Positions 1 through 64,000 of a stretch of 64,000 nucleotides of DNA are shown here, one piece after another (within the stretch, counting starts at the first letter, position 1; each line of letters opens with the position of its first letter). The DNA is from an uncultured Thermoleophilia bacterium (GTDB lineage Bacteria; Actinomycetota; Thermoleophilia; UBA2241), in NCBI GenBank assembly GCA_963705085.1, contig CAVPIV010000004.1, positions 794,193-858,192 of the forward strand. Reading direction: 5' to 3'. The notes below the pieces were generated by a model. The model did not search any database, had not been told where the DNA came from, and saw only the letters and a list, made by a program, of their open reading frames with translations. The translations under genes were made by a program, and so were the position numbers.

Positions 1-1502
1 AGCTTGTCCGCCTCCTCCTGGAGCATGCGCTGGACGGGGATGCCGGTCCACGAGCTGACGATCGAGGCGATGTCGTCGGCGTCGACGGTCGCGTCGGCGA
101 TGCCCTTGTCGGCGAGCCACGCGTCCTTGGCGGTGATGAACGTCGCCTGGATCTTGTCGGTCTGCTCCTTGAGCTGGGCGGCCCGCTCGTAGTTCTGCTC
201 CTGCACCGCGACCGCGCCCTCCCGGGCGAGCTCCTGCAGGCTCAGCTCCATCTCGCGCAGGTCCGGGGGCAGCATCGTTGATTCGATGCGCAGCTTGCTC
301 GCCGCCTCGTCGAGCAGGTCGATCGCCTTGTCGGGCAGGAACCGGTCGCTGATGTAGCGGTCCGACAGGCCCGCGGCGGCGGCCAGCGCCTCGTCGGTGA
401 TCTTCACCTTGTGGTGGGCCTCATACTTGTCGCGCAGGCCCTCGAGGATGGCGACCGTCTGCTCGACGCTCGGCTCGCCGACCATGATCGGCTGGAAGCG
501 CCGCTCGAGGGCGGCGTCCTTCTCGATGTGCGCGCGGTACTCGTCGAGGGTTGTGGCCCCGATGCACTGCAGCTCTCCGCGGGCGAGCATGGGCTTCATC
601 ATGTTGGAGGCGTCCATGGCGCCCTCGGCCGCGCCCGCGCCGACGACCGTGTGCAACTCGTCGATGAAGAGCACCACATCCCTGGAGCGCTGGATCTCGT
701 CGAGGGCGCCCTTGAGCCGTTCCTCGAACTCGCCCCGGTACTTGGCGCCGGCGATCATGCCGCCGAGATCGAGGGCGAGCACCCGTTTGTTGCGCAGCAG
801 CTCGGGGACGTCGACGGCGACGATCTTCTGGGCCAGACCGTCGGCGATCGCCGTCTTGCCAACACCTGGCTCGCCGATCAGAACCGGGTTGTTCTTCGTC
901 CGGCGGCTGAGCACTTGGATGACGCGCTTGATCTCGGCGTCGCGACCGATCACAGGGTCGAGCCGGCCCTCGCGCGCCATCGCCGTGAGGTCGCGTGTGT
1001 ACTTCTTCAGCATGCTCTCGCCGGTCGCGTGCGCCTCGTAGTCCTCGCCCGTAGAGCGAACCCCGGCGAGCGCCCGGCGCAGCGCCTCCTCCGTCATGCC
1101 GGCGTCACGGAGGATCGCGCTCCCCGGCCCCTCGCCCTCGAGGAACACTCCGAGCAGCAGATGCTCTGTGCCGACGAACTCGTCGCCGAGCTTCTGCGCC
1201 TCCTGCACGGCCAGGTCGAGCGCCGCCTTGGCGCGCGGCGTCATGTAGAGCATCTCGCCCTGCCCGCCGGGCGCGCGACTGCCCAACGCCTGGTTCTGGG
1301 CGATCTGGTTGGCGCGAACCATCACGGCGCCCTTGTCAATGGCGAGGAGGTTGAGGATCTGCTCGACGACGCCACCGGGCAGACTGAGCACGCCGACAAG
1401 AAGGTGTTCCGTGCCGAGCACGTTGCCCGGACCGCGGCGCACGACCCCCTGGGCCGTCTCGATGGCTTCACGGGCGCGTTCTGAGAACTTGTTCACATCC
1501 AT
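1..1502 (-). CDS. clpB: ClpB chaperone (AAA+ disaggregase), N-terminal ~500 aa; C-terminus runs off the window start
   Basis: Minus-strand translation from ATG 1502: [15 protein letters not shown], two Clp_N repeats, Walker A GEPGVGKT, coiled-coil middle domain ([13 protein letters not shown]) truncated at position 1. Confidence 0.9.
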
Positions 1503-1526
1503 GGGTGACGCCCTTGCATCTGTGGT

Positions 1527-1979
1527 TCACGCACCCCGCCGGCGCCTGCGGCCCAGCGGGATGATCTGGGTCTTGTTCATGGGCACCAGCTCAAAGCGAT
1601 GCTCCTTCTCCACGCGCTCGACTTCGAGGCGCATGGCGAGCGCCGCCTCGGCAAGACCCGCCCGGAGCGTCTCGACCTCGCGGGCGAGGGCGTCCAGCTC
1701 GGCCTCGAGGGCCAGGACGCGCTCGACGCCAGCCAGGTTGAGTCCCAGGTCGGTCAGCTCCTGGATGCGGCGCAGGCGCTCGACGTCGCGCCCCGAGTAG
1801 CGCCGCGTATTCTTCGCCGTACGCTGCGGGAACACGAGACCGCGACGCTCGTACAGGCGCAGCGTCTGCGGGTGCATCCCCGAGAGTTCCGCCGCCACCG
1901 AGATGAGGAACAGCGGCTGCTGTGTCTGGTCCTCCCAGCCGGGAGGAGTCGGTCTCTGTCCGCGCCGCGGCATGGCCAC
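1527..1979 (-). CDS. hspR: HspR, MerR-family heat-shock repressor
   Basis: VAAELSGMHPQTLRLYERRGLV helix-turn-helix motif; lies directly downstream of dnaJ as in actinobacterial dnaK operons. Confidence 0.85.
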   Translation of the reverse strand: MAMPRRGQRPTPPGWEDQTQQPLFLISVAAELSGMHPQTLRLYERRGLVFPQRTAKNTRRYSGRDVERLRRIQELTDLGLNLAGVERVLALEAELDALAREVETLRAGLAEAALAMRLEVERVEKEHRFELVPMNKTQIIPLGRRRRRGA

Positions 1980-1983
1980 CCAC

Positions 1984-3120
1984 CTACCTCAGTAGATCCG
2001 CGCGCGGATCGGGGAGAGTCGCACCGATTTGTTCGAAGAGCTCGCGCTGCTCCCTGCTCAGCTTCTCGGGCACCTCCAGCCGCAGGCGCACCAGGAGGTC
2101 GCCGTGACCGCCCTTGAGCTTGGGCGCGCCCTTGCCCCGCAAGCGGAAGGTGCGCCCGTCCTGACTGCCGGCGGGGACCTTGAGCGAGACCTTGCCCTTG
2201 CCCGGCGTGGGGATCCCGATGCGCGCCCCGAGCGCCGCCTCGGCAATCGTCACGGGCAGCTCGAGGACGACGTCGTCGCCACGACGGTCGAAAAGCTCGT
2301 CCTCCTCGACCCTGACGACGACGTAGAGGTCGCCGGCAGGTCCGCCGCGCGGCCCCGCCTCGCCCTTGCCCTTGATGCGGATGCGGCTGCCGTCCTTGAC
2401 CCCCGCGGGGATCTTGACCTCGTAGCGCCGCGTCTTCTCCTGGACTCCGGTGCCGCGACAGGTCGGGCACGGGTTCTCGATGATCGTCCCTTGGCCTTGG
2501 CAGCGAGGACAGACCTGCGACAGCGCGAAGGGCCCCTGGTTGCGAGCCACGACGCCGCGCCCCTGACACTCGGGACACACCTTCGGTGTGGTACCAGGCC
2601 TCGCGCCGCTACCGCGACAGGTCTCGCAGGGGACGGACTTCTCGACGGGGACACGCACCGTCGCGCCGTGCAGCGAGTCGTCGAACGACACGGTGACGTT
2701 GACCTGCAGATCGGCGCCCCGCTCGGGGCCGCGCCGGCGGCCCCGAGCGCCGCCGCCGAACAGACTGCCCAGGATGTCGCCCAGATCGCCCATGTCGAAC
2801 TGGGCGCCGCCCTGGCCGAACATGCTCGGGTCGAAGCCCTCGTAGCCGGCGCCGGGGCGGAAGCCGCCGGCGCCGGGGCGGAAGCCGCCGGCGCCCGGGC
2901 CAAAGGCCCCCAGCCGGCTCAGCTCGTCGTACTGCTTACGCTTCTCCGCGTCGGAGAGCGTCTCGTACGCCTGGCTGATCTCCTTGAACTTCTCCTCGGC
3001 CGCCTTGTCGCCCGGGTTCTTGTCCGGATGGTGCTCGCGCGCCAGGCTGCGAAACGCCTTCTTGATCTCGTCCTGCGAGGCGTTCTTGGAGACGCCGAGT
3101 GTCTGGTAGAAGTCGCCCAT
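1984..3120 (-). CDS. dnaJ: DnaJ co-chaperone
   Basis: J-domain with HPDKN, Gly/Phe-rich linker, four CxxCxGxG zinc-finger repeats. Confidence 0.95.
2845..2901. repeat. 21-nt tandem coding repeat (about 2.7 copies) in the DnaJ Gly/Phe-rich linker
   Basis: gccggcgccggggcggaagcc repeated back to back; encodes FRPGAGG units. Confidence 0.6.
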
Positions 3121-3123
3121 GCG

Positions 3124-3681
3124 CTAGCGGGACACGATGACCTTGGCCGGGCGCAGCAGTCTGCCGTGCAGCAGGTAGCCGCGCTCCACGACCTGGAGGA
3201 TCGTACCCTCCTCCTCGTCTTCGGACTCCTGGGTCAGGATCGCCTCGTGAACGCTGGGATCGAACGCCGTTCCTGGCTGGACGTCGAACTCATCGAGCCC
3301 GTGGCCGGCCAGGGTGCCGGTCAGCTGGTCGGCCACGAGGCGCAAGCCCGCGATGAGCTGGCCCTCCTCGTGCCGATCCGCGGCCTGCAGGGCCCGGCCC
3401 AGGTTGTCGACGACGGGGAGCAGGGACTCGACGACGGCCTCAGCAGCCCGCAGGCGCAGGTCATCGTTCTCGCGCTGCACCCGCTTGCGGTAGTTGTCGA
3501 ACTCCGCCTGCAGACGGCGCAGATGGTCGAGGTACTCGTCGCGCTCGCCGGATACCCGGGCGAGCTCGTCCGCCTGCTCGATGGCACTGTCGTCGGTCCC
3601 CGTCGTCGCATCGGTCTCCGGCTCTTCGACGGCGGGCTCCTGCCGGGGCGCGCTCTTGCCACTCTTCTTCCTGTCGGCCAT
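3124..3681 (-). CDS. grpE: GrpE nucleotide-exchange factor
   Basis: DEYLDHLRRLQAEFDNYRKRVQRE GrpE signature; 3-nt gap to dnaJ. Confidence 0.9.
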   Translation of the reverse strand: MADRKKSGKSAPRQEPAVEEPETDATTGTDDSAIEQADELARVSGERDEYLDHLRRLQAEFDNYRKRVQRENDDLRLRAAEAVVESLLPVVDNLGRALQAADRHEEGQLIAGLRLVADQLTGTLAGHGLDEFDVQPGTAFDPSVHEAILTQESEDEEEGTILQVVERGYLLHGRLLRPAKVIVSR

Positions 3682-3756
3682 GTCTGTCCCTGTGATCGTG
3701 GTCGCGGCGGGCGCGCCGCGCCTCCCGGCGTCGCGCGCCCGCCCTCCCCGGTTGTC

Positions 3757-7214
<3,458 letters not shown>

Positions 7215-7304
7215 CGTGACGCGAGTCTATAATCGAGACCTGTGGACGTCGAGTCTTGCTCCGCCGCCACACGACAAGCCGCACGACCTCGCCGAGGAGG
7301 GCGC

Positions 7305-7703
7305 ATGCAGTCGTTCGAGGTCCAGACCACCCGCCGCGCCGTGTTCGTCGACATTACGGAGCGTCTTGCGAAGGCGGCCCGCGAGCTCGGCGTCGAGGAT
7401 GGCGCCCTGCTCGCCTTCGTGCCTCACACGACGGCCGGCATCACCATCAACGAGAATGCCGACCCGTCGGTGCGGGCCGACCTCGAGATGACGCTCGAGC
7501 ACCTCGCCCCGGAGACGCTCCCCTACACGCACGCCGAGGGCAACTCCGACGCCCACCTCAAGGCCAGCCTCGTCGGCAGCAGCGTGCTCCTCCCCATCGT
7601 GGGCGGGCGCCTCACCCTGGGCACGTGGCAGGGCGTCTACTTCGCGGAGTTCGACGGCCCGCGGCGGCGCCGAGTCTGGGTGAGCGCCCTGACCGGTGTC
7701 TGA
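7305..7703 (+). CDS. yjbQ: YjbQ/UPF0047 family protein (secondary thiamine-phosphate synthase-like)
   Basis: MQSFEVQTTRRAVFVDITE...HTTAGITINENADPSV...GTWQGVYFAEFDGPR; SD GAGGAGG before ATG. Confidence 0.8.
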   Translation: MQSFEVQTTRRAVFVDITERLAKAARELGVEDGALLAFVPHTTAGITINENADPSVRADLEMTLEHLAPETLPYTHAEGNSDAHLKASLVGSSVLLPIVGGRLTLGTWQGVYFAEFDGPRRRRVWVSALTGV

Positions 7704-7722
7704 GCGACGCCCGCGCCGCTAG

Positions 7723-9243
7723 CTAGCGGCCCAGAGCCCGCTCGATGTGATGCTTGAGCGGGTCGGCGTCCAGCCGCCCGCCGCCGTGCTTGAGCAGCAA
7801 CCGCTCGGCGGGGTAGTGCTGACCGTCGGACCAGAGCTCCTTGAGCCAATCCGCCGCCGCCGGCTGACCGAACCACTCCATGCCGTGGCGGTCCTGAAGC
7901 ATCATCCGCAGGGCGCCCTCGAAGAGCCACGCCCGCAGGTAGGAGGCACAGTAGAAGCCGTCGTCCACGTCGACGAGGTAGCTCTGCGCGGGGACATCGA
8001 TAAGGAGCGCGGCGCTGAGGCGCCGCGCGTAGGCGGCCGGCATGTCGTCCAGCGGCCCCGTCTGGGCATGGAGTTCCGTCTCGTAGGCTAGCTTGGCGAT
8101 GTAGCGGCGTATGAAGTACAGATCGTTGACGTTGGCGAAGCGCAAGAAGTCGTCGGCGTCGCTGAACCCGAGCGTGACGTCCAGCCAGCGGCGGCTGAAG
8201 GCCAGGTGCTCGAAGAGGAACGCGAAGGCCTCGGTGACGGCGTTGTCGCCCAGGTGGCGGTACTCGAACGCGAGGTCGGGACGCACGTGCGCGAAGTGCT
8301 CGGTGTGTCCGGCCTCGTGGAGCAGCGTCGCGTAGTCGTCCTGGCCGCCCTGCGGCAGGACGACGAGGTAGATCTCCTCGGGGACGCGCACGGGCGAGCA
8401 GAAGGCGCGGGGGGTCTTGAGGGGCCGGACGTCGGTGTCGAGGTGCACGTTGCGCTGCGCGTCCAGATCGATGTCGAGACCGGCCAGCGTGCTCCGCAGA
8501 GCCGGCACGAGGCCGTCGGCAGTGAACACGTGGTCGTAGTCGCGCGCCCGCCAGAGGTACGGCAGGTCGGCGTAGCGCAGCTTGCTGAGCGGCACGCCGA
8601 GTCGCTCGCGAGTAAGGGCGTCCATGACCCGCTCGTAGAGCCCCGCCGTGTCGATGAGGAAGCCCTCCAGCTCTGCCCGAAGGCGCGTGTAGTCGAGTCC
8701 TTTGACCTCGGAGTAGAGCTCCATGTAGTTGGGGTATCCCAAGCCGGCCGCGAGGTCATGGCACTGGCGCCAGTACCGGTCCAGGAGCGGGTTGAGCCGC
8801 TCGGCGACCGCGGCGAGTCTCGCCTCCTGGATGCGCTCGCGGCGCCCCGCGTCCGCCTCGTTGGCCTGGACCACACCCGCCTGGCGGAGGCCGATCGCCT
8901 CGCCGTCCACCAGGATCTGCGCGGCGCCCTCGGTGTTGGCGATCTCGTCGCTCAGGTGCTTCGTCTGCTCCCCCATGTAGCCGTCGACGTTGAAGGCGAG
9001 CAGGTACGCGAGCCGGCGCTTCTCGTCGTCGACGGCCGGCTCGTACAGCTCGTTGAGGCGCACGAAGGTCTCTTGCGTGAACAGCTCGGGGTAGCGGTCG
9101 TACACCGGCGCCGCCTCGCACGTCTGCTTCTGCCCCGAAAAGTGCCGGTAGTACTCCGTGTCGAGCTCGCAGATGAACTCCTCGGCGCGCCGCCGGTAGG
9201 TGTCGAGATCGAGGTTCGTCACAGGGCTCTCCTTGCGCCGCAC
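7723..9243 (-). CDS. Zinc metallopeptidase, M3/PepF-like oligoendopeptidase
   Basis: 506 aa with HEAGHTEH HExxH motif and downstream Glu; overall PepF-like architecture. Confidence 0.6.
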   Translation of the reverse strand: MRRKESPVTNLDLDTYRRRAEEFICELDTEYYRHFSGQKQTCEAAPVYDRYPELFTQETFVRLNELYEPAVDDEKRRLAYLLAFNVDGYMGEQTKHLSDEIANTEGAAQILVDGEAIGLRQAGVVQANEADAGRRERIQEARLAAVAERLNPLLDRYWRQCHDLAAGLGYPNYMELYSEVKGLDYTRLRAELEGFLIDTAGLYERVMDALTRERLGVPLSKLRYADLPYLWRARDYDHVFTADGLVPALRSTLAGLDIDLDAQRNVHLDTDVRPLKTPRAFCSPVRVPEEIYLVVLPQGGQDDYATLLHEAGHTEHFAHVRPDLAFEYRHLGDNAVTEAFAFLFEHLAFSRRWLDVTLGFSDADDFLRFANVNDLYFIRRYIAKLAYETELHAQTGPLDDMPAAYARRLSAALLIDVPAQSYLVDVDDGFYCASYLRAWLFEGALRMMLQDRHGMEWFGQPAAADWLKELWSDGQHYPAERLLLKHGGGRLDADPLKHHIERALGR

Positions 9244-9380
9244 GTGTGGCGGCCGCCTCGCCGCCCGAGCTGACCCCCACTGTACCAGCTCGCACGCCCG
9301 GCGGGCAGGCTCGGGAAGCGCCGCGAGGTAGACAATCGCAACGGTTCGCCGCGCTCGCGCCCTGCCGCTAGACTGGCCCG

Positions 9381-10769
9381 GTGGCGCCCCGCAGCGGAGA
9401 CACCCTCGACCTGACCGTCGACACGCTGGCCTATGGCGGCCAGGGGGTCGCGCGGGTCGACGACTTCGTCGTCTTCGTGCGCGGTGCCGTGCCGGGCGAT
9501 CGCGTGCGGGCCCGCGTGACCAAGCGCAAACGGAGCTACGCCGAGGCGCGGATCGTCGAGATCCTCACCCCCTCCCCGCGCCGCCTTCCCGCCGTTTGCC
9601 CTCACGCGGCGGAGTGCGGGGGTTGCGAGTGGCAGACCCTCGCCTACGACGCCCAGCTCGAGTTCAAGGAGCGCCAGGTCGTCGATTCGCTGACACGGCT
9701 GGGGCGTCTGACGGACTTCGACCTCGACCCCATCTGCGGCATGGCCGATCCCTGGCGCTATCGCAACAAGATGGAGTTCTCCTTCGGCGAGGACGAGGAC
9801 GGCAGGCCGGCGCTCGGTCTGCATCGCCGGGGCTCCTGGAGCGAGATCGTCGACACGCCGGGCTGCCTGCTCGCCTCTGGACGCATGATGGCCGCGCGCG
9901 CGGCGACGGCCCGAGCGAGCCGCGAACTCGGGCTGGCGCCCTACTCGCGCGAGCGAGGCGCCGGCCTCCTGCGGCACCTCGTCGTCCGCGAGGGCCGGAC
10001 CAGCGGCGACCTGCTGCTCAACCTCTTCGTCACGGCGCGGTTCGCGCAGGAGCAGGCACTGGCCGAGCGAGTGACGGCGGACACCGGCTGCACGTCCTTC
10101 GGCGTCACCGTCAACGCCAGCCCGGCCGACGCCGCGGTCGGCGAGGGGCCCTTCCTGCTGCTCGGACCGGACTACCTGCGCGAGCGACTGGCCGGCGTCG
10201 ATCTCCGGGTGCCGGCCACCGCCTTCCTGCAGACCAACAGCGCCATGTGCGAGGTCCTCTACGCGACCGCCCTGGCCTTCGCGGCGCCAGACCCCGAGCG
10301 CCCGGCCGTCGACCTCTACTGCGGCATCGGCTCCCTCAGCCTGCCGCTCGCCCGGCGGGCCAGCGAGGTCCAGGCCGTCGAGATCCAGGAGGAGGCGATC
10401 ACGGCGGCCCGCGAGAACGCCGGCCTCAACGGGATCACGAACGTCGCCTTCCACGCCCGTGACGTGCGGCCTCTGCTCAAGTTCCCGCCGCACCCGGTGC
10501 TCGACGCCGCCCGCGGCGACGAGTCCCAGCGTCCCGCCGCCCTCATCGTCGACCCACCCCGCGCGGGTATGGCCCGCAAGGCGCTGCAGCGCGCGGCGGC
10601 CCTCGGCGCGGACAGGTTCGTCTACGTCTCCTGCAATCCGACGACGCTGGCCGGCAACGGCGCGGAACTGGCGCAGCTCGGCTACGGTCTCAGGCGCGTG
10701 GCCCCGGTCGACATGTTCCCGCAGACGCACCACATCGAGACGGTGGCGCTCTTCGTCCGGGAGTCGTAG
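9381..10769 (+). CDS. rlmD: 23S rRNA (uracil-5)-methyltransferase RlmD/RumA
   Basis: N-terminal TRAM domain, 4Fe-4S Cys cluster (CPHAAECGGCEWQ), SAM-MTase motifs DLYCGIG and C-terminal VSCNP; GTG start. Confidence 0.85.
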   Translation: MAPRSGDTLDLTVDTLAYGGQGVARVDDFVVFVRGAVPGDRVRARVTKRKRSYAEARIVEILTPSPRRLPAVCPHAAECGGCEWQTLAYDAQLEFKERQVVDSLTRLGRLTDFDLDPICGMADPWRYRNKMEFSFGEDEDGRPALGLHRRGSWSEIVDTPGCLLASGRMMAARAATARASRELGLAPYSRERGAGLLRHLVVREGRTSGDLLLNLFVTARFAQEQALAERVTADTGCTSFGVTVNASPADAAVGEGPFLLLGPDYLRERLAGVDLRVPATAFLQTNSAMCEVLYATALAFAAPDPERPAVDLYCGIGSLSLPLARRASEVQAVEIQEEAITAARENAGLNGITNVAFHARDVRPLLKFPPHPVLDAARGDESQRPAALIVDPPRAGMARKALQRAAALGADRFVYVSCNPTTLAGNGAELAQLGYGLRRVAPVDMFPQTHHIETVALFVRES

Positions 10770-10790
10770 GGCGGATCTGGATGCGCCCGC

Positions 10791-11663
10791 TCAGTCTCGC
10801 GAGGCGGGCCGTTCCCCGACCGATCGCAGGCCTGCGATCGGTTCCAGTCTCGCCGTCCCCGCCGCCATCGGGAACTCCGTCGACGGCACGACCGCGTCGT
10901 TCACGAAGTGGTCGAGGTTCGCGGCGATGAAGAAGAGCCCGAGCACCGGCAGAACCGGGAGCACGCCCGTCGAGAGCGCCGCCAGGAACACCAGCGTCAC
11001 CGACAACACCATCGCGACGGCACTGGCCGACTCGCGGAGCCCAAACCGCCGGGCGGCGCCGAGGTAGAGCGCGAAGAAGAGGATGTCGCTGACGCCAATG
11101 GCCGAACGCGCCTCGTTCAGCGAGTAGCCAGACCACGCGATGGCCAGGGTGAACCCACCGATCATCTCGGGGCTGCGATCGAGCAGCACCCTCGTCGGTC
11201 CCATGAGCACGCTCCCGATGTCGGCGAACGACGACGCCAGGACGAACAGGACGATCCAGCTCCTGGCGGCCATCCCCTGCGCCAGCCAGAGGCCCAGAAC
11301 CGCCGCCAGGAGCACCTTGGCGAGATTGGCCAGAGGGATCGCGTGGAAGGCGATCATGAGCATGGCGAACGGCAGAATGACGGCCGCCACGAGCAGCAGA
11401 TGGTGCCCGTACGCGTCAAGCGTCGCCATCCCCCAGAGGACGATGACGACGAGCGTCAGCGAGACGAGCGCTGAGAGGACCGCGTTGGTGTCGTCGGGGA
11501 GGCGCGGCAGGTAGTGACTCCCGTAGCCCCACGCGACCAGGAGGGCACCTGCGGCGACCGCACACCGCTGGCGAGGCGAGAGATCAGTACGGCGGAATGC
11601 TGTCGTACCATTCGCCGAGCCGACGAAACGCCCGCCAGAAATCGGCCTTGAGTCTCTGCTCAT
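10791..11663 (-). CDS. Hypothetical polytopic membrane protein (start uncertain; N-terminus overlaps UDG 3' end)
   Basis: Multiple hydrophobic helices; ORF 10791-11675. Confidence 0.45.
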   Translation of the reverse strand: MSRDSRPISGGRFVGSANGTTAFRRTDLSPRQRCAVAAGALLVAWGYGSHYLPRLPDDTNAVLSALVSLTLVVIVLWGMATLDAYGHHLLLVAAVILPFAMLMIAFHAIPLANLAKVLLAAVLGLWLAQGMAARSWIVLFVLASSFADIGSVLMGPTRVLLDRSPEMIGGFTLAIAWSGYSLNEARSAIGVSDILFFALYLGAARRFGLRESASAVAMVLSVTLVFLAALSTGVLPVLPVLGLFFIAANLDHFVNDAVVPSTEFPMAAGTARLEPIAGLRSVGERPASRD

Positions 11664-12186
11664 CGAGGGACGCATCGATGTCCGGCGTCACCAGAACCTG
11701 GGTTCCCGGCGTGAACTCCACGATCTCGCCGGGCTTGTACTCAAGGGGACGTCCGAGCGGCACCCCAGCCCTGTTGAGGGCCGCCACGGCCTCCTCTCCC
11801 ATGACCACTATAAGCTTTGGACTGACGGTTGCAAGCTCCCGGCGGAGGTGCTCCAGGCAGCGCTCCTCCGGCTTCTCCCCGTGCACGTCGCCGCACTTGA
11901 CGACGTTGGTGCCGTAGAGCTGCAACGGGTCGATCTTGAGACGCTGGCAGCTCTTCATCAGCGCCGCCCCGGAACGACCGAAGAACGCCACGCCCTCGTG
12001 CAGCTCTGAGGGCCGCGCCTGGTACTTGAGCAGGAAGATGTCGGCCATGGGGTGGCCGGAGCCGATGACGGGCATCGTGCGAGCGTGGCGGCAGCGCGTG
12101 CACCGCAGGATCTCGCCGGTGAGATCGTTGATCTCCGAGATGGCTCTGGTCAGGTACTTGTCGTAGATCTCGTTCGGCTGGGCCAC
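11584..12186 (-). CDS. udg: Uracil-DNA glycosylase, family 4 (4Fe-4S)
   Basis: CTRCRHARTMPV, GSGHPMADIFLL, NVVKCGD motifs. Confidence 0.85.
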   Translation of the reverse strand: MAQPNEIYDKYLTRAISEINDLTGEILRCTRCRHARTMPVIGSGHPMADIFLLKYQARPSELHEGVAFFGRSGAALMKSCQRLKIDPLQLYGTNVVKCGDVHGEKPEERCLEHLRRELATVSPKLIVVMGEEAVAALNRAGVPLGRPLEYKPGEIVEFTPGTQVLVTPDIDASLDEQRLKADFWRAFRRLGEWYDSIPPY

Positions 12187-12260
12187 GCGATACCTCTGCT
12201 CGGGTTGTCGCTAAGGTAGTTCGCCGTCGGTGGCGCGAATCCCTCGCGCTCGTCGGGCTC

Positions 12261-13061
12261 TCAAACGTCCCCGGACCATGACTCGGGAGGCCGCTGCTGG
12301 TCGCTCCTGGGCGGCCCAGCCAGCGTGGTCTGGAGGAGCTTGAGGGACTGCAGGTAGAGCAGGCTGCGCGGATGACGCACGACACGGCTCTCGGCCAGAG
12401 CCCCCACGAAATCGTCGGGTCCCTCGAAGTCGTCCATACCGCACAGAGCGGTGCCGATCCCGGGCAGCACGTGGGAGTCGCTGCCGGCCGCCGCGGGAAT
12501 GCGGTAGCGCACGGCGAACTGCTCCGCGAGCTCGTTGAACCCCGGGAAGGCCAGCCGCGAGTTGAACACCTCGATCACGTCGATGTCGGCGACGTTGGCC
12601 CGCAGGACACGAGGGCTGGGGATCGTGTGCAGCCGGTCGAACGGATGAGGCACGTACACGATGCCGCCCTGCTCCTTGATCGCGGCGATCGTCTCGGCAA
12701 AGGTCATGCCGCCGGGGATGGTCCTCTCGAGGAAGAGCCCGATCACCTCGCCCTCGCTGCTCTTGACCTCCTCGCCCACGATGACGCGCACGCCGTAGCG
12801 ACCGGCGATCTCGCGCGCCTCCAGACCTCCCTCGGCTGTGTCGTGATCGGTGATCGCGACGACGTCGAGGCCGACCTCGCGAGCACGCTCGAGGATGTCG
12901 GCCACGGGCATCACGCAGTCCTTGCTGTGGTGCGAGTGGATGTGGAAGTCGGCGAAGATCTCGCGCTGCTGACGGCAGGCGACGCGGAAGAGGCCGGCGA
13001 CGGCGCGCGGCCACTTCGTCGTAGATTCCCTCGATCTCGCCGGCGACGCGATCCCAGTCAT
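12261..13061 (-). CDS. PHP-domain metal-dependent phosphoesterase
   Basis: HIHSHHSKD, AITDHD, HP..DSH PHP motifs; ATGA overlap with upstream glycosyltransferase. Confidence 0.8.
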   Translation of the reverse strand: MTGIASPARSRESTTKWPRAVAGLFRVACRQQREIFADFHIHSHHSKDCVMPVADILERAREVGLDVVAITDHDTAEGGLEAREIAGRYGVRVIVGEEVKSSEGEVIGLFLERTIPGGMTFAETIAAIKEQGGIVYVPHPFDRLHTIPSPRVLRANVADIDVIEVFNSRLAFPGFNELAEQFAVRYRIPAAAGSDSHVLPGIGTALCGMDDFEGPDDFVGALAESRVVRHPRSLLYLQSLKLLQTTLAGPPRSDQQRPPESWSGDV

Positions 13062-14175
13062 AGCGCCGCGCAGCTGTCCTGCGCCGCGGCCGCGAGCCGG
13101 GAGCGCAGGTCGCCGTCGTCGAGCAGGCGCTGGATGGCCCGCGCCAGCAGTCGCGGCCGGCGCGGCGGCGTCAGGATGCCGTTGACCCCGTCGCGCACGA
13201 CCTCGTCGTAGCCGGGCAACTGGGACGCGACCACGACGTCGCCGCTGGCCATGGCCTCGAGCAGAGCCATGCCCGCAGTCTCCGGCCCGAGCGAGGGCGC
13301 GCAGAAGACGTCGGCGCGCCGGTATAGGTCGGCCACCTCCTCTTCCGAGACGCGGCCGTGGAAGGTGACCCGGCCGTCGAACGCCGGCGGGATCAGGCTG
13401 GCGAAGCGCCACTTCTGGTCGTCGGCGCCGCACACGTCGAGCACGAGTTCGGCGGCGCGATGCTCGAGCAGGCGGAGCGCCCGCAGCAACACGGTGAGCC
13501 CCTTGCGCCGCGAGTCGGCGGCCGCGAAGAGCAGGCGCAGAGGGCCCTGCTGTCTGCCGTCGCCAGGCCGGAACAGGCCCAGGTCGACGCCCGGCGGGAT
13601 CACCCGGTAGGCGCCCGGGAAGACCGCCGCCGCGACGTCTCGCGACGCCTGCGACGACGCGATGGCGGCATCGAGCGAATCGAACAGGCGGCGGAGCTGC
13701 GGACGCGTCGCCCAGAAGGGCTTGAGCAGCTCGGAGTTGGCGTGGAACGTCGCCACCAGCGGGCAGTTGGCGTGGCGCAGCGTAGTCCAGCCCACGCCCG
13801 GCACGAACGGCTCGATCAAGTGCAGCACGTCGAAGTCCTCGGCCTCGAGCAGGACGTCGACGTTGGCGATCAGGTCGGCCGGGGCAGCGATGAGCCTGAT
13901 CTCCTTGCTGTAGGGCACGCGGTAGGTCTCGCCCGGCGAAGAAGTAAGCGCGGCGAGGGCTCGCCCGCCACGAACACCGTCTCACGCTCGCCGGTGAGAA
14001 CGGCCTGTACCCGCCGCCGCGCCTCGTCGAGCTGGCCGCGGTCGCCGCTCGGCGCGATGACCGTCACGCAGTGGCCGCGCGCCGCCAGGCGACCGGCGAG
14101 ATCGCGCACCTGCCGGTTCACGCCGGACGGCTCCGTCCAGGCGTAGGGCGTCAGGATTCCTATCTTGCGCCGCAT
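13058..14175 (-). CDS. GT4 glycosyltransferase, PimA-like, interrupted by a 32-bp insertion (frameshift)
   Basis: N-terminus MRRKIGILTPYAWTEPSGVNRQVRDLA..ETVFVAGE in one frame, TYRVPYSKEIRLIAAP..DFDVLHLIEP..GT1 C-domain (EAMASGDVVVAS) in another; removing 32 nt restores a PimA-like join. Confidence 0.8.
13928..13967. other. 32-bp insertion with flanking 8-bp direct repeat CTCGCCCG inside the PimA-like gene
   Basis: ctcgcccg-gcgaagaagtaagcgcggcgaggg-ctcgcccg; the insert is comparatively AT-rich. Confidence 0.6.
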
Positions 14176-14230
14176 ACCTCGTATGGTACCGCACCGGCCG
14201 GCTGGAGCCGGAACGGGCGACGGCGGTCGA

Positions 14231-15334
14231 TCAGCCTTTGCACACGGCGGTGGCAGCGGGGCCTTCGCCGCTGATGAAGTCCTCCGTCATGCGCCGGCAC
14301 ACGTCGTCCGGATGCTGGATCGGCGGAGATTTCATGAAGTAGCTGCTCGGACCCTCGAGCGAGCCCGCGAGGCCGCGATCCCGCCCGATCTTGGCGCAGC
14401 GGACGGCGTCGATGACGATGCCCGCCGAGTTCGGCGAGTCGACGACCTCGAGCTTGAGCTCGATGTTGAGCGGCACGTCGCCGAAGGTGCGGCCCTCCAT
14501 GCGGATGTACGCCCACTTGCGGTCGTCGAGCCACTCCACGTAGTCGCTCGGCCCGATGTGCACGTTCTTGGCGCCCATGTCGTAGTCGAGCTGGCTCGTC
14601 ACCGCGTTGGTCTTGCTGATCTTCTTCGACTCGAGCCGCTCGCGCTCCAGCATGTTGAGGAAGTCGGTGTTGCCGCCCACGTTGAGCTGGCTGGTGCGCT
14701 CCAGGCGCACCCCACGCTCGCGCATGAGCCGCGTGAGCACACGATGGACGATGGTGGCGCCGACCTGGCTCTTGATGTCGTCGCCGATGACCGGCACGCC
14801 GGCCTCAACGAATCGCTTCTGCCAGTACGGCTCGCGGGCGATGAAGACGGGGATGCAGTTGACCATGGCGCAGCCGGCCGTGAGGATCTGCTCGGTGTAC
14901 CACTTGGTGGCCTCTTCGCTGCCCACGGGCAGGTAGTTGACCACGACGTCGGTCTGGGTCTCGCGCAGGATGCCGACGATGTCGGCGGTCGGGCCGGGGG
15001 CCTTCTCGATGATCTGCGAGAGGTACTTGCCCAACCCGTCGTGGGTCATACCGCGCACGACCTTGACGTCCTTCCTGGGCACGTCGCAGAACTTCACGGT
15101 GTTGTTGGGCTTCGTGAAGATCGCGTCGCTGAGATCGACGCCGACTTTGTTCTTGTCGATGTCGATAGCCGCCACAAACTCGATGTCGCGGACGTGATAC
15201 CCCCCGACCACCGGGTGCATGAGTCCAGGGACGAAGTCCGACTTCTTGGCGTTCTTGTAGAACTCCACGCCCTGCACGAACGACGAGGCGCAGTTGCCGA
15301 CGCCGATGATCGCCACACGCACTGGATTGCCCAA
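14231..15334 (-). CDS. ino1: myo-Inositol-1-phosphate synthase
   Basis: [12 protein letters not shown] Rossmann motif, SYNHLGNND-like core, full-length similarity to bacterial/archaeal MIPS; TTG start 9 nt after GGAGGT. Confidence 0.9.
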
Positions 15335-15402
15335 GACCGGTGTACCTCCACTCCCTGCGGCCGGACTGCGGCCGCTTCGCTGCGCAGCACCCCGCTGGAT
15401 TC

Positions 15403-15414
15403 GGAAGCGCTTCC
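15403..15414. promoter_or_regulatory. Perfect 12-bp palindrome GGAAGCGCTTCC in the ino1 5' region
   Basis: Seen in sequence about 70 nt upstream of the ino1 start; candidate operator. Confidence 0.25.
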
Positions 15415-15552
15415 TGCCGGGCTCACGATAACGCGCGAGAGTATACCACGGCGCCTGCCGGGACCCGGGCCGGTCCGGCGGGCCTGTCGCCGAGGCGGTC
15501 GCGCTGCGGGGGCGCCGTGAACCGTCCGGTCGCCGCCGGGGCTGCGGCCGCG

Positions 15553-16167
15553 TCAGCCCTGGGCGCGCAACTGGCGCATCACGTGGCGGATGCGGGTCAC
15601 CACGGTGATGGGCGTGAGCACGGCAATCAGGTAGACGAAGAAGGTGAGGATGCTGACGCCGGCGATGGACACACCGGCGAAGACGAAACCGAGGAGGAGC
15701 CCGACGACGCGCTCGGGGCGCGACATGAAGCCGATCTTGCACTCGGCGCCGAGCGACTCGGCCCGCGCTCGCGTGTAGGAGACCATCTGGGCCGAGCCCA
15801 GCGCCACAAGCATCGCCACCGCCTCGTACCAGCGCTGCTCGCGAGCAAAGAAGAAGATGAGCGCTCCCGAGACGAGCATCTCGGAGATGCGATCCGTGGT
15901 CGAGTCGAGAAACGCTCCCGCCTTGGTGGTGCCAACGCCGGCCCGCGCCACGGCACCGTCGAGGCCGTCGCACAGGGCGGCGACGATGAGGATGATCGCC
16001 GCCCAGGTGAAGTAGCCGATCACGACCAGAGGCACCGCGACGGCGTGCAGGACCAAACCCGCGATCGTGAGCATGTCGGCGGTCACGCCCCAGCCGGCCA
16101 GCGTGACGCCGAGACGGGCGAAGCCGCGCCGAGACTGCTCGGTCCAGGTCGTCTTGAGGCTCTTCAC
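15553..16167 (-). CDS. CDP-alcohol phosphatidyltransferase (phosphatidylinositol-phosphate synthase-like)
   Basis: DG..DG.AR..G....G...D...D motif ([12 protein letters not shown]...DSTTDRISE), about 6 TM helices; adjacent to ino1. Confidence 0.85.
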
Positions 16168-16337
16168 GCCGGCCGCCGCGTTCTGGTTGTGTCAGACGCC
16201 ATCCGTGGCACGATATCAGAGCGCAAAAAACGCGGCCAACCGTGTGCGGGTCTCGGCCGCCGGAGCACGCACGAGATGGCCCGAGCACGAGCGCACGTCC
16301 GCCACCCGTTCCGCCTTGTCGCAGGAGGGCACAGCAC

Positions 16338-16727
16338 ATGGCCAAAAAGACGCCCGCCGAGAAGATGCACTGCAAGCCGGGGCTGAGCGTGGCGCTGCTG
16401 CACGCGCCCGAAGGAATGCGCGAGGCGCTCGGCTTTCCCGAGAACGCCATCTACACGGACGATCCCGGCTCTGCCGCCTTCATCCTCGCCTTCGCGACCA
16501 CCCAGGCCGAAGCGGAGGGGACCCTGACCGACCTCGCCCCTCACGTCCGCGACACGACGCTGACCTGGGTCGCGTATCCCAAAGGTTCCAGGGTGGCCGG
16601 CCGCGACGTCAGCCGCGACACGGTGTGGCGGTTCGCGCCCTCCGTCGGCCTGACGCTGGTCGCCAACGTCGCCATCGACGAGACGTGGTCGGCGCTCCGT
16701 CTGAAGCCCGACACAGAGCGAAGGTAG
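16338..16727 (+). CDS. Hypothetical protein
   Basis: ORF with SD AGGAGG 9 nt upstream of ATG; coding-like composition. Confidence 0.5.
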
Positions 16728-17041
16728 GCCCCGGTCACGCCGGCTGGAACGGGGCCCTGCGAACACACGGCGTCACTCCTGTATGCAGTCCTGGCTACGT
16801 TCTCTCACGGAATCGCCGTCGTACGCCGGGCCGAGCCCGCAAACGCGGGTATAGTCGTCGTGAGAGAGTGGGGAGGCCGTGCGCACTGCCGCGAGCAGCG
16901 TCCTGTCTGACGACGGCCGTGCACGCGTGGGCACGCTCTGTGCAGGCCGCCCGCCCCGGTGCGGGGCCCCGACCTGTGGTGCGCTGTGCTTCTCCGCAGC
17001 GCCCGCGGCCGGCGATCGAGGGTGAGCAGGAGGTCAATCAC

Positions 17042-18553
17042 ATGCACGATGCCTTGCCCGTCGGACGCATGAGCTTCCTCACGGAGTCCGACAAGGAGGC
17101 GATCTACGAGGCGTCCGTAGAGATCCTCTCCGATGTCGGCACGCTCGTCTCTCACGCCGAGGCGACGGCCGTGCTGACGACGGCGGGCTGCCGGGTGGGC
17201 GAGAACGGCCGTGTGCTCGTTCCGCGGCACGTCCTCGAGCGGGCGCGGGAGACAGCACCCGCGGTCGTCGACGTCTTCGACCGTAGCGGCGAGCCGGCCA
17301 TGACGCTCGGGGGCACTCGTACGTACTTCGGGACAGGCTCCGACCTCCTGAACGTCTACGACCTGGAGAGCGGCGAGCATCGCCCCAGCAGCCTCGACGA
17401 CGTGGCCCGTGCGGCGCGACTCGTCGATGGGCTCCCCAACCTCGACTTCGTGATGTCGTCGGCCTACCCGAACGACGTACGCCCCGGCCACTCGTGGCTG
17501 CTGGCGTTCGCGACCATGATGCGCAGCACCACCAAGCCGATCGTCGCCGTCGCCGACAGCGGGGCCGACCTCGGCGCCATCTGCGGCCTCGCCGCCGCGC
17601 TGAGGGGGGGCGGCGACGAGCTGCGCCGCGCACCCTACTTCATCGTGTACGACGAGCCGACGAGCCCGCTGCAGAACCCGGCCTCCAGCGTCGACAAGCT
17701 GCTCCTGTGCGCCGCGGCCGGCGTGCCGGTGTGCTACGTCCCTGCCATGATGGCCGGCGCCACCGCGCCGATCACCGTCGCCGGTCAGGTGGCTCTCGGG
17801 ACGGCGGAGTCGCTCTTTGGACTCGTCCTCCACCAGCTGTACCGGCCCGGGGCGCCGTTCATCTACGGGCACGGTCACCCGGTGCTCGACATGCAGTCCG
17901 CGCAGAGCACGTACAACTCGGTCGAGGGGTACCTCTGCGAGATGGCCATGGTGGAGATGGCAAAGTGGCTGGACCTGCCCAACTTCGGCAACGCCGGGAC
18001 CAGCGACGCGGAGCTCGTCGACGCGCAAGCCGGCATGGACATCATGATCGAGACGCTCCTGGTGATGCAGGGCGGCTCCAATCTCAACCACAATGCCGGC
18101 TACCTGGACTTCGGCCTCACCGGGTCGCTGGAGGGCATCGTCATCACCGACGAGGCCATTGCCTTGTGCCGCCGCCTGCTCCGCGGCATCCGCGTCGACC
18201 GGGAGACCCTGGCGGTCGACGTCGTCGCCGCCGTTGGCCCGGGCGGCCACTTCCTCGGCCAGCCGCACACGCGGAAGCACCTGCGTACCGAGCAGTGGCG
18301 ACCGACGATCCTGAATCGCGACGGCCGCGAGGCATGGGTGCGCCTCGGTCAGCCGGACCTGCGGGAACGGGCCCGGTTCAAAGCTCTCGAACTGCTCCGC
18401 GAGCACGCGCCGCAGCCGCTCACGCCGCCGGTCGCCGAGTCGATCGACCGCCTGCTGGCCCGCTCCCTCGAGGAGTTGGGCGGCGACACGGAGCCCGCTC
18501 CCCTCTCGCCGAGCGTCACGGCAGTGTCATCACCACCGACAGCCCATGAATAG
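17042..18553 (+). CDS. MttB-superfamily methyltransferase (trimethylamine / glycine-betaine-type corrinoid methyltransferase), no in-frame amber
   Basis: 503 aa TIM-barrel MttB family similarity (VGENGRVLVPRHVLERA...YFGTGSDLLNVYDLE...ITDEAIALCRRLLRGIRVD); SD AGGAGG; uninterrupted ORF ending in TAG. Confidence 0.85.
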   Translation: MHDALPVGRMSFLTESDKEAIYEASVEILSDVGTLVSHAEATAVLTTAGCRVGENGRVLVPRHVLERARETAPAVVDVFDRSGEPAMTLGGTRTYFGTGSDLLNVYDLESGEHRPSSLDDVARAARLVDGLPNLDFVMSSAYPNDVRPGHSWLLAFATMMRSTTKPIVAVADSGADLGAICGLAAALRGGGDELRRAPYFIVYDEPTSPLQNPASSVDKLLLCAAAGVPVCYVPAMMAGATAPITVAGQVALGTAESLFGLVLHQLYRPGAPFIYGHGHPVLDMQSAQSTYNSVEGYLCEMAMVEMAKWLDLPNFGNAGTSDAELVDAQAGMDIMIETLLVMQGGSNLNHNAGYLDFGLTGSLEGIVITDEAIALCRRLLRGIRVDRETLAVDVVAAVGPGGHFLGQPHTRKHLRTEQWRPTILNRDGREAWVRLGQPDLRERARFKALELLREHAPQPLTPPVAESIDRLLARSLEELGGDTEPAPLSPSVTAVSSPPTAHE

Positions 18554-18715
18554 GCTCTCCCGCGCTCGCCCCCGTGCGGCCAGGCTCGAGCACACGCGCC
18601 ACTACCTGCTCCTCAAGAACACGGCCAAGAGGCTGGCGCCCGCCCTCGTCAAGCTGCCGCGGCCCGTCGACGACACCGACACATCGAGCATGTGCAGCGG
18701 AGATCGCCTACGTCA

Positions 18716-19701
18716 TGGCGTGGCCGCCTGAGGTGACCAAGCCCACCGTCGGTCTGGTCAAGGACCCCGATGTGCCGCCCTACTGGACGAAATACAGGCG
18801 CTTCCTGGAGGCGAACCAGATCCCCTACCGCCTGTACGACATCCACCGTTCCGACTGGCGCACCCGCGCCGCTGACCTGGACCTCGTCCTCTGGCGTCCC
18901 ATGAGCTTCCCCTACGAGCTCGAGGAGTGCCGTCGCAAGTTCTGGCTGATGGAGAACGTGCTCGGCAAGCTGTGCTATCCCTCGCTGGCGGAAGCCCTCA
19001 TCTACGAGGACAAGCTGCTCCAGTACGAGCTCCTCCAGCATCACAACTTCCCGGTCGTGCCCACCTTCGTCTCGCACAGCGAAGGCGAAGCGCTCGCGTT
19101 TGCGGCATCCGCGTCCTATCCGGCCGTGTGGAAGATCGGCTGCGGGGCCGGCTCGCTGGGGGTCGAGCTGGTCAAGGATCGGCGAGCGGCGGTGCGGCGG
19201 ATCCGACAGGTCTTCTCGTTCGCCGGCCGCCGCACCTACTGGCCGTACGCCGGTCAAAAGGACTACGTGTACCTGCAGCGTCTGGAACCAAACGCCGGCT
19301 ACGATCTCAGGGTGATGGTGATCGGCGACACGATCCTGGGCTACCACCGAGCGGTCCCGCATGGCGACTTCCGCGCCTCCGGCATGGACACGACCTACCA
19401 CCGCTCGATCCCCGAGGGGGCCATCCACCTCGCGCGACGCGTACGCGATGCCCTCGGCCTGACCATGCTCGCCCTCGACATGCTGGCCGATCGCACGGAG
19501 CGCCGCTTCTCAATCATCGAGGTCTCGCTCTTCACGCAGATCAGAGAGGAGTTCAAGCTCGAGGTCGACGGCGTCACGGGATCGTATCGCCCGGACGGCG
19601 ATGGCTACCGCTTCGTTCCGGGACGGGTCGTTCCCCACGACCTGATGCTCGAGGAGCTCCTCATGACGAAATGGATAACGCCGCGAGGCGCAACGGGGTG
19701 A
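18716..19701 (+). CDS. ATP-grasp domain protein (RimK-like); possible N-terminal extension from 18546 via a +1 frameshift
   Basis: ATP-grasp fold motifs (AVWKIGCGAGSLGVELV, YDLRVMVIGD, IEVSLF); upstream ORF 18546-18731 is coding-like and overlaps the mttB stop. Confidence 0.65.
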
Positions 19702-19709
19702 GGATCCGG

Positions 19710-19785
19710 TGGTGGGCCGTGAAGGATTCGAACCTTCGACCTTGGGATTAAGAGTCCCCTGCTCTACCAGCTAAGCTAACGGCCC
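19710..19785 (-). tRNA. tRNA-Lys (anticodon CUU)
   Basis: Cloverleaf GGGCCGU..anticodon loop CUCUUAA..T-loop GGUUCGAAUCC..ACGGCCC-A-CCA; 76 nt with encoded CCA. Confidence 0.85.
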
Positions 19786-19903
19786 ACGTGACGGGGCGTC
19801 ATCGTACCAGTCCGCAGCGCGCTTGCCAAACGGACCCGCGCACCCCCGCGGAGGGGCGGCGTCGCGCCCGGCGACGTCGCCAACGGCGTGTTCCGACGCG
19901 GCG

Positions 19904-20137
19904 TCAGCCGGCGACCGCGCGGCGCCCGGCCACCTCGTAGCCCTCGTCTCTGACGGCCGCTTCGACGCTCTCGAGCGAGACCTGGTCGGCGTCGAAGTCG
20001 ACCGTGACGATCTTCTCGGCGACGTCGACGGCGACCTGGTCGACGCCGTCCAGCGCGCCGACGGCGCCCTCGATCGCCATCTTGCAGTGGTTGCAGGAGA
20101 TCCCCGGAACCTCGAGGACAGCGTGGCTGGTCGTCAT
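19904..20137 (-). CDS. copZ: Heavy-metal-associated domain copper chaperone (CopZ-like)
   Basis: GISCNHCKMAIE metal-binding motif in an HMA fold. Confidence 0.8.
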   Translation of the reverse strand: MTTSHAVLEVPGISCNHCKMAIEGAVGALDGVDQVAVDVAEKIVTVDFDADQVSLESVEAAVRDEGYEVAGRRAVAG

Positions 20138-20952
20138 GGTGGCTCCTTGTCAGTGCCCGGCAGATCGAGATCCGCCAGCTTGTAGGTGACCGTGCGCCCC
20201 TCGCCGTGATCGACCATCACGCTCTCGATCGGCGCGAGAAGGTCCGTGACCTTTCCTTCCCCGCCGGGCGTCCTGACAACCGAACCGCGCCTGGGAGCGT
20301 GCTTGCGGAACGACACGTACACCGGGTGCTCGTACTTGAGACAGCACATGAGGCGGCCGCAGCAGCCGGAGATCTTGGTCGGGTTGAGGGGCAGGTTCTG
20401 GTCCTTGGCCATGCGGATGGAGACCGGCTCCTGGTCGCCCGCAAACGTGGCGCAGCAGAGGCTGCGACCGCAGGGGCCGAAGCCGCCGACGATGCGCGCC
20501 TCGTCGCGGGCGCTGACCTGCTTGAGCTCGACCCGACGGTTGACCCGCTCGTTGAGCTTGTTGACGAGCTCGCGGAAATCGACGCGCTCCTCGGCGAAGA
20601 ACGTCACCGTGAGCTTGCCGCCGTCGAAGGCCTGGCGGGCCTCAATGACTTTCATGTCGAGCCTGAGCTCGACGACGAGCTCGCGACAGGCGCGCTTGGT
20701 CTCGAGCTCGATCAGGCGATGTGCCTCGACGACGTCGTCGTCGGCCGTCGTGGCCTTGCGAATGATCTTCTTGAGCCCGCGAGGCACCTCGGCCTCCGGC
20801 ACTTCGTCCGGCCCCTTGACCAGACGGCCGAAGTCCGCTCCCCTCGCCGTGTCGACGACAACCCGGTCGCCTGGCTCGAGCTCGAGCTCGCCGGCGTCGA
20901 ACTCGTACGGTCTTCCACCACCCCGGAACACCACGCTCGCGATCCTAGGCAC
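20134..20952 (-). CDS. yaaT: PSP1 C-terminal domain protein (YaaT/RicT-like)
   Basis: FGPCGRSLCCATF..CCGRLMCCLKYE Cys-rich PSP1 signature; located downstream of holB; GTG start after GGAGG. Confidence 0.85.
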   Translation of the reverse strand: MPRIASVVFRGGGRPYEFDAGELELEPGDRVVVDTARGADFGRLVKGPDEVPEAEVPRGLKKIIRKATTADDDVVEAHRLIELETKRACRELVVELRLDMKVIEARQAFDGGKLTVTFFAEERVDFRELVNKLNERVNRRVELKQVSARDEARIVGGFGPCGRSLCCATFAGDQEPVSIRMAKDQNLPLNPTKISGCCGRLMCCLKYEHPVYVSFRKHAPRRGSVVRTPGGEGKVTDLLAPIESVMVDHGEGRTVTYKLADLDLPGTDKEPP

Positions 20953-21005
20953 TCTCGGCAACCTCCTCGAAGCGCGCGAACAGCGCCTGCAGCGCGAGCT
21001 TCTGG

Positions 21006-22076
21006 TCAACGTTCAAGGTAGAGATCCTTGCGAGTCTGGGAGGCGACGGCCAAGAGACGGGCGTAGTGCTCGGGTGTGGCGACCGCCGCTCTCAACGGCT
21101 CGGCTTCCCGATCGCAGTTACAGAGTACATCGGCGGCGCCGCAGACCACCACCCACAGGTCGCGCACCCAGGAGGCGAGGACGTCGAGCGCGTCCTGGGC
21201 CGCCAGACGCGCCAGCCGTCTGTCCTCGCGGCGCGCGCGCTCCGTGGCGCCGTCCTGCCGCCACTTGAGCTCACGCTTGTCCGGGAACTGCAGCTCGAGC
21301 TCCTGGAGGCGGCGACTCAGCTCCGCCTGCGACGCCGCCTTGATCTCCGACCTGTGCTGCTCGAGGACGCCGAGGAACGCCTCCTGGGCCCCCATCGCGG
21401 CTGAACCCCCTCCACCGACGATGAGCGCCGCCTGCGTCAGGTACTCACCGCGCCGCGCCGGGCCGCGCGCGTCGTCGGCGAAACGCTCGGCCCGCTCGAC
21501 GGACCCCGCAGCCAGCCGCGCGAGGGCGGTGGCGGCGAGCTCGTCCAGCCCGTGGGTGCCGCGCAGCGAGGCCGCTACTTCGTCATCGCTCAGCGGCCGG
21601 AACTCGACGATCTGGCAGCGCGAGATGATCGTCGGAAGCACGCGCTCCAAACGATCGGTGACGAACAGGAAGTGGACGAGGCGGGGCGGCTCCTCAATGA
21701 CCTTGAGCAGCTTGTTGGCCGCCGCCGCGTTGAGGTACTCGGCCTCGGGCAGCACCCAGACGCGGCGACCGGCGCTGAAGGGCCTCAGGCCAAGATCATC
21801 GAGGATCGGTTTCACCTGGTCCACGCGATACACGTCCCCCTCTCGTTCCAGGACGTGCAGGTTCGGGTGCAGGCCGCGGCGGGCGCGGTCGCACTCCGGA
21901 CAAGCTCCGCAGCCCCCGCAGGAGCTCACCAGGGCGACGCCCAGCTCGCGCGCGAACGCGGTCTTCGCAAGACCCTCGCGGCCGCTGAACAGGTAGGCGT
22001 GGCCCAGGCGGTTCTCGCGCAGCGCCCGGACGAACTGCGCCTTGACGCGCTGCTGGCCGGCGACCGACTCGAACAT
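21006..22076 (-). CDS. holB: DNA polymerase III delta-prime subunit
   Basis: HAYLFSGREGLAKTAFAREL, CGGCGACPEC zinc module, SRCQIVEF; ATGA overlap with tmk. Confidence 0.85.
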   Translation of the reverse strand: MFESVAGQQRVKAQFVRALRENRLGHAYLFSGREGLAKTAFARELGVALVSSCGGCGACPECDRARRGLHPNLHVLEREGDVYRVDQVKPILDDLGLRPFSAGRRVWVLPEAEYLNAAAANKLLKVIEEPPRLVHFLFVTDRLERVLPTIISRCQIVEFRPLSDDEVAASLRGTHGLDELAATALARLAAGSVERAERFADDARGPARRGEYLTQAALIVGGGGSAAMGAQEAFLGVLEQHRSEIKAASQAELSRRLQELELQFPDKRELKWRQDGATERARREDRRLARLAAQDALDVLASWVRDLWVVVCGAADVLCNCDREAEPLRAAVATPEHYARLLAVASQTRKDLYLER

Positions 22077-22745
22077 CAGGCCGGCTCCCCGGCGTCCCGG
22101 CCGGCACCCTTGATGACCGCCAGGGCGGCGGCCGCGACGTCGTCGCTGACGGCGACGACGTCGCGGCCGCCGTCGACCACGCGCACGCGGCCGGGAAAGC
22201 GCCGCGCCACAGCCGCGAAACCCGCGGCGACGCGGCGCTGGAAGTCGAGCCCTTCGGCCTCGATGCGGTCCGGCGCCCCACCCAGCCGTTTCACGGCCAC
22301 CTCGGGATCGACGTCGAGAACGATTGTGAGATCCGGCCACACGCCGCGCAAGCCAGGCTCGTTGACGGCGAGCACCTCCTCGATGCCTAGCTCCCTCGCG
22401 CCCCCCTGGTAGGCCAGCGACGAGTCCACGAACCGGTCGAGCACGAGGATCCGGCCGCTTCGCAGCTCGGGGAGCAAGACGCGGCCCACCAGCTCGGCCC
22501 GAGCGGCCGCGTAGAGGAGCGCCTCGGTCCACGTCTCGGGCTCGTGGGGCGCGTGCAAGAGCAGATCGCGGATTGCCTCGCCGACCGGCGTGCCGCCCGG
22601 CTCGCGGACGACCGAGGCGGGCGCCGCCGCAGGGCCGACGGGCAGCCCGGCGGCCGCCAGGCGCTACGCACAGCAGCCGGGCTTGCGTTGTCTTGCCGCA
22701 GCCGTCGCATCCCTCGAGACTGATGAGGACTCCGGGTCCCTTCAC
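22076..22745 (-). CDS. tmk: Thymidylate kinase with an apparent +1 frameshift near 22664-22672
   Basis: N-terminus GVLISLEGCDGCGKTTQARLL in one frame; REPGGTPVGEAIRDLLL..DRFVDSSLAYQGGAR in a second; an in-frame TAG interrupts the latter. Confidence 0.85.
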
Positions 22746-22775
22746 AGGTCTCCCCTCGCCGCGGTCAGCCGGAGT

Positions 22776-25058
22776 TCAGGAGCTCTTCTCGGTCCGCGAC
22801 CGGTACTTCTCCTTGGTTGGACAGTCGATGTCGATGCACAGCACCCAGGGCCGTCCTCGGCCCCCGGCGCCGACAACTTTGATCTCCGGCCAGCCGCACT
22901 CACCGCAGGTCTTGCCGGTCGGCGTGATGGTACCGCGCTGCGGCAGCGGGAACGTACGGCCGCACCCGCGCCGGGGGCGTTCGCCCTCGACGGCCGGCGG
23001 CGGAGTATCGCCTTCCTTGCCGACGCACGCGACGAAGCGCTTGCCGGTGCGTCCGCGCAGGACGCGCAGCTGGCCGCCGCACTCCTTGCACTCGCCGAGC
23101 GTGAGATCGTCGAGCACGCCGCTCTTGACGCGCTGGCGGATGTCGTCCACGTGGGTGTCGAGGAGCTGCCACGCGTGCCTGAGCATCCCCTGGCTGTCGC
23201 GCACCACGTCCTCCCGGCGGAGCTCGCCCTCACTGATGCGGTCCATCTCCCGCTCGAGTTCGGCCGTCATCTCGCTCGAGGAGATGTCGACCGGCGCGTC
23301 CTTCATCGCAGCATCGAAGCCGGTAATGAGCGCGATCCCGAGCTCGGTCGGCTCGGCGGGGTTGTCGCGCACGTAGTTGCGATCGTAGAGGTGCTGGATG
23401 ATGTCGGCCCGGGTCGCCTTGGTGCCGAGGCCGAGCTCCTCCATCCGCTCGATGAGCGCCCCCTGGCCGTAGCGGGAAGGGGGCTGCGTCTCCTTGCTCT
23501 CGCTGTAGACCCTGAGGACGGCCAGCGTGTCGCCGGAGTTCATCGGGGGGAGCGGGCGGTCACGCTTGGCGGAGTACTTCTCGTACACCTCGAGGAAACC
23601 GGGCTCCGCCACCCGGCTGCCCCTCGCCAGGAAGGGCTCCTCGCCGATCGTCACGTCGAGGCGCTGCCCCTCGATGACCGCGGGCGGCATCAACGTCGCC
23701 AGGAAGCGTCGCACGACGAGGTCGTAGACCTTGGCCTGATCGCCGCCCAGCTCGGCCGAGGGCACGCCCACGGGATAGACAGGCGGATGGTCCGTCGTGC
23801 GCTTCTTGCCGCGCGTCGGTGTGAGCTTCGCCTGGTTCGCGAGGCGCCGGGCGACGGCGCCCACCGTCCCCCAGGCGGAGAGCAGCTCGAGGCTGCCGTG
23901 CAGGTCGAGCGACGAAGGGTAGACGGTGTTGTCGGTTCGCGGATAGCTGATGAGGCCATCCAGGTACAGCGACTCAGCCGCGCGCATGGCGCGCGCCGGC
24001 GAGACGCCGACGGCCGACGCGGCGCTCATGAGCGCCGTCGTGTTGAACGGCGTCGGCGGCTGGACCTGGCGCGCCTGCGCCTTGTAGCCGGTCACGATCG
24101 CCGTGTCAGCCTGGGCCCGCGCCAGCGCCGCCTCCGTGCGTTCGAGCGAGTCGAACCGCCCTTTGGCGTGCGCCACCTCCAGGGTCTCGCCCTCGCGCTC
24201 GAGCTCGGCCTTGATCTCCCAGTACGGCACCGGCACGAATGCCCGCCGCTCGAGCTCGCGGTCGACGATGAGACGCAGCGTGGGCGTCTGCACTCTCCCC
24301 ACCGACAGGTAGTCCGAGCCGTAGCGGTACGACGCCAACGACATGAAGCGAGTGAGCACGGCGCCCCAGATGAGATCGATGTCCTGGCGCGAGTGAGCCG
24401 CCTCGGCGAGATTGAAGTCGACCGTCGACGGCTTGGCGAAGGCGGCCTCGACCTCCTCGGGCGTCAGCGCCGAGTAACGTACGCGGACATGGCGGTCGAC
24501 AACCGCCGCGGCGACCATCGGCTTGACGTGCAGATCGCCGTCGTCGGGAGCGGGTGACGGAGCGACGGCCTTGCCGCGCCCGGCGGCCGCGCCTTTCTTC
24601 TTCTTCTCGGGCTTGTCGTGCGGGTGTCGCTTGAGGGCATCGCCGCGCAGGATCTCGAGCGCCTCGTGCCCGATCAGCTCGCCTTCACGGTCGTAGTCGG
24701 TGGCGATCACGACCTCGCTGGCGCCCTTGGCTGCGTTGCGCAGCGCCATGAGCGTCGTAGCGGCGCCGCCGTCGACCACCCAGGCGAGATCCGGGCTGTC
24801 GATCATCTCCCCCAGGTGCTTGAGACTCCAGCGACGATAGGTGTTGGGGAACACCGTCTCCATCACGTGGCCTCTCAGCCCGACGGCCACCGCGTCACCA
24901 TCCGCGGCGGAGAAGTGATAGGACTTGACCTTCTGACGGCCGCGGCCATGCTCCTTCGTGGCGAACCTGCCCCCGAGGATCTCCGCGATCTTGCGTGCCG
25001 CTGAGTCCTTCTCCGTGACGATGAGTCTCACGCGTCTCCTCTGGATGGACGTGAACAT
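22776..25058 (-). CDS. topA: DNA topoisomerase I (type IA)
   Basis: TOPRIM (VVIATDYDREGE), active-site region GLISYPRTDN, C-terminal Zn ribbons (CKECGG, CGECGW); Lys-rich insertion after TOPRIM. Confidence 0.9.
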   Translation of the reverse strand: MFTSIQRRRVRLIVTEKDSAARKIAEILGGRFATKEHGRGRQKVKSYHFSAADGDAVAVGLRGHVMETVFPNTYRRWSLKHLGEMIDSPDLAWVVDGGAATTLMALRNAAKGASEVVIATDYDREGELIGHEALEILRGDALKRHPHDKPEKKKKGAAAGRGKAVAPSPAPDDGDLHVKPMVAAAVVDRHVRVRYSALTPEEVEAAFAKPSTVDFNLAEAAHSRQDIDLIWGAVLTRFMSLASYRYGSDYLSVGRVQTPTLRLIVDRELERRAFVPVPYWEIKAELEREGETLEVAHAKGRFDSLERTEAALARAQADTAIVTGYKAQARQVQPPTPFNTTALMSAASAVGVSPARAMRAAESLYLDGLISYPRTDNTVYPSSLDLHGSLELLSAWGTVGAVARRLANQAKLTPTRGKKRTTDHPPVYPVGVPSAELGGDQAKVYDLVVRRFLATLMPPAVIEGQRLDVTIGEEPFLARGSRVAEPGFLEVYEKYSAKRDRPLPPMNSGDTLAVLRVYSESKETQPPSRYGQGALIERMEELGLGTKATRADIIQHLYDRNYVRDNPAEPTELGIALITGFDAAMKDAPVDISSSEMTAELEREMDRISEGELRREDVVRDSQGMLRHAWQLLDTHVDDIRQRVKSGVLDDLTLGECKECGGQLRVLRGRTGKRFVACVGKEGDTPPPAVEGERPRRGCGRTFPLPQRGTITPTGKTCGECGWPEIKVVGAGGRGRPWVLCIDIDCPTKEKYRSRTEKSS

Positions 25059-25125
25059 TCGGAACCACGCCGGGGGCTGGGCCCTTCTGGCCCCGGCCGC
25101 GATGACGGACCGCCGCCGACTCGGA

Positions 25126-25476
25126 TCAGGCCAGCGCCTCGACCGCGGCAGCGCGCGTGTCGCGGATCGTGAAGACCCGATCCAGCCCGGTGATGGTGAG
25201 CACCCGCTCCACCGCCGGCGTGGTCACGACCAGCGCCATGGCGCCGCCGGCGTCGTTCACGCGGCGCAGCCCTCCGATGAGCACGCCGAGCGCAGTCGAG
25301 TCGATGAACGTCACGCCGCTGAGATCGATGACCAGCGTCTGCGCCCCCCCGTCCAGCAGGTCGAGCATGCTCTCCTTGAACCGCGGCGCTGTGTAGATGT
25401 CGACCTCGCCGGCGAGCACGACGACGCCGCACGAATCGTCCTGCAGCTCACTGGAGACGCTGAACATGTCGGTCAT
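25126..25476 (-). CDS. STAS-domain anti-sigma-factor antagonist
   Basis: VVVLAGEVDIYTAP...DLSGVTFIDSTALGVLIG SpoIIAA-like pattern. Confidence 0.8.
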   Translation of the reverse strand: MTDMFSVSSELQDDSCGVVVLAGEVDIYTAPRFKESMLDLLDGGAQTLVIDLSGVTFIDSTALGVLIGGLRRVNDAGGAMALVVTTPAVERVLTITGLDRVFTIRDTRAAAVEALA

Positions 25477-26126
25477 GACCCGGTCTCCTCGGTCGGTGAC
25501 GGCGACGCCGTCGGCTTGGGCGTATTCTCCTCGATCCAGGCGCGCACGTCATCGGCCTGCGGCGACCCGGGATCGAGCTCGAGGAACTTGGTGAACGCCA
25601 GCAGCGCCACGTTGGTGTCTCCGGCGCTCACGGCGATGGTCGCCCAGTCGAAGTACGCCTGGGGATCCTTCGGCGTCAGCGCCGTGATCCGCGTGTAGAC
25701 GCGGGCGGCCTTCTCGTAGTCGTTCATGAACAAATAGACGTTGGCGATCTGCTCGAGCACCTCCACCCGCTGCTGCCTGGCCTCCGCGCCCTTCTGCTCG
25801 GCGAGCACGGCGACGGCCTTCTCGTATTGCTCGGTGGCCAGACGCCAGTCCGCCTTCTGCGCCTCCGATTTCGCCTCCTGCTGATTGGCTCGCAGCAGGT
25901 AGGTGTCGGCCAGCCCACGCAGCGCGGCGACATCGTCGGGATTGGCCTGAATGGCCGCCTGGTACTTCGCGATGTCGGCCTCGATCTGTTCCATGGCCGA
26001 GGAGACGGCGTTGCCGCAGGCGATGCCGCGCAAGGGGATCATGACGAGGAACGCCACCATGATCAGGGCCATGAGCCCGAAGATCCACTTCTGCCAGGTC
26101 TTCACCCGCTCGCGATCGAGCAGCAC
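25473..26126 (-). CDS. Membrane-anchored TPR-repeat protein
   Basis: N-terminal TM helix then TPR-like repeats; ATGA-type overlap with STAS gene. Confidence 0.65.
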   Translation of the reverse strand: MLLDRERVKTWQKWIFGLMALIMVAFLVMIPLRGIACGNAVSSAMEQIEADIAKYQAAIQANPDDVAALRGLADTYLLRANQQEAKSEAQKADWRLATEQYEKAVAVLAEQKGAEARQQRVEVLEQIANVYLFMNDYEKAARVYTRITALTPKDPQAYFDWATIAVSAGDTNVALLAFTKFLELDPGSPQADDVRAWIEENTPKPTASPSPTEETGS

Positions 26127-27572
26127 TTAGTCCTTCTCCCCTTCGTCGTCCGCGACGGCGGTTTGCCACCAGCCGGACTCCGCCGCGCCGACGCGGACGT
26201 TGCCGGCGCGGACACGCGAGCGCAGCTGCTCCCGGACGCCGTACGCGGCGCGGCGGATGCCTTCGGCGTCGAGATCGGTGAACCGGCCCTCGCGGTACAG
26301 GCACCGTCCCCCGACGACCGTGAGCTGAACGTCGCCCTGGTTGGCGCCGTACACGAGCGCCGAGTACGGGTCGTCGATCGGCGTGAAGTGCGACTTGGAG
26401 ACGTCGACCGCGATGAAGTCGGCGTACTTGCCAGGCTCGAGACTCCCGACCTGGTCCTCCATCCCCAGCGCCTCCGCCCCGCCGAGCGTGGCGATGCGTA
26501 CGCACTGCTGCGCGTCGAGCACCTTGACGTCGCGCTCGACCGCGCGGTGCAGGAAGAGCATCGTGCGCATCTCATCGAACATGTCCATGATGTTGCTGGA
26601 GGCCGGGCTGTCCGTGCCGAGACCGACGCGCACGCCCTGGCGGAGGAGATCGGTGAGCGGCGCCACGCCGCAGCCGAGCTTGGCGTTGCTCTTCGGGCAG
26701 TGCGCGACGGCGACGCGCTTCGCCTTGAGGATGCGGATGTCGTCGTGCGTCACGAGGACGCAGTGCACAGCGAGGAAGTCGGCGTCGAAAGCGCCCCATT
26801 GCTGCAGGTACTTGATCGGCGTGACGCCGAAGGGCTGGACGAGCATGCGCTCCCAGCCCATGCGCTCACGGTAGTCGTGCGCCAGCTTGCCGGACCCGGA
26901 GCGCACGTAGGTGAGCTCGTCCTTGCTCTCCGCGACGTGGCTCATGACCTTGAGACCCCGCTCGCGGGCCATCGCCGAGATAGCCTGGTAGAGACGACTG
27001 GAGGCAGCGTACGGCGAGTGCGGCGTGAGACCGACGTCGAGCTGAGCAGGAGCTGCCGCGCACGCCTCCGCGAGGCGGCGCTCGACATCGGCCATGGTCT
27101 GCTCGACCCGGGTGTCGTCGATGCCGAAGACCTCGAGGTAGACGCGGCCGCGCACGCCGGCCTCGGTGAGGGCCGCGAGCGCCGCGCCGCCGTAGCTCGT
27201 ATCGGCCAGCGTGGTGATCCCGGATGAGATCGCCTCCACGGTCCCGAGGCGGGCGCTGGCGAGGTACTCCTCAGGCGTCAGCGCCGCCTTGACATCGACC
27301 AGGCGGATGATCCAGTCCCCGAAGGCGAGATCGTCCAGGATGCCGCGGAACGAGGTGTACTCGATGTGGCTGTGGCAGTTGACGAAGCCCGGCATGATGA
27401 TCGACCGTCCGACGTCCACGACGGTCGCGGACGGATGGGCGGCAATGAGGTCGGCGGCAGCTCCCAGGCCGAGGATGCGCTCGCCGCTGACGGCCAGAGC
27501 GCCGTCGGCCACGATCGGCGCCGACACCGGCAAGACCCAGTCGGCGCGGTAGATGGTGATGTCGTAGCTCAT
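26127..27572 (-). CDS. Amidohydrolase, MtaD/SAH-deaminase-like (chlorohydrolase family)
   Basis: PGFVNCHSHIEYT metal-binding HxH, HVAESKDE, CPKSNAKLG, GTDSPASS motifs. Confidence 0.8.
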   Translation of the reverse strand: MSYDITIYRADWVLPVSAPIVADGALAVSGERILGLGAAADLIAAHPSATVVDVGRSIIMPGFVNCHSHIEYTSFRGILDDLAFGDWIIRLVDVKAALTPEEYLASARLGTVEAISSGITTLADTSYGGAALAALTEAGVRGRVYLEVFGIDDTRVEQTMADVERRLAEACAAAPAQLDVGLTPHSPYAASSRLYQAISAMARERGLKVMSHVAESKDELTYVRSGSGKLAHDYRERMGWERMLVQPFGVTPIKYLQQWGAFDADFLAVHCVLVTHDDIRILKAKRVAVAHCPKSNAKLGCGVAPLTDLLRQGVRVGLGTDSPASSNIMDMFDEMRTMLFLHRAVERDVKVLDAQQCVRIATLGGAEALGMEDQVGSLEPGKYADFIAVDVSKSHFTPIDDPYSALVYGANQGDVQLTVVGGRCLYREGRFTDLDAEGIRRAAYGVREQLRSRVRAGNVRVGAAESGWWQTAVADDEGEKD

Positions 27573-27724
27573 CGCGGTTATCGGGTCCAGTGTCGGGACT
27601 GCGGGAAGCGACCCCCTTCGCGTGATGGAGTATAGGTGAGCGCCCGATGGGGTGGCAAACACCGCCAGTCGCCTACCGGGCGGCGATGGCGTACCGCTAT
27701 ACTCGAGCGAAGGCAGGAGACGGC

Positions 27725-27817
27725 ATGAGCACGTTCACGTACGCGGCAGGGCGCGAGACGGCGAATCCCGGAGCAGGATCCGCGGGCGTCTGCGGCGCGC
27801 GTGCCGGCCGGCGATGA
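27725..27817 (+). CDS. Candidate 30-aa upstream ORF translationally coupled (ATGA) to the next gene
   Basis: AGGAG 5 nt before ATG; stop overlaps ATG at 27814. Confidence 0.3.
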   Translation: MSTFTYAAGRETANPGAGSAGVCGARAGRR

Positions 27818-28416
27818 GAGCGGTCGACCTCACGTCGTCCACGAGGGAGCTGCTGGCCCCGGTCTGCCGCGAGTGCGTCTGGTGGCAGGCGCGCGGGAGG
27901 TTCGGTTCACTGCCCGTCGCCCGCCGCGACTGGGAGCGGGCGGCGGAGGCCGAGGCCGGCTTCTTCGGACGCGTCCTCCTGGAGGACGACGCCGTCATCG
28001 GCTACATGCACGCCGCCCCGGAGTGGCTCGTGCCACGAGCGCGCTCCCTCCCGGCCGGTCCGCCGTCGCCCGGGGCCTACCTCCTCATGTGCTCCTACTT
28101 CCACGACGAAGCGTACCTGCGGGGCTTTCAGTTCCTCCTGCAGGAGCTCGAGGCCTCACTCAAGCACCGCGGCGTGACGTCTCTCGAGGCCTTCGGGCGC
28201 CGCCGCGCGCGCCCCGGCGATCCCTTTCACGGCTACCTTCGCGAGCTCAACCTCTTTCACCCCGAGGTCCTCGAGGGCGGCGGCTTCCGCGTCGTCAAGT
28301 CCAGGGGCGAGGTCGCGCGCTTTCGCCTGGAGCTGGCCACGATCGTCGAGGCCCCGCGCCATAGCGTCCTCTGGGAGCGGCGCGCCGACGGCGGCATGGC
28401 CGCCCAGCCCGTCTAG
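27814..28416 (+). CDS. Hypothetical protein (possible acetyltransferase-like fold)
   Basis: ORF with coding composition; no confident family assignment. Confidence 0.45.
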   Translation: MRAVDLTSSTRELLAPVCRECVWWQARGRFGSLPVARRDWERAAEAEAGFFGRVLLEDDAVIGYMHAAPEWLVPRARSLPAGPPSPGAYLLMCSYFHDEAYLRGFQFLLQELEASLKHRGVTSLEAFGRRRARPGDPFHGYLRELNLFHPEVLEGGGFRVVKSRGEVARFRLELATIVEAPRHSVLWERRADGGMAAQPV

Positions 28417-28480
28417 GCGAACTGCGATCGAGGGCCGGCGGCGCGGCGTCGTCGCCGGGGCGGCGGAGCCCAGCACCCGC

Positions 28481-29755
28481 TCAGCGGAAGAGTCGGGGGA
28501 TGCGCTGCTTCCAGTCCTCCGGCAGCACCACGTCCAGGGCGTCGTCCAGAGTGACGATACCGAGCGGCCGGTGCTCTTCGTCGACCACGGGGATGGCCCA
28601 GAGGTCGTACTTGGTCATGATGCGGCCGACCTCCTCCTCGTCCGCGTCGGCCGCGACCTCGACGACGCCGTCGTCCATGATCTCGGCGAGCGAGGCGCCG
28701 GGCTCGGCCAGCACGACATCCCGCAACGTCGTCGCGCCCGCAAGCCGGCCCTCCTCGTCGACAAGGTAGATGTAGGCCATGGCGTACTGCTCGGGCTGCT
28801 CTCTCCTGATCCAGTCCAGGGCGTCCTGGGCGGTCGCGGTGACGGGCAAGGCCACGAAGTCGGTCGTCATCAGGGAGCCGGCAGTGTGCTCGGCGTGGCT
28901 GGCGAGCTCGCGCAGATCCTCCTCACGCTCGTCCGGCAGGAGGGTGAGGAGCTCCTGGGCGAGATCGTCGGGCAGGTCAGCGAGGATATCGGCAGCGCGG
29001 TCGGCCTCGACCAGCTCGAGGACGGCGGCGGCCCGCTCGACCGGCATCTCCAGGATCGCGGCGCTGCTCAACGGGCCGTCCATCTCCTGGAGCGTATCCG
29101 CTGCGAGTCCCGTGTTGAGCGCGGCCAGCACGGCCGCGCGCTCCCGCGGGCCGACCTGGCTGACGACATCGGCGATGTCTGCCGGGTGCAGCTCGGCCAG
29201 TTCCGCGAAGGCCTCGACGAAGTGAAGGCGGGAGAGCCGCAGGGAGATGAGATTCACCTCGGGCCACGGGACAAAGTCGCCGCTGCGCCGGGGCAGGCGT
29301 CTCATGAGAAAGCCGAGGCCGATACGCCGGGCCAGCGCGCCCGAACTCACGTCGATGCCGGTCACCACGAGCTCGCCTTCGCGGGCTTCGAGCAGGACGT
29401 CCTGGACGCGCTGGAAGACCCTGGCGCGCATGTCCAGCACCTGGTTGTCGAGGACGAGGTCGACAAGCGCCAGCTCGTCGCCGCCCAGCGACGCCGGCTC
29501 GAGCTCGTCCTGGGTGCAGCTGAGCCGGAGCATCTCGGCGTCGACGTCTATCTCGGCGACCTGATCCCAGGAGGCGCGCACCTGGTCGTCGTCGCGCTCG
29601 ATGAAGAAGCCGGTGACGATGGGCAGGTCGGACGTCGATCGGGCGACCACGTCGAGCAGGTCGCCGACCTTGGCGCCGGCCCTGTCGACAACGGTGATCT
29701 CCTCGAACTCCGAGAGGGCTAACGAACCAGGTCCGTCGTCCACCGAAAGACGCAC
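28481..29755 (-). CDS. Soluble MgtE-N-terminal domain plus tandem CBS domain protein
   Basis: MgtE_N-like helical region (LAELHPADIADVVSQV) followed by two CBS motifs; no TM domain. Confidence 0.7.
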   Translation of the reverse strand: MRLSVDDGPGSLALSEFEEITVVDRAGAKVGDLLDVVARSTSDLPIVTGFFIERDDDQVRASWDQVAEIDVDAEMLRLSCTQDELEPASLGGDELALVDLVLDNQVLDMRARVFQRVQDVLLEAREGELVVTGIDVSSGALARRIGLGFLMRRLPRRSGDFVPWPEVNLISLRLSRLHFVEAFAELAELHPADIADVVSQVGPRERAAVLAALNTGLAADTLQEMDGPLSSAAILEMPVERAAAVLELVEADRAADILADLPDDLAQELLTLLPDEREEDLRELASHAEHTAGSLMTTDFVALPVTATAQDALDWIRREQPEQYAMAYIYLVDEEGRLAGATTLRDVVLAEPGASLAEIMDDGVVEVAADADEEEVGRIMTKYDLWAIPVVDEEHRPLGIVTLDDALDVVLPEDWKQRIPRLFR

Positions 29756-29905
29756 ATCCTTTCTCTCCGTCGCCGCGCGGGCGAGGGCCGCGAGAATACC
29801 CCGGCCGCGCGGCCGCCGTCAATGCGCGCTGCCACGAGCCAGCCGCGTCGAGGTTCGATACACTCTGCCGGATCGAGCCGGTCGTCTCTCCGGGGGCAGG
29901 GACCC

Positions 29906-31345
29906 ATGACACAAGAAGCCAAACCGGCGCCGTCCGGCTCCCTCGAGCGCTACTTCGGATTCGCGCAATCGGGTACGTCCTTGAAGCGCGATTCGCTTGC
30001 GGGACTCACGACGTTCATCGTGATGTCCTATATCATCTTCGTGAACCCGAGCATCCTCGGCCTCGACGGCGAGGGCCTCCCGTTCGCCCCAGCCCTCACC
30101 TCCACCTGTCTCGTGGCGGGCGTCATGACCGTGCTCATGGGTCTGTACACCAACCGCGCCTTCGCCATCGCGCCCGGCATGGGCATCAACGCCGTGGTCG
30201 CCTTCAGCCTCGTCCTCGGTCAGGGGCTTTCCTTCGCCAGCGCCATGGGGCTCATCGTGTTGGAGGGCGTCGCCATCACGATCCTCGTCCTCACGGGGTT
30301 TCGCGAGGCGATCTTCACCGCCATCCCCTCCGAGCTCAAGAAGGCCATCGTCGTGGGCATCGGGTTCTTCATCCTGTTCATCGGCCTCGTCGACGGGGGC
30401 ATCGTCATCGCCAACCCCGGGGGCAGCCCGCCCGTCGCCCTCGGCAGCTTCACGACCGTGCCCGTGGCAGTATCCCTGTTCGGCCTGGTGATCACCGTCG
30501 TGATGCTCACCCGCAAGTGGCGCGGCGCGATCATCCTCGGCCTGCTCGGCGCCACGATCCTGGCGGTGATGCTCAACTACGCGTACGACGGGACGGCCTT
30601 CCCCAACGGCCAGGCCGTCATCCCGAGCGAGATCCTGGCGGCGCCGGACTTCAGCCTCGTCGGCGCCGTAGATTTCGGGGCGTTCGCCAAGCTGGGGGTC
30701 ACCGCCGCTGTCCTCTGGGTGTTCAGTCTCATGCTCAGCGACTTCTTCGACACCATGGGCACCCTCGTCGGCGTCGGCGGTCAGGCGGGCTACCTGGACG
30801 AGCGCGGCAACCTGCCCAAGGTCAACCGGCCGCTCCTCATCGACTCGCTGGCCGCGGTCGCCGGCGGGGCCGTGAGCGCCTCGTCGGCGACGACCTACAT
30901 CGAGTCGGGCGCCGGCGTCGCCCAGGGCGGACGCACGGGTTGGGTCTCGATCGTCACCGGGACCCTCTTCCTGGCGGCCATGTGGTTCTCGCCGCTCGCC
31001 GGCGTCGTCCCGGCGGCGGCCACGGCGCCGGCGCTCGTCATCGTCGGCTACCTGATGATGGCCACGCTGACCGAGGAGCTCGACCTCGCTTCGCACGCCG
31101 GCGTCGCCCGCGCCGCCATCAACTTCGGGGACATCGCCTTCGGCCTGCCGGCGGTCCTCATGATGACGATCATGCCGCTGACCTACAGCATCACGAACGG
31201 GATCGGCTTCGGCTTCATCGCGTACACCCTGATCCGCGTCACCCAGGGCCGGGCGCGCGAGATCAGCTGGATGCTCTGGGTCGCCTCCGCCGGCTTCGTG
31301 CTCTACTTCCTCGTGCCCCTGCTCCAGGCGCGCGGCTGGGTCTGA
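29906..31345 (+). CDS. NCS2-family nucleobase permease (AzgA/PbuG-like)
   Basis: LAGLTTFIVMSYIIFVNPSIL, 12+ TM helices typical of xanthine/uracil permease superfamily; SD AAGAGG. Confidence 0.85.
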   Translation: MTQEAKPAPSGSLERYFGFAQSGTSLKRDSLAGLTTFIVMSYIIFVNPSILGLDGEGLPFAPALTSTCLVAGVMTVLMGLYTNRAFAIAPGMGINAVVAFSLVLGQGLSFASAMGLIVLEGVAITILVLTGFREAIFTAIPSELKKAIVVGIGFFILFIGLVDGGIVIANPGGSPPVALGSFTTVPVAVSLFGLVITVVMLTRKWRGAIILGLLGATILAVMLNYAYDGTAFPNGQAVIPSEILAAPDFSLVGAVDFGAFAKLGVTAAVLWVFSLMLSDFFDTMGTLVGVGGQAGYLDERGNLPKVNRPLLIDSLAAVAGGAVSASSATTYIESGAGVAQGGRTGWVSIVTGTLFLAAMWFSPLAGVVPAAATAPALVIVGYLMMATLTEELDLASHAGVARAAINFGDIAFGLPAVLMMTIMPLTYSITNGIGFGFIAYTLIRVTQGRAREISWMLWVASAGFVLYFLVPLLQARGWV

Positions 31346-31372
31346 TCGGACGCGCGCGCCAGACTCGGCCCG

Positions 31373-33271
31373 CTACTTGGCGATCACGACCACGACCGTC
31401 GAGCCCTTCGGCGCCATGACGCCCACCTCAGGGCTGACGGCGATGACCGTCCCGGCCGGCTGCGCGCTGACCCGCCGTCTGATCGAGACCTCGAAGCCGG
31501 CTGCCTCGAGGGTCGCCGTCGCCGTGGCCGAGTCCATGCTGTAGACGTTGGGAATCTCGATGAGCTCCGCGCTCGCCGACGCCGTGGGCGTCGGGGTGGG
31601 TGTCGGCGTCGGCGACCCGCTGGAGATGACGATACTGACGGGCGACTCTCGTTCGACCTTGGCGCCGGCCGGCGGATCCTGGCTGATGACCCGGCCGGCC
31701 GCCACGCTGCTGCTCGTCTCCGTCCTCACCGTGCCGAGTCTCAGCTTGGCGTCGGCCAGCGCCGCCTCGGCCTCGCTCTGGGTCATGTTGGCGAGGTTTG
31801 GAACGGTGGCCTGCGGGATCCCGCTCGACACCCAGTAGGTGACGGAGTCGCCACGCTCGACCTGGGTACCGGCGACCGGGTCCTGCCTGAAGACCTGGCC
31901 CGTCTCGACCTTGTCCGACTTGCCGGACTTCTCCACGCCGCGCAGCTCGTTGGCGTCGAGCCAGTCGCGGACTTCCTGCGCCGTCCACCCCTTGAAGTCC
32001 TCGAGCGTGAGCGCCTTCGCGCCCCTGCTGATCCAGAGCTCGACCACCGCGCCCTCGCGCAGCTCCGTACCCCCCTCCGGCGCCTGCCGCGCGACAAGGC
32101 CTGCGGCGAACTCGTCTGAGTATTCCTCGCCCGACACCGCCGCTGAGAAGCCCGCCTTCTCGAGCGCGGCGATCGCGTCCGCCCTGTTCTGCCCAACGAC
32201 GGACGGGACGGACGACGCGCCGCCTGCCCCCATGGCGCGCACGAGCCCGTAGGCGGCGCCGCCGATCGCCAGGAGGAGGATCAGGATCAGCACGACGAGC
32301 GGCCAGCGGCGGCGCCGGCGCCCCCGGTCGGCCGTTCTCTCCTGGAGCGGCTGCTGGACGGCCATCGCGGCGGGCGCGACCGGTCTGGCCATGAGGCTGG
32401 TGCGTTCGGCGGCGGTGTCGAACTGTGCCGCCACCAGCGGCCCTCCCTCCCTGGCCGAGCGCAGGTCGCGGGCGAATTCATCGGCCGACTGGTAGCGCTG
32501 CTCCCGGTCCTTGGCGATCGCCTTGAGCACGATCTGGTTGAGCGCGTAGGGCATGCCCGGCACGAGCTGAGAGGGTTCGGCCGGCGCCTCATTGACGTGC
32601 TTGAGCGCGACCGTGACGGCGCTGTCACCCTTGAACGGCACCGTTCCGGTGAGCATCTCGTACAGCACGATCCCCGTCGAGTAGAGGTCGGACCGCTCAT
32701 CCACCTGGATACCCCGGGCCTGCTCGGGCGCGAGATACTGCGCCGTTCCCAGGACGGAGCCGACCTCGGTCATGCCCGAGTCGCCGGCCCGCGCGATGCC
32801 GAAGTCCATGATCTTGACGTTGCCCTCGCGATCGAGCATGACGTTCTGCGGCTTGATGTCGCGATGGACGATGCCCCGGCGATGCGCGAAGGCGAGTGCA
32901 GAGAGAAGTTGAAGGGCGATCCGCACGGCGTCGTTGCCGCCGAGGCGGCCGTGACGGCGGATGTGCTCCTTGAGCGTCTCGCCCTCGACGTACTCCATGA
33001 CGATGTAGTAGGCGCCGTCGACCTCGCCCCAGTCGTAGATACTGACGAGATTGGCGTGGTTCAGGCCCGCGGCCGCCTTGGCCTCCCGGCGGAACCGCTC
33101 CACGAAGGTCGGATCGTGGAGAAGCCGCTGGAGCAGCACCTTGATCGCCACGCGGCGGCCGAGCGAGAGATCCTCGCAGAGATAGACGTCGGCCATCCCG
33201 CCGCCGCCGATCTTGCGGACCACGCGATACCTGTTGCCGATCACCTCGTCCGGCTGGAACGCGTCACTCAC
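31373..33271 (-). CDS. pknB: Ser/Thr protein kinase PknB with C-terminal PASTA repeats
   Basis: Hanks kinase motifs (VAIK, HRDIKPQN, DFGIA, APE), TM helix, PASTA domains. Confidence 0.9.
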   Translation of the reverse strand: MSDAFQPDEVIGNRYRVVRKIGGGGMADVYLCEDLSLGRRVAIKVLLQRLLHDPTFVERFRREAKAAAGLNHANLVSIYDWGEVDGAYYIVMEYVEGETLKEHIRRHGRLGGNDAVRIALQLLSALAFAHRRGIVHRDIKPQNVMLDREGNVKIMDFGIARAGDSGMTEVGSVLGTAQYLAPEQARGIQVDERSDLYSTGIVLYEMLTGTVPFKGDSAVTVALKHVNEAPAEPSQLVPGMPYALNQIVLKAIAKDREQRYQSADEFARDLRSAREGGPLVAAQFDTAAERTSLMARPVAPAAMAVQQPLQERTADRGRRRRRWPLVVLILILLLAIGGAAYGLVRAMGAGGASSVPSVVGQNRADAIAALEKAGFSAAVSGEEYSDEFAAGLVARQAPEGGTELREGAVVELWISRGAKALTLEDFKGWTAQEVRDWLDANELRGVEKSGKSDKVETGQVFRQDPVAGTQVERGDSVTYWVSSGIPQATVPNLANMTQSEAEAALADAKLRLGTVRTETSSSVAAGRVISQDPPAGAKVERESPVSIVISSGSPTPTPTPTPTASASAELIEIPNVYSMDSATATATLEAAGFEVSIRRRVSAQPAGTVIAVSPEVGVMAPKGSTVVVVIAK

Positions 33272-33326
33272 GTCTCGCTACCTCTCTCCCTGTGTCCGGC
33301 AGGACCCGCGCACGACTTCTCACGCC

Positions 33327-34766
33327 TCACGGCAAGGCGGACTGATCCAGCGCCGCCCTGAGGACGGCGGCGGCGATCGGGGCGGCGGTCTCGCCGCCGG
33401 TCGTCGCAACGGCCTCGATCGCCACCGCCACCGCGATCACCGGGTCGTCGGCGGGAGCGAACGCCACGAACCAGGCGAGGTTCGTCCCGTCGCCCCGCTC
33501 GGCCGTCCCGCTCTTGCCTGCCACGTCGACGCCCGCCAGGGCGGCGCCAGTGCCGGTGCCGGAAGTGACCACCTGCTGCATCATTCTATTCAGCGAGGCG
33601 GCGGTCGCCGCATCCATGGCCGTGACCCACGGCTCCACCACCGCCGTCTCGAAGGTCTTTCCCGAAGGCGCGACGACCTCCTGCATGACATACGGTTTCA
33701 TCACTGTGCCGTCGTTGGCGACCGCCGCCGCCACGAGCGCCATCTGCAGCGGCGTGGCCAGCACCTGCTCCTGCCCACACGCCGCCCAGGCGACCGCGAG
33801 GTCGTCCATGGGCGCGTCGGGGCTCAGCAGGCCATCAGCGCCGTACCGCCCGCTGGCGGCGACCTCGCCCTCCGGCAGGGCCAGCGGCGGCACCTCGTAG
33901 AAGCCGAACCCCTGCATCGCCGTCACAAGCCCGCGGCGACCGAGGGCGTTGCCCACCTTGCCGAAGGTCGTGTTGATCGAGTACGTGAGCGCTTCGGTGA
34001 AGTCGTGACGGCCGTAGGCCTCGCCCCCGTAGTTGGTCACCTTGCCGCCGCCGACACGGTACACGCCTGTGTCGACGAAGATCGTCGTCGGGGTAACCTT
34101 GCGACGCTCCAGGCCGTCGGCCGCTGTGACGACCTTGAACGACGACCCCGGCGGGTAGAGGCCCTGCGTCGCCCGGTTGAGCAGCGGCGCGTTCTCGTCC
34201 GCGGCGAGCTCGTCCCACGAGTCCTCGAGCGCCCCGGGATCGTAGGCCGGCGACGAGGCCGAGGCGATGATCGCGCCCGTCGCCGGGTCGAGGGCGACGA
34301 TCGCCCCGGTCTGGCCGCCCAGCGCCTGCTGCGCCGTCTTCTGCACCTCGGGCACCAGCGTCAAGCGGACGTCGGCACCCTGCGGCTTGCGTCCCAGCAA
34401 TCGGTCCACCCAGTGCTCGACGCTGAGCTCGTTCGCCTGACCGGTGAGCTCGGGGTTGTACTCGCGCTCGAGTCCGCTGCGCCCGTACCGGGCGCTCGCG
34501 TAGCCGACGAGCTGCGGCGCGAGAGCGCCTTGCGGGTACTCGCGCTCGTAGAAGCCCGACTGCTTCTTCGACGTGGCGATCACGGAGCCGTCGAAGCCGA
34601 GGATGTCGCCGCGCTTGATCCGCAGCTCCTGGATCAGCCCGAGCTTGTTCTCCGGACGCTCCCCGTACCAGTCGGCGCGCACACCCATGATCCAGGTGAG
34701 GTTGACGATGAGCGCCGCAAAGAGCACGACGCCGATCATGAACACACGCGAGATGGCCTTGTTCAT
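33327..34766 (-). CDS. pbpA: Penicillin-binding protein PbpA (class B transpeptidase)
   Basis: SSFK active site, SxN and KSG motifs. Confidence 0.9.
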   Translation of the reverse strand: MNKAISRVFMIGVVLFAALIVNLTWIMGVRADWYGERPENKLGLIQELRIKRGDILGFDGSVIATSKKQSGFYEREYPQGALAPQLVGYASARYGRSGLEREYNPELTGQANELSVEHWVDRLLGRKPQGADVRLTLVPEVQKTAQQALGGQTGAIVALDPATGAIIASASSPAYDPGALEDSWDELAADENAPLLNRATQGLYPPGSSFKVVTAADGLERRKVTPTTIFVDTGVYRVGGGKVTNYGGEAYGRHDFTEALTYSINTTFGKVGNALGRRGLVTAMQGFGFYEVPPLALPEGEVAASGRYGADGLLSPDAPMDDLAVAWAACGQEQVLATPLQMALVAAAVANDGTVMKPYVMQEVVAPSGKTFETAVVEPWVTAMDAATAASLNRMMQQVVTSGTGTGAALAGVDVAGKSGTAERGDGTNLAWFVAFAPADDPVIAVAVAIEAVATTGGETAAPIAAAVLRAALDQSALP

Positions 34767-34770
34767 CGCG

Positions 34771-36093
34771 CTAGCGACGCTCAGCCAGGCGCCGGCGTTC
34801 GACGTCGCTGCCCTCGCGCACGACGTGGGCGCGGTGCGAGACCATGAGCAGCAGGGCCACGAGGATCAGATTGGCGGTGAGCGAGCTGCCGCCGTAACTC
34901 ATGAACGGCAGCGTGATACCGGTCAGCGGGATCATGCGGGTGACGCCGCCGAGGATGATGAACGTCTGCAGTCCGAAGGCGACCGCAAGGCCCGCCGCCA
35001 GCAGCTTGGAGAAGCCGTCGGGAGCGCCGACGGCGATGCGGAAGCCGCGCCAGACGAAGAGCAGGAAGAGCAGGATGATGCCCGCCGCACCGAGCAGGCC
35101 CGTCTCGTTGGCCAGAGCGGCGAAGATGAAGTCCGTCTGCAGGTCCGGAACCACCGGCTGGCGGTTCGCGAAGAGCAGAAAGCCGCGGCCGAAGCCGTTG
35201 CCGAGCAGGCCGCCGTCGGCGATCGTGAACAGCGACTGCAGCAGCTGGTACCCGGTCGTCGTGGCCAGCGGCCAGGGGTTCAGCCAGATGCTGAACCGAT
35301 CCTGCACGTGTGGGACGACGGCGATGGCGAGGGCGGCGGCGGCGGCAAACAGGCCGCCGCCCAGGATCACGTACACCACACGGGTCGTCGCCATGTACAT
35401 GAGCGCCACGAACACGGCCATGAACAGCAGGGACATGCCGAAGTCCTTCATGAACACGAGCATGGCCAGCGACAGCACCCACATCACGAGCAGAGGACCG
35501 AAGTACTTGGCCGCGGGGACCGGCACGCCGATCACGGTGCGGGTGGGCACGGAGAGCATGACCTTCTTGTCGTTGAGGTAGCCCGCGAGGAAGACCACGA
35601 TGGCCAGCTTGGCGAACTCGGACGGCTGGATCGAGAACCCGAAGGCGTGGATCCACAGCTTGGCGCCGTTGACGGTCGTCCCCGCGAGAATCGTCACGAC
35701 CAGAAGCCCGAGTCCGACGGCCCCCACCAGGTACCGGTAGCGATCCAGCCGCATGTGGTCGCGCACGATGAGCACCGTGAGGGCGAAGAGCACGGCGCCG
35801 ACCAGCAGCCACTGGCCCTGGAGCAGGGCCAGCGACGGGCGGACGCGGAAGATCTCCGCGAGACCCAGCGCGGCGAGCAGCGCCGTGATCGGCAGGAGAA
35901 ACGCGTCGGCCTGGGGCAGCGTGAAGCGCACGAGCACGTGCAGGGCGAGGAAGATCCCGACGAAGACCAGGCCGTAGATGAGCGATATCCGGTTGATCTC
36001 GCGGTAGCGCCCCGCGTACACAGACACGTAGGCGAGCGTGCTGGCCACACCGGCGACGGCGAGGAAAGCGAGCTCGGTATTGCGCCTGTTCAC
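34771..36093 (-). CDS. rodA: FtsW/RodA (SEDS family) peptidoglycan glycosyltransferase
   Basis: 10-TM SEDS protein; GTG start chosen 13 nt downstream of pstP stop. Confidence 0.85.
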   Translation of the reverse strand: MNRRNTELAFLAVAGVASTLAYVSVYAGRYREINRISLIYGLVFVGIFLALHVLVRFTLPQADAFLLPITALLAALGLAEIFRVRPSLALLQGQWLLVGAVLFALTVLIVRDHMRLDRYRYLVGAVGLGLLVVTILAGTTVNGAKLWIHAFGFSIQPSEFAKLAIVVFLAGYLNDKKVMLSVPTRTVIGVPVPAAKYFGPLLVMWVLSLAMLVFMKDFGMSLLFMAVFVALMYMATTRVVYVILGGGLFAAAAALAIAVVPHVQDRFSIWLNPWPLATTTGYQLLQSLFTIADGGLLGNGFGRGFLLFANRQPVVPDLQTDFIFAALANETGLLGAAGIILLFLLFVWRGFRIAVGAPDGFSKLLAAGLAVAFGLQTFIILGGVTRMIPLTGITLPFMSYGGSSLTANLILVALLLMVSHRAHVVREGSDVERRRLAERR

Positions 36094-36106
36094 GAGGGAG
36101 CACCGC

Positions 36107-37288
36107 TCACGGCCACATGCCCAGGTCGCGGGCGAGCTCCATGGCTCCATCCTCGAGGTGCAGGTCGCGGGCGTCGACGACGACCCTATCCTCCACGGAC
36201 AGCGAGGAGTATGGGCGCGTGCTCGTACGGTAGACGGCGTGCAGCGGCAGCGGGCCGATCTCGAGGGGAAGGCCGCTGTAGACGGCAAGACGCTCGTCCT
36301 CGACCGAGACGAAGAAGACAGAGCTGAGCAGCACGACGCCCAGCAGGCCGATGACGGCCGCCGCCGCAAGACCGACGGTGAGACAGCCGAGGCGGCGCCG
36401 GCCGGCGTGCCCGGCCACGGGCGACGGCCCGGAGGGAGGCGGCGCCGGAACCACCGCGCCAGGGTCGCTCGTCGTCATCGGCACCGGCGGCGCTTCGGCG
36501 TCCGGCGCCGCGCCGATCGGCCCCGTGACCTCATCCGCTGGGTCGTCCGGAGCCTCCACGGCCGTCACAGGATCTGGCTCGGTGGCGCTCCGGTCCTCGA
36601 AGCGCAGAACGAGCGCCGTGATGTTGTCCGGACCGCCCTGGCGGAGCGCCTCTTCGACGAGCTCGGCCGTCGCCGCGTCGACGTCCTTGAGGCTCATCGA
36701 CTGCGCGATGGCGGCGGCGGATACCGGTCCGCTCAGGCCGTCGCTGCAGAGCAGCAGGACGTCGCCGTCTTCGAAGTCGACGGTGAACTCGTCGAGGCGC
36801 ACCGTCGGCTCGGTCCCCAGCGCCCGACTCAGAATGCTGCGGTGGGGATGGACGGCCGCCTCCTCCGCGCTGAGGCGGCCGCCGCGCACCATCTCGGCGA
36901 CGAGCGAGTGATCCTCGCTCACCTGGAGGAGGTCGCCGGCGCGCAGCAGGTAGGCCCGGCTGTCGCCAACGTGCACGAAGTGGCCGGACGATCCCTCGAG
37001 CAGAACCGCCGTCAGGGTGGTCCCCATCCCGGCATGCTCGACGTCCTCGCGGGCGCGCCCGTACACCGCGGTGTTGGCCGCCTCGGCGGCGGCCGCCAGC
37101 GGGAGCCCGTCCGCCACGCCGGCGGCCAGCGTCTCGATCGCCATTCGGCTGGCGACCTCGCCGGCCTGGGCGCCGCCCATGCCGTCACAGACGGCGTAGA
37201 GCGGCGGCGCGACAATGAAGGCGTCCTCGTTCGTCCTGCGATGCAGACCGATGTCGCTGAGCGCGCTGTGCCTGGCGACAAGCGTCAC
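36107..37288 (-). CDS. pstP: PP2C Ser/Thr phosphatase PstP with C-terminal TM segment
   Basis: TNEDAF, CDGMGG, DGLSG PP2C motifs; GTG start. Confidence 0.85.
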   Translation of the reverse strand: MTLVARHSALSDIGLHRRTNEDAFIVAPPLYAVCDGMGGAQAGEVASRMAIETLAAGVADGLPLAAAAEAANTAVYGRAREDVEHAGMGTTLTAVLLEGSSGHFVHVGDSRAYLLRAGDLLQVSEDHSLVAEMVRGGRLSAEEAAVHPHRSILSRALGTEPTVRLDEFTVDFEDGDVLLLCSDGLSGPVSAAAIAQSMSLKDVDAATAELVEEALRQGGPDNITALVLRFEDRSATEPDPVTAVEAPDDPADEVTGPIGAAPDAEAPPVPMTTSDPGAVVPAPPPSGPSPVAGHAGRRRLGCLTVGLAAAAVIGLLGVVLLSSVFFVSVEDERLAVYSGLPLEIGPLPLHAVYRTSTRPYSSLSVEDRVVVDARDLHLEDGAMELARDLGMWP

Positions 37289-37295
37289 CGTCGGG

Positions 37296-37847
37296 TCACT
37301 CCTCGTAGCGGAAGACCGTGTCCCCGATACGCAACCGGCTGCCATGGGTGAGCCGGGCGTCAGCCACCCGCTGGTCGTCGACGAACGTGCCGTTGGTGCT
37401 CCCGGCATCCTCCACGGCGTAGCCGCTTCCCCGCGGGATGAGTCGCGCGTGCGTTCCCGAGACGACCGTCTCGGCGAGAACGATGTCGCTGCCGGGGTCG
37501 CGGCCCACCATGACCGGCCCGGACAGCGGGAACTCCCTCCCGGGCGTGACGGCGGTGCTCTCTTCGACCACGAGCCGCGGGGCGAGCCGCACGGGGTCGA
37601 CGTCCTGCGTCCAGCCGGTGGCGTGCGGAGCCCGGTCGGCGCCGGCACCACGGCCCGCAGCGGGCCGGACGGGGGCGGGTCCAACCGGTGTCCGGGCCGC
37701 ATAGACCACCTCCGGAGCGGAGCTCGCGACGGCTGCGCTCCGCCTCACGTCGCCGACGGCGGCGCGCACGACCCTCCAGATGAACGCGTAGAGGAGGATG
37801 AGAATGCCGACCTTGAGGATCAGCAAGACGATATCGATGTCGATCAC
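37296..37847 (-). CDS. fhaB: FHA-domain membrane protein FhaB/FipA
   Basis: N-terminal TM helix; C-terminal FHA (GRDPGSDIVL..SGTHARL..GSTNGTFV). Confidence 0.8.
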   Translation of the reverse strand: MIDIDIVLLILKVGILILLYAFIWRVVRAAVGDVRRSAAVASSAPEVVYAARTPVGPAPVRPAAGRGAGADRAPHATGWTQDVDPVRLAPRLVVEESTAVTPGREFPLSGPVMVGRDPGSDIVLAETVVSGTHARLIPRGSGYAVEDAGSTNGTFVDDQRVADARLTHGSRLRIGDTVFRYEE

Positions 37848-37910
37848 CGGCGTCTCCGGAAGGGTACGGGTTCGCCGCGCCAGGGCGCCGAGCTCACTGT
37901 GAGCACGGGC

Positions 37911-38825
37911 TCACGGCTGGAGCTCGAACAGCAGCTCGGTCGTGCCCATCTCGATGCGGTCGCCGTGCTGGAGCACGGCCTGGCTGGCCTCGCGACGGTT
38001 GACGCGCAGGCCGTTCGTGGAATCCAGGTCGCGAATGAGGTAACCGTCGTGTTGGCGGCGGATCTCCGCGTGCTGCCGCGACACGTTCGGATCGTCGATG
38101 ACGACGTCGCAGCGGCGGCTGCGGCCGATGACGGTCACTGAGTTGCGCAACTCCCACTGGCCGCCGGGACCGTGCAGCACGGCCCGCGACACGCTGGGAG
38201 CGCGCGGCGGCGGCGCGACGGGCGGCCGCGGCGCCTCGTAGAGCAGGGTCTGGTCGAGCAGCGGCCCGGGCGCAGCCGCCACCGCTGGCGCACCGGGCGT
38301 GGGCGACGCGACCAACGGCTGCGCCGGCGGCGCGGACGACGGGCCGGACGGCGGCGACAACGGCGCAGGGGACGGCGCGGACGACGGCGCTACAGATGCC
38401 GACGACGGCGCGGACGACGGCGCTACAGATGCCGACGACGGCGCGGACGCGGGCGGCGCGTTGACCGTGCGTGTGCCGATCCCGAACTCACCGAGGCGCA
38501 GATCGGGGTCATCGTGCAGCTCGATGCGCGGCGGCGCCACGAGCGTCCAGCCCTCGCGGTGAGCGTAAGCCACAACGTAGTTGCCGAGCTCAGTCCTGAG
38601 TGCGTCCGCGAACGACGACAGGTGCCCGTAGTCGTCATGCCCGAGGTAGACGTCGAACTCGTTGGGGACATACACGTTGGCGACCCCCACGGTCTTGTGG
38701 TCGCCCATCTCCTTGGCGAGCTTGTGCGCCAGCTCCACCGGCTGCACGCTCGATCTGAAGGCCCGGCCGAAGCCTCCCTCGACCAAGCCCTCAAGCTTCT
38801 TCTCAATCCCCTTGAAGATGTTCAT
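37911..38825 (-). CDS. fhaA: FhaA (DUF3662 plus FHA domain)
   Basis: N-terminal MNIFKGIEKKLEGLVEG DUF3662, low-complexity linker, C-terminal FHA (GRSRRCDVVIDDPNVSRQHAEI). Confidence 0.8.
   Translation of the reverse strand: MNIFKGIEKKLEGLVEGGFGRAFRSSVQPVELAHKLAKEMGDHKTVGVANVYVPNEFDVYLGHDDYGHLSSFADALRTELGNYVVAYAHREGWTLVAPPRIELHDDPDLRLGEFGIGTRTVNAPPASAPSSASVAPSSAPSSASVAPSSAPSPAPLSPPSGPSSAPPAQPLVASPTPGAPAVAAAPGPLLDQTLLYEAPRPPVAPPPRAPSVSRAVLHGPGGQWELRNSVTVIGRSRRCDVVIDDPNVSRQHAEIRRQHDGYLIRDLDSTNGLRVNRREASQAVLQHGDRIEMGTTELLFELQP
38381..38446. repeat. 33-nt tandem coding repeat (2 copies) in the FhaA linker
   Basis: ACGACGGCGCTACAGATGCCGACGACGGCGCGG x2 encoding SASVAPSSAPS units. Confidence 0.6.
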
Positions 38826-40527
38826 CGTCGAGCTCCTCCGGCCGGGTGCCGGACCACAACGCCAGCGGCAAGAGTATCACGCTCGCCGCGGCCGCCACAT
38901 TGAGCGCCAGAGGACCGAGACCCACGGCATCGCCCCAGACGGCGCCGGGCACAACGGTGTACGTCAGGTAGACGCCGGCGAAGCACAACGCCCACGCCCA
39001 GAGCCGCATCTCGAGAGGGCGAATCGTGAAAGCGAAGCCGAGCGCGGCCGCCACGCCCGCCCACACGGCGGTCTGCAGGAGACCGGCCGGCGTGAGCAAC
39101 GCCCCTGCCATGGTCGTGATCACGGCGACCGGGCTGCCGGCGTCGGCCGCCTGTTCCCTCAGTCCGGGGGCGGCCTGGAACATGGTGAACGGGCCGGGCT
39201 CGTTCGCGAGCAGGAGGTACACGAACGTGGCGGCCCCTGCCCAGGCCGCCGTCACCGGGCCGCGGACACGGCCCAGCAAGAGGGCGCCTGCCGGCGCGAG
39301 CAGGGTGAGATAGACCGGCGCGAGGAGCAAGCCGAGCACCGGCCACACGGCCACGACCGGCCGGCGCGCCGCGAGCACGAAGAGCACAACGGCGAAGCCG
39401 AGATAGGCGATGCCCACGCCGAGCGAGACGTTGAAGAGCGGGAAGGCGAAGATGCCGAGGAGCCAGGCGAGCCCGGCGCGCGGGACCACCGCCCACAGGG
39501 CAGCGCCGATCGCCAGCAGCGGCAGCGTCCAGCTCTGCGGATAGGCGGGCAGCGATCGCAGCAAGGTGATGCCCGCCACGGTCGCGAGGGCGGCTCCGCC
39601 GACTCGCTCGACGGCGGGCTCCACGCGCGCCAGCGGGCGTACGAGACTCTGCACCTTCCGCCACCAGCGCGCCTGCAAGCTGCCGTTCTCCACTTGGCCG
39701 CGCAGCGCAGTAGCCAGGTCGGCCGCGGCGGGCCGCTGCGCGGCGCGCGGCGCGCAGGCCTCGTCGATCAGCTCGATCAGGTCTTTCGGCAAGTCCGGAC
39801 GCAGCTCGGCCAGCGGGGGCAGGCGCGCCGCGCTCACGTTGGCGAGCGTCTCGGCCGGCGTCTCGCCGCGCAGGGGATGAACCCCGGCGAGCAGCTCGTA
39901 GAGCACCATGCCCGCCGAGTACACGTCGGTGGGCGGCCCCACCCGGTGCCCGGCCGCCTGCTCCGGGGACATGTAGGCCACCGTCCCTACCACGTCGCCG
40001 TCCTTGGTCAGGGTGTCCGTGTCGGAGAGGAGCGCGATGCCGAAGTCCATCACCTTGACGTGGCCTTCGGCGTCGAGCATGACGTTCTGCGGCTTGACGT
40101 CGCGATGCACGATCCCCTGGCTGTGCGCGAACGCCAGCGCCTCGAGCAGCTCCGCCCCGATCGCAACGACGTCGGCGTCGCGAAGCCGCCCGTCGAGACG
40201 ATCCAGCGAGTCGCCGTCGACGAGTTCGCAGACGATGTAGTTCTGCTCGCCGTCGCCGAACCAGTCGTACAGGGCGACGATGCCCGGATGAGAGAGCGCG
40301 GCGGCGGCCTGGACCTCCCGCAGGACGCGGGCCGACATGGCCCGCTCCTCGGGGATGATCTTGACGGCGACCCGCCGGTCGAGCGCCCGATCGTACGCCT
40401 CGTAGACATCGGCGAAGCCGCCACGGCCGATCTTGCCGATCAGGTCGTAGCGCTCGCGCCAGTCCATCCTGAGGGGCGCTGTGCTGTGAGCTGCGGCGGG
40501 CATGCGGGGGATCGTAGCTGCTTCCAT
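38803..40527 (-). CDS. Ser/Thr protein kinase fused to a polytopic membrane domain (alternative start about 40467)
   Basis: Hanks kinase motifs (GRGGFADVY, VAVK, HRDVKPQN, DFGIA, SPE) then about 8 predicted TM helices; overlaps fhaA start by 23 nt. Confidence 0.8.
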   Translation of the reverse strand: MEAATIPRMPAAAHSTAPLRMDWRERYDLIGKIGRGGFADVYEAYDRALDRRVAVKIIPEERAMSARVLREVQAAAALSHPGIVALYDWFGDGEQNYIVCELVDGDSLDRLDGRLRDADVVAIGAELLEALAFAHSQGIVHRDVKPQNVMLDAEGHVKVMDFGIALLSDTDTLTKDGDVVGTVAYMSPEQAAGHRVGPPTDVYSAGMVLYELLAGVHPLRGETPAETLANVSAARLPPLAELRPDLPKDLIELIDEACAPRAAQRPAAADLATALRGQVENGSLQARWWRKVQSLVRPLARVEPAVERVGGAALATVAGITLLRSLPAYPQSWTLPLLAIGAALWAVVPRAGLAWLLGIFAFPLFNVSLGVGIAYLGFAVVLFVLAARRPVVAVWPVLGLLLAPVYLTLLAPAGALLLGRVRGPVTAAWAGAATFVYLLLANEPGPFTMFQAAPGLREQAADAGSPVAVITTMAGALLTPAGLLQTAVWAGVAAALGFAFTIRPLEMRLWAWALCFAGVYLTYTVVPGAVWGDAVGLGPLALNVAAAASVILLPLALWSGTRPEELDDEHLQGD

Positions 40528-40575
40528 TCGCCTCGGTATTCGGTATGGTACAATCCGATCCCTGTACGAGCCGCT

Positions 40576-40662
40576 GGGCGAGTGGCGGAATTGGCAGACG
40601 CGCTAGGTTCAGGGTCTAGTGCACTTACGTGCGTGCGGGTTCAAGTCCCGCCTCGCCCACCA
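40576..40662 (+). tRNA. tRNA-Leu (anticodon CAG), type II
   Basis: GGGCGAG acceptor, anticodon loop UUCAGGG, long variable arm, GGUUCAAGUCC T-arm, CCA encoded. Confidence 0.9.
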
Positions 40663-40696
40663 GTGTCTCATCGTGACGTGAACAGGAGACCGCAGC

Positions 40697-41794
40697 GTGG
40701 ATCGTCCCGAGGCCGGCACCACGGGGAGCGCCCCGCTCGACGCCACCGGTTCCGCCACTACTCCCCGCCAGCGCCGCCGGCCTAACCGCAAGCGCACGCG
40801 CCTGCAGCGTATCGCCATCCTGGCGGCCATCCTCTTCCTCATCGTCTTCATCCTCGCCTTCGCAGCGCGCAGCTGCCAGCAGAGCCGCAAGGTAGAGTCG
40901 TACCGCTCCTATCTCGACGCGGTGTCGTCCGCCATCGACGACTCCGCCTCCCTGGGCAAGCAGCTCGACCAGATCGTCGAGAACCCCACGAAGTACTCCA
41001 AGAAGGAGCTCACGGCGAAGCTCGACGAGCTCATGGCCAAGCAGAACGAGATCGCCGACCGAGCGGCAGGACTCCAGCCGCCGAACACGCTCAAAGCGGA
41101 ACAGGCGACCTTTGCCGAGGGAATGCGAGTGCGCGCCGACGGCTTCAAGCTGCTCCAGGCGGCGATCGTTGCCAGCCTCGGCAACGAGACCGTGAGCCCC
41201 GGCAAGATCGCCGCCCTGGGCGGCTACTTCTCGGGGCCCGACGCCTACTACATGAGCCGCTTCTACGCCCAGACCCGCAACGTGATGAGCGAGCAGGGCG
41301 TCTCGGACGTGACCGTGCCGACGGCCTCCTACTACCTCACGGCCAAGACGTTCGAGACCGCCAGCATCGAAGCGATGCTGAGCGCCGTCGGCAGCTCTGC
41401 CAAACTCGTCGGGCGGCACGGCGTCGCGCTCCTCGGTGTCGCCGCCCAGCCCGGCGACAAGGAACTCACTCTGGGCGACAAGACGACGAGCGTCACAGCC
41501 TCGGCGGATATGACCTTCGATGTCCGCGTGCAGAACCAGGGCGACGGGACCGAGGCGAACGTCGCCGTGAAGGGTGAGCTCGAGCTGCCGGACGGCAAGG
41601 TCCTCACGGTGACGACAGCCGTCGCAAGCATGGCCGCCGGCAAGACCGGTACCGCGGTCCTGAGCGGCTTCATCATCCCCGCAGAAGCGCTCAGCCGGAC
41701 CTCGATCCTCAAGGTCACCGTCGGCCCGGTCGCCGGCGAACGCGTGAAGACCAACAACAGCGGGTCCTACAAGATCCTCCTCCAGCTCCAGTAG
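40697..41794 (+). CDS. Hypothetical membrane-anchored extracytoplasmic protein
   Basis: Basic N-terminus, one TM helix (IAILAAILFLIVFILAFAA), then soluble domain; GTG start after AGGAG. Confidence 0.5.
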   Translation: MDRPEAGTTGSAPLDATGSATTPRQRRRPNRKRTRLQRIAILAAILFLIVFILAFAARSCQQSRKVESYRSYLDAVSSAIDDSASLGKQLDQIVENPTKYSKKELTAKLDELMAKQNEIADRAAGLQPPNTLKAEQATFAEGMRVRADGFKLLQAAIVASLGNETVSPGKIAALGGYFSGPDAYYMSRFYAQTRNVMSEQGVSDVTVPTASYYLTAKTFETASIEAMLSAVGSSAKLVGRHGVALLGVAAQPGDKELTLGDKTTSVTASADMTFDVRVQNQGDGTEANVAVKGELELPDGKVLTVTTAVASMAAGKTGTAVLSGFIIPAEALSRTSILKVTVGPVAGERVKTNNSGSYKILLQLQ

Positions 41795-41799
41795 TCGGC

Positions 41800-42384
41800 A
41801 TGCAGACCGCGCGCGACATCGCTCCATACGCAGCGTTCGCCGCCGCCGCTCTCTCCCTCCTTCTGCTGATTCTGGTCGTCGCCCTCTGGGTGAGCCTCCG
41901 CCGCCTGCGCCGGGCCCAGGCCGTCGTCCTCGGCCACCTTGGGCAGCGCGACCTCGTGGAGCACGCGGCGGAGCTGGAGTCGCAGGTGCGCACCCTGCGC
42001 GACGCCGTCGAGCGCCTGACCCTCGAGCTCGAGGGTCACCGGGCTCGTCTTGAGCACACGCTTACCAACCGGGCCGTGGTCCGGTACGACGCCTTCCGCG
42101 ACGCCGGCGGCGAGCAGAGCGCCTCGCTGGCGCTGCTCGACAACCATCGCTCCGGGTTCGTCATCAGTACGATCGCCGCCCGCGATTTCGCCCGCGTCTA
42201 TGTGAAGTACCTCCACGAAGGGATCGCCGACCGCGACCTGTCGCCCGAGGAGCAGGAGGCGATCGCCGCCGCGGTCCCGCAGCCGCTCCCCGCCGGCGCC
42301 GGCAGACCCGACGACCTCGCCGCCTCGCGAGGCCCAGCGGCCGACCTCCCGGCCCCCGCCGGCGACGCGCCGGCGGGCACCTGA
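41800..42384 (+). CDS. DUF4446-like membrane-anchored protein
   Basis: N-terminal TM, coiled-coil, VRYDAF..GEQSASLALLD..SG motif pattern. Confidence 0.5.
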   Translation: MQTARDIAPYAAFAAAALSLLLLILVVALWVSLRRLRRAQAVVLGHLGQRDLVEHAAELESQVRTLRDAVERLTLELEGHRARLEHTLTNRAVVRYDAFRDAGGEQSASLALLDNHRSGFVISTIAARDFARVYVKYLHEGIADRDLSPEEQEAIAAAVPQPLPAGAGRPDDLAASRGPAADLPAPAGDAPAGT

Positions 42385-42429
42385 TACGCTACGCGACAGT
42401 AGCTACGCGGGCGAGCGCTGGAGACGCGG

Positions 42430-43272
42430 GTGTCGGCAGGCAACAACAGAGTGGCGTTTCTCGGCCCCGAGGGCACGTTCACGGAGGAGGCCCTCCTCGA
42501 CGATCCGCCCGAGGGCGAGCTCAGGCCGTTCCCTCACCACTCTATCCGCGAGGTCATGGTCGCCGTGAGCCGGGGGGACGCGACCTTGGGCCTCGTCCCC
42601 ATCGAGAACTCCCTCGAGGGTTCGGTGGCGATCACCCTCGACTTGCTGGCCTTCGAGTTCGACGACCTCTTCATCGTCCGCGAGAGCGTCCACGCCATCC
42701 GGCATCAGCTCATCACGCGTTCGCCTCTCGAGCTGGACCAGATCACCAAGATCATCAGCCATCCGCACGCCTACGGGCAGTGCCGGCAGTTCCTTGATGC
42801 TCACCTCCCCGGGGTCGAGCACGAGGCGGCCAACTCCACGGCCGATGCGGTGCGCACGGTGAGCCGCGTCGACAGGCCCTGGGCCGCGATCGGGAACCGC
42901 CTGGCGGCGGAGATGTACGAGTGCGTCGTGCTGCGCGACGATATCGAGGACTCCCTCGAGAACCAGACACGCTTCGTCTACTTGAGCAGGCAGGCCGCGC
43001 CCCAGGACCTCGACGTGCGCTACAAGACCAGCCTCGTCTGCACCATCGGCGCCGACCAGCCAGGAAGCCTGCTGCTCATCCTCTCCGAGTTCGCGCATCG
43101 CTACATCAACCTGACCAAAGTGGAGTCGCGACCATCGCGCCAGGGCCTCGGCAAGTACATCTTCTTCATCGACATCGAGGGCCGACTCAGCGACCCGGCG
43201 GTGGAGCAGGCCCTCAAGTGCCTGGCCTGCAAGCTGCCGTGGGTCAAGGTCTTCGGCTCGTTCCCCACCTAG
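42430..43272 (+). CDS. pheA: Prephenate dehydratase
   Basis: PDT domain (VAFLGPEGTFTEEA..ESRP) plus C-terminal ACT domain; GTG start. Confidence 0.85.
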   Translation: MSAGNNRVAFLGPEGTFTEEALLDDPPEGELRPFPHHSIREVMVAVSRGDATLGLVPIENSLEGSVAITLDLLAFEFDDLFIVRESVHAIRHQLITRSPLELDQITKIISHPHAYGQCRQFLDAHLPGVEHEAANSTADAVRTVSRVDRPWAAIGNRLAAEMYECVVLRDDIEDSLENQTRFVYLSRQAAPQDLDVRYKTSLVCTIGADQPGSLLLILSEFAHRYINLTKVESRPSRQGLGKYIFFIDIEGRLSDPAVEQALKCLACKLPWVKVFGSFPT

Positions 43273-43357
43273 CACCCCATGCCACCACGGGAGGCCGCCA
43301 TGGCACGCGCGAGATGCCCACTGAAGACCCTCCCGTCCACCGTGTCCTGAGTCAGCG

Positions 43358-44251
43358 TTGGATATCACCTTGATCCTGGTGCCCTACGACCTCGGGCGTG
43401 AGGGAGTCGGCAGCGGACGCGGCCCCCAAGCCTATCTTGACGCCGGCGCCGTGAGGGCGCTACAGGCGCACGGGCACGACGTGGAAGTCGTGACCGCCCG
43501 GCGGGCCGGCCCCTTCACGTCTGAGCTCGACGCCGTGCTCGACGTCGACGCCGCCGTGGCGACGCACGTCGCCGCGGCGGCGCGCGCCCATCGCTTCCCG
43601 CTCGTACTGGCCGGGAACTGCAACGCCGCCCTCGGCGTCCGCGGCGGGCTGCTCGCCGCCGACGATAGTGATCATCTGTCCGGCCTGGCATTGATGTGGC
43701 TGGACGCGCACGGCGACTTCAACACGCCCCAGACCTCGTACACCGGGTACCTCGACGGCATGCCGCTCGCCATGCTCACGCAGCGGGCGTACCCGGACCT
43801 CTGGGCGAGACTCGGCGGCGGGCCGCTGAACGAGCGTCTCGTGGTGCACGTCGGCAGCCGGGACTTGGACCCGGCGGAGACGGCCGAGCTGCGGGCGTCC
43901 GAGGTGATCGTCGTGAGCGGCGCCACCGTTCGCGACCACGGGATCGGCAGCGCCCTCCAGCCGGCGCTCGACACGCTGGCAGAGCGAGCGGCAGGAGTCG
44001 GCGACACGCCGCCGCCGCTGCACCTGCACGTCGACATCGACGTGCTCGACCCGGCGGCCGCGCCCAGCGTCGCCTTCCCGGCACCCGGCGGCCTCTCCCT
44101 GGCGGAGTTGCTGGCCGCCGTGGACATGGCCGGCGCGCGCTTCAGTCTCCGGGCGCTCTCTCTGACGTCGTTCGCGCCGGACGGCGCCGGCGACGGCAGG
44201 ACCAGCGCCGCCGGCCTCGCCGTCATGCTACTGGCGGCGAGCGTCGCCTGA
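43358..44251 (+). CDS. Arginase/agmatinase/formiminoglutamase-family ureohydrolase
   Basis: DAHGDFNTP, SRDLDP, HLHVDIDVLDP metal-binding motifs; TTG start. Confidence 0.75.
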   Translation: MDITLILVPYDLGREGVGSGRGPQAYLDAGAVRALQAHGHDVEVVTARRAGPFTSELDAVLDVDAAVATHVAAAARAHRFPLVLAGNCNAALGVRGGLLAADDSDHLSGLALMWLDAHGDFNTPQTSYTGYLDGMPLAMLTQRAYPDLWARLGGGPLNERLVVHVGSRDLDPAETAELRASEVIVVSGATVRDHGIGSALQPALDTLAERAAGVGDTPPPLHLHVDIDVLDPAAAPSVAFPAPGGLSLAELLAAVDMAGARFSLRALSLTSFAPDGAGDGRTSAAGLAVMLLAASVA

Positions 44252-44321
44252 GAGGCAGCGAGGGCGCGGCCGCGATCATATGGGTCACGCGGGTCAGGGC
44301 GCGCGACCTGCCGGCTCCGGC

Positions 44322-45617
44322 TCAGCGGTACACGTAGAGGCGCTCGCCGACGAAGGCGCGATCGTAGATCCAGTCGGCGACCCACATCGGCTCACGGATG
44401 CACCCGTGGCTGGCTGGGTAGGGCGGCACCGGCACGTACCCGTGAATCGCGAAGTTGCCGTAGAAGCCCATCGTGCGGAAGAGGATGCCCCCGTACCCGG
44501 ACGTGGTGGCCGGGTGCTTCTGCTGGATCCTGAAGCTGCCCTCGGGCGTGTTGCCCGTGGCGCCGGTGGAGACGGCGATGAGAGCGCGCAGCTTGCCGCC
44601 CCGCACCATCATCAGGATCTGGCGGCTCTTGTCGACCTCGAGGTGGTCGGAGGGCCCGGCGTACCGCGGGCGAACGGGCTTCGCCGTGTCGAGCCTGCGC
44701 CAGTCGTCGCCGTCGACGACGTACGTGCGGGGCAGCCGGTATGCCTTCTGGAACGCGACGACGGCGTCGCCGCAGTCGCTCGTCAGGGTCTCGCCGACGG
44801 AGGGGACGCGAATCCTGAGGCGCTGGAGGGCAGCGACCAGCCCACGAACGTGGGGTCCTCTTGATCCCACGGCGAGCCGCTTCGCCGCGGCGCGGACGTC
44901 CTTGTCGACGGTTCGCGCCCCCAGCTCGGCGGTGCCCGGCAAGGCCGACGTCACGGAGAACAGGCCGATGCCGCGCAGCGGCAGCTCGAAGGTGACGACG
45001 CCGCCCCGCACCCGCCCGGCGTACGTGCCGACGAACGCGCCGTGATGCGCCAGCGTGGTCGTGACCACGCCCGCATAGGCGGCCGGCTCGACCTTGAGGA
45101 CGTAGCGCAGCGTCAGGAAAGGAACGGCCGCGCCGGTCGTCACGGTCACGCGCGGCTTGACGACAAGAGACCGGGCGGCGCTGGAGGCGCCGTCGGGCAC
45201 GAGGCGGGCCGCCACGTCGCCGCCGCGCACCGGCGTGAACTCCGCGGCGTAGAGACCGTCGGCGCCGGTCGTCGCCGTGGCGACCTCGATCCCGGCGAGG
45301 GTGATGCTGACCTGCAGACCGGGGGCGGCCGGCGTGACCGCCCCCGAGGCGGTCACCGGGGCGCCGTAGACAACCGACGCCTGCGAGAGAACGCAGGTGA
45401 TCTCGACGACGGGAGACGGCGACGCGTCGGGGACCGCCGGCGCGGCCGGAGCCGCGGGCGGCGCTAAGGCCGGCGACCCCTCCAGCGACGGGTTCGCCGC
45501 CACCAGCGGCGCGCCGCCGGCAACAAGCAGGAGCGCGACAACGATCACCGGCGCCGCCCGCCGCAGCAGCCGGCGTACGGCCTCCGTCGCACCGTGGCAT
45601 CGACCGGCCTTGATCAT
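44322..45617 (-). CDS. L,D-transpeptidase family protein with signal peptide and PG-binding-like domain
   Basis: YkuD catalytic motif ASHGCIR near C-terminus; N-terminal hydrophobic anchor. Confidence 0.8.
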   Translation of the reverse strand: MIKAGRCHGATEAVRRLLRRAAPVIVVALLLVAGGAPLVAANPSLEGSPALAPPAAPAAPAVPDASPSPVVEITCVLSQASVVYGAPVTASGAVTPAAPGLQVSITLAGIEVATATTGADGLYAAEFTPVRGGDVAARLVPDGASSAARSLVVKPRVTVTTGAAVPFLTLRYVLKVEPAAYAGVVTTTLAHHGAFVGTYAGRVRGGVVTFELPLRGIGLFSVTSALPGTAELGARTVDKDVRAAAKRLAVGSRGPHVRGLVAALQRLRIRVPSVGETLTSDCGDAVVAFQKAYRLPRTYVVDGDDWRRLDTAKPVRPRYAGPSDHLEVDKSRQILMMVRGGKLRALIAVSTGATGNTPEGSFRIQQKHPATTSGYGGILFRTMGFYGNFAIHGYVPVPPYPASHGCIREPMWVADWIYDRAFVGERLYVYR

Positions 45618-45738
45618 CCTGGCCTCCTCTCGACCTGCACCCTGTCCCCGGGTTCACCGGGACACTAGCACGAGGCCAGCGCGACGGTCGAGACGTACGG
45701 TACGATGTGCGCACGAGCCACGACCCGGAGGACTTTCC

Positions 45739-46992
45739 ATGCTCGACGTCAAGATGCTGCGCGCGAACCCGGACGCGGTCCGCAGGGCACTCGAACGCCG
45801 CGGCGCGTCGACCGTCCTCCTCGATGACTTCCTCGCGCTCGAAGCACAGCGTCGCAGGCTCCTGACCGAGGTCGAGACGATGCGCGCCGACCGCAAGCGA
45901 GCGAGCGACGAGATCGCGAGCGTCAAGAAGGCCGGTGGCGACGCCGCCCAGGCGATCGCCGGCATGCGCGCCCTCGGCGACACGATCAAGGAGCGGGAGA
46001 CTGAGCTCGGCGATGTCGACGAGCGCTTGCGCGCCATGGTGCTGGAGCTCCCGAACCTGGTCCTCGACGACGTCCCGAACGGCCGCGATCCGGCGGTGCT
46101 GCGCCACGTCGGACAACCGCCGGCGTTCGACTTCGAGCCCCTCGACCACCTCGACCTCGGGGTCGCCCTCGACGTCATCGACATGGAGCGCGCGGCCAAG
46201 GTCAGCGGATCGCGCTTCGCCTACCTCAAGGGCGACCTCGTGCTGCTCCAGTTCGCCCTCACCGGCTACGCTCTGGACATCATCTGCGGCCAGGGCTTCC
46301 GCCCGGTCGTGCCCCCGGTGCTCGTACGCGAGGAGGCCATGTACGGCACGGGCTTCTTCCCCACCGACCGTGCCCAGGTCTACGAGACCCTCGACGGCGA
46401 CTGCCTCGCCGGCACCAGCGAGGTCCCTTTGGCCGCCATGCACATGGAGGAGTACCTCGAGGCGGCCGACCTCCCGCTGCGCTATGCCGGCTACTCGACC
46501 TGCTTCCGCCGCGAGGCGGGCGCTGCGGGCCGCGACACGCGCGGCATCCTGCGCGTCCACCAGTTCGACAAGGTTGAGATGTTCAGCTTCTGCCTGCCCG
46601 AACAGGCCGCCGCCGAGCACCAGCGCATCCTCGCCACAGAAGAGACCATTCTGCGGGGACTCGGCATCCCGTACCGGGTCGTCAACATCGCCGCCGGCGA
46701 CCTCGGTGCTCCGGCGGCCCAGAAGTTCGACTGCGAGGCCTGGCTGCCTGGCCAGCGGCAATACCGCGAGGTGACGAGCTGCTCCAACTGCACCGACTAC
46801 CAGGCCCGGCGGCTCAACTGCCGCTTCCGCACCGACAAGGGCCCACGGTTCGTGCACACGCTCAACGGCACCGGCGTCGCCGTCGGCCGGACGCTGATCG
46901 CCATCATGGAGAACTACCAGATGGCCAACGGCACGATCGCCGTGCCCGACGTGCTGCGCGCGCGCATGGGCAAGGACGTGATCGGCGGCTGA
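45739..46992 (+). CDS. serS: Seryl-tRNA synthetase
   Basis: N-terminal coiled-coil arm, class II motifs (FRREAGAAGRDTRGILRVHQFDKVE, GTGVAVGR); SD GGAGGA. Confidence 0.9.
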   Translation: MLDVKMLRANPDAVRRALERRGASTVLLDDFLALEAQRRRLLTEVETMRADRKRASDEIASVKKAGGDAAQAIAGMRALGDTIKERETELGDVDERLRAMVLELPNLVLDDVPNGRDPAVLRHVGQPPAFDFEPLDHLDLGVALDVIDMERAAKVSGSRFAYLKGDLVLLQFALTGYALDIICGQGFRPVVPPVLVREEAMYGTGFFPTDRAQVYETLDGDCLAGTSEVPLAAMHMEEYLEAADLPLRYAGYSTCFRREAGAAGRDTRGILRVHQFDKVEMFSFCLPEQAAAEHQRILATEETILRGLGIPYRVVNIAAGDLGAPAAQKFDCEAWLPGQRQYREVTSCSNCTDYQARRLNCRFRTDKGPRFVHTLNGTGVAVGRTLIAIMENYQMANGTIAVPDVLRARMGKDVIGG

Positions 46993-47055
46993 GGGCGGCC
47001 TCCGCCGTCCTTCCTTTCGGGGCGGCAGCGGGACCCGCCGCCGGCCGCTCCAGGC

Positions 47056-47466
47056 TCAGTCCACGAGCTCGGCCGGCCCAAACCCGGGACCGCGGCCGTT
47101 CTCCCGCCAGGGGATGAGGTAGGAACGCACCTCAACGCCGGGGCACTCGTTCTCGAGCAGCGTCCTCGCCCGGCGCAGATCGCGCTCCAGCAGCTCCTGC
47201 TGATCGAAGCCGAACCCGCCGAGGACCCGCTCGTAGGCTCCGCACTCCTGGTGCGACACGAGATGGATCGTCCGTAGCCCTTGCGTCTCGAGGTGGACGC
47301 GCACGGCGTCGAGGGCGAAGCGCCGCTCCCCGCCGGAGCGCGTGAAGAGCAGGGGGCCGCCGGGGATGAGAATGCGGTCCGCGTCCGGCACGCCGAGCCA
47401 CGCCTGCAGCGTGCTGAGAGGGCCGGCGATCCGGCCGTCCGAGCAGGCGATGACGAGCGTCTTCAT
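47056..47466 (-). CDS. Small beta-carbonic-anhydrase-like protein
   Basis: CSDGR and HQECG motifs spaced as in beta-CA zinc ligands; only 136 aa. Confidence 0.45.
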   Translation of the reverse strand: MKTLVIACSDGRIAGPLSTLQAWLGVPDADRILIPGGPLLFTRSGGERRFALDAVRVHLETQGLRTIHLVSHQECGAYERVLGGFGFDQQELLERDLRRARTLLENECPGVEVRSYLIPWRENGRGPGFGPAELVD

Positions 47467-47946
47467 CGCGGGGGGCCGTGCGAGAGTTCGTGCACCGCGG
47501 ACCACCTGTCTGCGCTCACCCAACTACCCTTGGCCGTCGCAGAAGGCGAGAGAGCGTCCCCTGGATCCGAGACGGCCCTGAGCACCCTGCGGCGTGAAGC
47601 TGTTGTCGACCGCTTGACAGGAAAGATGAGCCCCAAGCGATACAGGTCGGGTGGCGGAGCGGCAGACGACGGCACCTGTCCTCGGCATCGACGTGGTCGG
47701 CGTCGACGTGCGGGACCCGGACATGATGCCGCCACCACGGCGATCCGGGCGCCGCGCGGTGACGACAGGTACGTCGGCGGCCGCCTTACGGGCATGGCGC
47801 CGGTTTGCCCGAGCAAGCGCGCCCACGCCAGGGTGGAGCTACGGCCACCTTGTGCCGGCGACAGGGCGCTCCGATAATGGGAAGCGCTCAGCCACCGGAT
47901 GCCGTTTCCACCACGGCCGCCCCGGACCACTCCAAGAGGCCCCTCG

Positions 47947-49032
47947 ATGAACACAGCACGACGAGATCCTGTGCGGAGGCTCTGTCAGCGAATCCTGGAC
48001 GGTCACGCCCCGGACGAGATGGAGCTGTGCGGGCTGCTCGAAGCAGGCGGTCGGGACAGGGAGACGATCTGCGAGGCCGCCAGACAGATGCGAGCACGCA
48101 CGTCCGGAGATGTCGTCTTCCTCTATGGGTTCGTCTACTTCTCGACGTACTGTCGCAACCGCTGCGCCTTCTGCCTCTATCGCGCGAGCAACCCGCTCAG
48201 CCCTCGCTATCGCAAGACGCAGGACGAAGTGCTGGAGGCATGTCGTGCTCTGGCGACGTCCGGCGTCGTCCTCCTCGACCTCACGATGGGCGAGGACCCT
48301 GCCATTCACGACGATCCGGAGTACCGCTCTCTCCTGGATCTGGTCGCCGCCGTGGCCGATGAAACGAACCTTCCGCTCATGATCTCGCCGGGTCTCGTGC
48401 CGGGCGCGGTGCTCGGCGCCCTGCGAGAGCGGGGCGCCACGTGGTACGCCCTGTACCAGGAGGCGCACGACGGGGAGCTTTACGCTCGTCTCCGTCCCGG
48501 ACAGCCCTTCCCGGCGCGCGCCGCCGCGCGCAGCGCGGCCCGGCGCGCCGGCCTCCTCGTCGAGGACGGAATCATGACGGGAATCGGCGATACCCCTCGC
48601 GACAGGGCGCGCTCGATCGTGGACATGCGAGCCGCCGACTGGGAGCAGATTCGGGTCATGAGCTTCGTTCCGCAACAGGGGACGCCGCTCGCGACGGTCT
48701 CTTCGCCGTCCGACGACGCCGAGTTGCTCACGATCGCGGCGATGCGCCTGGCCATGCCGGACCGCCTCATCCCGGCGTCCCTCGACGTGGCCGGCATCGA
48801 CGGTCTGGAGCCGCGACTGAACGCCGGGGCCAACGTGGTGACGTCCATCGTACCTCCCCACAGCGGGTTTCTCGGCGTCTCGCAGGCCGATCTCGGCGTC
48901 GACGAGGGGCAGCGCACGGTCGCGAGCGTCGTGTCGCGGCTCGAGGCGCTCGGGCTGCGCGCCGGTTCGGTCGACCAGTACCGTGAGCGCCTGACGGCGC
49001 TGTCGGCCCAGACCGCGGCGGTCGTGGCATGA
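47947..49032 (+). CDS. pylB: Radical-SAM 3-methylornithine synthase PylB homologue
   Basis: FVYFSTYCRNRCAFCLY CxxxCxxC, LDLTMGEDP, LPLMISPGL, RLIPASLDVAGIDGLEPRLNAGANVVTSIVPP. Near-collinear with archaeal PylB. SD AAGAGG. Confidence 0.85.
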   Translation: MNTARRDPVRRLCQRILDGHAPDEMELCGLLEAGGRDRETICEAARQMRARTSGDVVFLYGFVYFSTYCRNRCAFCLYRASNPLSPRYRKTQDEVLEACRALATSGVVLLDLTMGEDPAIHDDPEYRSLLDLVAAVADETNLPLMISPGLVPGAVLGALRERGATWYALYQEAHDGELYARLRPGQPFPARAAARSAARRAGLLVEDGIMTGIGDTPRDRARSIVDMRAADWEQIRVMSFVPQQGTPLATVSSPSDDAELLTIAAMRLAMPDRLIPASLDVAGIDGLEPRLNAGANVVTSIVPPHSGFLGVSQADLGVDEGQRTVASVVSRLEALGLRAGSVDQYRERLTALSAQTAAVVA

Positions 49033-49164
49033 GACACCGTTGTTCGTGACCGCGCGGACGCCGGAGGGCGCCCGAGTGCGAGCCGCAAGCGCGCGTGTCG
49101 CTTCCACGGAGCGCCGCGAGCTTCGGCCGCACGAGATCACCAGCCGGGACCGGCGGCGTCCCAC

Positions 49165-49980
49165 GTGACCCGCCTCACCCCCAGAGACACTCACGATCTC
49201 GTGGCCCGGGTTCACCGCCTCGACCGCACGCTGCTCGACGCCTGCGGCCTCGACTTGCTGGCGCTCGCCGCCCGAGCCGCGGGACGGGCCCCCGCCCATG
49301 TGAACGAGCGCCTCGCCGGCGCGCGCGTCGCAGCCATCCCGATGACTGCCGGCCAAGGTGTGATTCCGGGCTTCAGCCAGGGCGTGGCGGGCGTGCTGCG
49401 TCATCTCACCTGCACGGCCTGGGTCACGGACGCCGTCGACGTGTCGGGCGTCGACGAGGCCGTCAACGCCGGAGCGACCGTCGTCTTCCTCGCCGACGAC
49501 AGTCGTTTCATCGCCCTGAACATCGTCGAAGGACGATGCGTCAACAACGATACTTGCACAGCGGACGGCTACGTCGCAGCGCTGGCGGCGGCCGCAGGGG
49601 ACCTCCGGAACCGCTCGGTCCTCCTGCTTGGGCTGGGGCCGATCGGGCGCGCCGCGGCGCGCCGCCTGCTCGAGCACGGCGCGCGCGTCTGGGTGGCCGA
49701 ACCGGATCCGGAACGACTGCGCGCCGGACTCGACGACTACCCCGCGCTGCGGCCGGCCACGATCCAGGACGGGCTCGGCCGCTGCAAACTCATCCTCGAC
49801 GCCACACCGGCGCGAGGTCTCGTGGGCGCGGCCGACGTGGACCACGACACGATCGCGGCCGTGCCGGGCCTGCCGTCGGGCTTCACCGCAGAGGCCCAGG
49901 CAAAGCTCGGCGCCCGCCACATTCACGACCCGCTGGCCGTCGGCGTGGCTGTCATGGCCGTCCGCTCGCTCGTCCGGTGA
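49165..49980 (+). CDS. pylD: PylD homologue (3-methylornithyl-N6-lysine dehydrogenase)
   Basis: IPMTAGQGVIPGF, VTDAVDVSGVDEAVNAGATVVFLADDSRFIALNIVEGRCVNNDTCT, DATPARGL..VPGLP..EAQAKL..DPLAVG collinear with PylD; GTG start. Confidence 0.8.
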   Translation: MTRLTPRDTHDLVARVHRLDRTLLDACGLDLLALAARAAGRAPAHVNERLAGARVAAIPMTAGQGVIPGFSQGVAGVLRHLTCTAWVTDAVDVSGVDEAVNAGATVVFLADDSRFIALNIVEGRCVNNDTCTADGYVAALAAAAGDLRNRSVLLLGLGPIGRAAARRLLEHGARVWVAEPDPERLRAGLDDYPALRPATIQDGLGRCKLILDATPARGLVGAADVDHDTIAAVPGLPSGFTAEAQAKLGARHIHDPLAVGVAVMAVRSLVR

Positions 49981-50097
49981 TCACCGCGCGGTGATGGTCG
50001 CGCCGATCGCTCAGGGAACCTCACGATGCACGCCCGGGCACGGCGCTCGTCACGCCATCTAGGCCGCGCCGGCGCCCGTTGCTACACTGCAGCCAGA

Positions 50098-50187
50098 GGA
50101 GGGGTGGCAGAGTGGCTCATTGCACCGGTCTTGAAAACCGGCAACGGCGAGAGCCGTTCGTGGGTTCGAATCCCACCCCCTCCGCCA
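50098..50187 (+). tRNA. tRNA-Ser (anticodon UGA), type II
   Basis: GGAGGGG acceptor, anticodon loop CUUGAAA, long variable arm, GGUUCGAAUCC, CCA encoded. Confidence 0.9.
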
Positions 50188-50396
50188 GCCGTCTTCACCC
50201 GCGGAGCAGCCGGATCCAGCCGTGAGCGGCGAGCGGCGGCTGACGCTCCGCGAATGGTCCCTGCCCCACCTTCTTTGCTGGTATCCTACGGTTCCGGTAG
50301 AGTAGGTAAGCACTACTCTCGTGCGCAAAAACCACCGAACCCTCGGCGACGATACGGGCATTCTCGGATTCGCCGGGAGGACACAGGGAGTCGTCG

Positions 50397-50717
50397 ATGG
50401 AAGAACTGACCCTCGCCGTCCCGGGCATGTGGGCGGACCACCACGTGATCACCGTGCGCGAACTCCTGCGCGACGCGGGCATCTCGTCGATCGTCGCAAG
50501 CGCCCGCGACGCGTCCGTCCGCCTCACGTACGATCCGTCTCTGACGAGCCCGGCGCAGATCGCGGCCCTCCTCAAGGACGGCGGCTACCCCGCTGGAGAA
50601 GCCGAGAAGCCGGCGGCGTCGCCCACGAACAAGCCCGCCTGGGCGACGGCCGGTGTGCGCGTCACCGCCACCAACTCGATTGACCTGATCATGTCCGGGG
50701 ACCACCGGAAGTACTGA
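50397..50717 (+). CDS. Cysteine-less HMA-fold protein (GMWADHH replaces GMxCxxC); candidate Ni/metal chaperone for CODH
   Basis: TLAVPGMWADHHVITVRELLRDAGISSIVASARDASVRLTYDP..IAALLKDGGYPA aligns to the HMA ferredoxin-like fold; 120 nt upstream of cooS. Confidence 0.5.
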   Translation: MEELTLAVPGMWADHHVITVRELLRDAGISSIVASARDASVRLTYDPSLTSPAQIAALLKDGGYPAGEAEKPAASPTNKPAWATAGVRVTATNSIDLIMSGDHRKY

Positions 50718-50839
50718 TGCCACCCCAGACTGCCCAGCGCACACCCCGATCACACTGCCGCTGCCACCCAAGGAGCGGAGACCGACACTGCCGCGCCATC
50801 CTCCGCCTGCACCTGGGCCGCGGCCGAAGGAGCTGACCA

Positions 50840-52921
50840 ATGGACGACGAGAAGAGCGAGGAAGTCAAAGCCGGAGGCGCGAAGAGCATCGACCCGGCTG
50901 CCCTCGAGATGCTGCGCCACGCCGACGAGTGTGGCGTCGACACCGTGTTCCATCGTGCTGATCACATGAAGCCCTGCCCCATCGGCCAGGACGGCGCCTG
51001 CTGCCGCATCTGTTCGATGGGGCCCTGCCGCCTCGTCGGCAAGGACGCCGAGAACAAGGTGGGCCTTTGCGGCGCGGACCTGCCGACCGTGGCGTCCCGC
51101 CACTTCGCCCGGCAGGTCGCCGGCGGCGTCTCGGCCCACTCCGACCACGGCCGCGACATGGCCATGACCCTGCACGCCGTGGCCACCGGCCAGGCGCCGG
51201 GTTACAAGATCAAGGACGAGCAGAAGCTCACGGCCGTGGCTGGCTACATGGGCATCCCTACGGCCGGCCGTGAGGTCAACGACATCGCCCTCGACGTGTC
51301 CCTCAAGGCGCTCGAGCAGTTCGGCCAGCCGTTCGGCGAGATCATCTACACCAAGCGTGCGACGCCGAAGCGCCAGGCGCTCTGGAAGAAGCTCAACCTG
51401 ACGCCGCGAGCGATCGATCGCGAGGTCGCTGAGGTAATGCACCGCACCCACGAGGGCGTCGACCTCGACGCCGAGAACATCCTCAAGAGTTCCCTGCGCT
51501 GTTCGCTCGCGGACGGCTGGGGCGGCGCCATGCTGAGCACCGACATCAGCGACATCCTCTTCGGGACGCCTTCCCCCCTCTCCAGCGAGGTCAACCTCGG
51601 CGTCCTCAAGGCCGATCAGGTCAACGTCGTGGTGCACGGCCACGAGCCCACCCTCTCGGCGATGCTCGTCGAGGCGGCCCGCGACCCGGAGCTCATCGCG
51701 GAGGCCAAAGCCGAGGGCGCCGAGGGCATCAACCTCGCGGGCATCTGCTGCACCAGCAACGAGATCCTGATGCGCTACGGCATCCCGCCGGCGGGCAACT
51801 TCCTCCACCAGGAGCTGGCCGTCCTCACCGGCGCCGTCGAGGCCATGGTCGTCGACGTCCAGTGCATCATGCAGGCCCTTGGCCCGCTCTCGCAGCGCTT
51901 CCACACGCAGCTCATCACGACGTCGCCGAAGGCCAAGATCCCGCACGCCGTGCACGTCGAGTTCGACGAGCACCGCGCCCCCGAGACCGCGGCCGAGATC
52001 ATCCGCATGGCGATCGCCAACTACAAGAACCGCGGCCCGATCCACATCCCCGACTACCACGAGCCGCTGATCGCCGGGTTCAGCCACGAGTACCTCAACT
52101 ACATGCAGGGCGGCTTCCACCGTGGCTCGTTCCGGCCGCTCAACGACGCCATCATCGCCGGCCGCATCCGCGGGCTGGCAGGCGTCGTCGGCTGCAACAA
52201 CGCCCGGGTGACGCAGGACGAGGGCATCGTCACGATGATCAAGGAGTTCATCGCCCGCGACGTCATGGTCGTCGTCACCGGCTGCGCCGCGACGGCCGGC
52301 GCCAAGGCCGGCTTCCTCAGCCCGGAGATCCTCGACGCCGCCGGCCCCGGCCTGCGCGAGGTCATGGAGGCGATCGGCATCCCGCCGGTGCTCCACCTCG
52401 GCTCGTGCGTCGACAACTCCCGCATCCTCACGGTGCTCACCCAGGTGGCCACCGAGGGCGGCCTCGGCGAGGACATCGACGACCTCCCGGCCGTCGGCCT
52501 CTGCCCGGAGTGGATGTGCGAGAAGGCCATCGCCATCGGCACCTACTTCGCCGCCTCCGGCGCGCACGTGATCTTCGGCGTGAGCAGCCCGGTCAAGGCC
52601 TCGAGCGTCGCCACGCGCCTCATGACCGAGGGCTGGGAGGAGCTCGTCGGCGGCGATCTCGAGTTCATCCCCGACTGGGGCGAGATGCTGGCGCGCTCGC
52701 TCGAGCTGATCGACGGCAAGCGCGCTGCTCTCAAGCTCAAGCCCTACGACCCTTCGCAGTACGGCGACAGCGGCGACTCGCCCTACTTCGACGCCATCCG
52801 CGAGTACCTCGCCGAGCGCGTCGAGGTCGAGACCGTGGGTTCGGGCATCTACCCCCTGGCCGAGGGCCACTCGCACGGCCACGACCATGACCACTCGCAC
52901 GACGAGGGAGAGGACAGATGA
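50840..52921 (+). CDS. cooS: Ni-dependent carbon monoxide dehydrogenase catalytic subunit (CooS/AcsA) with His-rich C-terminal tail
   Basis: CPIGQDGACCRICSMGPCRL..LCGA B/D-cluster motifs, C-cluster ligands, tail HSHGHDHDHSHDEGEDR; SD AAGGAG. Confidence 0.9.
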   Translation: MDDEKSEEVKAGGAKSIDPAALEMLRHADECGVDTVFHRADHMKPCPIGQDGACCRICSMGPCRLVGKDAENKVGLCGADLPTVASRHFARQVAGGVSAHSDHGRDMAMTLHAVATGQAPGYKIKDEQKLTAVAGYMGIPTAGREVNDIALDVSLKALEQFGQPFGEIIYTKRATPKRQALWKKLNLTPRAIDREVAEVMHRTHEGVDLDAENILKSSLRCSLADGWGGAMLSTDISDILFGTPSPLSSEVNLGVLKADQVNVVVHGHEPTLSAMLVEAARDPELIAEAKAEGAEGINLAGICCTSNEILMRYGIPPAGNFLHQELAVLTGAVEAMVVDVQCIMQALGPLSQRFHTQLITTSPKAKIPHAVHVEFDEHRAPETAAEIIRMAIANYKNRGPIHIPDYHEPLIAGFSHEYLNYMQGGFHRGSFRPLNDAIIAGRIRGLAGVVGCNNARVTQDEGIVTMIKEFIARDVMVVVTGCAATAGAKAGFLSPEILDAAGPGLREVMEAIGIPPVLHLGSCVDNSRILTVLTQVATEGGLGEDIDDLPAVGLCPEWMCEKAIAIGTYFAASGAHVIFGVSSPVKASSVATRLMTEGWEELVGGDLEFIPDWGEMLARSLELIDGKRAALKLKPYDPSQYGDSGDSPYFDAIREYLAERVEVETVGSGIYPLAEGHSHGHDHDHSHDEGEDR

Positions 52922-55206
52922 GCCGCTACATCGCCAAGCGCGCCATCCGCGGCGCCACCGCCCTCGTCGCCGAAGCCGAGAAGCTGGTCGCGGAGGCCAT
53001 CGAGGAACTCGGACCGGAGACCCCGGTGCAGTTCACGAATACCGCCTACTTCCTGCCCGTCATCTACGCATTCACGGGCAAGAAGGTCGAGACGCTGGGC
53101 GACCTGCCGCCCGTCCTCGCTCGCTGCAGGTCCCTCCTCCATCCGCTGCCCGCCGACACGATGTGGCTGCCCTATCTCGGCGAGACGCTCGACAGCGGGG
53201 TCGCCACCCTGTTCGCGGAGGAGGTCATCGAGGGCGTGCGCTTCGCCCGCAAGCAGGAGCCGCAGATCATCAAGTTCGACGGCGACGGCGATCACGGCGA
53301 CACGCACTTCTCAGCCGGTACCCTCGGCGTTCACATGGGCAAGATGAAGCTCAACGGCCCCATCGACGACGTCCAGCTCCGCGCCTGGGGCATCCAGCTG
53401 GTCGACGGCCGCATGCCCGGGTTCTGCGCCATCGTCGGCTGCGCCAAGAGCAACGAGGTCGCGGTCAAGATCGTCCGCGAGCTGCAGAGCCGCGGCATCC
53501 TCATCTTCCTCAGCGGCAACGTCAACGGGCGCAGCATCATCCACCAGTTGCAGGAGGAGGGCATCCAGCTCGGCTACGACACGTTCACGGTGCCCTTCGG
53601 CATCGACACGATCTCAGCCGTCTACGCCCTGGGCTTCGCCGCTCGCTCAGCGCTCACCTTCGGCGGCATGGACGCCGGCAACGCCCGCGACATCATGCTC
53701 TACAACAAGTTCCGGGTGTTCGCCTTCGTCCTCGCCCTGGGTGAGGTCGACGACCTCAAGTACGCGACCGCGGCCGGCGCTATCAGCTACGGCTTCCCGG
53801 TGATCGCGGACACCCGCATCCCGCAGATCCTCCCCACCGGCGTCACGACCTACGAGCATGTCGTGAGCATGCCGTTCGACGAGATTCCGGGCGCGGACGA
53901 CATGGAGCGCGCCGAGAAGCTCATCCAGCGCTGCATCGAGGTGCGCGGCGTCAAGGTCAAGATCACCAAGGTGCCGATCCCCGTCTCGTACGGATCGGCC
54001 TTCGAGGGCGAGCGCATCCGCAAGGAGATCATGTACGCCGAGTTCGGGGGCAAGCGCAGCAGGGCCTTCGAGTTCCTGCGCAGCAAGCCCTCGGACGAAG
54101 TCGAGGACGGCAAGATCACGGTCGTCGGCAAGGATTTCGGCGATGTCGAGGAGGGCGCCGCCCTGCCGCTCGGCATCGTCGTCGACGTCTCCGGCCGCAA
54201 GATGCAGGACGACTTCGAGCCGATCGTGGAGCGCCAGTTCCACTATTTCATCAACGGCATCGAGGGTGTCCAGCACAACGGCCAGCGCGACATCACCTGG
54301 ATCCGCGTCGGCAAGACCACCATCGCCAAGGGCTTCAAGCTCGAGCACTTCGGCAAGGTGCTCCACGCGCGCATTCACGAGGTCTTCGGCAACATCATCG
54401 ACAAGGTGCAGGTGCACCTCACGACCGTGCCCGAGGACGTCGGCACGCTCATCGAGGAGGCGCGCGAGGCGTACCGGCAGCGCAACGAGCGCATCGCCAA
54501 CCTCACCGACGAGTCGGTCGACACCTTCTACTCGTGCCTGCTCTGCCAGAGCTTCGCGCCCAACCACGTCTGCGTGGTCAACCCCGAGCGCGTGGGGCTC
54601 TGTGGCGCCTACAACTGGCTCGACTGCAAGGCGTCCTTCGAGATCAACCCGACCGGCCCCAACCAGCCCGTCCCCAAGGGCATCTGCATCGACCCGGTCA
54701 GGGGCGAGTTCACCGGCCCCAACGAGTATATCTACGCGCACTCCAACCAGACGGTCGACCGCGTGACGTTCTACTCGATCATGGAAGCGCCGATGACCTC
54801 CTGCGGCTGCTTCGAGTGCATCATGGTGCTCGTGCCCGAGGCCAACGGCTTCATGATCGTCAGCCGCGAAGACCCCAGCATGACCCCGTGCGGCATGACC
54901 TTCTCGACGCTGGCCGGCACCGCCGGCGGCGGCATGCAGACGCCGGGGATGATGGGCTTCGGCAAGTACTATCTCACCAGCGAGAAGTTCATCTCCGGCG
55001 ACGGCGGCATGCCGCGCATCGTCTGGATGAGCTCCTTCCTCAAGGAGAGCATGCGCCCCGAGCTCGAGGAGATCTGCGAGAGCGCCGGCTGCCCCGGCCT
55101 CCTCGACATGATCGCCGACGAGACGATCTGCACGAGCGTCGACGAGCTCCTCCCCTTCCTTGAAGAGAAGGGGCACCCCGCCCTCACCATGGATCCCCTC
55201 TTCTGA
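52918..55206 (+). CDS. acsB: Acetyl-CoA synthase (A-cluster subunit, AcsB/CdhC)
   Basis: A-cluster motifs CGCFECI, SCG..C; full-length ACS similarity; ATGA overlap with cooS. Confidence 0.9.
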   Translation: MSRYIAKRAIRGATALVAEAEKLVAEAIEELGPETPVQFTNTAYFLPVIYAFTGKKVETLGDLPPVLARCRSLLHPLPADTMWLPYLGETLDSGVATLFAEEVIEGVRFARKQEPQIIKFDGDGDHGDTHFSAGTLGVHMGKMKLNGPIDDVQLRAWGIQLVDGRMPGFCAIVGCAKSNEVAVKIVRELQSRGILIFLSGNVNGRSIIHQLQEEGIQLGYDTFTVPFGIDTISAVYALGFAARSALTFGGMDAGNARDIMLYNKFRVFAFVLALGEVDDLKYATAAGAISYGFPVIADTRIPQILPTGVTTYEHVVSMPFDEIPGADDMERAEKLIQRCIEVRGVKVKITKVPIPVSYGSAFEGERIRKEIMYAEFGGKRSRAFEFLRSKPSDEVEDGKITVVGKDFGDVEEGAALPLGIVVDVSGRKMQDDFEPIVERQFHYFINGIEGVQHNGQRDITWIRVGKTTIAKGFKLEHFGKVLHARIHEVFGNIIDKVQVHLTTVPEDVGTLIEEAREAYRQRNERIANLTDESVDTFYSCLLCQSFAPNHVCVVNPERVGLCGAYNWLDCKASFEINPTGPNQPVPKGICIDPVRGEFTGPNEYIYAHSNQTVDRVTFYSIMEAPMTSCGCFECIMVLVPEANGFMIVSREDPSMTPCGMTFSTLAGTAGGGMQTPGMMGFGKYYLTSEKFISGDGGMPRIVWMSSFLKESMRPELEEICESAGCPGLLDMIADETICTSVDELLPFLEEKGHPALTMDPLF

Positions 55207-55228
55207 TCCGCGACCTGTTGGAGTGCTG

Positions 55229-56179
55229 ATGACTGCTGTGGAGACACCTCTCGAGAAATGGCCCGGCTCCGTGCGTGAGGTCACGCTGGGCGGCGGAGCC
55301 CGCACGTCCGTCACGGTCGGCGGGGAAACCACACTGCCGTTCCTCGGCTTCGAAGGTGCCATGCCGCACCGTCCCGCCCTGGCTCTGGAGATCGAGGACC
55401 GCCGGCCCGAGGGCTGGTCGTCCGAGCTGCTCGCGGCCCTGGGGGAGGTCGTCGACGATCCGGCCGCGTGGGCCAGGCACGGGGTGGAGCTCGGCGCCGA
55501 CCTGATCGCGCTCAAGCTCGACAGCTGTCATCCGGACCGCGGCGACAACGACGCCGCCTACGCCGTCGACCGGGTCAAGCAGGTGCTCGCAGCGGTCGAC
55601 GTGCCGCTCCTCGTGTACGGGCCCGGCACAGCCGAAAAGGACAACGAGGTGCTCGTCGCCGTCGCCGATGCGACCAAGGGCGAGCAGCTCGCCCTCGGGG
55701 TCTGCGAGGAGAAGAACTACCGAACGATCGTCGCCGCCGCCCTCGGCAACAACCACCTCGTCATCGGCGAAACGCCGATCGACGTCAACCTCGCGAAGCA
55801 GCTCAACATCCTCATCTCGGACATGGGTCTGCCACTCGAACGGGTGCTCATGGACCCGAACACGGGAGCGCTTGGCTACGGCCTCGAGTACACGTACTCG
55901 GTCATGGAGCGCCTCCGGCTGGCGGCGCTCATGGGCGACGCGATGACCCAGCAGCCGATGATCTGCCAGGTCGGCTCGGAGGCCTGGCGGCAGAAAGAGG
56001 CGCGGGCCGCCACCGACGTCCCGGAGGCCTGGGGCGACCTCGCGACGCGCGGCGTGGCGTGGGAGATCGCGACCGGCATGACCCTGCTCGAGGCCGGAGC
56101 CGACATCCTGCTCCTCCGTCACCCCGATTCCCTGAGCGCTCTTGGCGCAGCGCTGGACGACCTCGTGAAAGGGGCCTGA
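55229..56179 (+). CDS. acsD: Corrinoid iron-sulfur protein small subunit (AcsD/CdhD)
   Basis: TIM-barrel CdhD similarity; SD GGAG. Confidence 0.85.
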   Translation: MTAVETPLEKWPGSVREVTLGGGARTSVTVGGETTLPFLGFEGAMPHRPALALEIEDRRPEGWSSELLAALGEVVDDPAAWARHGVELGADLIALKLDSCHPDRGDNDAAYAVDRVKQVLAAVDVPLLVYGPGTAEKDNEVLVAVADATKGEQLALGVCEEKNYRTIVAAALGNNHLVIGETPIDVNLAKQLNILISDMGLPLERVLMDPNTGALGYGLEYTYSVMERLRLAALMGDAMTQQPMICQVGSEAWRQKEARAATDVPEAWGDLATRGVAWEIATGMTLLEAGADILLLRHPDSLSALGAALDDLVKGA

Positions 56180-56181
56180 CC

Positions 56182-57531
56182 GTGGCTCTCACCGGACTGC
56201 AGATCTACAAGCTCCTGCCCCAGACGAACTGCAAGGAGTGCGGCTTCCCCACCTGCCTCGCCTTCGCCATGAAGCTCGCCCAGAAGGGCACTGAGCTCGA
56301 CAAGTGCCCGCACGTGAGCGACGAAGCCAAGTCGGCCCTGGACGCCGCCTCGGCGCCGCCGATCAAGCTGGTCGCCGTCGGCGCCGGCGAGCGCGCCTTC
56401 GAGATCGGCAACGAGGTCGTCCTCTTCCGTCACGAGAAGACCTTCTACCACCAGCCCGGCATCGTCGTCCGCGTCGCCAGCGACGATCCGGCGCTGGCCG
56501 AGAAGGCCGCTGCCGTCGCCGGCTACGAGATCGAGCGCGTCGGCATGAAGCTGCGACTCGACGGCCTCGCCGTCCAGCAGGCGGGCGACGCGGCCGCGTT
56601 CGCCGCGGCCGTGGCCGCGGCCCGCGCGGCCGCCCCGGGCCTTCCGCTGGTCCTCGAGAGCGGCGACGCCGCGGCCGTCGATGCTGCCCTGTCGGCCGGA
56701 GCCGCCGTCGAGAAGCCGCTCATCCACGGCGCCACGGCCGCCACCTGCGACGCCATGACCGCGGTGGCCAAGAAGCACGGCTGCCCGCTCGTCATCTGCG
56801 CCGAGGGCGGCGATCTCGGCGCCCTCGTCGATCTCTCCGACAAGGCGCGCGCGGCGGGCGTCGAGGACCTGATCCTCGACGCCGGCGCCGTGTCGCTGGC
56901 CGGCGATCTCGCAGCCCTCACGCAACTGCGCCGCCTGGCGCTCAAGAAGGGGGCCCGCGCGCTCGGCTTCCCGATCCTCGCCGACGCCGGCGCGCCCACG
57001 TGGCAGGCAGAGCTCATTCGCGCCGATCAGGCGATCGCCAAGTACGCGGGGGTCGTCGTCCTGGACCACATGGAGCCGGGCGAGATCTACGCGCTGCTGA
57101 CCCTGCGGCAGAGCATCTACACCGATCCGCAGAAGCCGATCCAGGTCGACCCGAAGCTCTACGAGGTCGGCACCCCCGGCCCCGACAGTCCGCTGCTGAT
57201 CACCACCAACTTCTCCCTCACGTACTTCTCCGTCTCCGGTGAGGTGGAGGGCTCGCGCGTACCGAGCTGGCTGCTGGTGGCGGACTGCGACGGCCAGTCG
57301 GTGCTGACGGCCTGGGCGGCCGGCAAGCTCGACGCCGAGAAGATCGCCAAGACCGTCAAAGCCTCCGGCATCGGCGACAGGCTCACCCACAAGAAGCTCG
57401 TGATCCCCGGCCACGTCGCCGGGCTCTCCGGCGAGGTCGAGGAAGAGCTGCCGGGCTGGCAGATCATGGTCGGCCCCCGCGACGCCGTCGACATCCCGAA
57501 CTACCTCAAGACCGTCTGGGTCGCGGCCTAG
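56182..57531 (+). CDS. acsC: Corrinoid iron-sulfur protein large subunit (AcsC/CdhE)
   Basis: N-terminal 4Fe-4S CKECGFPTCLAFAMKL..CPH motif, C-terminal B12-binding domain; GTG start. Confidence 0.85.
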   Translation: MALTGLQIYKLLPQTNCKECGFPTCLAFAMKLAQKGTELDKCPHVSDEAKSALDAASAPPIKLVAVGAGERAFEIGNEVVLFRHEKTFYHQPGIVVRVASDDPALAEKAAAVAGYEIERVGMKLRLDGLAVQQAGDAAAFAAAVAAARAAAPGLPLVLESGDAAAVDAALSAGAAVEKPLIHGATAATCDAMTAVAKKHGCPLVICAEGGDLGALVDLSDKARAAGVEDLILDAGAVSLAGDLAALTQLRRLALKKGARALGFPILADAGAPTWQAELIRADQAIAKYAGVVVLDHMEPGEIYALLTLRQSIYTDPQKPIQVDPKLYEVGTPGPDSPLLITTNFSLTYFSVSGEVEGSRVPSWLLVADCDGQSVLTAWAAGKLDAEKIAKTVKASGIGDRLTHKKLVIPGHVAGLSGEVEEELPGWQIMVGPRDAVDIPNYLKTVWVAA

Positions 57532-57536
57532 TCTCG

Positions 57537-59504
57537 ATGAGTGACTCGCCCGTGACGACGAGCACGACCGTGATGGCCACGGTCACGTTCTCGCCCTCCG
57601 GCGAGTCGATCGAGGTGCCGGTCGGCACCAGTCTGCTGGACGCCGCGATCCTCTGCGATCTCGACCTCCCCGCCCCCTGCGCCGGTCAGGGCCGATGCGG
57701 CCGCTGCCGCGTGCGCATCATGGGCGGGGAGGTCCAGCGCCGCAGCAACGCGGGTCTCGAGGTCGGCGAGATCGCCGAGGGCTGGGCGGTCGGCTGCAGT
57801 ACCTACGTGACCGGCCCAGTCGAGGTGGAGATACCGCCCCGACGGCGCGAGCGCGTACGACCGCACGGGCACGCGGTGGCTCAGCCGGAAGCTCTCCCGG
57901 CGACCTGTGACTGGCGACGCAACCCGTCCATTCGGAGCTTCTCGCTCGAGCTCGATCCTCCGTCGCTCGCCGACAACACGAGCGACCTCGACCGGCTCCA
58001 GCGCGAGCTGACGCGCCAGTTCGGTTTTGCCGGGCTACGGGCGGAGCTGCCCATCCTCCGGGAGCTCGGCCACGTCCTTCGGGCAGGGGACTGGAAGGTC
58101 CGCGTCACCCTCGAAATGAACGACTGGGCGCACGGGACGACGCTCCCGCCGCGCCTCGTCGACGTGCGGCCGATGCGGGAGATGCCGAGCGACTACGGCC
58201 TCGCCGTGGACGTCGGCACGACCAGCGTCGTCGCGTACCTGGTCGACTTCTCAACGGCGCGCATCGTCGATACCGCCAGCGCCTACAACAAGCAGATCTC
58301 GTGCGGCGAGGACGTCATCTCGCGGATCATCTACGCTCGCCGCCCCGGCGGTCTCGAGCAGCTCGAGACACTGGTCCTCTCGACCATCAACTTCCTCATC
58401 GGACTTCTCGTGGAGCGCAATCACATCACCCCGCGCGACATCCACGAGGTCGCCATCGCCGGCAATACGACCATGACGCACCTGCTCCTCGGCATCGATC
58501 CCCGCTATCTGCGCGAAGAGCCGTACATCCCCACCGTCGCGCAAGCGCCGCGTCTCCTGGCCGAGGATCTCAAGCTGGGTGTCAACGGACTGGCCCGGGT
58601 GCGTTGTCTCCCCGCCGTCGGGAGCTACGTGGGCGGCGACATCACGGCCGGAGTGATCTCCTCAGGGCTGTACGCAACCGAGAAGCTCTCCTTGTTCATC
58701 GACATCGGGACTAACGGCGAGATGGTCCTCGGCAACAAGGACTGGCTCCTCTCCTGCGCGTGTTCCGCCGGCCCCGCCTTCGAAGGCGGCGGCGTGAAGC
58801 ACGGCATGCGCGCCAGCGAGGGCGCCATCGAGGACGTCTACATCGACGATGAGTTCGAACCTTCGTACCGCACCATCGACGACGCTCCGCCCATCGGCAT
58901 CTGCGGGAGCGGGCTCATCGATCTCCTCGGCGAGCTGTTCCTCACAGGGCTCCTCGACAAGTCCGGCCACCTCAACCGGCATGCAAAGACGGATCGCGTT
59001 CGCGTGAGCGACGCCGTGTGCGAGTACGTTGTCGCCCGGGCGGGCGAGAACGACGCGACGCAGGACGTGGTCATCAACGAGACGGATATCGCCTCCCTCC
59101 TGCGCGCCAAGGCGGCGATCTACGCCGGCTACGAGGTCCTCTGCCGGAGTGTCGGCGTCGACCTGGCCGACGTGGAGCAGATCCTCATCGGCGGAGCGTT
59201 CGGCCAGTACATCAACGTCGAGAAGGCGATCCGGATCGGTCTGCTCCCTGATCTGCCCGTGGAGCACTTCCACTTCCTCGGCAACACGAGCGCGCAGGGC
59301 GCCTACGCCACCCTGCTCTGCGCGAACGTGCGCGGCGACGTCCGCGACGTCGCCGCCAAGATGACCTACCTCGAGCTGAGCGCCGACAACACCTTCATGG
59401 ATGAGTACACGTCGGCGCTGTTCCTGCCCCACACGGACCTCGATGCGTTTCCCAGTGTGCGGGGCGCCCTCGCCGCCCGCGGCATCGGAGTGGCCGGCGA
59501 ATGA
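57537..59504 (+). CDS. Reductive activase of corrinoid enzymes (RACo; 2Fe-2S ferredoxin plus ASKHA ATPase)
   Basis: N-terminal plant-type ferredoxin Cys motif (CAGQGRCGRCRV), ASKHA/DUF4445 domain. Confidence 0.8.
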   Translation: MSDSPVTTSTTVMATVTFSPSGESIEVPVGTSLLDAAILCDLDLPAPCAGQGRCGRCRVRIMGGEVQRRSNAGLEVGEIAEGWAVGCSTYVTGPVEVEIPPRRRERVRPHGHAVAQPEALPATCDWRRNPSIRSFSLELDPPSLADNTSDLDRLQRELTRQFGFAGLRAELPILRELGHVLRAGDWKVRVTLEMNDWAHGTTLPPRLVDVRPMREMPSDYGLAVDVGTTSVVAYLVDFSTARIVDTASAYNKQISCGEDVISRIIYARRPGGLEQLETLVLSTINFLIGLLVERNHITPRDIHEVAIAGNTTMTHLLLGIDPRYLREEPYIPTVAQAPRLLAEDLKLGVNGLARVRCLPAVGSYVGGDITAGVISSGLYATEKLSLFIDIGTNGEMVLGNKDWLLSCACSAGPAFEGGGVKHGMRASEGAIEDVYIDDEFEPSYRTIDDAPPIGICGSGLIDLLGELFLTGLLDKSGHLNRHAKTDRVRVSDAVCEYVVARAGENDATQDVVINETDIASLLRAKAAIYAGYEVLCRSVGVDLADVEQILIGGAFGQYINVEKAIRIGLLPDLPVEHFHFLGNTSAQGAYATLLCANVRGDVRDVAAKMTYLELSADNTFMDEYTSALFLPHTDLDAFPSVRGALAARGIGVAGE

Positions 59505-59532
59505 CGGACACCGCTGCGGGAAGGTTGACGAC

Positions 59533-60333
59533 ATGACCATGACCATCGCCGTGGCCGGCAAGGGCGGCACCGGGAAGACGACGCTCGCCGGCCTCATCAT
59601 CCGTCGCCTCGTCGAGGCCCAGGCGAGCCCGATTCTCGCCATCGACGCCGACCCGGCCAGCAACCTGAACACGGTGCTCGGTCTCCCCCTCGAGAAGACC
59701 GTCGGCGACGTCCGCGAGGAGACGAGCGAAAAGGCGCGGGCCAATCTCCTGGAGGCGGGCATCGCCAAGCGCGACCTGCTCGACTACGAGATCAACTCGA
59801 GCGTCGTCGAGGGCGTGGGCGTCGATCTGCTGGCCATGGGCCGGCCCGAAGGCCCAGGCTGCTACTGCGCCGCCAACAACATGCTGCGGGCGATCGTCGA
59901 CACCATTGCCGACGGCTACCCGTGGGTCGTGATTGACAATGAAGCCGGCCTCGAGCACCTCTCGCGGCGGACGACCCGCGATGTCGACGTGCTCTTCATC
60001 GTGAGTGACGCGACCGTGCGCGGCATCATCACGGCCGGCCGCGTGCGCGCCATCCTCGACGAGCTCCAGACCCGCGTGGGCCAGCATTACCTGATCGTCA
60101 ATCGCGCCGCCGAAGGGCTGACTCCGGAGATCGAGAGCGCCATCGCCGAGCAGCGCCTGGAACTGCTGGCGGTGCTCCCCAGCGATCCCCTTGTCGCAGC
60201 GCTCGACGCGAGCGGCCGGCCCATCAGCGAGCTCCCCGAAGACAGTCCCCTCAAGACTGCGTTCGCCAAAGTCCTCGACAGGCTCCCCATTGACGCTCTC
60301 GGCAAGGAGGCCGCACGTGCTGATCATCGGTGA
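59533..60333 (+). CDS. cooC: CooC/AcsF nickel-insertion ATPase
   Basis: P-loop GKGGTGKTT, MinD/ParA-like fold with CxC (GCYCAAN). Confidence 0.85.
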   Translation: MTMTIAVAGKGGTGKTTLAGLIIRRLVEAQASPILAIDADPASNLNTVLGLPLEKTVGDVREETSEKARANLLEAGIAKRDLLDYEINSSVVEGVGVDLLAMGRPEGPGCYCAANNMLRAIVDTIADGYPWVVIDNEAGLEHLSRRTTRDVDVLFIVSDATVRGIITAGRVRAILDELQTRVGQHYLIVNRAAEGLTPEIESAIAEQRLELLAVLPSDPLVAALDASGRPISELPEDSPLKTAFAKVLDRLPIDALGKEAARADHR

Positions 60334-61237
60334 GAATATCCATATCATCGCCCCGCCCGTCAAGCAGGCCATTGAGACTCGCGACGCCAAGTTCATCCAG
60401 GACCTGGCCGTGCGGCAGGTTGAGGCCGGCGCCGGCGTCGTCGACCTCAACATCGGGCCGCAGAAGAAGCTCGGCCACGAGGTGATGCCGTGGATCGTGC
60501 AGGCCGTGCAGGAGGTCGTGGACGTCCCGCTGTCGCTCGACACCACCAACCTCGCGGCGATGCGGGCCGGCCTCGAGGTCTGCAAGCTGCCGGCCGTGAT
60601 CAACTCCGCCTCCGCTGATCCCGAGCGGCTCGACAGCGTCATGCAGCTCGCCGCCGAGTTCGGCGCCAAGGTGATCGCGCTCACGATGGGCGTCGACGGC
60701 ATCCCGACGACGGCCGACGGTCGCGCCGGCATCGCCATGGAAGCTCTGCTCCCCGCCGCCGAGGCCGCCGGCATCCCGATGCCGGACGTCTTCCTGGACC
60801 CGCTGGTCCTCACCGTGACCTGCAACCAGGACGTCGCCGAGGCGGCCGTCGACGCCATCCGCATCTTCAAGCAGCTCTCCGACCCGGCGCCGACCACCGT
60901 CGTCGGTCTGTCCAACGTCTCCAACGGCTGCCCGTCGGAGTTCCGCCCGCTCATCAACCGCACGTATCTGGTGACGCTGATGGGCGCCGGCCTCGACGCG
61001 GCGATCGCCGACCCGCTGGACGAGAAACAGAACGAGTTCATCCGCATCGTCGAGCAGCGGGACGAGAGCACGCCGCTCGGCAAGCTCGTCGTGGCGCTCT
61101 ACGACGCCAGCGCGGCCATGGAGGACCTCGACCCTGCCCTGATCGACCATGACGACCCCGACCAGGTCGACATCTTCAAGACTTACCGCATGCTGCGGAA
61201 TCAGGTCATCTACGCGGACTCGTATCTGCGTATCTGA
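60317..61237 (+). CDS. acsE: Methyltetrahydrofolate:corrinoid/iron-sulfur protein methyltransferase (AcsE)
   Basis: Pterin-binding MeTr domain (IIGENIH, LSLDTTN, GLSNVSNG); SD AAGGAGG 6 nt before GTG. Confidence 0.85.
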   Translation: MLIIGENIHIIAPPVKQAIETRDAKFIQDLAVRQVEAGAGVVDLNIGPQKKLGHEVMPWIVQAVQEVVDVPLSLDTTNLAAMRAGLEVCKLPAVINSASADPERLDSVMQLAAEFGAKVIALTMGVDGIPTTADGRAGIAMEALLPAAEAAGIPMPDVFLDPLVLTVTCNQDVAEAAVDAIRIFKQLSDPAPTTVVGLSNVSNGCPSEFRPLINRTYLVTLMGAGLDAAIADPLDEKQNEFIRIVEQRDESTPLGKLVVALYDASAAMEDLDPALIDHDDPDQVDIFKTYRMLRNQVIYADSYLRI

Positions 61238-61254
61238 GGCGATTCAGGGTCAAC

Positions 61255-61297
61255 GAGGAGCGGGAGCACCGGCTCAGGGCCTGCAGTCCCGCTCCTC
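61255..61297. terminator. Perfect 11-bp inverted repeat hairpin between convergent acsE and small CC-protein gene
   Basis: GAGGAGCGGGA-N21-TCCCGCTCCTC; no U-tract (high-GC genome). Confidence 0.5.
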
Positions 61298-61329
61298 GGC
61301 TCCCCTTGGCCCCTGAGGACCGGCCGCCC

Positions 61330-61518
61330 TCAGACGGCGTCCTCGGCGGGCGCGCTCGTGCCGGTGTCCTCCGCAGGCGGCGTGTAGCTGGTCCACGGAT
61401 CGACGTTGTCGCCGCCCCAGCCGCAACAGCCGCCGTCGCCCTTCATCATCTTCCAGGCGAAGAACGCGCCGGCGCCGACGAGGGCGAGCAACGCAGAGAT
61501 CAAGACGAGCTTCTTCAT
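61330..61518 (-). CDS. Small membrane-anchored protein with vicinal Cys (GDGGCCGWGGD)
   Basis: MKKLVLISALLALVGAGAFFAWKMM TM helix; AGGAGGAGG 7 nt before ATG. Confidence 0.45.
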   Translation of the reverse strand: MKKLVLISALLALVGAGAFFAWKMMKGDGGCCGWGGDNVDPWTSYTPPAEDTGTSAPAEDAV

Positions 61519-61665
61519 GGGGATGCCTCCTCCTGTGTTGGCTGGCTGCATCTTACCGCAGCAGTCGCCGTTCGACTACGTGCCGGCGTTCGGCGGCCGC
61601 GCAGACACGATACCCGCCGGGGGGGACCTGTGTGAGCCGGCCGGGATCTGACATACGCTAGCGGC

Positions 61666-62097
61666 ATGTGGGTCTCGACGCACGTCTTCGCCGGCCTCGC
61701 CATTGCAGCCCTCCTGGGCGGTCCCTGGTGGCTCGTGGCGGTTGCCGTGATCCTGGCGCACATCGTCATGGACTTCATCCCGCACTGGGACTACAGCGCC
61801 CTCGCGCACCCGAATCCGCTGGCCCTGGGCGACTTCCTCGTCAGCTTCAGCGTCCTCCTCATCTGCTGGTTCGGGCTCGGCATGCCGTTCTGGATGGTCT
61901 TCATGGGCGCCTTGAGCGGCGCGCCCGACTGGGACGTCCTCATCGCGACCCTGCGAGGAGAGCACGCCCGCCAGTGGTTCCCCAGCCACTGGCGCAGCTT
62001 CCCCCACGGTCGCGCCCGTCCCCCGTTCGGGATCGGCGTACAGGTCGCCATCATGGTGGCGAGCACCGCCGTCGTCCTCGTCATCTGGCCGTACTGA
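61666..62097 (+). CDS. DUF457-like membrane metal-dependent hydrolase family protein
   Basis: MWVSTHVFAGLA..H..DF.PHWD pattern, 4 TM helices. Confidence 0.5.
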   Translation: MWVSTHVFAGLAIAALLGGPWWLVAVAVILAHIVMDFIPHWDYSALAHPNPLALGDFLVSFSVLLICWFGLGMPFWMVFMGALSGAPDWDVLIATLRGEHARQWFPSHWRSFPHGRARPPFGIGVQVAIMVASTAVVLVIWPY

Positions 62098-62244
62098 CGA
62101 GCGGGTGGCCGGCGGCCGGCGGCGCATCGCCCGCGACATCTCCGGAGCAGCCTGAGTCTTGAGCTTTTGCGGGCGGAGGTGTTCACTCTCCTGCAGACAG
62201 CGTTGCAGCGTTGCCCCCTCAGCTCTCCGGCCCAAGGAGGAACC

Positions 62245-62703
62245 GTGGCGTACGACGTCCAGGTCAAGGAGCTTCCGGCCCAGCTCGCCCTCACGTTCCA
62301 CACGCGCTCCTCGATGGCGACGATCGGTGAAGCGCTGGGTGAGGCCTTCACCGCGATCATGGCGTGCGCGGAGGCGACGGGCGCCCAGTACGCCGGCCCG
62401 CCCTTCGCCCTCTATCCCTCGGAAGTCACCGCGGAGTTCGACGTCGTCGTCTGCGTGCCCGTGGCCGCCGCGGCGACGGACACGCCCGGCGTCGCCCTCG
62501 AGGAGGTGCCGAGCGTCACCGTCGTCAGCACCGTGCACAAGGGATCGTATGCACGCCTGGGCGACGCCTACGGCGCCCTGCAGGCGTGGATGGTGGTCAA
62601 CGGCAAGAAGCCGGGCGGACCGTGCCGTGAGGTGTACCTGAACGACGTCGGGACCGTCCCCGAAGACGAACTTCTCACCGAGATCGACTGGCCGTTCGCC
62701 TGA
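62245..62703 (+). CDS. GyrI-like small-molecule-binding domain protein
   Basis: SOUL/GyrI-like fold signature (VEIDWP near C-terminus); AGGAGG before GTG. Confidence 0.55.
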   Translation: MAYDVQVKELPAQLALTFHTRSSMATIGEALGEAFTAIMACAEATGAQYAGPPFALYPSEVTAEFDVVVCVPVAAAATDTPGVALEEVPSVTVVSTVHKGSYARLGDAYGALQAWMVVNGKKPGGPCREVYLNDVGTVPEDELLTEIDWPFA

Positions 62704-62791
62704 CAGGCGCCTCGCCGGCGGCCGGGTGCCGCCGGGCGCGAGAATGCGGTACACTACGAGCCCGCGGCGCTCCTCAGCCGCGTTGGTGCGC

Positions 62792-62884
62792 GGAGAAGTG
62801 GCCGAGTGGCTGAAGGCAACCGCCTGCTAAGCGGTTAAGGGGTGTCAAACTCCTTCCCGGGTTCGAATCCCGGCTTCTCCGCCA
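62792..62884 (+). tRNA. tRNA-Ser (anticodon GCU), type II
   Basis: GGAGAAG acceptor, anticodon loop CUGCUAA, long variable arm, GGUUCGAAUCC, CCA encoded. Confidence 0.9.
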
Positions 62885-62942
62885 ATCTCCGCCCGCCCAG
62901 GGTTTTCGCACTCGTCCTCCTCCGCTATACTTCGAAGTCCAC

Positions 62943-63020
62943 GCGCCTGTAGCTCAGCTGGATTAGAGCGTCGGTCTACGGAACCGAAGGTCACAGGTTC
63001 GAATCCTGTCAGGCGCGCCA
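62943..63020 (+). tRNA. tRNA-Arg (anticodon ACG)
   Basis: GCGCCUG acceptor, anticodon loop CUACGGA, GGUUCGAAUCC, CCA encoded. Confidence 0.9.
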
Positions 63021-63054
63021 CCCCTATCCCCTACAGAGTGTCAGCAACGTCGCC

Positions 63055-63807
63055 GTGAACGCGCTCGATGGGCAGATCGTGATCGTGACCGGAGCCGCTC
63101 GCGGCATCGGTCGCTGCGTCGCCGAGACGCTCGCCGACGAGGGAGCGCGCGTCGTGCTGGCGGACATCATGGCGGACGAGGTGGAAGCCGCGGCGACCGA
63201 GTTCGTGGGGCGCGGCCGCGACGCGATGGCCGCGCCCGTCGACATCACCAGCCCCGCCTCGGCCCAGGCGATGGTCGACCTGTGCGTCGCCCGCTTCGGC
63301 CGCGTCGACGCCGTCGTCAACAACGCCGGCCTCGACGCGCCGCCCGGGCTCCCGTGGGAGATCGACGAGGAGCACTGGCGCCGCGTGATCGACGTCGACC
63401 TGAGCGGGGCGTGGTTCTGCACGCGGGCGATCCTGCCGGCGATGATGGCCCAGCGCGCCGGCAGGATCGTCTTCGTGAGCTCGGTCACCGCGCGGGTGGC
63501 CGGCGACGGCGACACGTCGCCGGCCTACGCGGCCGCCAAGGCCGGCCTCGTCGGCCTGACGATCGCCCTCTCCGCCCAGCTCGAGCCGTACGGCATCCTC
63601 GTCAACGCGATCGCGCCGGGTCCGACGGGCTCGACCGGCGAGCCCTGGTCGCCCACGGGACGCGACGCGTACCTCGCACGGCACCCGCTCGGTTTCGGAG
63701 GGCCTCAGCCCATCGCCGACGGCGTGCGCTACCTCCTGGCGAGCTCCGGCGACTGGCTGAGCGGCGTCGTGCTGAACATCAGCGGCGGCGTGGTCCGCGG
63801 CATGTAG
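63055..63807 (+). CDS. Short-chain dehydrogenase/reductase (FabG-like)
   Basis: TGAARGIG Rossmann motif, NNAG, S..Y...K catalytic triad (YAAAKAG). Confidence 0.85.
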   Translation: MNALDGQIVIVTGAARGIGRCVAETLADEGARVVLADIMADEVEAAATEFVGRGRDAMAAPVDITSPASAQAMVDLCVARFGRVDAVVNNAGLDAPPGLPWEIDEEHWRRVIDVDLSGAWFCTRAILPAMMAQRAGRIVFVSSVTARVAGDGDTSPAYAAAKAGLVGLTIALSAQLEPYGILVNAIAPGPTGSTGEPWSPTGRDAYLARHPLGFGGPQPIADGVRYLLASSGDWLSGVVLNISGGVVRGM

Positions 63808-63847
63808 CCGCGGACCACGCCGCCGCCCAGCCTGCGACGCCCGCTCC

Positions 63848-64000
63848 TCACGCCTCGTGCTTGCGGGCCCCGAACGCCTCCTTGAGCTGCTTCTCCTCTT
63901 CCTCAGATAGGTTCGTGCGCACGACCTTGGCATTGGTACCCTCGATCGCCGCGAGGAACTTGTCCTCGACGGTCCAGCCCAGGATCAGGAACCAGCCCGC
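63848..64000 (-). CDS. C-terminal fragment of a hypothetical protein (continues beyond window)
   Basis: Minus-strand ORF ..WTVEDKFLAAIEGTNAKVVRTNLSEEEEKQLKEAFGARKHEA-stop. Confidence 0.35.
   Translation of the reverse strand, partial: AGWFLILGWTVEDKFLAAIEGTNAKVVRTNLSEEEEKQLKEAFGARKHEA

Follow-up and report, generated by a model that had tools for sequence, protein, structure and literature searches.

A PimA-like glycosyltransferase fused to a PHP phosphoesterase in the phosphatidylinositol operon of a Thermoleophilia bacterium, a candidate phosphatidylinositol-phosphate phosphatase

A phosphatidylinositol (PI) operon occupies positions 12261-16167 of the window, the whole 64-kb stretch of DNA from a soil actinobacterium of the class Thermoleophilia that we analysed. 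It encodes a CDP-alcohol phosphatidyltransferase of the phosphatidylinositol-phosphate (PIP) synthase type (PIPS), a myo-inositol-1-phosphate synthase (MIPS), a PimA-like GT4 glycosyltransferase and a PHP+PHP_C phosphoesterase domain. These four domains had been named in the first-pass annotation, and comparison with Pfam, NCBIfam and the PDB recovered all of them, co-directional on the minus strand. No second hydrolase is present in the window's PI cluster.

The PIPS-type protein (204 aa; 15553..16167, minus strand; PF01066, E=5.7e-15) carries the CDP-alcohol motif D-x2-DG-x2-AR...G-x3-D-x3-D, read as DGLDGAVAR...GAFLDSTTD. Among NCBIfam families it scores highest against archaetidylinositol-phosphate (AIP) synthase (NF040950, 144.6 bits) and PIP synthase (NF045883, 124.6 bits), both scores being under the equivalog cut-offs. 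The next family, DIPP synthase, reaches 50.8 bits, and the two inositol-phosphate (Ins-P) models lead it by more than 70 bits. Its best PDB matches are PgsA1 of M. tuberculosis (6h53, 2e-19) and the PIPS of Renibacterium (PIPS chains 5d91/6wm5). Judged by its sequence, this protein is a member of the inositol-phosphate-using clade of CDP-alcohol transferases.

The MIPS gene, ino1, encodes an inositol-3-phosphate synthase of ~368 aa (14231..~15337, minus strand, with an approximate start codon; PF01658, 9.8e-38, 129 bits). Its product matches TIGR03450 across profile positions 1-355 of 355 at 553.7 bits, which falls below the cut-off of 638 that defines the mycothiol-type equivalog. It is 91-95% identical to the orthologues of three close relatives (L006-L008).

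The GT4 and PHP moieties are parts of one protein. The first-pass annotation had read them as two genes translationally coupled through an ATGA overlap; that overlap proved to be an artefact of indels. Relative to its closest relatives, the window's gene has four 1-nt insertions, placed by blastn against L006, and its GT4 moiety (12990..14175, minus strand) is spread over three reading frames. The N-terminus lies in the frame of ATG 14175. Two insertions near 13946 and 13931 (13931..13946), located by setting the homologue peptide PRYFFAG(A/E)TY against the window's three frames, shift the GT4 frame twice, after which it switches to the frame terminating at TGA 13058. A further insertion near 13072 (13058..13075), at a point where homologues are uninterrupted, gives rise to this false stop and to the ATGA overlap. 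After it, the real GT4 C-terminus, RRYDWDRVAGEIEGIYDEVAARRRRPLPRR, is back in the first frame, and the C-terminus RRYDWDRVAGEIEGIYDEV runs on in another frame past the false TGA. ATG 13061 and TGA 13058 are thus both indel artefacts. The remaining insertion, near 12977 (12975..12980) at the GT4/PHP junction, moves the PHP into the third frame, and the junction of relatives reads ...RRRQPLPRRRRQQRE(L/V)FADFHIH in a single frame.

In the closest relatives (L006-L008, P0002, P0003, P0004 and P0267), GT4-PHP is one uninterrupted ORF of about 640 aa; the last of these shares a 90% cluster with the window's PHP. Clustering at 50% identity puts fused ORFs of 570-705 aa into at least 20 independent groups. 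This covalent link between the PHP and the PimA-like domain makes the evidence stronger in one respect than the first reading had supposed.

The broken frames could also indicate that the window's gene is a decaying pseudogene, or that its PHP part alone is expressed, from ATG 13061. Consistent with decay, the four insertions lie within about 1 kb, all of them in the GT part or the junction and none in the intact PHP or in the adjacent PIPS, MIPS and uracil-DNA glycosylase genes. However, dnaK, an essential gene of the same window (about 6150..4261, minus strand), changes frame at least four times within about 1 kb, so clustered indel errors do occur in this assembly. Moreover, each GT4 piece is well conserved (71-83% identity to L006) and free of in-frame stops and deletions, and compensated frameshifts are found in other MAGs of the lineage (P0012, P0021 and L002). 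The sequences of many relatives are from ‘MFD’ contig_N assemblies, which we take to be long-read. Given the state of dnaK, the GT4-PHP frameshifts are most simply explained as, and probably are, assembly indel errors, and we regard a pseudogene, or a PHP part expressed alone, as very improbable.

After frame correction, both GT-B domains are present in the GT4 module (Glycos_transf_1, 1.4e-32; Glyco_transf_4, 2.6e-21). The closest solved relatives are structures of PimA, the GDP-Man:PI alpha-1,2-mannosyltransferase (4n9w/2gej, E=2.5e-39), and the other solved chains follow at 3e-16 (7qsg, the next best), ~1.7e-14 (MshA-type, 3c4q/3c48) and 6e-5 (PimB'). The score against TIGR03449 is 82.7 bits, with a cut-off of 462. 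An AF2 model of the relative P0056 (pLDDT 81, pTM 0.78) likewise has PimA 4n9w as the best GT match of its N half. On these matches, PimA is the closest characterised relative of the module.

Few relatives preserve the catalytic residues of PimA. The window's GT4 retains K202, E274 and E282, with R196 replaced by Ala. All three are found together in no locus but the window, L006 and L007; L009 retains part of the set (R/E/E). Most relatives have them replaced, mainly K to G/A/P, E274 to A/R and E282 to R; in most, R196, K202, E274 and E282 are all lost or the C-domain is gone, and the whole GT C-domain is deleted in about 25 loci (for example P0056/P0105). To go by these residues, the GT part is catalytically dead or without its C-domain in most relatives, and the module of the window's own small clade looks catalytically competent.

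The acceptor and membrane elements of PimA comprise Y9, Q18, the loop 59-70 (Y62, N63, R68), the basic helix 77-RKVKK-81 and H118 (PMC9202250). The GT4 module retains Y9 and H118, and Q18 is replaced by Asn. Y62 is retained in the window, where R68 is aligned by HMMER but not by MAFFT. The basic helix becomes the acidic/hydrophobic ADLIANVDVLLEAED, and the acceptor loop is variable or deleted in relatives. Neither loop nor helix is conserved, so recognition of the lipid headgroup by the GT module is a putative role.

The C-terminal PHP+PHP_C metal-dependent phosphoesterase domain (12261..12975, minus strand) is intact (PF02811, 2.3e-10, 41.5 bits, cut-off 26.4; PF13263, 1.2e-10, 41.2 bits, cut-off 21.3). 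All metal-ligand motifs, DxHxH, DH, E, PHPFD and GSDxH, are found in the window (as DFHIH, TDHD, GEEV, PHPFD and GSDSH). Residues D5, H7, H9, D15, H40, E65, H106, D162 and H164 are invariant in alignments of 13 and 24 diverse relatives, with individual residues assigned to metal sites by analogy. The window's PHP is 91% identical to that of L006, and 88-91% across L006-L008. With its ligands retained while GT residues are lost, the PHP is, on this pattern of conservation, the part of the fusion under selection.

Membership of a characterised family such as histidinol phosphatase or DNA polymerase X, which the first-pass annotation had held would tell against a role in PI synthesis, is not what the profile scores indicate. 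The PHP scores 18.3 bits on the histidinol-phosphate phosphatase model (HisJ/HisK; NF004981, cut-off 117) and about 20-25 bits, across the first ~70 residues only, on DNA polymerase X and Pol III PHP models (cut-offs 870-1650); a domain scan of the fusion ORF found no polymerase domain. Scores are also far below cut-off for pAp phosphatase (the Cv1693 type, acting on 3',5'-nucleoside bisphosphate; NF041577, 46.3 bits, cut-off 400) and RNase AM (RNM; NF047791, 42.3 bits, cut-off 375), whose PDB chains match the PHP with E values of 1e-6 to 3e-5. The NCBIfam model that scores highest is that of the generic CehA/McbA metallohydrolase domain, with 72 bits, short of its cut-off of 80.

The best sequence and structure matches of the PHP belong to the TrpH/COG0613 branch (E=1e-9 to 1e-5, 16-26% identity in structural alignments): Cv1693 (2yb1), RNase AM (7ug9, 9etk), BAD_1165 (3e0f) and TM0559 (2anu), which are alike in fold and metal-ligand motifs. 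By comparison, the window's PHP is a shorter protein, has no counterpart of the insertion domain of Cv1693/RNase AM and is joined to a GT-B module. The characterised relatives within this branch use soluble nucleotides or RNA (Cv1693, RNase AM), which counts against PIP as the substrate. Of 156 relatives, 60% have a polybasic tail (net charge of at least +3) past the C-terminal helix, a feature that lends slight support to action on PIP.

The fusion is consistently linked to PI genes within one class. The first-pass annotation had held that a lack of such linkage would count against its proposal; across the 62 Thermoleophilia genome loci whose upstream flank extends for 5.5 kb or more, MIPS lies near the PHP in 62/62 and PIPS in 60/62. 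A GT4 N-domain is directly upstream of the PHP in every one of these loci, and in the same ORF in 59. In a separate set of 20 metagenome loci, MIPS was found in 18, PIPS in 17 and the upstream GT4 N-domain in all 20. Divergent fusions (P0156 and P0134) share the MIPS/PIPS context, and a stand-alone PHP of the same clade (L090) is located between MIPS and the uracil-DNA glycosylase (UDG) gene. The linkage was observed only in Thermoleophilia-type loci. A distant stand-alone homologue (P0204, in L005) has no PI genes nearby and is surrounded by tRNA synthetase and HD-domain genes, which counts against a PIP phosphatase.

The UDG gene itself, of the family-4-like superfamily (11584..12186, minus strand; PF03167, 8.2e-12; NF040953/TIGR00758 below cut-off), directly follows the fusion gene in all 62 genome loci and in 19 of the 20 from metagenomes. 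It is probably functionally unrelated to inositol lipids. Being as syntenic as the PI genes, it makes synteny alone weak evidence. Further downstream lies a gene for a polytopic membrane protein of no Pfam family (10791..11675, conserved core 10899-11531, minus strand; 46% identity to the L002 neighbour by tblastn), which recurs downstream in part of the clade, in 7 of the 62 genome loci and 11 of the 20 from metagenomes. Its L088 orthologue has a weak, sub-threshold presenilin match.

The conserved UDG position could mean that the PHP is likewise held in place by inherited synteny, and that it performs housekeeping processing of nucleotides or RNA ends, as RNase AM and pAp phosphatase do. Its nearest structural and sequence neighbours (RNase AM 7ug9, TM0559 and Cv1693) and the setting of the distant homologue in L005 would suit such a role. 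Nevertheless, the fusion to a PimA-derived domain, including non-catalytic GTs, has been kept among lineages with only about 50% PHP identity, and the scores on the nuclease and pAp-phosphatase equivalog models come to roughly one tenth of cut-off. We therefore consider a housekeeping function very unlikely.

The cluster resembles the mycobacterial PI/PIM operon, which comprises pgsA1 (Rv2612c), an acyltransferase gene (Rv2611c) and pimA (Rv2610c). Each pairs the gene of a CDP-alcohol transferase of the PIP-synthase type with that of a PimA-like GT4, and both pathways would follow the same course, from PIP through PI to PIM1, with a phosphatase step that has no assigned gene. In contrast to the mycobacterial operon, the window's cluster includes ino1 and lacks an acyltransferase or Nudix gene. 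Unlike mycobacterial PimA, the Thermoleophilia protein bears a C-terminal PHP, and its GT is dead or truncated in most relatives.

A second parallel is the inositol-lipid cluster BT_1522-BT_1526 of Bacteroides thetaiotaomicron (Heaver et al. 2022, PMC9246714), where MIPS and PIPS are encoded alongside a PIP phosphatase and a phosphoinositol transferase of the PAP2 type. Thermoleophilia relatives similarly unite PAP2_3, PIPS, MIPS and one hydrolase, the PHP. However, the Bacteroides phosphatase BT_1525 is a PgpA-family enzyme rather than a PHP (PMC9246714), the Bacteroides cluster has no GT fusion, and the window has no PAP2_3 gene. In Pfam and NCBIfam scans, all the families matched by our PHP were of the PHP type, with none from the PgpA family; if it is a PIP phosphatase, it would thus be non-homologous to BT_1525.

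By analogy with the PAP2 lipid phosphatases of the PgpB type, the PIP phosphatase might instead be the PAP2_3 membrane protein whose gene lies immediately upstream of PIPS in most relatives. The PHP would then have another role tied to the PimA-like module, for example acting on a different phospho-intermediate or on a nucleotide product. Some PAP2 enzymes are lipid-phosphate phosphatases, which favours this possibility, and PAP2_3 (PF14378) adjoins PIPS in L001-L003, in L087, in 57 of the 62 genome loci and in 17 of the 20 from metagenomes. By tblastn, though, PAP2_3 was not found in the whole 64-kb window; it is also missing near the cluster in L008, L009, L028 and L088, and the GT4 N-domain-PHP pair is always present. 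Its sole curated-family match is a weak one (8.4e-6) to phosphoinositol-dihydroceramide synthase (NF052609), a phosphoinositol transferase of the Aur1/BT_1522 kind, and K-x6-RP, the canonical phosphatase motif, is not evident on reading its sequence. The usual orientation of PAP2 active sites, facing away from the cytoplasm, also speaks against it. Finally, the PAP2-type protein of the Bacteroides cluster is a transferase, and the phosphatase there is a separate protein (PMC9246714). We thus think it unlikely that PAP2_3 performs this step.

The PHP may instead act on a soluble inositol compound, either converting Ins-1-P to inositol in place of an inositol monophosphatase or working in an MshA2-like manner on a glycosyl-inositol-phosphate made by the fused GT. 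The sucrose-phosphate, trehalose-6-P and mannosyl-3-phosphoglycerate synthase/phosphatase systems set a precedent for sugar-phosphate acceptors: in these, a GT-B enzyme is joined covalently or by operon to a phosphatase that clears the acceptor's phosphate. Those phosphatases, however, are of the HAD family and act on soluble sugars, whereas here a PHP with a presumed membrane-lipid substrate is joined to a GT that is often non-catalytic. A soluble substrate would fit the position of the fusion gene directly after ino1, the use of small soluble phosphoesters by known enzymes of this PHP branch, and the binding of Ins-P by N-domains of MshA-type GT-B enzymes. Yet the GT is far nearer PimA than MshA-type proteins in both the structural matches and the TIGR03449 score. 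The loss of GT catalytic residues in most relatives indicates that glycosyl-Ins-P is not the general substrate, and an Ins-P phosphatase within the operon would presumably destroy the substrate of the PIPS-type transferase. A soluble substrate therefore seems decidedly unlikely.

We consider the PHP domain a plausible candidate for dephosphorylation of PIP, because it is fused to a PimA-like GT inside a PI operon. The first-pass annotation had proposed the same activity: its case gains from the linkage, the fusion and the position of the PHP outside characterised families, and loses the ATGA argument and some ground to PAP2_3 in relatives. Strengthened as it is, the proposal is one that we infer from fusion, operon and pathway complementarity. 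MIPS forms 1L-inositol-1-phosphate, which the PIPS-type transferase joins to CDP-diacylglycerol to yield PIP. The product of the next gene is a single cytoplasmic protein of about 640 aa, with an N-terminal PimA-derived GT-B module and a C-terminal PHP that has a tri- or binuclear metal site. Where the membrane faces the cytoplasm, the PHP may hydrolyse PIP or a mannosylated PIP, releasing the monoester phosphate of the inositol ring and leaving PI or PIM1. The PimA-like module would carry the enzyme to the lipid headgroup and, in the window's own clade, would also mannosylate the product. This account as a whole, a PI operon whose fusion dephosphorylates PIP with its GT module as the targeting device, is the best explanation that we can offer; we hold it tentatively, at a little short of an even chance.

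Such a pathway agrees with the lipids of the class, in which PI is among the main polar lipids, with PIM present as well in Solirubrobacter (PMC3035278, PMC10722151). The first-pass annotation had described the actinobacterial PIP-dephosphorylating enzyme as lacking identification, and a July 2026 preprint still does so (bioRxiv 10.64898/2026.07.15.738315). That preprint puts forward a mycobacterial candidate, the alpha/beta-hydrolase EphE (ML2297), on predicted PimA binding, which fits the idea of a phosphatase physically coupled to PimA. Like the PHP, EphE is thus a candidate for the PIP step through a physical PimA link, but its fold is unrelated, its lineage different, and its link a predicted protein-protein interaction, accompanied by a PIM defect in a mutant, instead of a gene fusion. 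PIP dephosphorylation is a step without an assigned gene in Actinobacteria, and the GT4-PHP fusion offers a testable candidate for it.

Phosphatidylinositol (PI) and PI mannosides (PIMs) are essential envelope lipids of Actinobacteria, Mycobacterium tuberculosis included. The minus-strand cluster at 16167-12261 covers every step of the PI pathway except the phosphatase, and a PHP phosphoesterase is the sole hydrolase within it. The first-pass annotation had the domains and coordinates of this cluster right, as all four domains are matched by profile or structure-sequence searches. The first gene (16167..15553, minus) encodes a 204-aa CDP-alcohol phosphatidyltransferase (PF01066, E=5.7e-15), here taken with the phosphatidylinositol-phosphate (PIP) synthases (PIPS). 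Its top NCBIfam models are archaetidylinositol-phosphate synthase (144.6 bits), PIP synthase (124.6) and Bacteroides PIPS (110), and its closest solved structures are M. tuberculosis PgsA1 (6h53, 2e-19) and the PIP synthases of Renibacterium and M. kansasii. Di-myo-inositol-phosphate (DIP) synthesis was ruled out, since the transferase lacks a cytidylyltransferase domain and matches DIPP synthase, the next NCBIfam family, at only 50.8 bits. The myo-inositol-1-phosphate synthase (MIPS, the product of ino1; ~15337..14231, minus) matches TIGR03450 over the full profile (553.7 bits) and PF01658 at 9.8e-38. It is followed by a GT4 glycosyltransferase with its start at ATG 14175 (minus), whose closest solved structure is PimA (4n9w/2gej, E=2.5e-39). 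Other solved chains are 7qsg (3e-16), the MshA-type 3c4q/3c48 (~1.7e-14) and PimB' (6e-5); an MshA/MshA2-type enzyme was ruled out on this difference. PHP and PHP_C domain matches complete the cluster, ending at 12261 (minus). The window is ~69% G+C, and a promoter and terminator scan of 10500-17000 gave no signal above shuffle expectation.

The GT4 and PHP domains are most likely parts of a single fusion protein, judging from the reading frames of the window and its relatives. The first-pass annotation had read an ATGA between them as the overlap of two translationally coupled genes, which proves to be an artefact. Three-frame translation finds the GT4 in pieces: its N-terminus is in the frame of ATG 14175, its middle occupies a second frame, closed by TGA 13058, its canonical C-terminus (‘RRYDWDRVAGEIEGIYDEVAARRRRPLPRR’) is again in the first frame, and the PHP domain (12975..12261, minus) is in the third. 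Aligned as DNA with its closest relative, L006 (L-numbers denote loci of relatives and P-numbers their proteins), the window carries four inserted single bases, near 13946, 13931, 13072, and 12977. In the three closest genome relatives (L006-L008, 88-91% PHP identity), the gene is one unbroken GT4-PHP ORF of ~640 aa. The junction ‘...RRRQPLPRRRRQQRE(L/V)FADFHIH...’ also lies in a single frame in P0002, P0003, P0004, P0007, and P0267, the last of which shares a 90% cluster with the window's PHP.

The broken frame could also reflect pseudogenisation in this genome, as the four indels cluster in one gene while the adjacent genes for PIPS, MIPS, and a uracil-DNA glycosylase (UDG) are clean. We down-weight this explanation because dnaK (Hsp70; ~6150..4261, minus) of the same window is itself scattered across three frames, and its first ~1 kb switches frame four times or more. 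An essential dnaK could not be broken in this way, which argues for clustered single-base indel errors in the assembly. ORF-level inference from the window therefore requires frame correction. Other MAGs of the lineage have the same frameshift problem (P0012, P0021, L002). A crude GC3 hidden-Markov frame tracer, run over the whole window, flagged the dnaK region and was too weak to tell frameshifts from gene boundaries.

Relatives of the fusion form a stepwise series, as read from aligned residues, from putative enzyme to predicted pseudo-glycosyltransferase. GT4-PHP fusions of 570-705 aa make up at least 20 clusters in an exhaustive search of the 50%-identity representatives. We aligned their GT parts with PimA and compared K202, E274, and E282 (PimA numbering), the residues for donor binding and catalysis. 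The full set survives only in the window and in L006 and L007, with a partial set (R/E/E) in L009. The locus L008, at 88% PHP identity, already has C for K202 and A for E274. In most proteins from Solirubrobacterales and Thermoleophilaceae, K202 is mainly G/A/P, E274 is A/R, and E282 is R. The C-terminal Rossmann domain is wholly missing in ~25 loci, where the N-domain and final helix run straight into PHP (e.g., P0056 and P0105). These GT4N-PHP proteins without the GT-B C-domain are 425-455 aa long and arise by clean deletion (L011, L018, L022, L023, L025, L029, L031, and others). In contrast, the metal-ligand positions of PHP are all invariant. Thus, the conserved, selected activity of the fusion family would be the PHP phosphoesterase.

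The portion derived from PimA has the look of a scaffold or recognition module that has been kept. By alignment, it keeps the aromatic Y9, E95-P96, and H118 of PimA. The segments that correspond to two further PimA elements, the acceptor loop (59-70) and the basic helix (77-81), whose residue roles are taken from PMC9202250, vary, turn acidic, or are deleted. For the natural N-domain-PHP protein P0056, AF2 gave a confident model (pLDDT 81, pTM 0.78). Foldseek matches its PHP half to RNase AM, TM0559, PsfC, BAD_1165, and Cv1693, and returns PimA as the top glycosyltransferase match of its N half. Proteins of this kind are now annotated as “glycosyltransferase” or “PHP domain-containing protein”.

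The PHP domain falls outside characterised families such as histidinol-phosphatase, leaving room for the new function that had been proposed for it. Every family model scored below its curated cut-off: histidinol-phosphatase 18 bits (cut-off 117), pAp phosphatase 46 (400), RNase RNM 42 (375), phosphoribosyl cyclic phosphodiesterase 40 (500), and the Pol III and PolC models ~20-25 (870-1650). The top match was to the generic CehA/McbA metallohydrolase domain, at 72 bits against a cut-off of 80. Matches to PDB sequences were weak, 1e-9 at best. Among the PHP C-termini of 156 relatives, 60% carry a short polybasic tail (net charge of at least +3, e.g., ‘KATPAAARRASRERRVRRATRG’) after a conserved terminal helix (‘SLLYLQSLKLLQT’). 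This tail may contact an anionic membrane; that of the window itself is not basic.

The linkage of this PHP to PI genes, expected from the first-pass annotation, is conserved across its clade. A scan of species-representative genomes returned 515 loci encoding relatives, and the best 80 of the 515 are all from Thermoleophilia MAGs (Solirubrobacterales, Thermoleophilaceae, Gaiellaceae, Conexibacter, and Paraconexibacter). Neighbours were counted by tblastn with the window's proteins at 62 genome loci that have 5.5 kb or more of upstream sequence. JGI metagenome contigs, scanned separately with a seed from another sub-clade, gave a second set of 20 loci with enough flank. MIPS is present at 62/62 genome and 18/20 metagenome loci, and PIPS at 60/62 and 17/20. 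The GT4 N-domain lies directly upstream of PHP at every locus of both sets (62/62, in the same ORF at 59; 20/20). Two more divergent fusions, P0156 and P0134 (48-52% identity), have the same context, and L090 encodes a stand-alone 226-aa PHP of the window's clade between MIPS and UDG. Among stand-alone homologues, L004, L090, and L091 are contigs of ~1 kb. A remoter stand-alone homologue, P0204 at L005 (~42% identity), has no PI genes nearby. This suggests that linkage is a property of the window's PHP clade and not of all PHP_C proteins.

The operon is not contiguous everywhere, as 2-5 kb of unrelated genes separate ino1 from GT4-PHP in some relatives (L012 2617-6824; also L013, L015, L017, L040, and L049). 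At L012 these encode an AMP-binding enzyme, an enoyl-CoA hydratase, and a Big-domain protein, which we set aside as unrelated. Neither MIPS nor PIPS was found in the ~5 kb upstream at L111 and L117.

Position alone could also be explained if PHP were an unrelated housekeeping enzyme held in place by synteny. The family-4-like UDG-superfamily gene that follows GT4-PHP (window 11584-12186, minus) is a warning here: it is found downstream at 62/62 genome and 19/20 metagenome loci, and its position is as well conserved as that of ino1, with no evident functional cause. Because the UDG gene is equally conserved, synteny by itself proves little in Thermoleophilia, and it is the GT4-PHP fusion that bears most of the weight for a PIP phosphatase.

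Further genes accompany the cluster. Downstream of UDG, a polytopic membrane protein without a Pfam family (window 10791-11675, minus) is kept in part of the clade and has a conserved segment, ‘G(V/L)SD(I/V)LFF’. Its orthologue at L088 (10938-11579) has a sub-threshold presenilin match (E=2.5e-4), and the protein may be an intramembrane aspartyl protease. At L002 (14298-14951, minus), ~5 kb downstream of the cluster, a second PHP_C protein of 217 aa is 22.5% identical to the window's PHP; this paralogous stand-alone PHP adjoins a YjbQ-family gene.

The main rival for the phosphatase is a PAP2_3 membrane protein (PF14378), encoded directly upstream of PIPS at 57/62 genome and 17/20 metagenome loci (e.g., L001 5106-5852, L002 4428-5219, L003 4339-5181, and L087 304-1098). 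It could be an Aur1/BT_1522-like phosphoinositol transferase, or else a lipid phosphatase. Its sole family match is weak and points toward the former (NF052609, phosphoinositol-dihydroceramide synthase, 8.4e-6), and it is missing from the whole 64-kb window and from several other loci. In relatives, PAP2_3 lies between PIPS and the conserved genes for PSP1 (window 20952..20167) and HMA (20137..19919). The window has ~3.7 kb of other genes there (16200-19900), all on the plus strand: a 161-aa ORF of no family (16242-16727), an MttB-family methyltransferase (17102-18553; PF06253, 1.7e-81), and an ATP-grasp (RimK-like) protein (18574-19701). PAP2_3 seems to have been replaced locally by these genes. 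If a phosphoinositol transferase, PAP2_3 would hint at a further inositol lipid in Thermoleophilia.

The most economical reading, to which we give slightly less than an even chance, is that PHP removes the ring phosphate from PIP or mannosyl-PIP. It follows from the one step that the operon lacks and its one hydrolase, from the fusion of PHP to a domain derived from a PI-using enzyme, from the persistence of PHP beside MIPS and PIPS in relatives whose GT is inactive or lost, and from its being soluble and cytoplasmic, like PimA. PHP would act at the cytoplasmic face, beside or together with the PimA-like module. The same enzyme might instead serve soluble inositol phosphate (Ins-P) or glycosyl-Ins-P. 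A fuller claim, a shade less probable than ring-phosphate removal itself, is that PHP is a new, non-homologous PIP phosphatase, the missing PI enzyme of at least Thermoleophilia, with the GT mostly a docking pseudo-glycosyltransferase. In most lineages, that module would do no more than tether the phosphatase to its lipid substrate or to the PI-synthesis machinery.

No gene has been assigned to the PIP-to-PI step in Actinobacteria since the pathway was revised. The premise of a missing phosphatase thus stands: a July 2026 preprint on mycobacteria still calls the enzyme “long-sought” and offers as candidate the alpha/beta-hydrolase EphE, on the grounds of its predicted PimA binding and a mutant without PIMs (bioRxiv 10.64898/2026.07.15.738315). 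In Bacteroides, the PIP phosphatase is the PgpA-family BT_1525 (Heaver et al. 2022, PMC9246714), whose gene cluster also encodes MIPS, PIPS, and a PAP2-type phosphoinositol transferase. We found no link of any PHP protein to PIP dephosphorylation in the literature searched. The domains are ordinary; that literature does not describe a conserved PimA-like/PHP fusion in a PI operon, the decay of its GT to a pseudo-enzyme, or the candidate for a missing step of lipid synthesis that follows from them.

Conexibacter woesei has PI as its main polar lipid, and Solirubrobacter has PI and PIM (PMC3035278, PMC10722151), which suggests that the product of the operon is a major lipid in Thermoleophilia. 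The fusion family is seen here only in this class and does not identify the mycobacterial enzyme. A phosphoesterase in conserved fusion with a PI-using enzyme backs the idea of a phosphatase working in complex with PimA. The locus documents a GT4 becoming a non-catalytic module, which bears on annotation, and, on contextual evidence, it opens a long-standing question to direct testing in one class of Actinobacteria. If the proposal is true, this would be the first lipid-phosphate phosphatase of the PHP superfamily, and the fusion would point, in the manner of a Rosetta-stone protein, to a physical coupling of PIP dephosphorylation with PimA action in Actinobacteria.

Follow-up and report, generated by a model that had tools for sequence, protein, structure and literature searches.

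In archaea and Firmicutes, the canonical pyl cluster has the gene order pylT-pylS-pylB-pylC-pylD, and PylB, the methylornithine synthase, uses lysine and SAM. The order found in Thermoleophilia is AFOR-ferredoxin-nitroreductase, or alternatively a DUF3467 gene, followed by pylB-pylC-pylD-pylT, with pylS located a few kb away. The placement of pylT after pylD, instead of before pylS, was seen in three Thermoleophilia relatives (L107, L108 and L024). In the same three loci (L107:2-6676, L108 and L024:2475-13233), pylBCD lies directly 3' of genes for homocitrate synthase-like (HMGL-like/HCS_D2), aconitase-family, Iso_dh (the isocitrate/isopropylmalate dehydrogenase family of Pfam) and DUF3467 proteins. 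The families of these upstream genes resemble those of an alpha-aminoadipate-type lysine pathway and, if this likeness is true, pyrrolysine synthesis would be linked to lysine supply. Our search of the literature on pyrrolysine in Thermoleophilia and Actinobacteria returned nothing relevant.

The locus described here lies within a 64,000-nt stretch of DNA from an uncultured Thermoleophilia bacterium, which is referred to as the window; its GC content is 69%. Within it, a gap of 480 nt (47467-47946) separates the CAT at 47464-47466, which is the start codon of a gene on the minus strand, from the ATG of pylB at 47947 on the plus strand. An earlier note on this DNA had described the gap as a non-coding spacer of about 480 nt located 5' of pylB, and this description was borne out by the positions of the flanking start codons, by a GC frame plot that is flat and devoid of any frame-specific pattern across the gap, and by the absence of Pfam matches for any ORF inside it. 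The gene on the left, which reads away from the gap, encodes a Pro_CA_2-like, putative carbonic anhydrase-like protein of 136 aa (47056-47466, minus; Pfam PF20393, 27 bits). Its start codon is fixed by the almost uniform length of its homologues, of which 99 were found, nearly all of 136 aa and with the same Met start. The start of pylB is likewise fixed by homologue lengths, together with an AAGAGG ribosome-binding site at 47934-47939, 7 nt 5' of the ATG. As the two genes are transcribed in opposite directions, the gap is a divergent intergenic or promoter region and not merely a leader of pylB. We consider it probable that the gap is made up of about 45 nt of old spacer and about 435 nt that form the left edge of a 2.55-kb insertion carrying a decaying pyl cluster, and that it holds no dedicated RNA element.

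Further to the left, the Pro_CA_2-like gene is preceded by a YkuD-domain gene (44322-45617, minus) and by serS, the longest ORF of which spans 45397-46992 on the plus strand. This longest ORF would encode 531 aa, compared with 417-420 aa in relatives, and its Seryl_tRNA_N domain begins at residue 115; the true start of serS is probably near 45730, a position that abolishes the apparent overlap with the YkuD-domain gene. To the right of the pyl genes lies the tRNA-Ser(UGA) gene (50098-50187, plus), identified by ARAGORN and Rfam, followed by an ORF of 106 aa without a Pfam family (50397-50717) and then by the CODH/ACS genes. Every syntenic relative has this small ORF, at 106-107 aa, in the same place between tRNA-Ser and CODH.

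The genome had been characterised in the earlier note as compact outside the gap. This holds roughly, the median spacer being a few tens of nt, although a rough gene caller returned a few other large gaps in the window, at least one of which is an artefact of a frameshifted dnaK. Two apparent long gaps of this GC3-based caller lie at 21405-22075, which overlaps a 335-codon ORF without a Pfam match, and at 56412-57536, between two genes of the CODH/ACS cluster, one CdhD-like and the other encoding RACo. The dnaK (Hsp70) gene itself (approximately 4261-6150, minus) is split across two frames near 5285-5295 (...GPKHLDLD / LSRAKFDEL...), and this break, an indel of 1-2 nt in a gene that is essential, most likely stems from an error in the assembly. 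Since this split suggests the presence of assembly indels, frame-based arguments in the window call for some caution; the 1.1-kb deletion in pylC described below is different in kind from an indel error of the dnaK type.

The two parts of the gap were distinguished by comparison with syntenic relatives, the closest genomes compared being about 80% identical in nucleotide sequence in the flanks. The Pro_CA_2-like protein of the window is 79-80% identical to those of L081-L088, 72% identical to those of L091-L093 and 65% identical to those of L089 and L090. In six of these relatives (L085, L087, L089, L090, L091 and L092), 77-92 nt separate the start codon of the Pro_CA_2-like gene from the 5' end of tRNA-Ser(UGA), where the window has 2,631 nt. 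Nucleotide synteny with L085 and L087 runs over 44011-47466 and is found again from 50073. The left part of the relatives' spacer corresponds to 47467-47511, a remnant that ends in GGACCACCTGTCT and is collinear with the spacers of L085, L087, L089, L091 and L081, while the right part corresponds to 50061-50097, which starts with AGGCCGCG...GTTGCTACACT and, from its alignment with relatives, represents the ancestral promoter spacer of the tRNA-Ser gene (plus). Joined together, 47467-47511 and 50061-50097 reconstruct an empty site of 82 nt that is collinear with the spacers of the relatives over its whole length. Given collinear flanks, a break in synteny and the reconstruction of an empty site, 47512-50060 is a lineage-specific block of about 2.55 kb, read on the plus strand. 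It contains 435 nt of non-coding DNA (47512-47946), pylB, a pylC remnant of about 47 codons and pylD. The 435 nt gave no match to Rfam, to Pfam or to other pylB loci, and no credible protein homologue. As for direction, parsimony favours an insertion here over repeated losses elsewhere.

Other DNA is found in the same neighbourhood in related genomes. In L081, an unrelated gene of 237 aa (9113-9826) with a weak HEPN match occupies the same junction as the insertion in the window, and L089 and L090 carry integrase- or transposase-bearing islands (approximately 4500-5830) on the 3' side of tRNA-Ser(UGA). By this comparison, the short stretch that separates the Pro_CA_2-like gene from tRNA-Ser(UGA) varies within the lineage. 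The HEPN-like gene of L081 was considered as a source of the gap DNA and was rejected, as no similarity was found. A mobile element borne by an integrase or a transposase was rejected as well: no recombinase gene of either kind is present in 47512-50060, terminal and flanking repeats of the block are all at chance level with no terminal inverted repeats, and the two junctions share TCT alone, a microhomology of 3 nt.

The pyl genes carried by the block are in very different states of preservation. pylB (47947-49032, plus) is intact and encodes a Radical SAM domain; its product finds its nearest relatives in Thermoleophilia MAGs, at 66-72% identity, and has the conserved residue in all 87 of the 87 columns for which conservation among 79 relatives reaches 95% or more. 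pylD (49165-49980, plus) is a full-length ORF with a PylD_N domain (E = 5e-28), the product of which is 55-64% identical to Thermoleophilia proteins and is altered at two positions, G82T and V160I, out of 24 columns of similarly high conservation. Only 132 nt separate pylB from pylD, and what is left of pylC is a 3' remnant of about 47 codons (49025-49168, plus). Translated in the frame from 49001, this region reads WHETPLFVTARTPEGARVRAAS...RELRPHE... up to its stop codon and lines up, in collinear fashion, with the C-terminal ends of PylC from L001, L002 and L024. The remnant is fused just past the stop codon of pylB, and its own TGA overlaps the GTG of pylD exactly as in relatives. When matched to a PylC profile, it was the best of 40 fragments (positions 382-414, E = 0.5); this score is weak alone, and the remnant was identified as pylC because of its position and frame. 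No further similarity to PylC was found elsewhere in the 64-kb window.

No significant similarity to PylS and no pylT gene were found across the 64 kb. ARAGORN found no tRNA-Pyl in the window, and a covariance model built from an alignment of pylT from 35 relatives, run with filters off, matched only the five ordinary tRNAs, with a best score in the gap of 9.8 bits (E = 4.2) and nothing within 49981-50097, the interval between pylD and tRNA-Ser. A complete pyrrolysine cassette (pylB, pylC, pylD, pylS and pylT) was thus not encountered within 64 kb and, judged by this gene content, the pyl cluster is degenerate, at any rate at this locus. Set beside the preserved PylB and the near-intact pylD, another reading would be that an orphan PylB is under selection in spite of the missing pylC, pylS and pylT and makes 3-methylornithine for a use other than pyrrolysine, the 435 nt being a newly acquired, lineage-specific leader or promoter. 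We regard this as very unlikely and favour the decay of an inserted cluster.

The DNA upstream of pylB was then compared with that of other pylB loci, a set of 80 genome loci and five metagenome loci (about 85 together). Both blastn and tblastx comparisons of the gap with the 80 genome loci returned only short, GC-rich chance matches, a 24-mer from the gap had no exact match in the metagenome contigs, and no gap-like DNA was found upstream of pylB in any of the approximately 85 loci. None of them has a long leader; in most, pylB is preceded by a nitroreductase or DUF3467 gene at a distance of no more than about 30 nt. As for whether pylT or pylS occupies the position of the gap in relatives, it is the nitroreductase or DUF3467 gene that abuts pylB there, and pylT follows pylD.

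These comparisons bear directly on the proposal in the earlier note that the gap could be a structured leader, a riboswitch-like element or a small RNA. Control of pylB by a structured 5' leader, such as one that senses lysine or SAM, would be biologically sensible, since PylB uses both compounds, and a long GC-rich spacer with local complementarity (47650-47736) is at first sight a suitable place for one. Against this, an Rfam scan of 46500-48500 at E <= 10 gave seven matches, all outside the gap and all far below thresholds, and the lysine and SAM riboswitch families had no match in the gap at the same cut-off; across the whole window, a scan at the Rfam gathering thresholds returned five tRNAs and nothing else. 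Folding of the 480 nt was not significantly more stable than that of shuffled sequences on either strand (z = -1.40 for plus and -1.94 for minus), and sub-regions gave z-scores of -1.44, +0.10, -0.20 and +1.29. No sequence homologous to the gap, as would be expected of a conserved, structured cis-regulatory RNA, was found in the 80 genome and five metagenome pylB loci or in the syntenic relatives. No intrinsic terminator was found, and the best promoter candidate (see below) allows a 5' UTR of just about 60 nt. Neither conservation nor structural support for an RNA element was found, as far as sequence alone can tell, and the leader or riboswitch reading, which we would call extremely unlikely, appears close to refuted by the absence of conservation.

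The individual motifs that had drawn attention to the gap were also assessed against chance. The helix proposed over about 47651-47743 does have a basis in sequence, as GGTGGCGG (47650-47657) is the exact complement of CCGCCACC (47729-47736) over 8 bp. Of dinucleotide shuffles, however, 80% also have inverted repeats of 8 bp or longer inside a span of 150 nt, and the MFE fold of 47640-47745 (z = -1.44) does not contain the proposed helix, both arms being paired elsewhere. The two direct repeats, 7 nt apart, are also real: TCGACGTG occurs at 47688-47695 and again at 47703-47710, the two copies being part of a 15-nt tandem duplication at 47682-47710 (Tandem Repeats Finder: period 15, 1.9 copies, score 51). 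A direct repeat of an 8-mer within 30 nt was nevertheless found in 35% of dinucleotide shuffles, and TCGACGTG has 22 copies in the window, which track the coding strand. Where several GTCGAC palindromes had been claimed, the gap has only two copies (47605 and 47702), compared with about 0.8 expected from the 102 copies in the window (1.6 per kb). The frequency of GTCGAC and of TCGACGTG in this genome is due to their encoding Val-Asp(-Val) in the preferred codons. The helix, repeats and palindromes of the gap are chance products of DNA with a GC content of 69%.

The TTGACA box reported at 47613-47618 is present, at 47614-47619, but no acceptable -10 hexamer lies 16-19 nt 3' of it. A consensus promoter scan of 46900-50300 gave no sites, and a search for intrinsic terminators was equally negative. 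A better candidate is TTGTGC-N17-GATAAT (47850-47878, plus), which faces pylB and lies 69 nt 5' of its ATG. When both strands of the window are searched for the pattern TTG-N20-KATAAT, it is the sole match, with a mean of 0.02 matches in shuffled sequences and a match in two of 100 shuffles, although the pattern was picked after the site had been seen. AT-rich hexamers are rare in this genome. TTGTGC-N17-GATAAT is a likely candidate for the pylB-pylD promoter, which would give a 5' UTR of about 60 nt. At the other end of the gap, 47467-47511 probably still holds the putative promoter of the Pro_CA_2-like gene.

The possibility that a small protein, or a small RNA of its own, is encoded in the gap was weighed in the same way. 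The plus strand of the gap has open frames of 83-106 codons, those of the minus strand reach 100-173 codons, and an ATG at 47626 is preceded by GGAAAG. Long open frames are, however, expected at 69% GC, the GC3 of these frames is about 0.6-0.7 as against about 0.9 in real genes, and neither Pfam nor a phmmer search with the 106-codon plus frame against 1.84 billion proteins revealed homologues; nor was a promoter-terminator pair found for a small RNA or protein. A product of this kind seems to us barely credible. One phmmer match of the 106-codon plus frame (E = 7e-10) was set aside, since it arose from the summing of about 45 weak matches to a tandem-repeat protein of 3152 aa and does not reflect homology.

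It was further suggested in the earlier note that the gap is the remnant of deleted genes such as pylT or pylS. This suggestion stood in part, as the pyl cluster is degenerate and the inserted block has the gap at one edge, but no significant relic was found in the 480 nt. In its general form, the proposal is that the 435 nt are one or more decayed genes that once flanked pylB, the candidates being pylS on the minus strand and, on the plus strand, a gene similar to SAM-dependent methyltransferases with a stop codon that would have overlapped the start of pylB. The proposal bears only on the origin of the DNA and can stand alongside the insertion scenario. Next to pylB, pylC has demonstrably been reduced by deletion to a remnant, and an open frame on the plus strand (47630-47950) ends in ATGA, overlapping the start of pylB. 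A run of 30 codons at 47645-47734 has gene-like codon usage (10.5, compared with a pylB median of 9.5), yet its score is reached in shuffles with p = 0.10. The duplication, at 15 nt, has a length divisible by three and makes use of a coding-strand word, and an exact 23-mer from it recurs in genes for methyltransferase motifs of the type ..DVVGVDV..; this 23-mer, the core of the direct repeat, had 10 matches in the metagenome contigs L094-L103, all in unrelated coding sequence for ..DVVGVDV... Read in the frame of 47630, 47640-47735 on the plus strand gives ..TGRVAERQTTAPVLGIDVVGVDVRDPDMM.., which recalls the motif I / post-I region of SAM-dependent methyltransferases. The likeness of this reading (TGRVA...DVVGVDV) to a methyltransferase in L103 was rejected, as it falls short of significance when the selection step is allowed for, and Pfam gave no match.

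For pylS, the hint is a stretch on the minus strand (47559-47533) that reads GRSLAFCDG with a stop two codons on and resembles the C-terminal GRSLsYlDG of PylS. The PylS profile, however, reached at best -1.3 bits in the gap, between 8 and 43% of random 480-nt windows match PylS equally well, and frameshift-tolerant alignment failed to lengthen the match of nine residues. Six-frame fragments of the gap scored at or below 0 bits with the PylS, nitroreductase and PylC profiles, comparisons with nitroreductase, PylC, DUF3467 and the Iso_dh family were all at background, and the phmmer search of 1.84 billion proteins gave no credible homologue. A 32-nt piece of the gap resembles 48782-48813 within pylB, with a score reached by one of 108 control chunks; as a relic, this similarity was rejected, being marginal and attributed to the common Val-Asp-Val codon word. 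None of the hints of former coding or of a PylS motif in the gap is statistically significant. A coding origin of the 435 nt is possible but unproven, and we hold descent from such flanking genes to be rather unlikely.

Taken together, the best reading of the gap is that of a scar left by insertion or rearrangement, which is sequence of an ordinary kind. On this reading, the old spacer would once have joined the Pro_CA_2-like gene directly to tRNA-Ser(UGA), as it does in relatives, and the 2.55-kb block would have entered between the Pro_CA_2-like gene and the tRNA-Ser promoter. The block would have carried a pyl cluster now in decay, with pylB intact, pylC down to about 47 codons, pylD present, and pylT and pylS missing. 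The 435 nt would be unconstrained DNA, either brought in with the block or left behind by rearrangement, and the working parts of the region would be limited to the promoter and ribosome-binding site of pylB-pylD and, on the opposite strand, a putative promoter of the Pro_CA_2-like gene. The value of this result is mainly negative, in that a GC-rich spacer with the look of a riboswitch turns out, by comparative evidence, to be the edge of an insertion. It also documents the piecemeal loss of pyl genes in a Thermoleophilia-like genome, with pylC deleted and pylT and pylS missing locally, and reveals variation in the lineage at the spacer that links the Pro_CA_2-like gene to tRNA-Ser. Neither of these observations changes what is known of pyrrolysine biology.

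Compared with the lysine and SAM riboswitches of Rfam, the gap is alike in position only, as it lies 5' of a biosynthetic gene whose product uses lysine and SAM; it differs in having no match in sequence or structure, no conservation, and no terminator or anti-terminator architecture. A further comparison is with small insertions and islets at intergenic sites that vary and adjoin tRNA genes. The block differs from these in that it has no integrase, transposase or terminal inverted repeats and sits 5' of the tRNA gene. It resembles them in occupying an 80-90-nt spacer by tRNA-Ser(UGA) that is empty in most relatives, with a different gene at this spacer in L081 and integrase islands 3' of the tRNA in L089 and L090. 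In comparison with the pyl clusters of Thermoleophilia, the locus differs in its context, which consists of serS, the Pro_CA_2-like gene, tRNA-Ser and the CODH/ACS genes, and in having 480 nt of non-coding DNA where an abutting gene is found 5' of pylB. It differs also in its gene content, pylC being cut to about 47 codons, pylS absent from the 64 kb, and pylT absent from the window, whereas 35 relatives have it about 50 nt 3' of pylD. What it shares with those clusters are orthologues of pylB and pylD, their order, and the overlapping stop and start codons immediately before pylD.

Follow-up and report, generated by a model that had tools for sequence, protein, structure and literature searches.

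The classical bacterial operon for pyrrolysine (Pyl), pylTScBCDSn, is found in Desulfitobacterium and Desulfosporosinus (loci L069, L075 and L078-L080), where pylT and pylSc lie ahead of pylBCD and genes of the MttB family are located a few kb away. In one survey, only two Actinobacteria with a PylRS were counted (PMC9630628). Our comparison of related loci revealed complete pyl cassettes, the tRNA-Pyl of which is almost invariant, in more than 50 species-level Thermoleophilia genomes. This Thermoleophilia/Actinomycetota-type cassette has the order pylB-pylC-pylD-pylT, followed by pylSn and pylSc (as in L001, L016 and L089), and the enzymes of the Desulfitobacterium and Desulfosporosinus loci are orthologous to its own, PylB and PylD being 44-49% and 38-42% identical, respectively, to those of the Thermoleophilia reference L001. 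A pylT gene is located downstream of pylD in 54 of 56 related actinobacterial loci (within 250 nt in 42), and in most of them pylSc and pylSn are nearby. Split and partial arrangements are known from the Methanomassiliicoccales: in Ca. Methanomethylophilus alvus, pylB and pylTSCD are ~0.7 Mb apart, while M. luminyensis carries extra isolated copies of pylC and pylT (PMC3941956). Several of the loci compared here likewise contain pylC-pylD(-pylT) without a nearby pylB, or other gene orders. Consequently, the premise of the original prediction, that pylBCD are contiguous and linked to pylS/pylT in every described cluster, does not hold.

The locus described here belongs to a soil actinobacterium of the class Thermoleophilia and was analyzed within a 64 kb stretch of DNA (the window), whose GC content of ~69% agrees with the high-GC actinobacterial backbone assumed beforehand. 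It resembles the cassettes of L001, L016 and L089 in gene order and strand, in protein identity (70% for PylB, 62-64% for PylD) and in the NTGA overlaps that mark the end of pylB and the beginning of pylD. Unlike these cassettes, it has a 132-nt relic in place of pylC, lacks pylT after pylD and shows neither pylSn nor pylSc in the 48 kb before or the 14 kb after it. The neighborhood differs as well, serS, a carbonic-anhydrase-like gene, tRNA-Ser and a CODH/ACS operon surrounding the genes in the window, whereas leuABCD and gatAB accompany the Thermoleophilia cassette. In comparison to the Desulfitobacterium and Desulfosporosinus loci, only pylB and pylD are present, and PylD identity drops to 34-38%. 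With the Methanomassiliicoccales the locus shares biosynthesis genes that are not all contiguous and the existence of partial copies; there, however, a complete gene set is documented and functional, while the window displays a deletion scar in place and the remaining genes were not found in its 64 kb. The features of the locus are listed in Table 1.

Table 1. Features of the pylB-pylD locus and of the window around it (positions within the window).
Feature	Position	Strand	Evidence or remark
MttB superfamily member, non-Pyl; outside the pyl cassette	17045..18553	+	PF06253, 281 bits; no internal stop
Carbonic-anhydrase-like gene (Pro_CA_2), conserved left flank	47056..47523	-	Pfam PF20393, E 5.6e-06
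Lineage-specific segment in variable slot (upstream region, pylB, pylC relic, pylD)	47471..50097		blastn against syntenic relatives
pylB, methylornithine synthase, radical SAM	47947..49032	+	361 aa; alternative upstream ATG at 47899
pylC start remnant	49029..49033	+	ATG overlapping the pylB stop (ATGA), then AG
3' relic of pylC	49034..49168	+	~44 codons; frame ends with TGA at 49166-49168, overlapping the pylD GTG start (GTGA)
pylD, 3-methylornithyl-N6-L-lysine dehydrogenase	49165..49980	+	271 aa, GTG start
tRNA-Ser(UGA), conserved right flank	50098..50187	+	ARAGORN, Rfam

Both proteins had been named PylB and PylD in the original prediction, and profile searches bear this out. PylB scored 414.9 bits on the curated NCBIfam equivalog TIGR03910 (cut-off 348.2), compared to 101 bits for HydE and 70 bits for BioB, so that it is not closer to these paralogous radical-SAM families. 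The solved PylB structure 3T7V matched with an E-value of 9e-87 over residues 11-340, and the CxxxCxxC motif of the protein (YCRNRCAFC) aligned with YCKNQCSFC of 3T7V. PylD reached 217.1 bits on the curated NCBIfam model TIGR03911 (cut-off 150.05) and 97.6 bits on the Pfam PylD_N domain (PF21455), matched the solved PylD 4J43 with an E-value of 7e-29, and keeps the invariant N-terminal T-R-L as well as the Rossmann motif GLGPIG (GxGxxG). Neither gene contains a frameshift. No deviation was observed in the 86 columns with a conservation of 97% or more among PylB sequences, and PylD deviates in 2 of 36 highly conserved columns, which is inside the range of intact operons. A relative-rate test revealed no clear acceleration, identity to outgroups being slightly low (1.8 SD below the mean for PylB, 0.6 SD for PylD), and dN/dS against an intact operon was ~0.2-0.3, like that of pairs of intact operons. 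Given this lack of decay, continued use of the two genes fits as well as a recent deletion beside them. In a tree of PylB and PylD the window is sister to L089, a canonical pylBCD operon.

The spacer between pylB and pylD (49033-49164) is exactly 132 nt long, as predicted; the accompanying view that it is non-coding DNA has to be revised, since it contains traces of pylC. At its upstream end, the ATG frame that overlaps the pylB stop runs into a stop after 6 codons, and the sequence ATGAGAC is identical to the pylC start of L089. The pylB stop and the pylC start overlap as NTGA in 23 of 45 related operons, where PylC begins with M/V-R. At the downstream end, the window keeps an NTGA in which the pylC stop and the pylD start overlap, as do 39 of the 45 relatives. 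When the region was aligned by nhmmer, positions 49039-49370 matched the last ~135 nt of pylC together with the 5' end of pylD. The translation of the relic, ETPLFVTARTPEGARVRAAS..., matches positions 370-403 (of 413) of a Thermoleophilia PylC profile with 3.2 bits over ~32 aligned residues. This score was equalled by 3 of 2000 shuffled sequences and 5 of 4943 real 45-aa windows (empirical p ~0.001-0.002), and the other two frames of the spacer gave no match to the profile. Local alignment with the 391-aa PylC of the sister operon L089 placed the relic at residues 349-383, a result reached by 21 of 2000 shuffles. A clade-specific (Thermoleophilia) profile was necessary for detection: with a general PylC profile, which also takes in sequences from outside the actinobacteria (Firmicutes, Deltaproteobacteria and others), the score was marginal, 71 of 2000 shuffles scoring as high. 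Judged from the sequence, the spacer is a pylC relic, as similarity to PylC appears at the expected place and in the expected frame, with conserved gene overlaps on both sides. The retention of both overlaps (ATGA and GTGA) and the match to the C-terminal tail of PylC point to an in situ deletion of ~1.0-1.1 kb.

Misassembly, for example a collapsed or chimeric contig from which pylC is missing, is a very unlikely cause of this arrangement. The window does contain probable indel errors, dnaK being split over three reading frames. However, an independent assembly, the 1622-nt Logan short-read contig L003 (ERR11561443), reproduces the junction: it covers 48525-50146, from the 3' end of pylB through the relic and pylD into tRNA-Ser, and is 99.94% identical, with one substitution and no indel. 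Furthermore, a random mis-join would not keep the two gene-overlap motifs.

To place the locus in its genomic surroundings, the window was compared with syntenic relatives. By blastn, positions 46900-47470 and 50098-50898 aligned with L084, L086 and L087, and nothing aligned in between. The pyl genes thus occupy a variable slot, bordered by the carbonic-anhydrase-like gene on one side and tRNA-Ser(UGA) on the other. The former is 77-79% identical to its counterparts in L084, L086 and L087, although its match to PF20393 (27 bits) is under the gathering score of 30 bits. The tRNA gene, which also precedes the acs operon in the same three relatives, begins ~117-118 nt past pylD, at the usual place of pylT in the related loci. 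In L084, L086 and L087 the slot is filled by an ORF for a 237-aa hypothetical protein and in L088 it is almost empty, so that none of the four syntenic relatives examined, the closest ones at 90-91% in AcsA, carries pyl genes there. A search around the cassette for flanking repeats (direct or inverted), integrase genes and consensus promoters or terminators was negative, and neither the 420 nt before it nor the ~117 nt after it has a homologue among the related loci.

The remaining components of the Pyl system were sought throughout the 64 kb window. Apart from the relic of ~44 codons, no pylC (the TIGR03909 ATP-grasp ligase) was detected by tblastn or by two PylC profiles on the six-frame translation. 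Searches for pylSc (tblastn and profile HMMs on the six-frame translation) and for pylSn were negative in the same 64 kb, yielding only generic class II similarity to serS (E 0.01-0.25). Neither ARAGORN nor Rfam nor an nhmmer model of the 73-nt Thermoleophilia pylT (19 distinct sequences) revealed a tRNA(CUA) or pylT in the window (best E 0.87), and the nhmmer model detected no trace of pylT in the interval from pylD to tRNA-Ser or elsewhere in the window. The original claim of a pylB-pylD pair with no pylC between the genes and no pylS or pylT in the window is therefore in agreement with profile, tblastn and tRNA searches. No client gene with an in-frame UAG (mttB, mtbB or mtmB) was found in the 64 kb, and none of the TAG-terminated genes of the window shows a convincing coding continuation. 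The MttB homologue, the only gene of its family in the window, had been reported to lack an in-frame amber codon; it is indeed uninterrupted, though located 30 kb from the pyl genes, and with 354.6 bits on TIGR02369 it is below the cut-off of 525 for the Pyl-type family.

Of the deleted pylC a 132-base scar remains, and the window contains neither the tRNA gene nor the synthetase genes, so that the locus is probably a broken remnant of the system for the 22nd amino acid rather than a new pathway. It is best explained as a Thermoleophilia-type cassette (pylB-pylC-pylD-pylT, pylSn and pylSc lying a few kb off) that has undergone a deletion. For the fuller reading, a recently disabled Pyl remnant whose two surviving genes have yet to decay, we put the chances at about even. 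Among the alternatives named in the original prediction, a degraded or rearranged Pyl locus thereby gains support from the sequence itself, namely the pylC remnant in the spacer and the missing pylT at its usual place. The deletion took out pylC between about the second codon and ~44 codons ahead of the stop; the ATGA overlap at the start, the 3' relic and the GTGA overlap of its stop with the pylD start are left. Alone, such a locus would be unable to make pyrrolysine. The predicted PylB step, from L-lysine to (3R)-3-methyl-D-ornithine, might still take place, but lacking the PylC ligase, no 3-methylornithyl-N6-lysine would be available for PylD to oxidise, and lacking pylT and pylS, UAG would not be decoded as pyrrolysine. 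In our weighing of the disabled remnant, the lack of any pylC, pylS or pylT signal or amber methyltransferase gene in 64 kb was counted in its favor, as were the canonical pylBCD of L089 and the slot of the syntenic relatives devoid of pyl genes; counted against it were the undecayed state of PylB and PylD, the gene arrangement of two further loci (L031 and L147), the shortness of the relic match and a view that covers 64 kb of the genome. If this reading holds, the locus is a snapshot of the loss of the pyrrolysine trait, with the ligase gene precisely deleted and its flanking genes pristine, and adds a modest but clear observation on how a genetic-code expansion cassette turns over in bacteria.

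The two further loci, L031 (MAG MFD04492.bin.3.7, CAVYCN01) and L147 (Ga0335069_10066823), resemble the window in that intact pylB and pylD genes share a strand, with pylC missing between them and neither pylT nor pylS close by, and in that the NTGA motif is kept at the pylD start. They differ from it in forming a separate clade (100/100 bootstrap) that never groups with the window, and no recognisable pylC relic is present in their spacers. In this clade, pylB and pylD without pylC are under purifying selection (dN/dS ~0.2). L031 is a trimethylamine-utilisation locus, in which pylB and pylD stand beside an mttB gene with an in-frame TAG at the Pyl position, nt 2533 (589.6 bits on TIGR02369, cut-off 525), a gene for a corrinoid protein and permease genes, and L147 is located beside a TMAO-permease-like gene; the window contains neither context. 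The retention of the genes in both loci and the amber mttB of L031 indicate that pylB and pylD so arranged can be part of a Pyl system that is split yet functional, and the clade thus lends more weight to the earlier suggestion that the other pyl genes lie elsewhere in the genome. Accordingly, pylB and pylD of the window may continue to provide two of the three steps of the biosynthesis, with pylC, pylT, pylSc and pylSn at another site, or with another, complete cassette there. Full conservation of PylB and PylD, the several loci with pylC-pylD-pylT but no pylB nearby, and the published split and multi-copy arrangements of the Methanomassiliicoccales (PMC3941956) are in line with this possibility. 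Nevertheless, we regard it as less likely than the disabled remnant, since pylT is absent although it follows pylD in nearly all relatives, the slot is devoid of pyl genes in the closest syntenic relatives, and no Pyl-dependent gene was found in 64 kb, the MttB homologue being of the non-Pyl type. Moreover, the local pylC was destroyed in place and not moved, so that another pylC copy must be assumed.

Finally, PylB and PylD could have been re-used without pyrrolysine translation, PylC, pylS or pylT, as a two-enzyme module for a 3-methylornithine-derived metabolite. The product would be 3-methyl-D-ornithine and a pyrroline or isopeptide metabolite derived from it, made with a ligase unrelated to PylC or with none. 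The genes are indeed intact in two independent lineages without an adjacent pylC, the window and the L031/L147 clade, and the window encodes an unrelated RimK-like ATP-grasp ligase (18550-19701), whose gene overlaps the stop of the non-Pyl mttB. However, no ligase or tailoring gene adjoins pylB and pylD. In solved complexes, PylD binds the lysine part of the isopeptide, which argues against such a role, as do the lack of any change at conserved PylD positions common to the window and the L031/L147 clade and the plainly Pyl-dependent trimethylamine use of L031. We therefore consider re-use improbable; the locus offers no positive evidence for the new 3-methylornithine chemistry that had been suggested as a third option, and a literature search on loci with only pylB and pylD and on 3-methylornithine natural products returned nothing relevant. 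If true, it would be the first Pyl-independent use of 3-methylornithine chemistry, in an arrangement that arose twice.

The RimK-like protein was also considered as a substitute for PylC. BLASTP revealed no specific similarity to PylC and NCBIfam models gave weak RimK/LysX matches only; as the gene is 30 kb away from pylB and pylD, it was dropped as evidence.

The frequency of TAG stops proved unusable as an indicator of Pyl decoding: TAG makes up 29% of stops in the window, 22% in the syntenic relatives, 33% in L031 and 21% in Thermoleophilia that carry the cassette. For annotators, the locus is a warning that pylB and pylD alone do not imply that UAG is read as pyrrolysine. The survey is of wider use in that one actinobacterial clade separates pylB and pylD from pylC, in L031 beside an amber mttB.

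The two adjacent reading frames were assigned to pylB and pylD. With 414.9 bits, the pylB product exceeds the 348.2 cut-off of the PylB equivalog model TIGR03910 and far exceeds its own scores on the paralogous HydE (101 bits) and BioB (70 bits) models; it aligned over its full length with the M. barkeri PylB structure 3T7V, CxxxCxxC motif included (E 9e-87). The pylD product reached 217.1 bits against TIGR03911 (cut-off 150.05), contains the Pfam PylD_N domain and matches the solved PylD 4J43 (E 7e-29). Judged by these matches, the two proteins are a typical PylB and a typical PylD, as the original prediction had it, and the pylB product is not closer to HydE or BioB, the doubt it had raised. 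The predicted gap is indeed exactly 132 nt (49033-49164).

A PylD-alignment scan of species-representative genomes yielded 80 loci, 56 of them actinobacterial, mostly from Thermoleophilia MAGs. pylB, pylC and pylD are contiguous in nearly all of the 56. Of these loci, 54 have a tRNA-Pyl, 73 nt long and almost invariant, on the same strand downstream of pylD, and in 42 it lies within 250 nt. On the opposite strand, pylSc follows 2-9 kb downstream in most loci that extend far enough; in the cassettes L001 and L002 a PylSn gene (TIGR03912, 119.6 bits) adjoins pylSc. NTGA overlaps join the pylB stop to the pylC start in 23 of 45 operons and the pylC stop to the pylD start in 39 of 45. The window proteins are most similar to L001 and L089 (70% identity for PylB, 62-64% for PylD), and the suggested phylogeny, built by neighbour joining from PylB and PylD, places the window as the sister of L089, whose pylBCD operon is canonical.

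The spacer had been taken for non-coding DNA; it turned out to carry traces of pylC. Like L089, the window retains both overlaps, ATGA at the pylB stop, within the string ATGAGAC that in L089 forms the pylC start and encodes Met-Arg, and GTGA at the pylD start; unlike L089, it has only a relic of pylC. A DNA profile running from the pylB end to the pylD start was made from 48 relatives and used in an nhmmer-type comparison. Its first 229 positions fall on the 3' end of the window pylB, the next ~1100 are missing, and window positions 49039-49370 align to the final ~135 nt of pylC and the 5' end of pylD. Read in the frame that closes with TGA 49166-49168, the spacer gives ETPLFVTARTPEGARVRAASARVASTERRELRPHEITSRDRRRPT, which matches positions 370-403 of the 413 in a PylC profile for Thermoleophilia at 3.2 bits (E 0.0018, single comparison). 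Only 3 of 2000 shuffled peptides scored as high. Among 4943 stop-free windows of 45 residues, drawn from the six frames of the real sequence, only 5 did so, one of them being the genuine ATP-grasp gene; the remaining two spacer frames gave no match to the profile. Against the L089 PylC, the peptide aligned locally at residues 349-383 of 391 (21 of 2000 shuffles scored as high). The ATG frame at the pylB stop ends after six codons. These sequence features mark the locus as an operon of the pylBCD type that lost its middle gene in place. An in situ deletion of ~1.0-1.1 kb very probably removed the part of pylC between about codon 2 and a point about 44 codons short of the stop; we hold back from a firmer statement because the relic match is short. 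A literature search found no report of a pyl operon that had lost pylC and kept a recognisable scar.

That the missing pylC is an artefact is highly improbable, since L003, a Logan short-read contig of run ERR11561443, spans 48525-50146, differs there by a single substitution without any indel, and so reproduces the junction. Elsewhere in the window, dnaK is split over three reading frames, with its N-terminal, middle and C-terminal parts each in a different one, which points to assembly indel errors and less to a pseudogene.

The predicted lack of pylC, pylS and pylT held for all 64 kb. Neither tblastn nor profile HMMs on the six-frame translation (built from 71 PylC and 48 PylSc sequences) detected any resemblance to pylC, pylSc or pylSn, and ARAGORN, Rfam and an nhmmer model built on pylT of the relatives found no tRNA(CUA) in the window. 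Within the window, the locus is not a complete Pyl system. The MttB homologue, 30 kb from pylB-pylD, is uninterrupted, confirming that it lacks an in-frame amber codon; it scored 354.6 bits, below the Pyl-type family cut-off of 525, and is therefore a non-Pyl member of the superfamily. Its stop overlaps the gene for a RimK-like ATP-grasp ligase. TAG usage does not discriminate, as TAG makes up 29% of stops in the window and 21% in cassette-bearing Thermoleophilia.

Coordinates of the features (window positions unless a locus is named)
Feature	Position	Strand	Remarks
dnaK	4261-6250	-	three frames
MttB homologue	17045-18553	+	non-Pyl type
RimK-like ligase	18550-19701	+	
pylB	ends 49032	+	ATG codons at 47899 and 47947; 47947 corresponds to the start in relatives
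pylD	49165-49980	+	TIGR03911, PylD_N, 4J43 matches
Neighbourhood order			serS, carbonic-anhydrase-like gene (-), pylB, relic, pylD, tRNA-Ser(UGA), small HMA-like ORF, CODH/ACS operon
Wood-Ljungdahl carbonyl-branch operon	50397-61237	+	full operon, after small HMA-like ORF; acsA, acsB, CdhD, gamma subunit AcsC, RACo, pterin-binding methyltransferase
Variable slot	47524-50097; L084:8388-9270; L086:8395-9275; L088:4795-4941		
L031 mttB	L031:1606-3021	+	single in-frame TAG at nt 2533; TIGR02369 589.6 bits (cut-off 525)
Complete cassettes	L001, L002, L004-L056, L068, L082		as listed in the species-representative scan

The nearest relatives by AcsA (90-91% identity), L084 (a 1.26-Mb contig), L086 and L087, are syntenic gene for gene. 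In these three, the stretch between the carbonic-anhydrase-like gene and tRNA-Ser contains an ORF for a hypothetical protein of 237 aa that matches no family, and in the further syntenic relative L088 this slot is nearly empty; none of the four has pyl genes there. DNA similarity to the relatives ends at 47470 and restarts at 50098, so pylB, relic and pylD are lineage-specific content of a variable slot. The window operon lacks pylT, pylSn and pylSc, and its slot lacks pyl genes in the syntenic relatives examined. The host of the CODH/ACS operon has a 69% GC, Thermoleophilia-like genome; the operon recurs, with AcsA identities of 84-91%, in several large MAG contigs, and one AcsA match at 84% is labelled Thermoleophilia.

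In pyrrolysine synthesis, the PylB mutase is followed by the PylC ligase and the PylD dehydrogenase, and the product is used by PylS and tRNA-Pyl. From this pathway, the locus alone could not make or encode pyrrolysine; PylB could still yield 3-methyl-D-ornithine, and PylD would be without substrate. The surviving genes show no sign of decay in conserved columns, outgroup identity or dN/dS. PylB deviates at 0 of 86 columns conserved to at least 97% and PylD at 2 of 36, one of them with the Asn of M. barkeri; intact operons have up to 4 such deviations. Outgroup identity falls only a little under the mean, by 1.8 SD for PylB and 0.6 SD for PylD, and dN/dS against L001 is ~0.2-0.3, as in intact-operon pairs, with dS near saturation. 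This is compatible with either recent deletion or continued use. We give about an even chance to the locus being a recently disabled remnant; Pyl-independent re-use of pylB and pylD appears improbable.

The main alternative, which we regard as less likely, is that pylB and pylD work with pylC, pylS and pylT encoded elsewhere. The original premise that pyl genes are contiguous in every cluster is wrong, since split arrangements have been described before: Ca. M. alvus carries pylB 0.7 Mb away from pylTSCD, and additional copies of pylC and pylT are present in M. luminyensis (PMC3941956). Two further loci, L031 (MAG MFD04492.bin.3.7) and L147 (a contig from a JGI metagenome), are a second, independent case in which no pylC separates pylB from pylD; unlike the window, their spacers hold no pylC relic. 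No pylT or pylS was found within reach in L031 (±10 kb) or L147, nor any pylC within 10 kb of the L031 locus. In L031, the order is amber mttB, corrinoid protein, two permeases, a second non-Pyl MttB gene, pylB, two small ORFs and pylD, the pyl genes lying directly downstream of a trimethylamine locus; in L147 a TMAO-permease-like gene lies upstream. The L031 spacer (9334-10003) contains two ORFs, one Cys-rich and 80 aa long, the other DeoR-HTH-like with a stop that overlaps the start of pylD (GTGA), and the L147 spacer (3529-3690, ~165 nt) has no ORF but keeps ATGA at the pylD start. The two are 68% identical in both PylB and PylD (dN/dS ~0.2) and formed a clade in 100 of 100 bootstraps, never grouping with the window. 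The L031 organism evidently needs pyrrolysine, in which case it must encode pylC, pylS and pylT elsewhere; a pylB-pylD pair with no adjacent pylC can thus belong to a working split system, which keeps this explanation alive for the window.

An earlier survey reported PylRS in only two Actinobacteria (PMC9630628). More than 50 species-level MAGs of Thermoleophilia/Actinomycetota contain the complete cassette (pylB-pylC-pylD-pylT with pylSn and pylSc); many of these MAGs come from assemblies of Danish soil (MFD). No MttB-family gene lies within 10 kb of the listed complete cassettes; cytochrome c oxidase genes were seen near that of L002. In seven loci (L040, L043, L050, L135, L137, L165 and L166) pylC-pylD-pylT stands with no pylB within reach, which makes them a second type of split among the pyl systems of actinobacteria.

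Follow-up and report, generated by a model that had tools for sequence, protein, structure and literature searches.

A 64,000-nucleotide stretch of DNA (the window) from an uncultured Thermoleophilia bacterium carries genes for CO dehydrogenase/acetyl-CoA synthase (CODH/ACS) amid an actinobacterial housekeeping backbone. This arrangement raises the question of whether the genes make up a complete carbonyl-branch operon of the Wood-Ljungdahl pathway and whether that operon belongs to the chromosome in which it lies. Sequence comparison and gene order point, with a probability of about 0.9, to a single eight-gene operon that would encode a bacterial-type bifunctional CODH/ACS with all of its dedicated partners and that appears to be vertically inherited in a Thermoleophilia-related chromosome.

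Eight genes form the CODH/ACS operon

A preliminary description of this DNA had named seven genes, cooS/acsA, acsB, acsD, acsC, acsV (RACo), cooC and acsE. Pfam and NCBIfam profiles and inspection of the starts recovered all of them in the order described, head to tail on the + strand from 50840 to 61237. An eighth gene lies upstream of cooS.

50397..50717, + strand, HMA-fold protein of 106 amino acids; eighth operon gene, not in the preliminary description
50840..52921, + strand, cooS/acsA, Ni-Fe CO dehydrogenase component of CODH/ACS; TIGR01702, 586 bits (cut-off 478)
52918..55206, + strand, acsB, acetyl-CoA synthase subunit with the A-cluster; NF040764, 971 bits (cut-off 800)
55229..56179, + strand, acsD, corrinoid iron-sulfur protein, small subunit; NF003376, 389 bits (cut-off 280); Pfam CdhD
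56182..57531, + strand, acsC, corrinoid iron-sulfur protein, large subunit; NF003195, 533 bits (cut-off 306); Pfam FeS and CdhD
57537..59504, + strand, acsV/RACo, ATP-dependent reductive activator of the corrinoid protein; Pfam Fer2, RACo_linker, RACo_middle and RACo_C_ter
59533..60333, + strand, cooC/acsF-type P-loop ATPase, putative nickel insertion; Pfam CbiA and AAA_31
60317..61237, + strand, acsE, probable methyl-tetrahydrofolate:corrinoid iron-sulfur protein methyltransferase; Pfam Pterin_bind above its cut-off

All eight reading frames are intact, the catalytic motifs of the Acs proteins are kept and the best solved-structure match of every component is its characterized counterpart. 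Matches for the seven named genes have E-values from 1e-17 to 1e-292, and chance is therefore excluded as an explanation for the gene identities. Every component of the carbonyl branch, counting the probable AcsE, was found, which bears out the earlier claim of completeness.

The best PDB match of CooS is the Clostridium autoethanogenum CODH within its CODH/ACS complex, 6YTT_B, at 607 bits compared to 471 bits for the Moorella beta subunit. The motifs HGHEP, CCT, DVQC, GCNN, TGCA and GSCVD, which we take to be the C-cluster ligands, align with 6YTT_B. AcsB contains the Pfam domains CODH_A_N (PF18537), CdhC and ACS_CODH_B_C and, with its N-terminal domain for docking to CODH, is of the bacterial form. 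Its best PDB match is the ACS of Carboxydothermus hydrogenoformans (717 bits), and the Moorella alpha subunit scores 689 bits. Alignment to the C. hydrogenoformans enzyme shows that the motifs CLLCQSFAPNHVC...GLCGA and SCGCFE are kept, as is the CxxC...C...C and C-G-C pattern of the A-cluster. AcsC has an N-terminal 4Fe-4S motif and matches PDB 2H9A over its full length (426 bits). AcsV scores 678 bits with NF040756, under the cut-off of 800, and matches the RACo structure 3ZYY with 536 bits over residues 16-641. The best PDB match of CooC is CooC1 (3KJE, E = 5e-18, 69 bits), whose P-loop and nickel-binding CxC motif line up with GKGGTGKTT and CYC in the window protein. AcsE is closest to the Moorella MeTr structures 2E7F/1F6Y (206 bits), its residues 1-238 aligning to residues 1-235 of 262. 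Its NCBIfam scores are under their cut-offs (236 versus 259 and 203 versus 370), and the assignment is supported by the position of the gene, which is conserved as the last of the operon.

Translational coupling and Shine-Dalgarno motifs had also been claimed, and both are evident. The cooS and acsB genes overlap in an ATGA, cooC and acsE share 17 nt, the remaining gaps between cooS and acsE are 2-28 nt and GGAG-like motifs precede most starts. GAAGGAG stands before cooS. The acsD start was set at the ATG at 55229, 3' of the acsB stop; acsC starts with the GTG at 56182, 2 nt past the acsD stop; and acsE starts with a GTG that has an AAGGAGG motif and lies 17 nt inside the end of cooC. The longest open reading frames of acsD, acsC, cooC and acsE overshoot their real starts. 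The 122-nt gap between the HMA-fold gene and cooS is wider than all others in the operon (-17 to 28 nt). The eight genes probably form one transcription unit because they share a strand, are separated by short gaps and occur in the same order in 60 of 67 related loci. Scans for consensus promoters and terminators gave no convincing candidate. The extent first given for the operon, 50840 to 61237, thus holds at its 3' end, and its 5' end moves to 50397, where the conserved eighth gene begins.

An HMA-fold protein is encoded upstream of cooS

The eighth gene product has no match in Pfam and only weak MerP/CopZ matches in NCBIfam. A search of PDB sequences returned the metal-binding domains of ATP7B (E = 3e-19). 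The AlphaFold2 model has a pLDDT of ~87 for residues 1-68 and of ~50 for the tail, and Foldseek aligned it to MerP, CopZ and ATP7B domains with a TM score of 0.9 and an rmsd of ~1.0 Å. The β-α-β-β-α fold is therefore shared with these proteins. A CopZ/MerP-type metallochaperone was considered as the identity of the protein and rejected: the fold agrees, but the loop reads P-G-M-W-A-D-H-H-V where metallochaperones have GMxCxxC. An invariant D-H-H thus takes the place of CxxC. The protein also differs from HMA metallochaperones by an added conserved tail of ~35 residues that ends DLxMSGDHRKY, and by a gene context of CODH/ACS rather than copper or mercury resistance.

Among the 67 AcsB loci with enough upstream DNA, 60 have a homologue 5' of cooS on the same strand, at a distance of 15-310 bp in nearly all. 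The loop [WY][AG]DHH is present in all 61 HMA-fold homologues, and CxxC occurs in none of the 61. The gene is found in the Thermoleophilia and in most of the sampled Chloroflexota operons; ~18 Chloroflexota copies have a longer tail with an RPLWPCPG motif replacing MSGDHRKY.

The known CODH maturation proteins are CooC, CooJ and CooT. We infer that the D-H-H protein is an extra metal-handling or assembly factor. Plausible roles are a histidine-based chaperone for nickel or another metal, or an assembly or docking factor working with CooC. That proteins with the W/Y-A/G-D-H-H loop represent an undescribed CODH/ACS accessory factor is put forward tentatively, as a possibility with the odds against it. 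If true, they would be a new class of CODH maturation protein beside the three known ones. The gene is small, conserved and unannotated, and makes a candidate accessory factor that is open to testing.

Comparison with described systems

Every component of the Moorella thermoacetica and Carboxydothermus hydrogenoformans acs clusters has a counterpart in the window, a probable one for AcsE, with the A-cluster, C-cluster and CooC CxC motifs kept. The gene order differs from that of the Moorella cluster, which is presumably cooC-acsA-acsB-acsC-orf7-acsF-acsD-acsE. The window also differs from these two systems in the additional HMA-fold gene before cooS, in a ~30-residue insertion near position 118-150 of AcsB and in its host, a high-GC actinobacterium.

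Wood-Ljungdahl enzymes had been called rare in Actinomycetota, a view that is out of date. More than one class of Actinomycetota has been shown to encode the pathway (PMC7325909; PMC12917137, citing Jiao et al. 2021), and the lineages described include UBA1414, UBA9087, RBG-13-55-18, the Hakuba SAGs, Ca. Geothermincolia, Humimicrobiia and Aquicultoria (PMC7325909; PMC12917137). The Thermoleophilia MAGs ACT_02 and ACT_11 carry it as well (PMC9326234). The window has in common with these cases the phylum and a pathway inferred from uncultured genomes. The Hakuba genomes have a hybrid archaeal/bacterial complex, acsED-cdhABC-acsC (PMC7325909), whereas that of the window is purely bacterial-type. 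CODH/ACS in Thermoleophilia is thus already published, and the only fresh details are the eighth gene and a broken pyl gene set. Knowledge of the enzyme or the phylum is not altered. The locus provides a well-resolved example of uncultured soil and sediment Actinomycetota with the ancient acetyl-CoA pathway, its operon intact, on a long contig and in a position shared with two relatives, and it helps to interpret carbon cycling in anoxic terrestrial habitats.

The operon resembles those of Chloroflexota

Outside the clade formed by the window and its relatives, the nearest AcsB proteins belong to Chloroflexota (Anaerolineae and Dehalococcoidia). Their acs operons have the same order, HMA-like gene, cooS, acsB, acsD, acsC, acsV, cooC and acsE, and encode AcsB 65-74% and CooS 57-68% identical to those of the window. 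They differ in host phylum, and several have insertions between genes. These likenesses would fit an old transfer between the phyla, from Chloroflexota or to them, by which the ancestor of the clade came to have the operon, as opposed to descent from the common ancestor of Actinomycetota, and we give this origin somewhat less than an even chance. Such a transfer bears on the origin alone and leaves room for vertical inheritance afterwards. Chloroflexota precede any other named phylum among the top 120 AcsB matches and the best 80 loci, the eight-gene order including the HMA-like gene is common to both groups, and the clade lies beside a subset of Chloroflexota in a midpoint-rooted AcsB tree. 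Chloroflexota are absent from the named matches among the top 120 for TopA. Against this, the comparison covers the best-scoring homologues only, without the AcsB of other actinobacterial classes, the tree is a neighbor-joining tree without support values and AcsB is highly conserved in general. Jiao and colleagues are also said to have argued in 2021 that CODH/ACS is vertically inherited in other actinobacterial classes. The likeness may stem from an older exchange or from shared ancestry with Chloroflexota, and the locus adds material to the question of CODH/ACS movement between the two phyla.

Predicted reactions and their direction

The reaction steps follow what is established biochemically for the enzymes of Moorella and Carboxydothermus. 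CooS/AcsA would interconvert CO2 and CO at the Ni-Fe-S C-cluster, and the CO would then reach AcsB at its Ni-Ni-[4Fe-4S] A-cluster. AcsE is predicted to take the methyl group from methyl-tetrahydrofolate and load it onto the cobalt of the corrinoid protein AcsC/AcsD, from which it would reach AcsB. There, methyl, CO and CoA would be joined reversibly to acetyl-CoA. AcsV/RACo would re-reduce inactive Co(II) with ATP, and CooC would insert nickel.

Methyl-branch genes are reported in earlier studies of Wood-Ljungdahl Actinomycetota (PMC7325909; PMC12917137; PMC9326234). The ~55 annotated genes of the 64-kb window include no fhs, folD, metF, fdh, hydrogenase, Rnf/Ech or pta/ack. It is reasonable to regard the lineage as anaerobic, as had been proposed. 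The direction of the enzyme may be mainly oxidative, with acetyl-CoA split into a methyl group and CO2 in the manner of complete-oxidizing sulfate reducers or syntrophic acetate oxidizers, instead of toward acetogenesis or CO2 fixation. Thermoleophilia MAGs with a near-complete Wood-Ljungdahl pathway have been reported as organoheterotrophs with dsrAB (PMC9326234), and CODH/ACS is reversible according to established biochemistry. However, dsr, apr, hydrogenase and Rnf genes were not seen in the 64-kb window, whose content is silent on direction, and the oxidative direction is judged a serious possibility that falls somewhat short of even odds.

Pyrrolysine genes next to the operon

Intact pylB and pylD genes lie directly 5' of the acs operon, and pylC is missing. 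PylB scores 415 bits against an NCBIfam equivalog cut-off of 348 and PylD 217 bits against 150. The two genes are 133 bp apart, compared to ~1.2-1.4 kb in >50 metagenome loci, and a pylC of 394-414 aa fills this space in all four loci inspected. A tblastn search with PylC gave no match in the 64-kb window. A nearby ATP-grasp protein was considered as PylC and rejected as RimK-like. ARAGORN and Rfam show five ordinary tRNAs in the window and no tRNA-Pyl (CUA), and the window annotation has no class II PylS-like gene. A pyrrolysine system, with pylB, pylC and pylD together and with pylS, tRNA-Pyl and UAG-interrupted methyltransferases, is not present within the window. In one review, the Actinobacteria counted as having a PylRS gene number only two (PMC11764691). 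The pylB-pylD pair may mark a Thermoleophilia lineage that uses or formerly used pyrrolysine, a weaker reading than that of the HMA-fold protein as an accessory factor. This clear case of a pyl cluster without pylC is a by-product of the analysis.

The window also has an MttB-superfamily gene at ~16967-18553 (Pfam MTTB, 281 bits). Together with the pylB and pylD genes that pass their equivalog cut-offs directly 5' of the operon, it would fit a methylotrophic role for the cluster, in which MttB-family methyltransferases deliver the methyl groups of methylamines or betaine for condensation with CO by ACS and the neighboring pyl genes are a trace of that lifestyle. This role is improbable. The MttB homologue lacks an in-frame UAG, its score is 354 against a Pyl-type cut-off of 525, and neither a cognate corrinoid protein nor a methyl-corrinoid:THF methyltransferase is adjacent to it. 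To this are added the absence of pylC, and of pylS and tRNA-Pyl from the window, and the lack of the entire pyl segment in both close relatives (L161 and L162).

The operon has a fixed position in the host chromosome

The surroundings had been described as typical of Actinomycetota, and all of the genes named were found. The window contains a kinase-fhaA-fhaB-PP2C-rodA-pbpA-pknB cluster beside a tRNA-Leu; the heat-shock genes clpB, hspR (MerR family), dnaJ, grpE, hsp20 and dnaK; topA, tmk and holB; and ino1 with a CDP-alcohol phosphatidyltransferase and a GT4 glycosyltransferase. Frameshift errors of the assembly occur outside the operon, for example two in dnaK. All six named sequences among the top 120 TopA matches are from Thermoleophilia or Actinobacteria (74-84% identity), and the closest AcsB loci are in MAGs that their submitters' titles label Thermoleophilia or Actinomycetes. 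One marker (TopA), gene order and these titles place the host in an uncultured Thermoleophilia-related lineage, in agreement with the actinobacterial backbone claimed before.

Both close relatives share pheA-arginase-YkuD-serS upstream and orf143/GyrI-like downstream of the operon, their contigs measuring 188 kb and 1.26 Mb, and the locus is fixed between serS/tRNA-Ser and the GyrI-like gene. The window and L161 are 81% identical in SerS and 85% in PheA, and 93%, 90% and 89% in CooS, AcsB and AcsE; Acs and housekeeping proteins diverge in parallel. AcsB and TopA homologues agree in the lengths of their contigs, 188,490, 138,320 and 871,685 bp, and the AcsB sequences of the clade are monophyletic in a neighbor-joining tree. 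GC is 0.65-0.71 in the operon and 0.65-0.73 elsewhere in the window, and GC3 is uniform at 0.86-0.95. These data indicate vertical inheritance of the operon within the clade at a fixed chromosomal position.

Lateral acquisition into the host genome had been raised as an explanation, and the shared flanks in two relatives, uniform GC and GC3 and parallel divergence speak against it. A recent genomic island acquired by this genome alone would fit the adjoining tRNA genes (tRNA-Ser at 50098, tRNA-Ser/Arg at 62792-63020) and the variation among relatives of the pylB-pylD segment just 5' of the operon. It is very improbable given that relatives with 87-90% AcsB identity have the operon at this locus between these flanks, that GC and GC3 show no compositional break and that no integrase, transposase or att-like repeats were found. 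Chimeric assembly joins had been raised earlier as well. A chimera of assembly or binning, in which an acs operon of Chloroflexota type was fused to a contig of actinobacterial origin, is suggested by an apparently long-read-only assembly with indel errors (PMC12313526 for related MFD MAGs) and by the resemblance of the acs genes to those of Chloroflexota, but it can be dismissed almost entirely since both junctions recur in the independent L161 and L162 assemblies from other samples, composition including GC3 is uniform and 100% identical AcsB and TopA lie together on one contig of 1,368,786 bp.

The acs operon genes and their products

The operon is encoded on the + strand and consists of the following genes, in order.

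50397-50717, +, DHH-type HMA gene, 106 aa, 122 bp ahead of cooS
+, CooS/AcsA, TIGR01702, 586 bits
+, AcsB, NF040764, 971 bits; Pfam CODH_A_N, CdhC and ACS_CODH_B_C
start 55229, +, AcsD, NF003376, 389 bits
start 56182 (GTG), +, AcsC, NF003195, 533 bits
+, RACo/AcsV, four-domain architecture
start 59533, +, cooC product, CbiA-type P-loop ATPase
start 60317 (GTG), +, AcsE, Pterin_bind methyltransferase

Pfam and NCBIfam were used to assign the seven open reading frames that the preliminary description had named as acs genes (50840-61237, +), and all seven matched named families. The longest open reading frame is too long at the 5' end for acsD, acsC, cooC and acsE; the starts of these four were placed at a codon downstream of the preceding stop with a Shine-Dalgarno-like motif ahead of it. 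The coupling of starts also described from the sequence holds, with an ATGA overlap between cooS and acsB, a 17-nt overlap between cooC and acsE, and gaps of 2-28 nt elsewhere. All operon reading frames are intact despite the probable indel errors elsewhere in the assembly. Rfam detected no riboswitch or other RNA element near the operon, only five tRNAs, and promoter and terminator scans of 47.0-62.8 kb gave counts no higher than those of shuffled sequence and no usefully placed site.

The canonical CODH/ACS mechanism in the Moorella and Carboxydothermus systems starts with reduction of CO2 to CO at the C-cluster. Methyl-THF is the methyl donor, AcsE methylates the corrinoid protein, and the A-cluster condenses methyl, CO and CoA. 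Oxidised cobalt is repaired by RACo, and nickel is loaded by CooC. For every component with a structure match listed, the best PDB match is the characterised counterpart. AcsB matches Carboxydothermus ACS (717 bits) and keeps the A-cluster cysteine motifs, and CooS matches the CODH of Clostridium autoethanogenum CODH/ACS (607 bits) and keeps the C-cluster motifs. AcsC matches CoFeSP (2H9A, 426 bits), AcsV matches RACo (3ZYY, 536 bits), AcsE matches Moorella MeTr (206 bits), and the P-loop and CxC nickel motif of the operon ATPase align with CooC1. AcsE and AcsV score below the NCBIfam strict cut-offs, and their assignments are therefore at family level only.

Prior reports and the direction of the pathway

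The preliminary description called Wood-Ljungdahl enzymes rare in Actinomycetota, a view overtaken by reports of the pathway in 2020 (PMC7325909), in 2021 (Jiao et al., as cited in PMC12917137) and in 2022, when Thermoleophilia MAGs whose pathways were nearly complete were taken to be organoheterotrophs that reduce sulfate (PMC9326234). Many public MAGs carry nearly identical operons, and the sequence of the window is public as well. The acs operon finding is correct, yet its kind is already known; what is modestly new is the conserved DHH-type HMA protein, together with a pyl pair that lacks pylC.

Since the published MAGs were read as sulfate reducers (PMC9326234), oxidative operation of CODH/ACS has to be taken seriously as an alternative to acetogenesis. 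Of the approximately 55 genes examined in the 64-kb window, none belongs to the methyl branch, to a hydrogenase or Rnf complex, to acetate formation or to sulfate reduction, and the window genes do not bear on the direction of CODH/ACS in the host.

A conserved HMA-fold protein with a DHH site precedes cooS

The product of the first operon gene has no Pfam match and only weak NCBIfam matches to MerP/CopZ, and a PDB search aligned it with the metal-binding domains of ATP7B (E = 3e-19). Its AlphaFold2 model has an HMA fold over residues 1-68 (pLDDT ~87) and a low-confidence tail, and Foldseek matched the model to MerP, CopZ and ATP7B domains with a TM of 0.9. Those domains carry GMxCxxC, whereas the operon protein has GMWADHH at the same place.

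A homologue occurs in 61 of the 80 best-scoring genomic loci retrieved with AcsB. Where there was sufficient upstream DNA (67 of the 80 loci), a same-strand homologue was found in 60, nearly always 15-310 bp ahead of cooS. The motif [WY][AG]DHH is present in every homologue (61/61) and CxxC in none (0/61). Two types of tail occur in the family. The MSG[DE][HYF]R[KRM][YW] ending is found in 42 homologues, and about 18 Chloroflexota copies replace the MSGDHRKY ending with a longer tail containing an RPLWPCPG motif. The RPLWPCPG-tail proteins have 126-140 aa and are encoded just upstream of cooS in the AcsB-retrieved loci L034, L049, L053 and L055 and in some 14 further Chloroflexota loci. In a profile-free scan, only 47 of 1.84 billion representatives matched at E <= 1e-10, and public labels for the family are 'hypothetical protein', 'copper chaperone CopZ' and 'heavy-metal-associated domain-containing protein'.

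The predicted fold, the site chemistry and the gene neighbourhood suggest that the DHH-type HMA protein may function in metal delivery or assembly. No paper in the literature searched ties an HMA/CopZ-like gene to acs clusters, and 'copper chaperone', acsB and cooS were not found together in any of it; a 2026 paper on CODH genomic context makes no mention of HMA, CopZ, heavy metal or chaperone. The window also encodes a separate canonical HMA-domain protein (19904-20137, -; PF00403, 63.5 bits) between tRNA-Lys and a PSP1-domain gene, a context unrelated to that of the operon's DHH-type protein.

Host backbone and assembly quality

The housekeeping neighbours listed in the preliminary description were all recovered, within these sets: clpB, hspR, dnaJ, grpE, hsp20 and dnaK; topA, tmk, holB and a PSP1 gene; and ino1 with genes for a CDP-alcohol phosphatidyltransferase and a GT4 glycosyltransferase. 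The fhaA-pknB cluster is likewise present, with a kinase gene, fhaA, fhaB, PP2C, rodA, pbpA and pknB adjoining tRNA-Leu. This arrangement is known from Mycobacterium and is typical of Actinomycetota. Among the matches listed, TopA relatives beyond an identical copy on a contig of 1,368,786 bp are 72-87% identical, and the named ones are all Thermoleophilia or Actinobacteria. The AcsB relatives listed beyond an identical copy, which lies on a contig of equal length, are Thermoleophilia MAGs (74-90% identity) followed by Chloroflexota (<=74%). To judge from its MAG relatives from bog and lake, the host may belong to order UBA2241. Window GC is uniformly high (0.65-0.73 in 2-kb windows), and GC3 of real genes is 0.8-0.95.

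The best AcsB loci in GTDB representative genomes belong to MAGs titled Thermoleophilia or Actinomycetes, many with isolate names that begin 'MFD'. For the Microflora Danica MAGs, assembly used Nanopore reads alone (PMC12313526). The window dnaK (4261-6200, -) has two frameshifts, although its protein is clearly readable across three frames, and tmk and a glycosyltransferase gene have an apparent N-terminal truncation. The same pattern as in dnaK appears in relatives, where apparent frameshifts split acsC and acsV (13262-16574 in L162 and 12769-14116 in L008, both close relatives). The dnaK frameshifts and these splits are likely long-read indel errors, and the window ORF calls therefore need care.

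Origin of the operon

A neighbour-joining tree was built from 43 AcsB sequences, all best matches to the query. The window AcsB pairs with that of the close relative L161 inside a clade made up only of MAGs titled Thermoleophilia or 'Actinomycetes', and the nearest AcsB outside this clade, among the best matches sampled, is from Chloroflexota. Chloroflexota acs operons have the same eight-gene order as the window. This proximity and shared order would fit an old exchange of the operon between Chloroflexota and Actinomycetota, to which we give roughly even odds; on the other side, the tree is midpoint-rooted without support values, and its best-match sample leaves out other actinobacterial classes.

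Two close relatives carry the same neighbourhood, L161 on a 188 kb contig (AcsB 90% identical to the window) and L162 on a 1.26 Mb contig (87%). The order DUF4446-pheA-arginase-YkuD-serS-[small protein-cooS-acsB-acsD-acsC-acsV-cooC-acsE]-GyrI-like is common to all three, with orf143 preceding the GyrI-like gene in L162. The preliminary description had marked both operon junctions for checking, and the shared neighbourhood in L161 and L162 means that both are reproduced in independent assemblies. Backbone identities to L161 (SerS 81%, PheA 85%, arginase 65%) run in parallel with those of the operon (CooS 93%, AcsB 90%, AcsE 89%, AcsC 81%). A recent lateral acquisition and a chimeric join are both very unlikely because of this shared gene order and the parallel identities, and because GC and GC3 along the window show no step at the operon and no mobility gene is among those annotated near it.

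The AcsB of L054 (contig CAVZIK010000006.1, 3.56 Mb), from a MAG titled 'Actinomycetes bacterium', is 66% identical and nests among Anaerolineae; its placement apart from the Thermoleophilia clade could mean either that the gene was transferred separately or that the genome is mislabelled. Two AcsB homologues from the protein search, P0079 and P0081, have about 1,300 aa. Each contains a LAGLIDADG domain (PF14528), accompanied in one of them by an intein-splicing domain (PF14890). Both are acetyl-CoA synthases with an intein, about 69% identical to the window AcsB.

A pylB-pylD pair without pylC lies upstream of the operon

Immediately ahead of the operon, a carbonic-anhydrase-like gene and tRNA-Ser enclose two intact pyl genes, both of which score above their NCBIfam equivalog cut-offs.

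47899-49032, +, pylB, TIGR03910, 415 bits against a cut-off of 348
49165-49980, +, pylD, TIGR03911, 217 bits against a cut-off of 150

The spacer between them is 133 bp. The corresponding distance in more than 50 metagenome loci is about 1.2-1.4 kb, and pylC occupies the interval in all four metagenome loci whose ORFs were read. A tblastn search with PylC from four metagenome loci found no homologue in the window, and pylS and tRNA-Pyl were not found there. When the spacer was considered as a possible fused remnant of pylC, its local alignment with one PylC C-terminus scored 43 (shuffles: mean 29.5, sd 4.8, maximum 49), and other PylC sequences aligned at different places. The pylB-pylD segment is missing from both L161 and L162, and a search around the insert for att-like direct repeats or a tRNA fragment found short chance repeats only. 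The pair may represent an actinobacterial pyrrolysine gene set that is decaying or has been split.

An MttB-superfamily methyltransferase gene at about 16967-18553 (+) is not interrupted by a UAG codon, and its score stays under the Pyl-type cut-off. Its downstream neighbour is an ATP-grasp gene (18574-19701, +), which was rejected as a relocated pylC since it has RimK-family matches only and no TIGR03909 match; no corrinoid protein gene adjoins the pair. The carbonic-anhydrase-like gene (47056-47523, -), between serS and pylB, encodes a small protein that matches PF20393, a putative carbonic anhydrase family, at 27 bits and thus below the cut-off of 30; the gene is absent in L161 and has a counterpart of 78% identity in L162.
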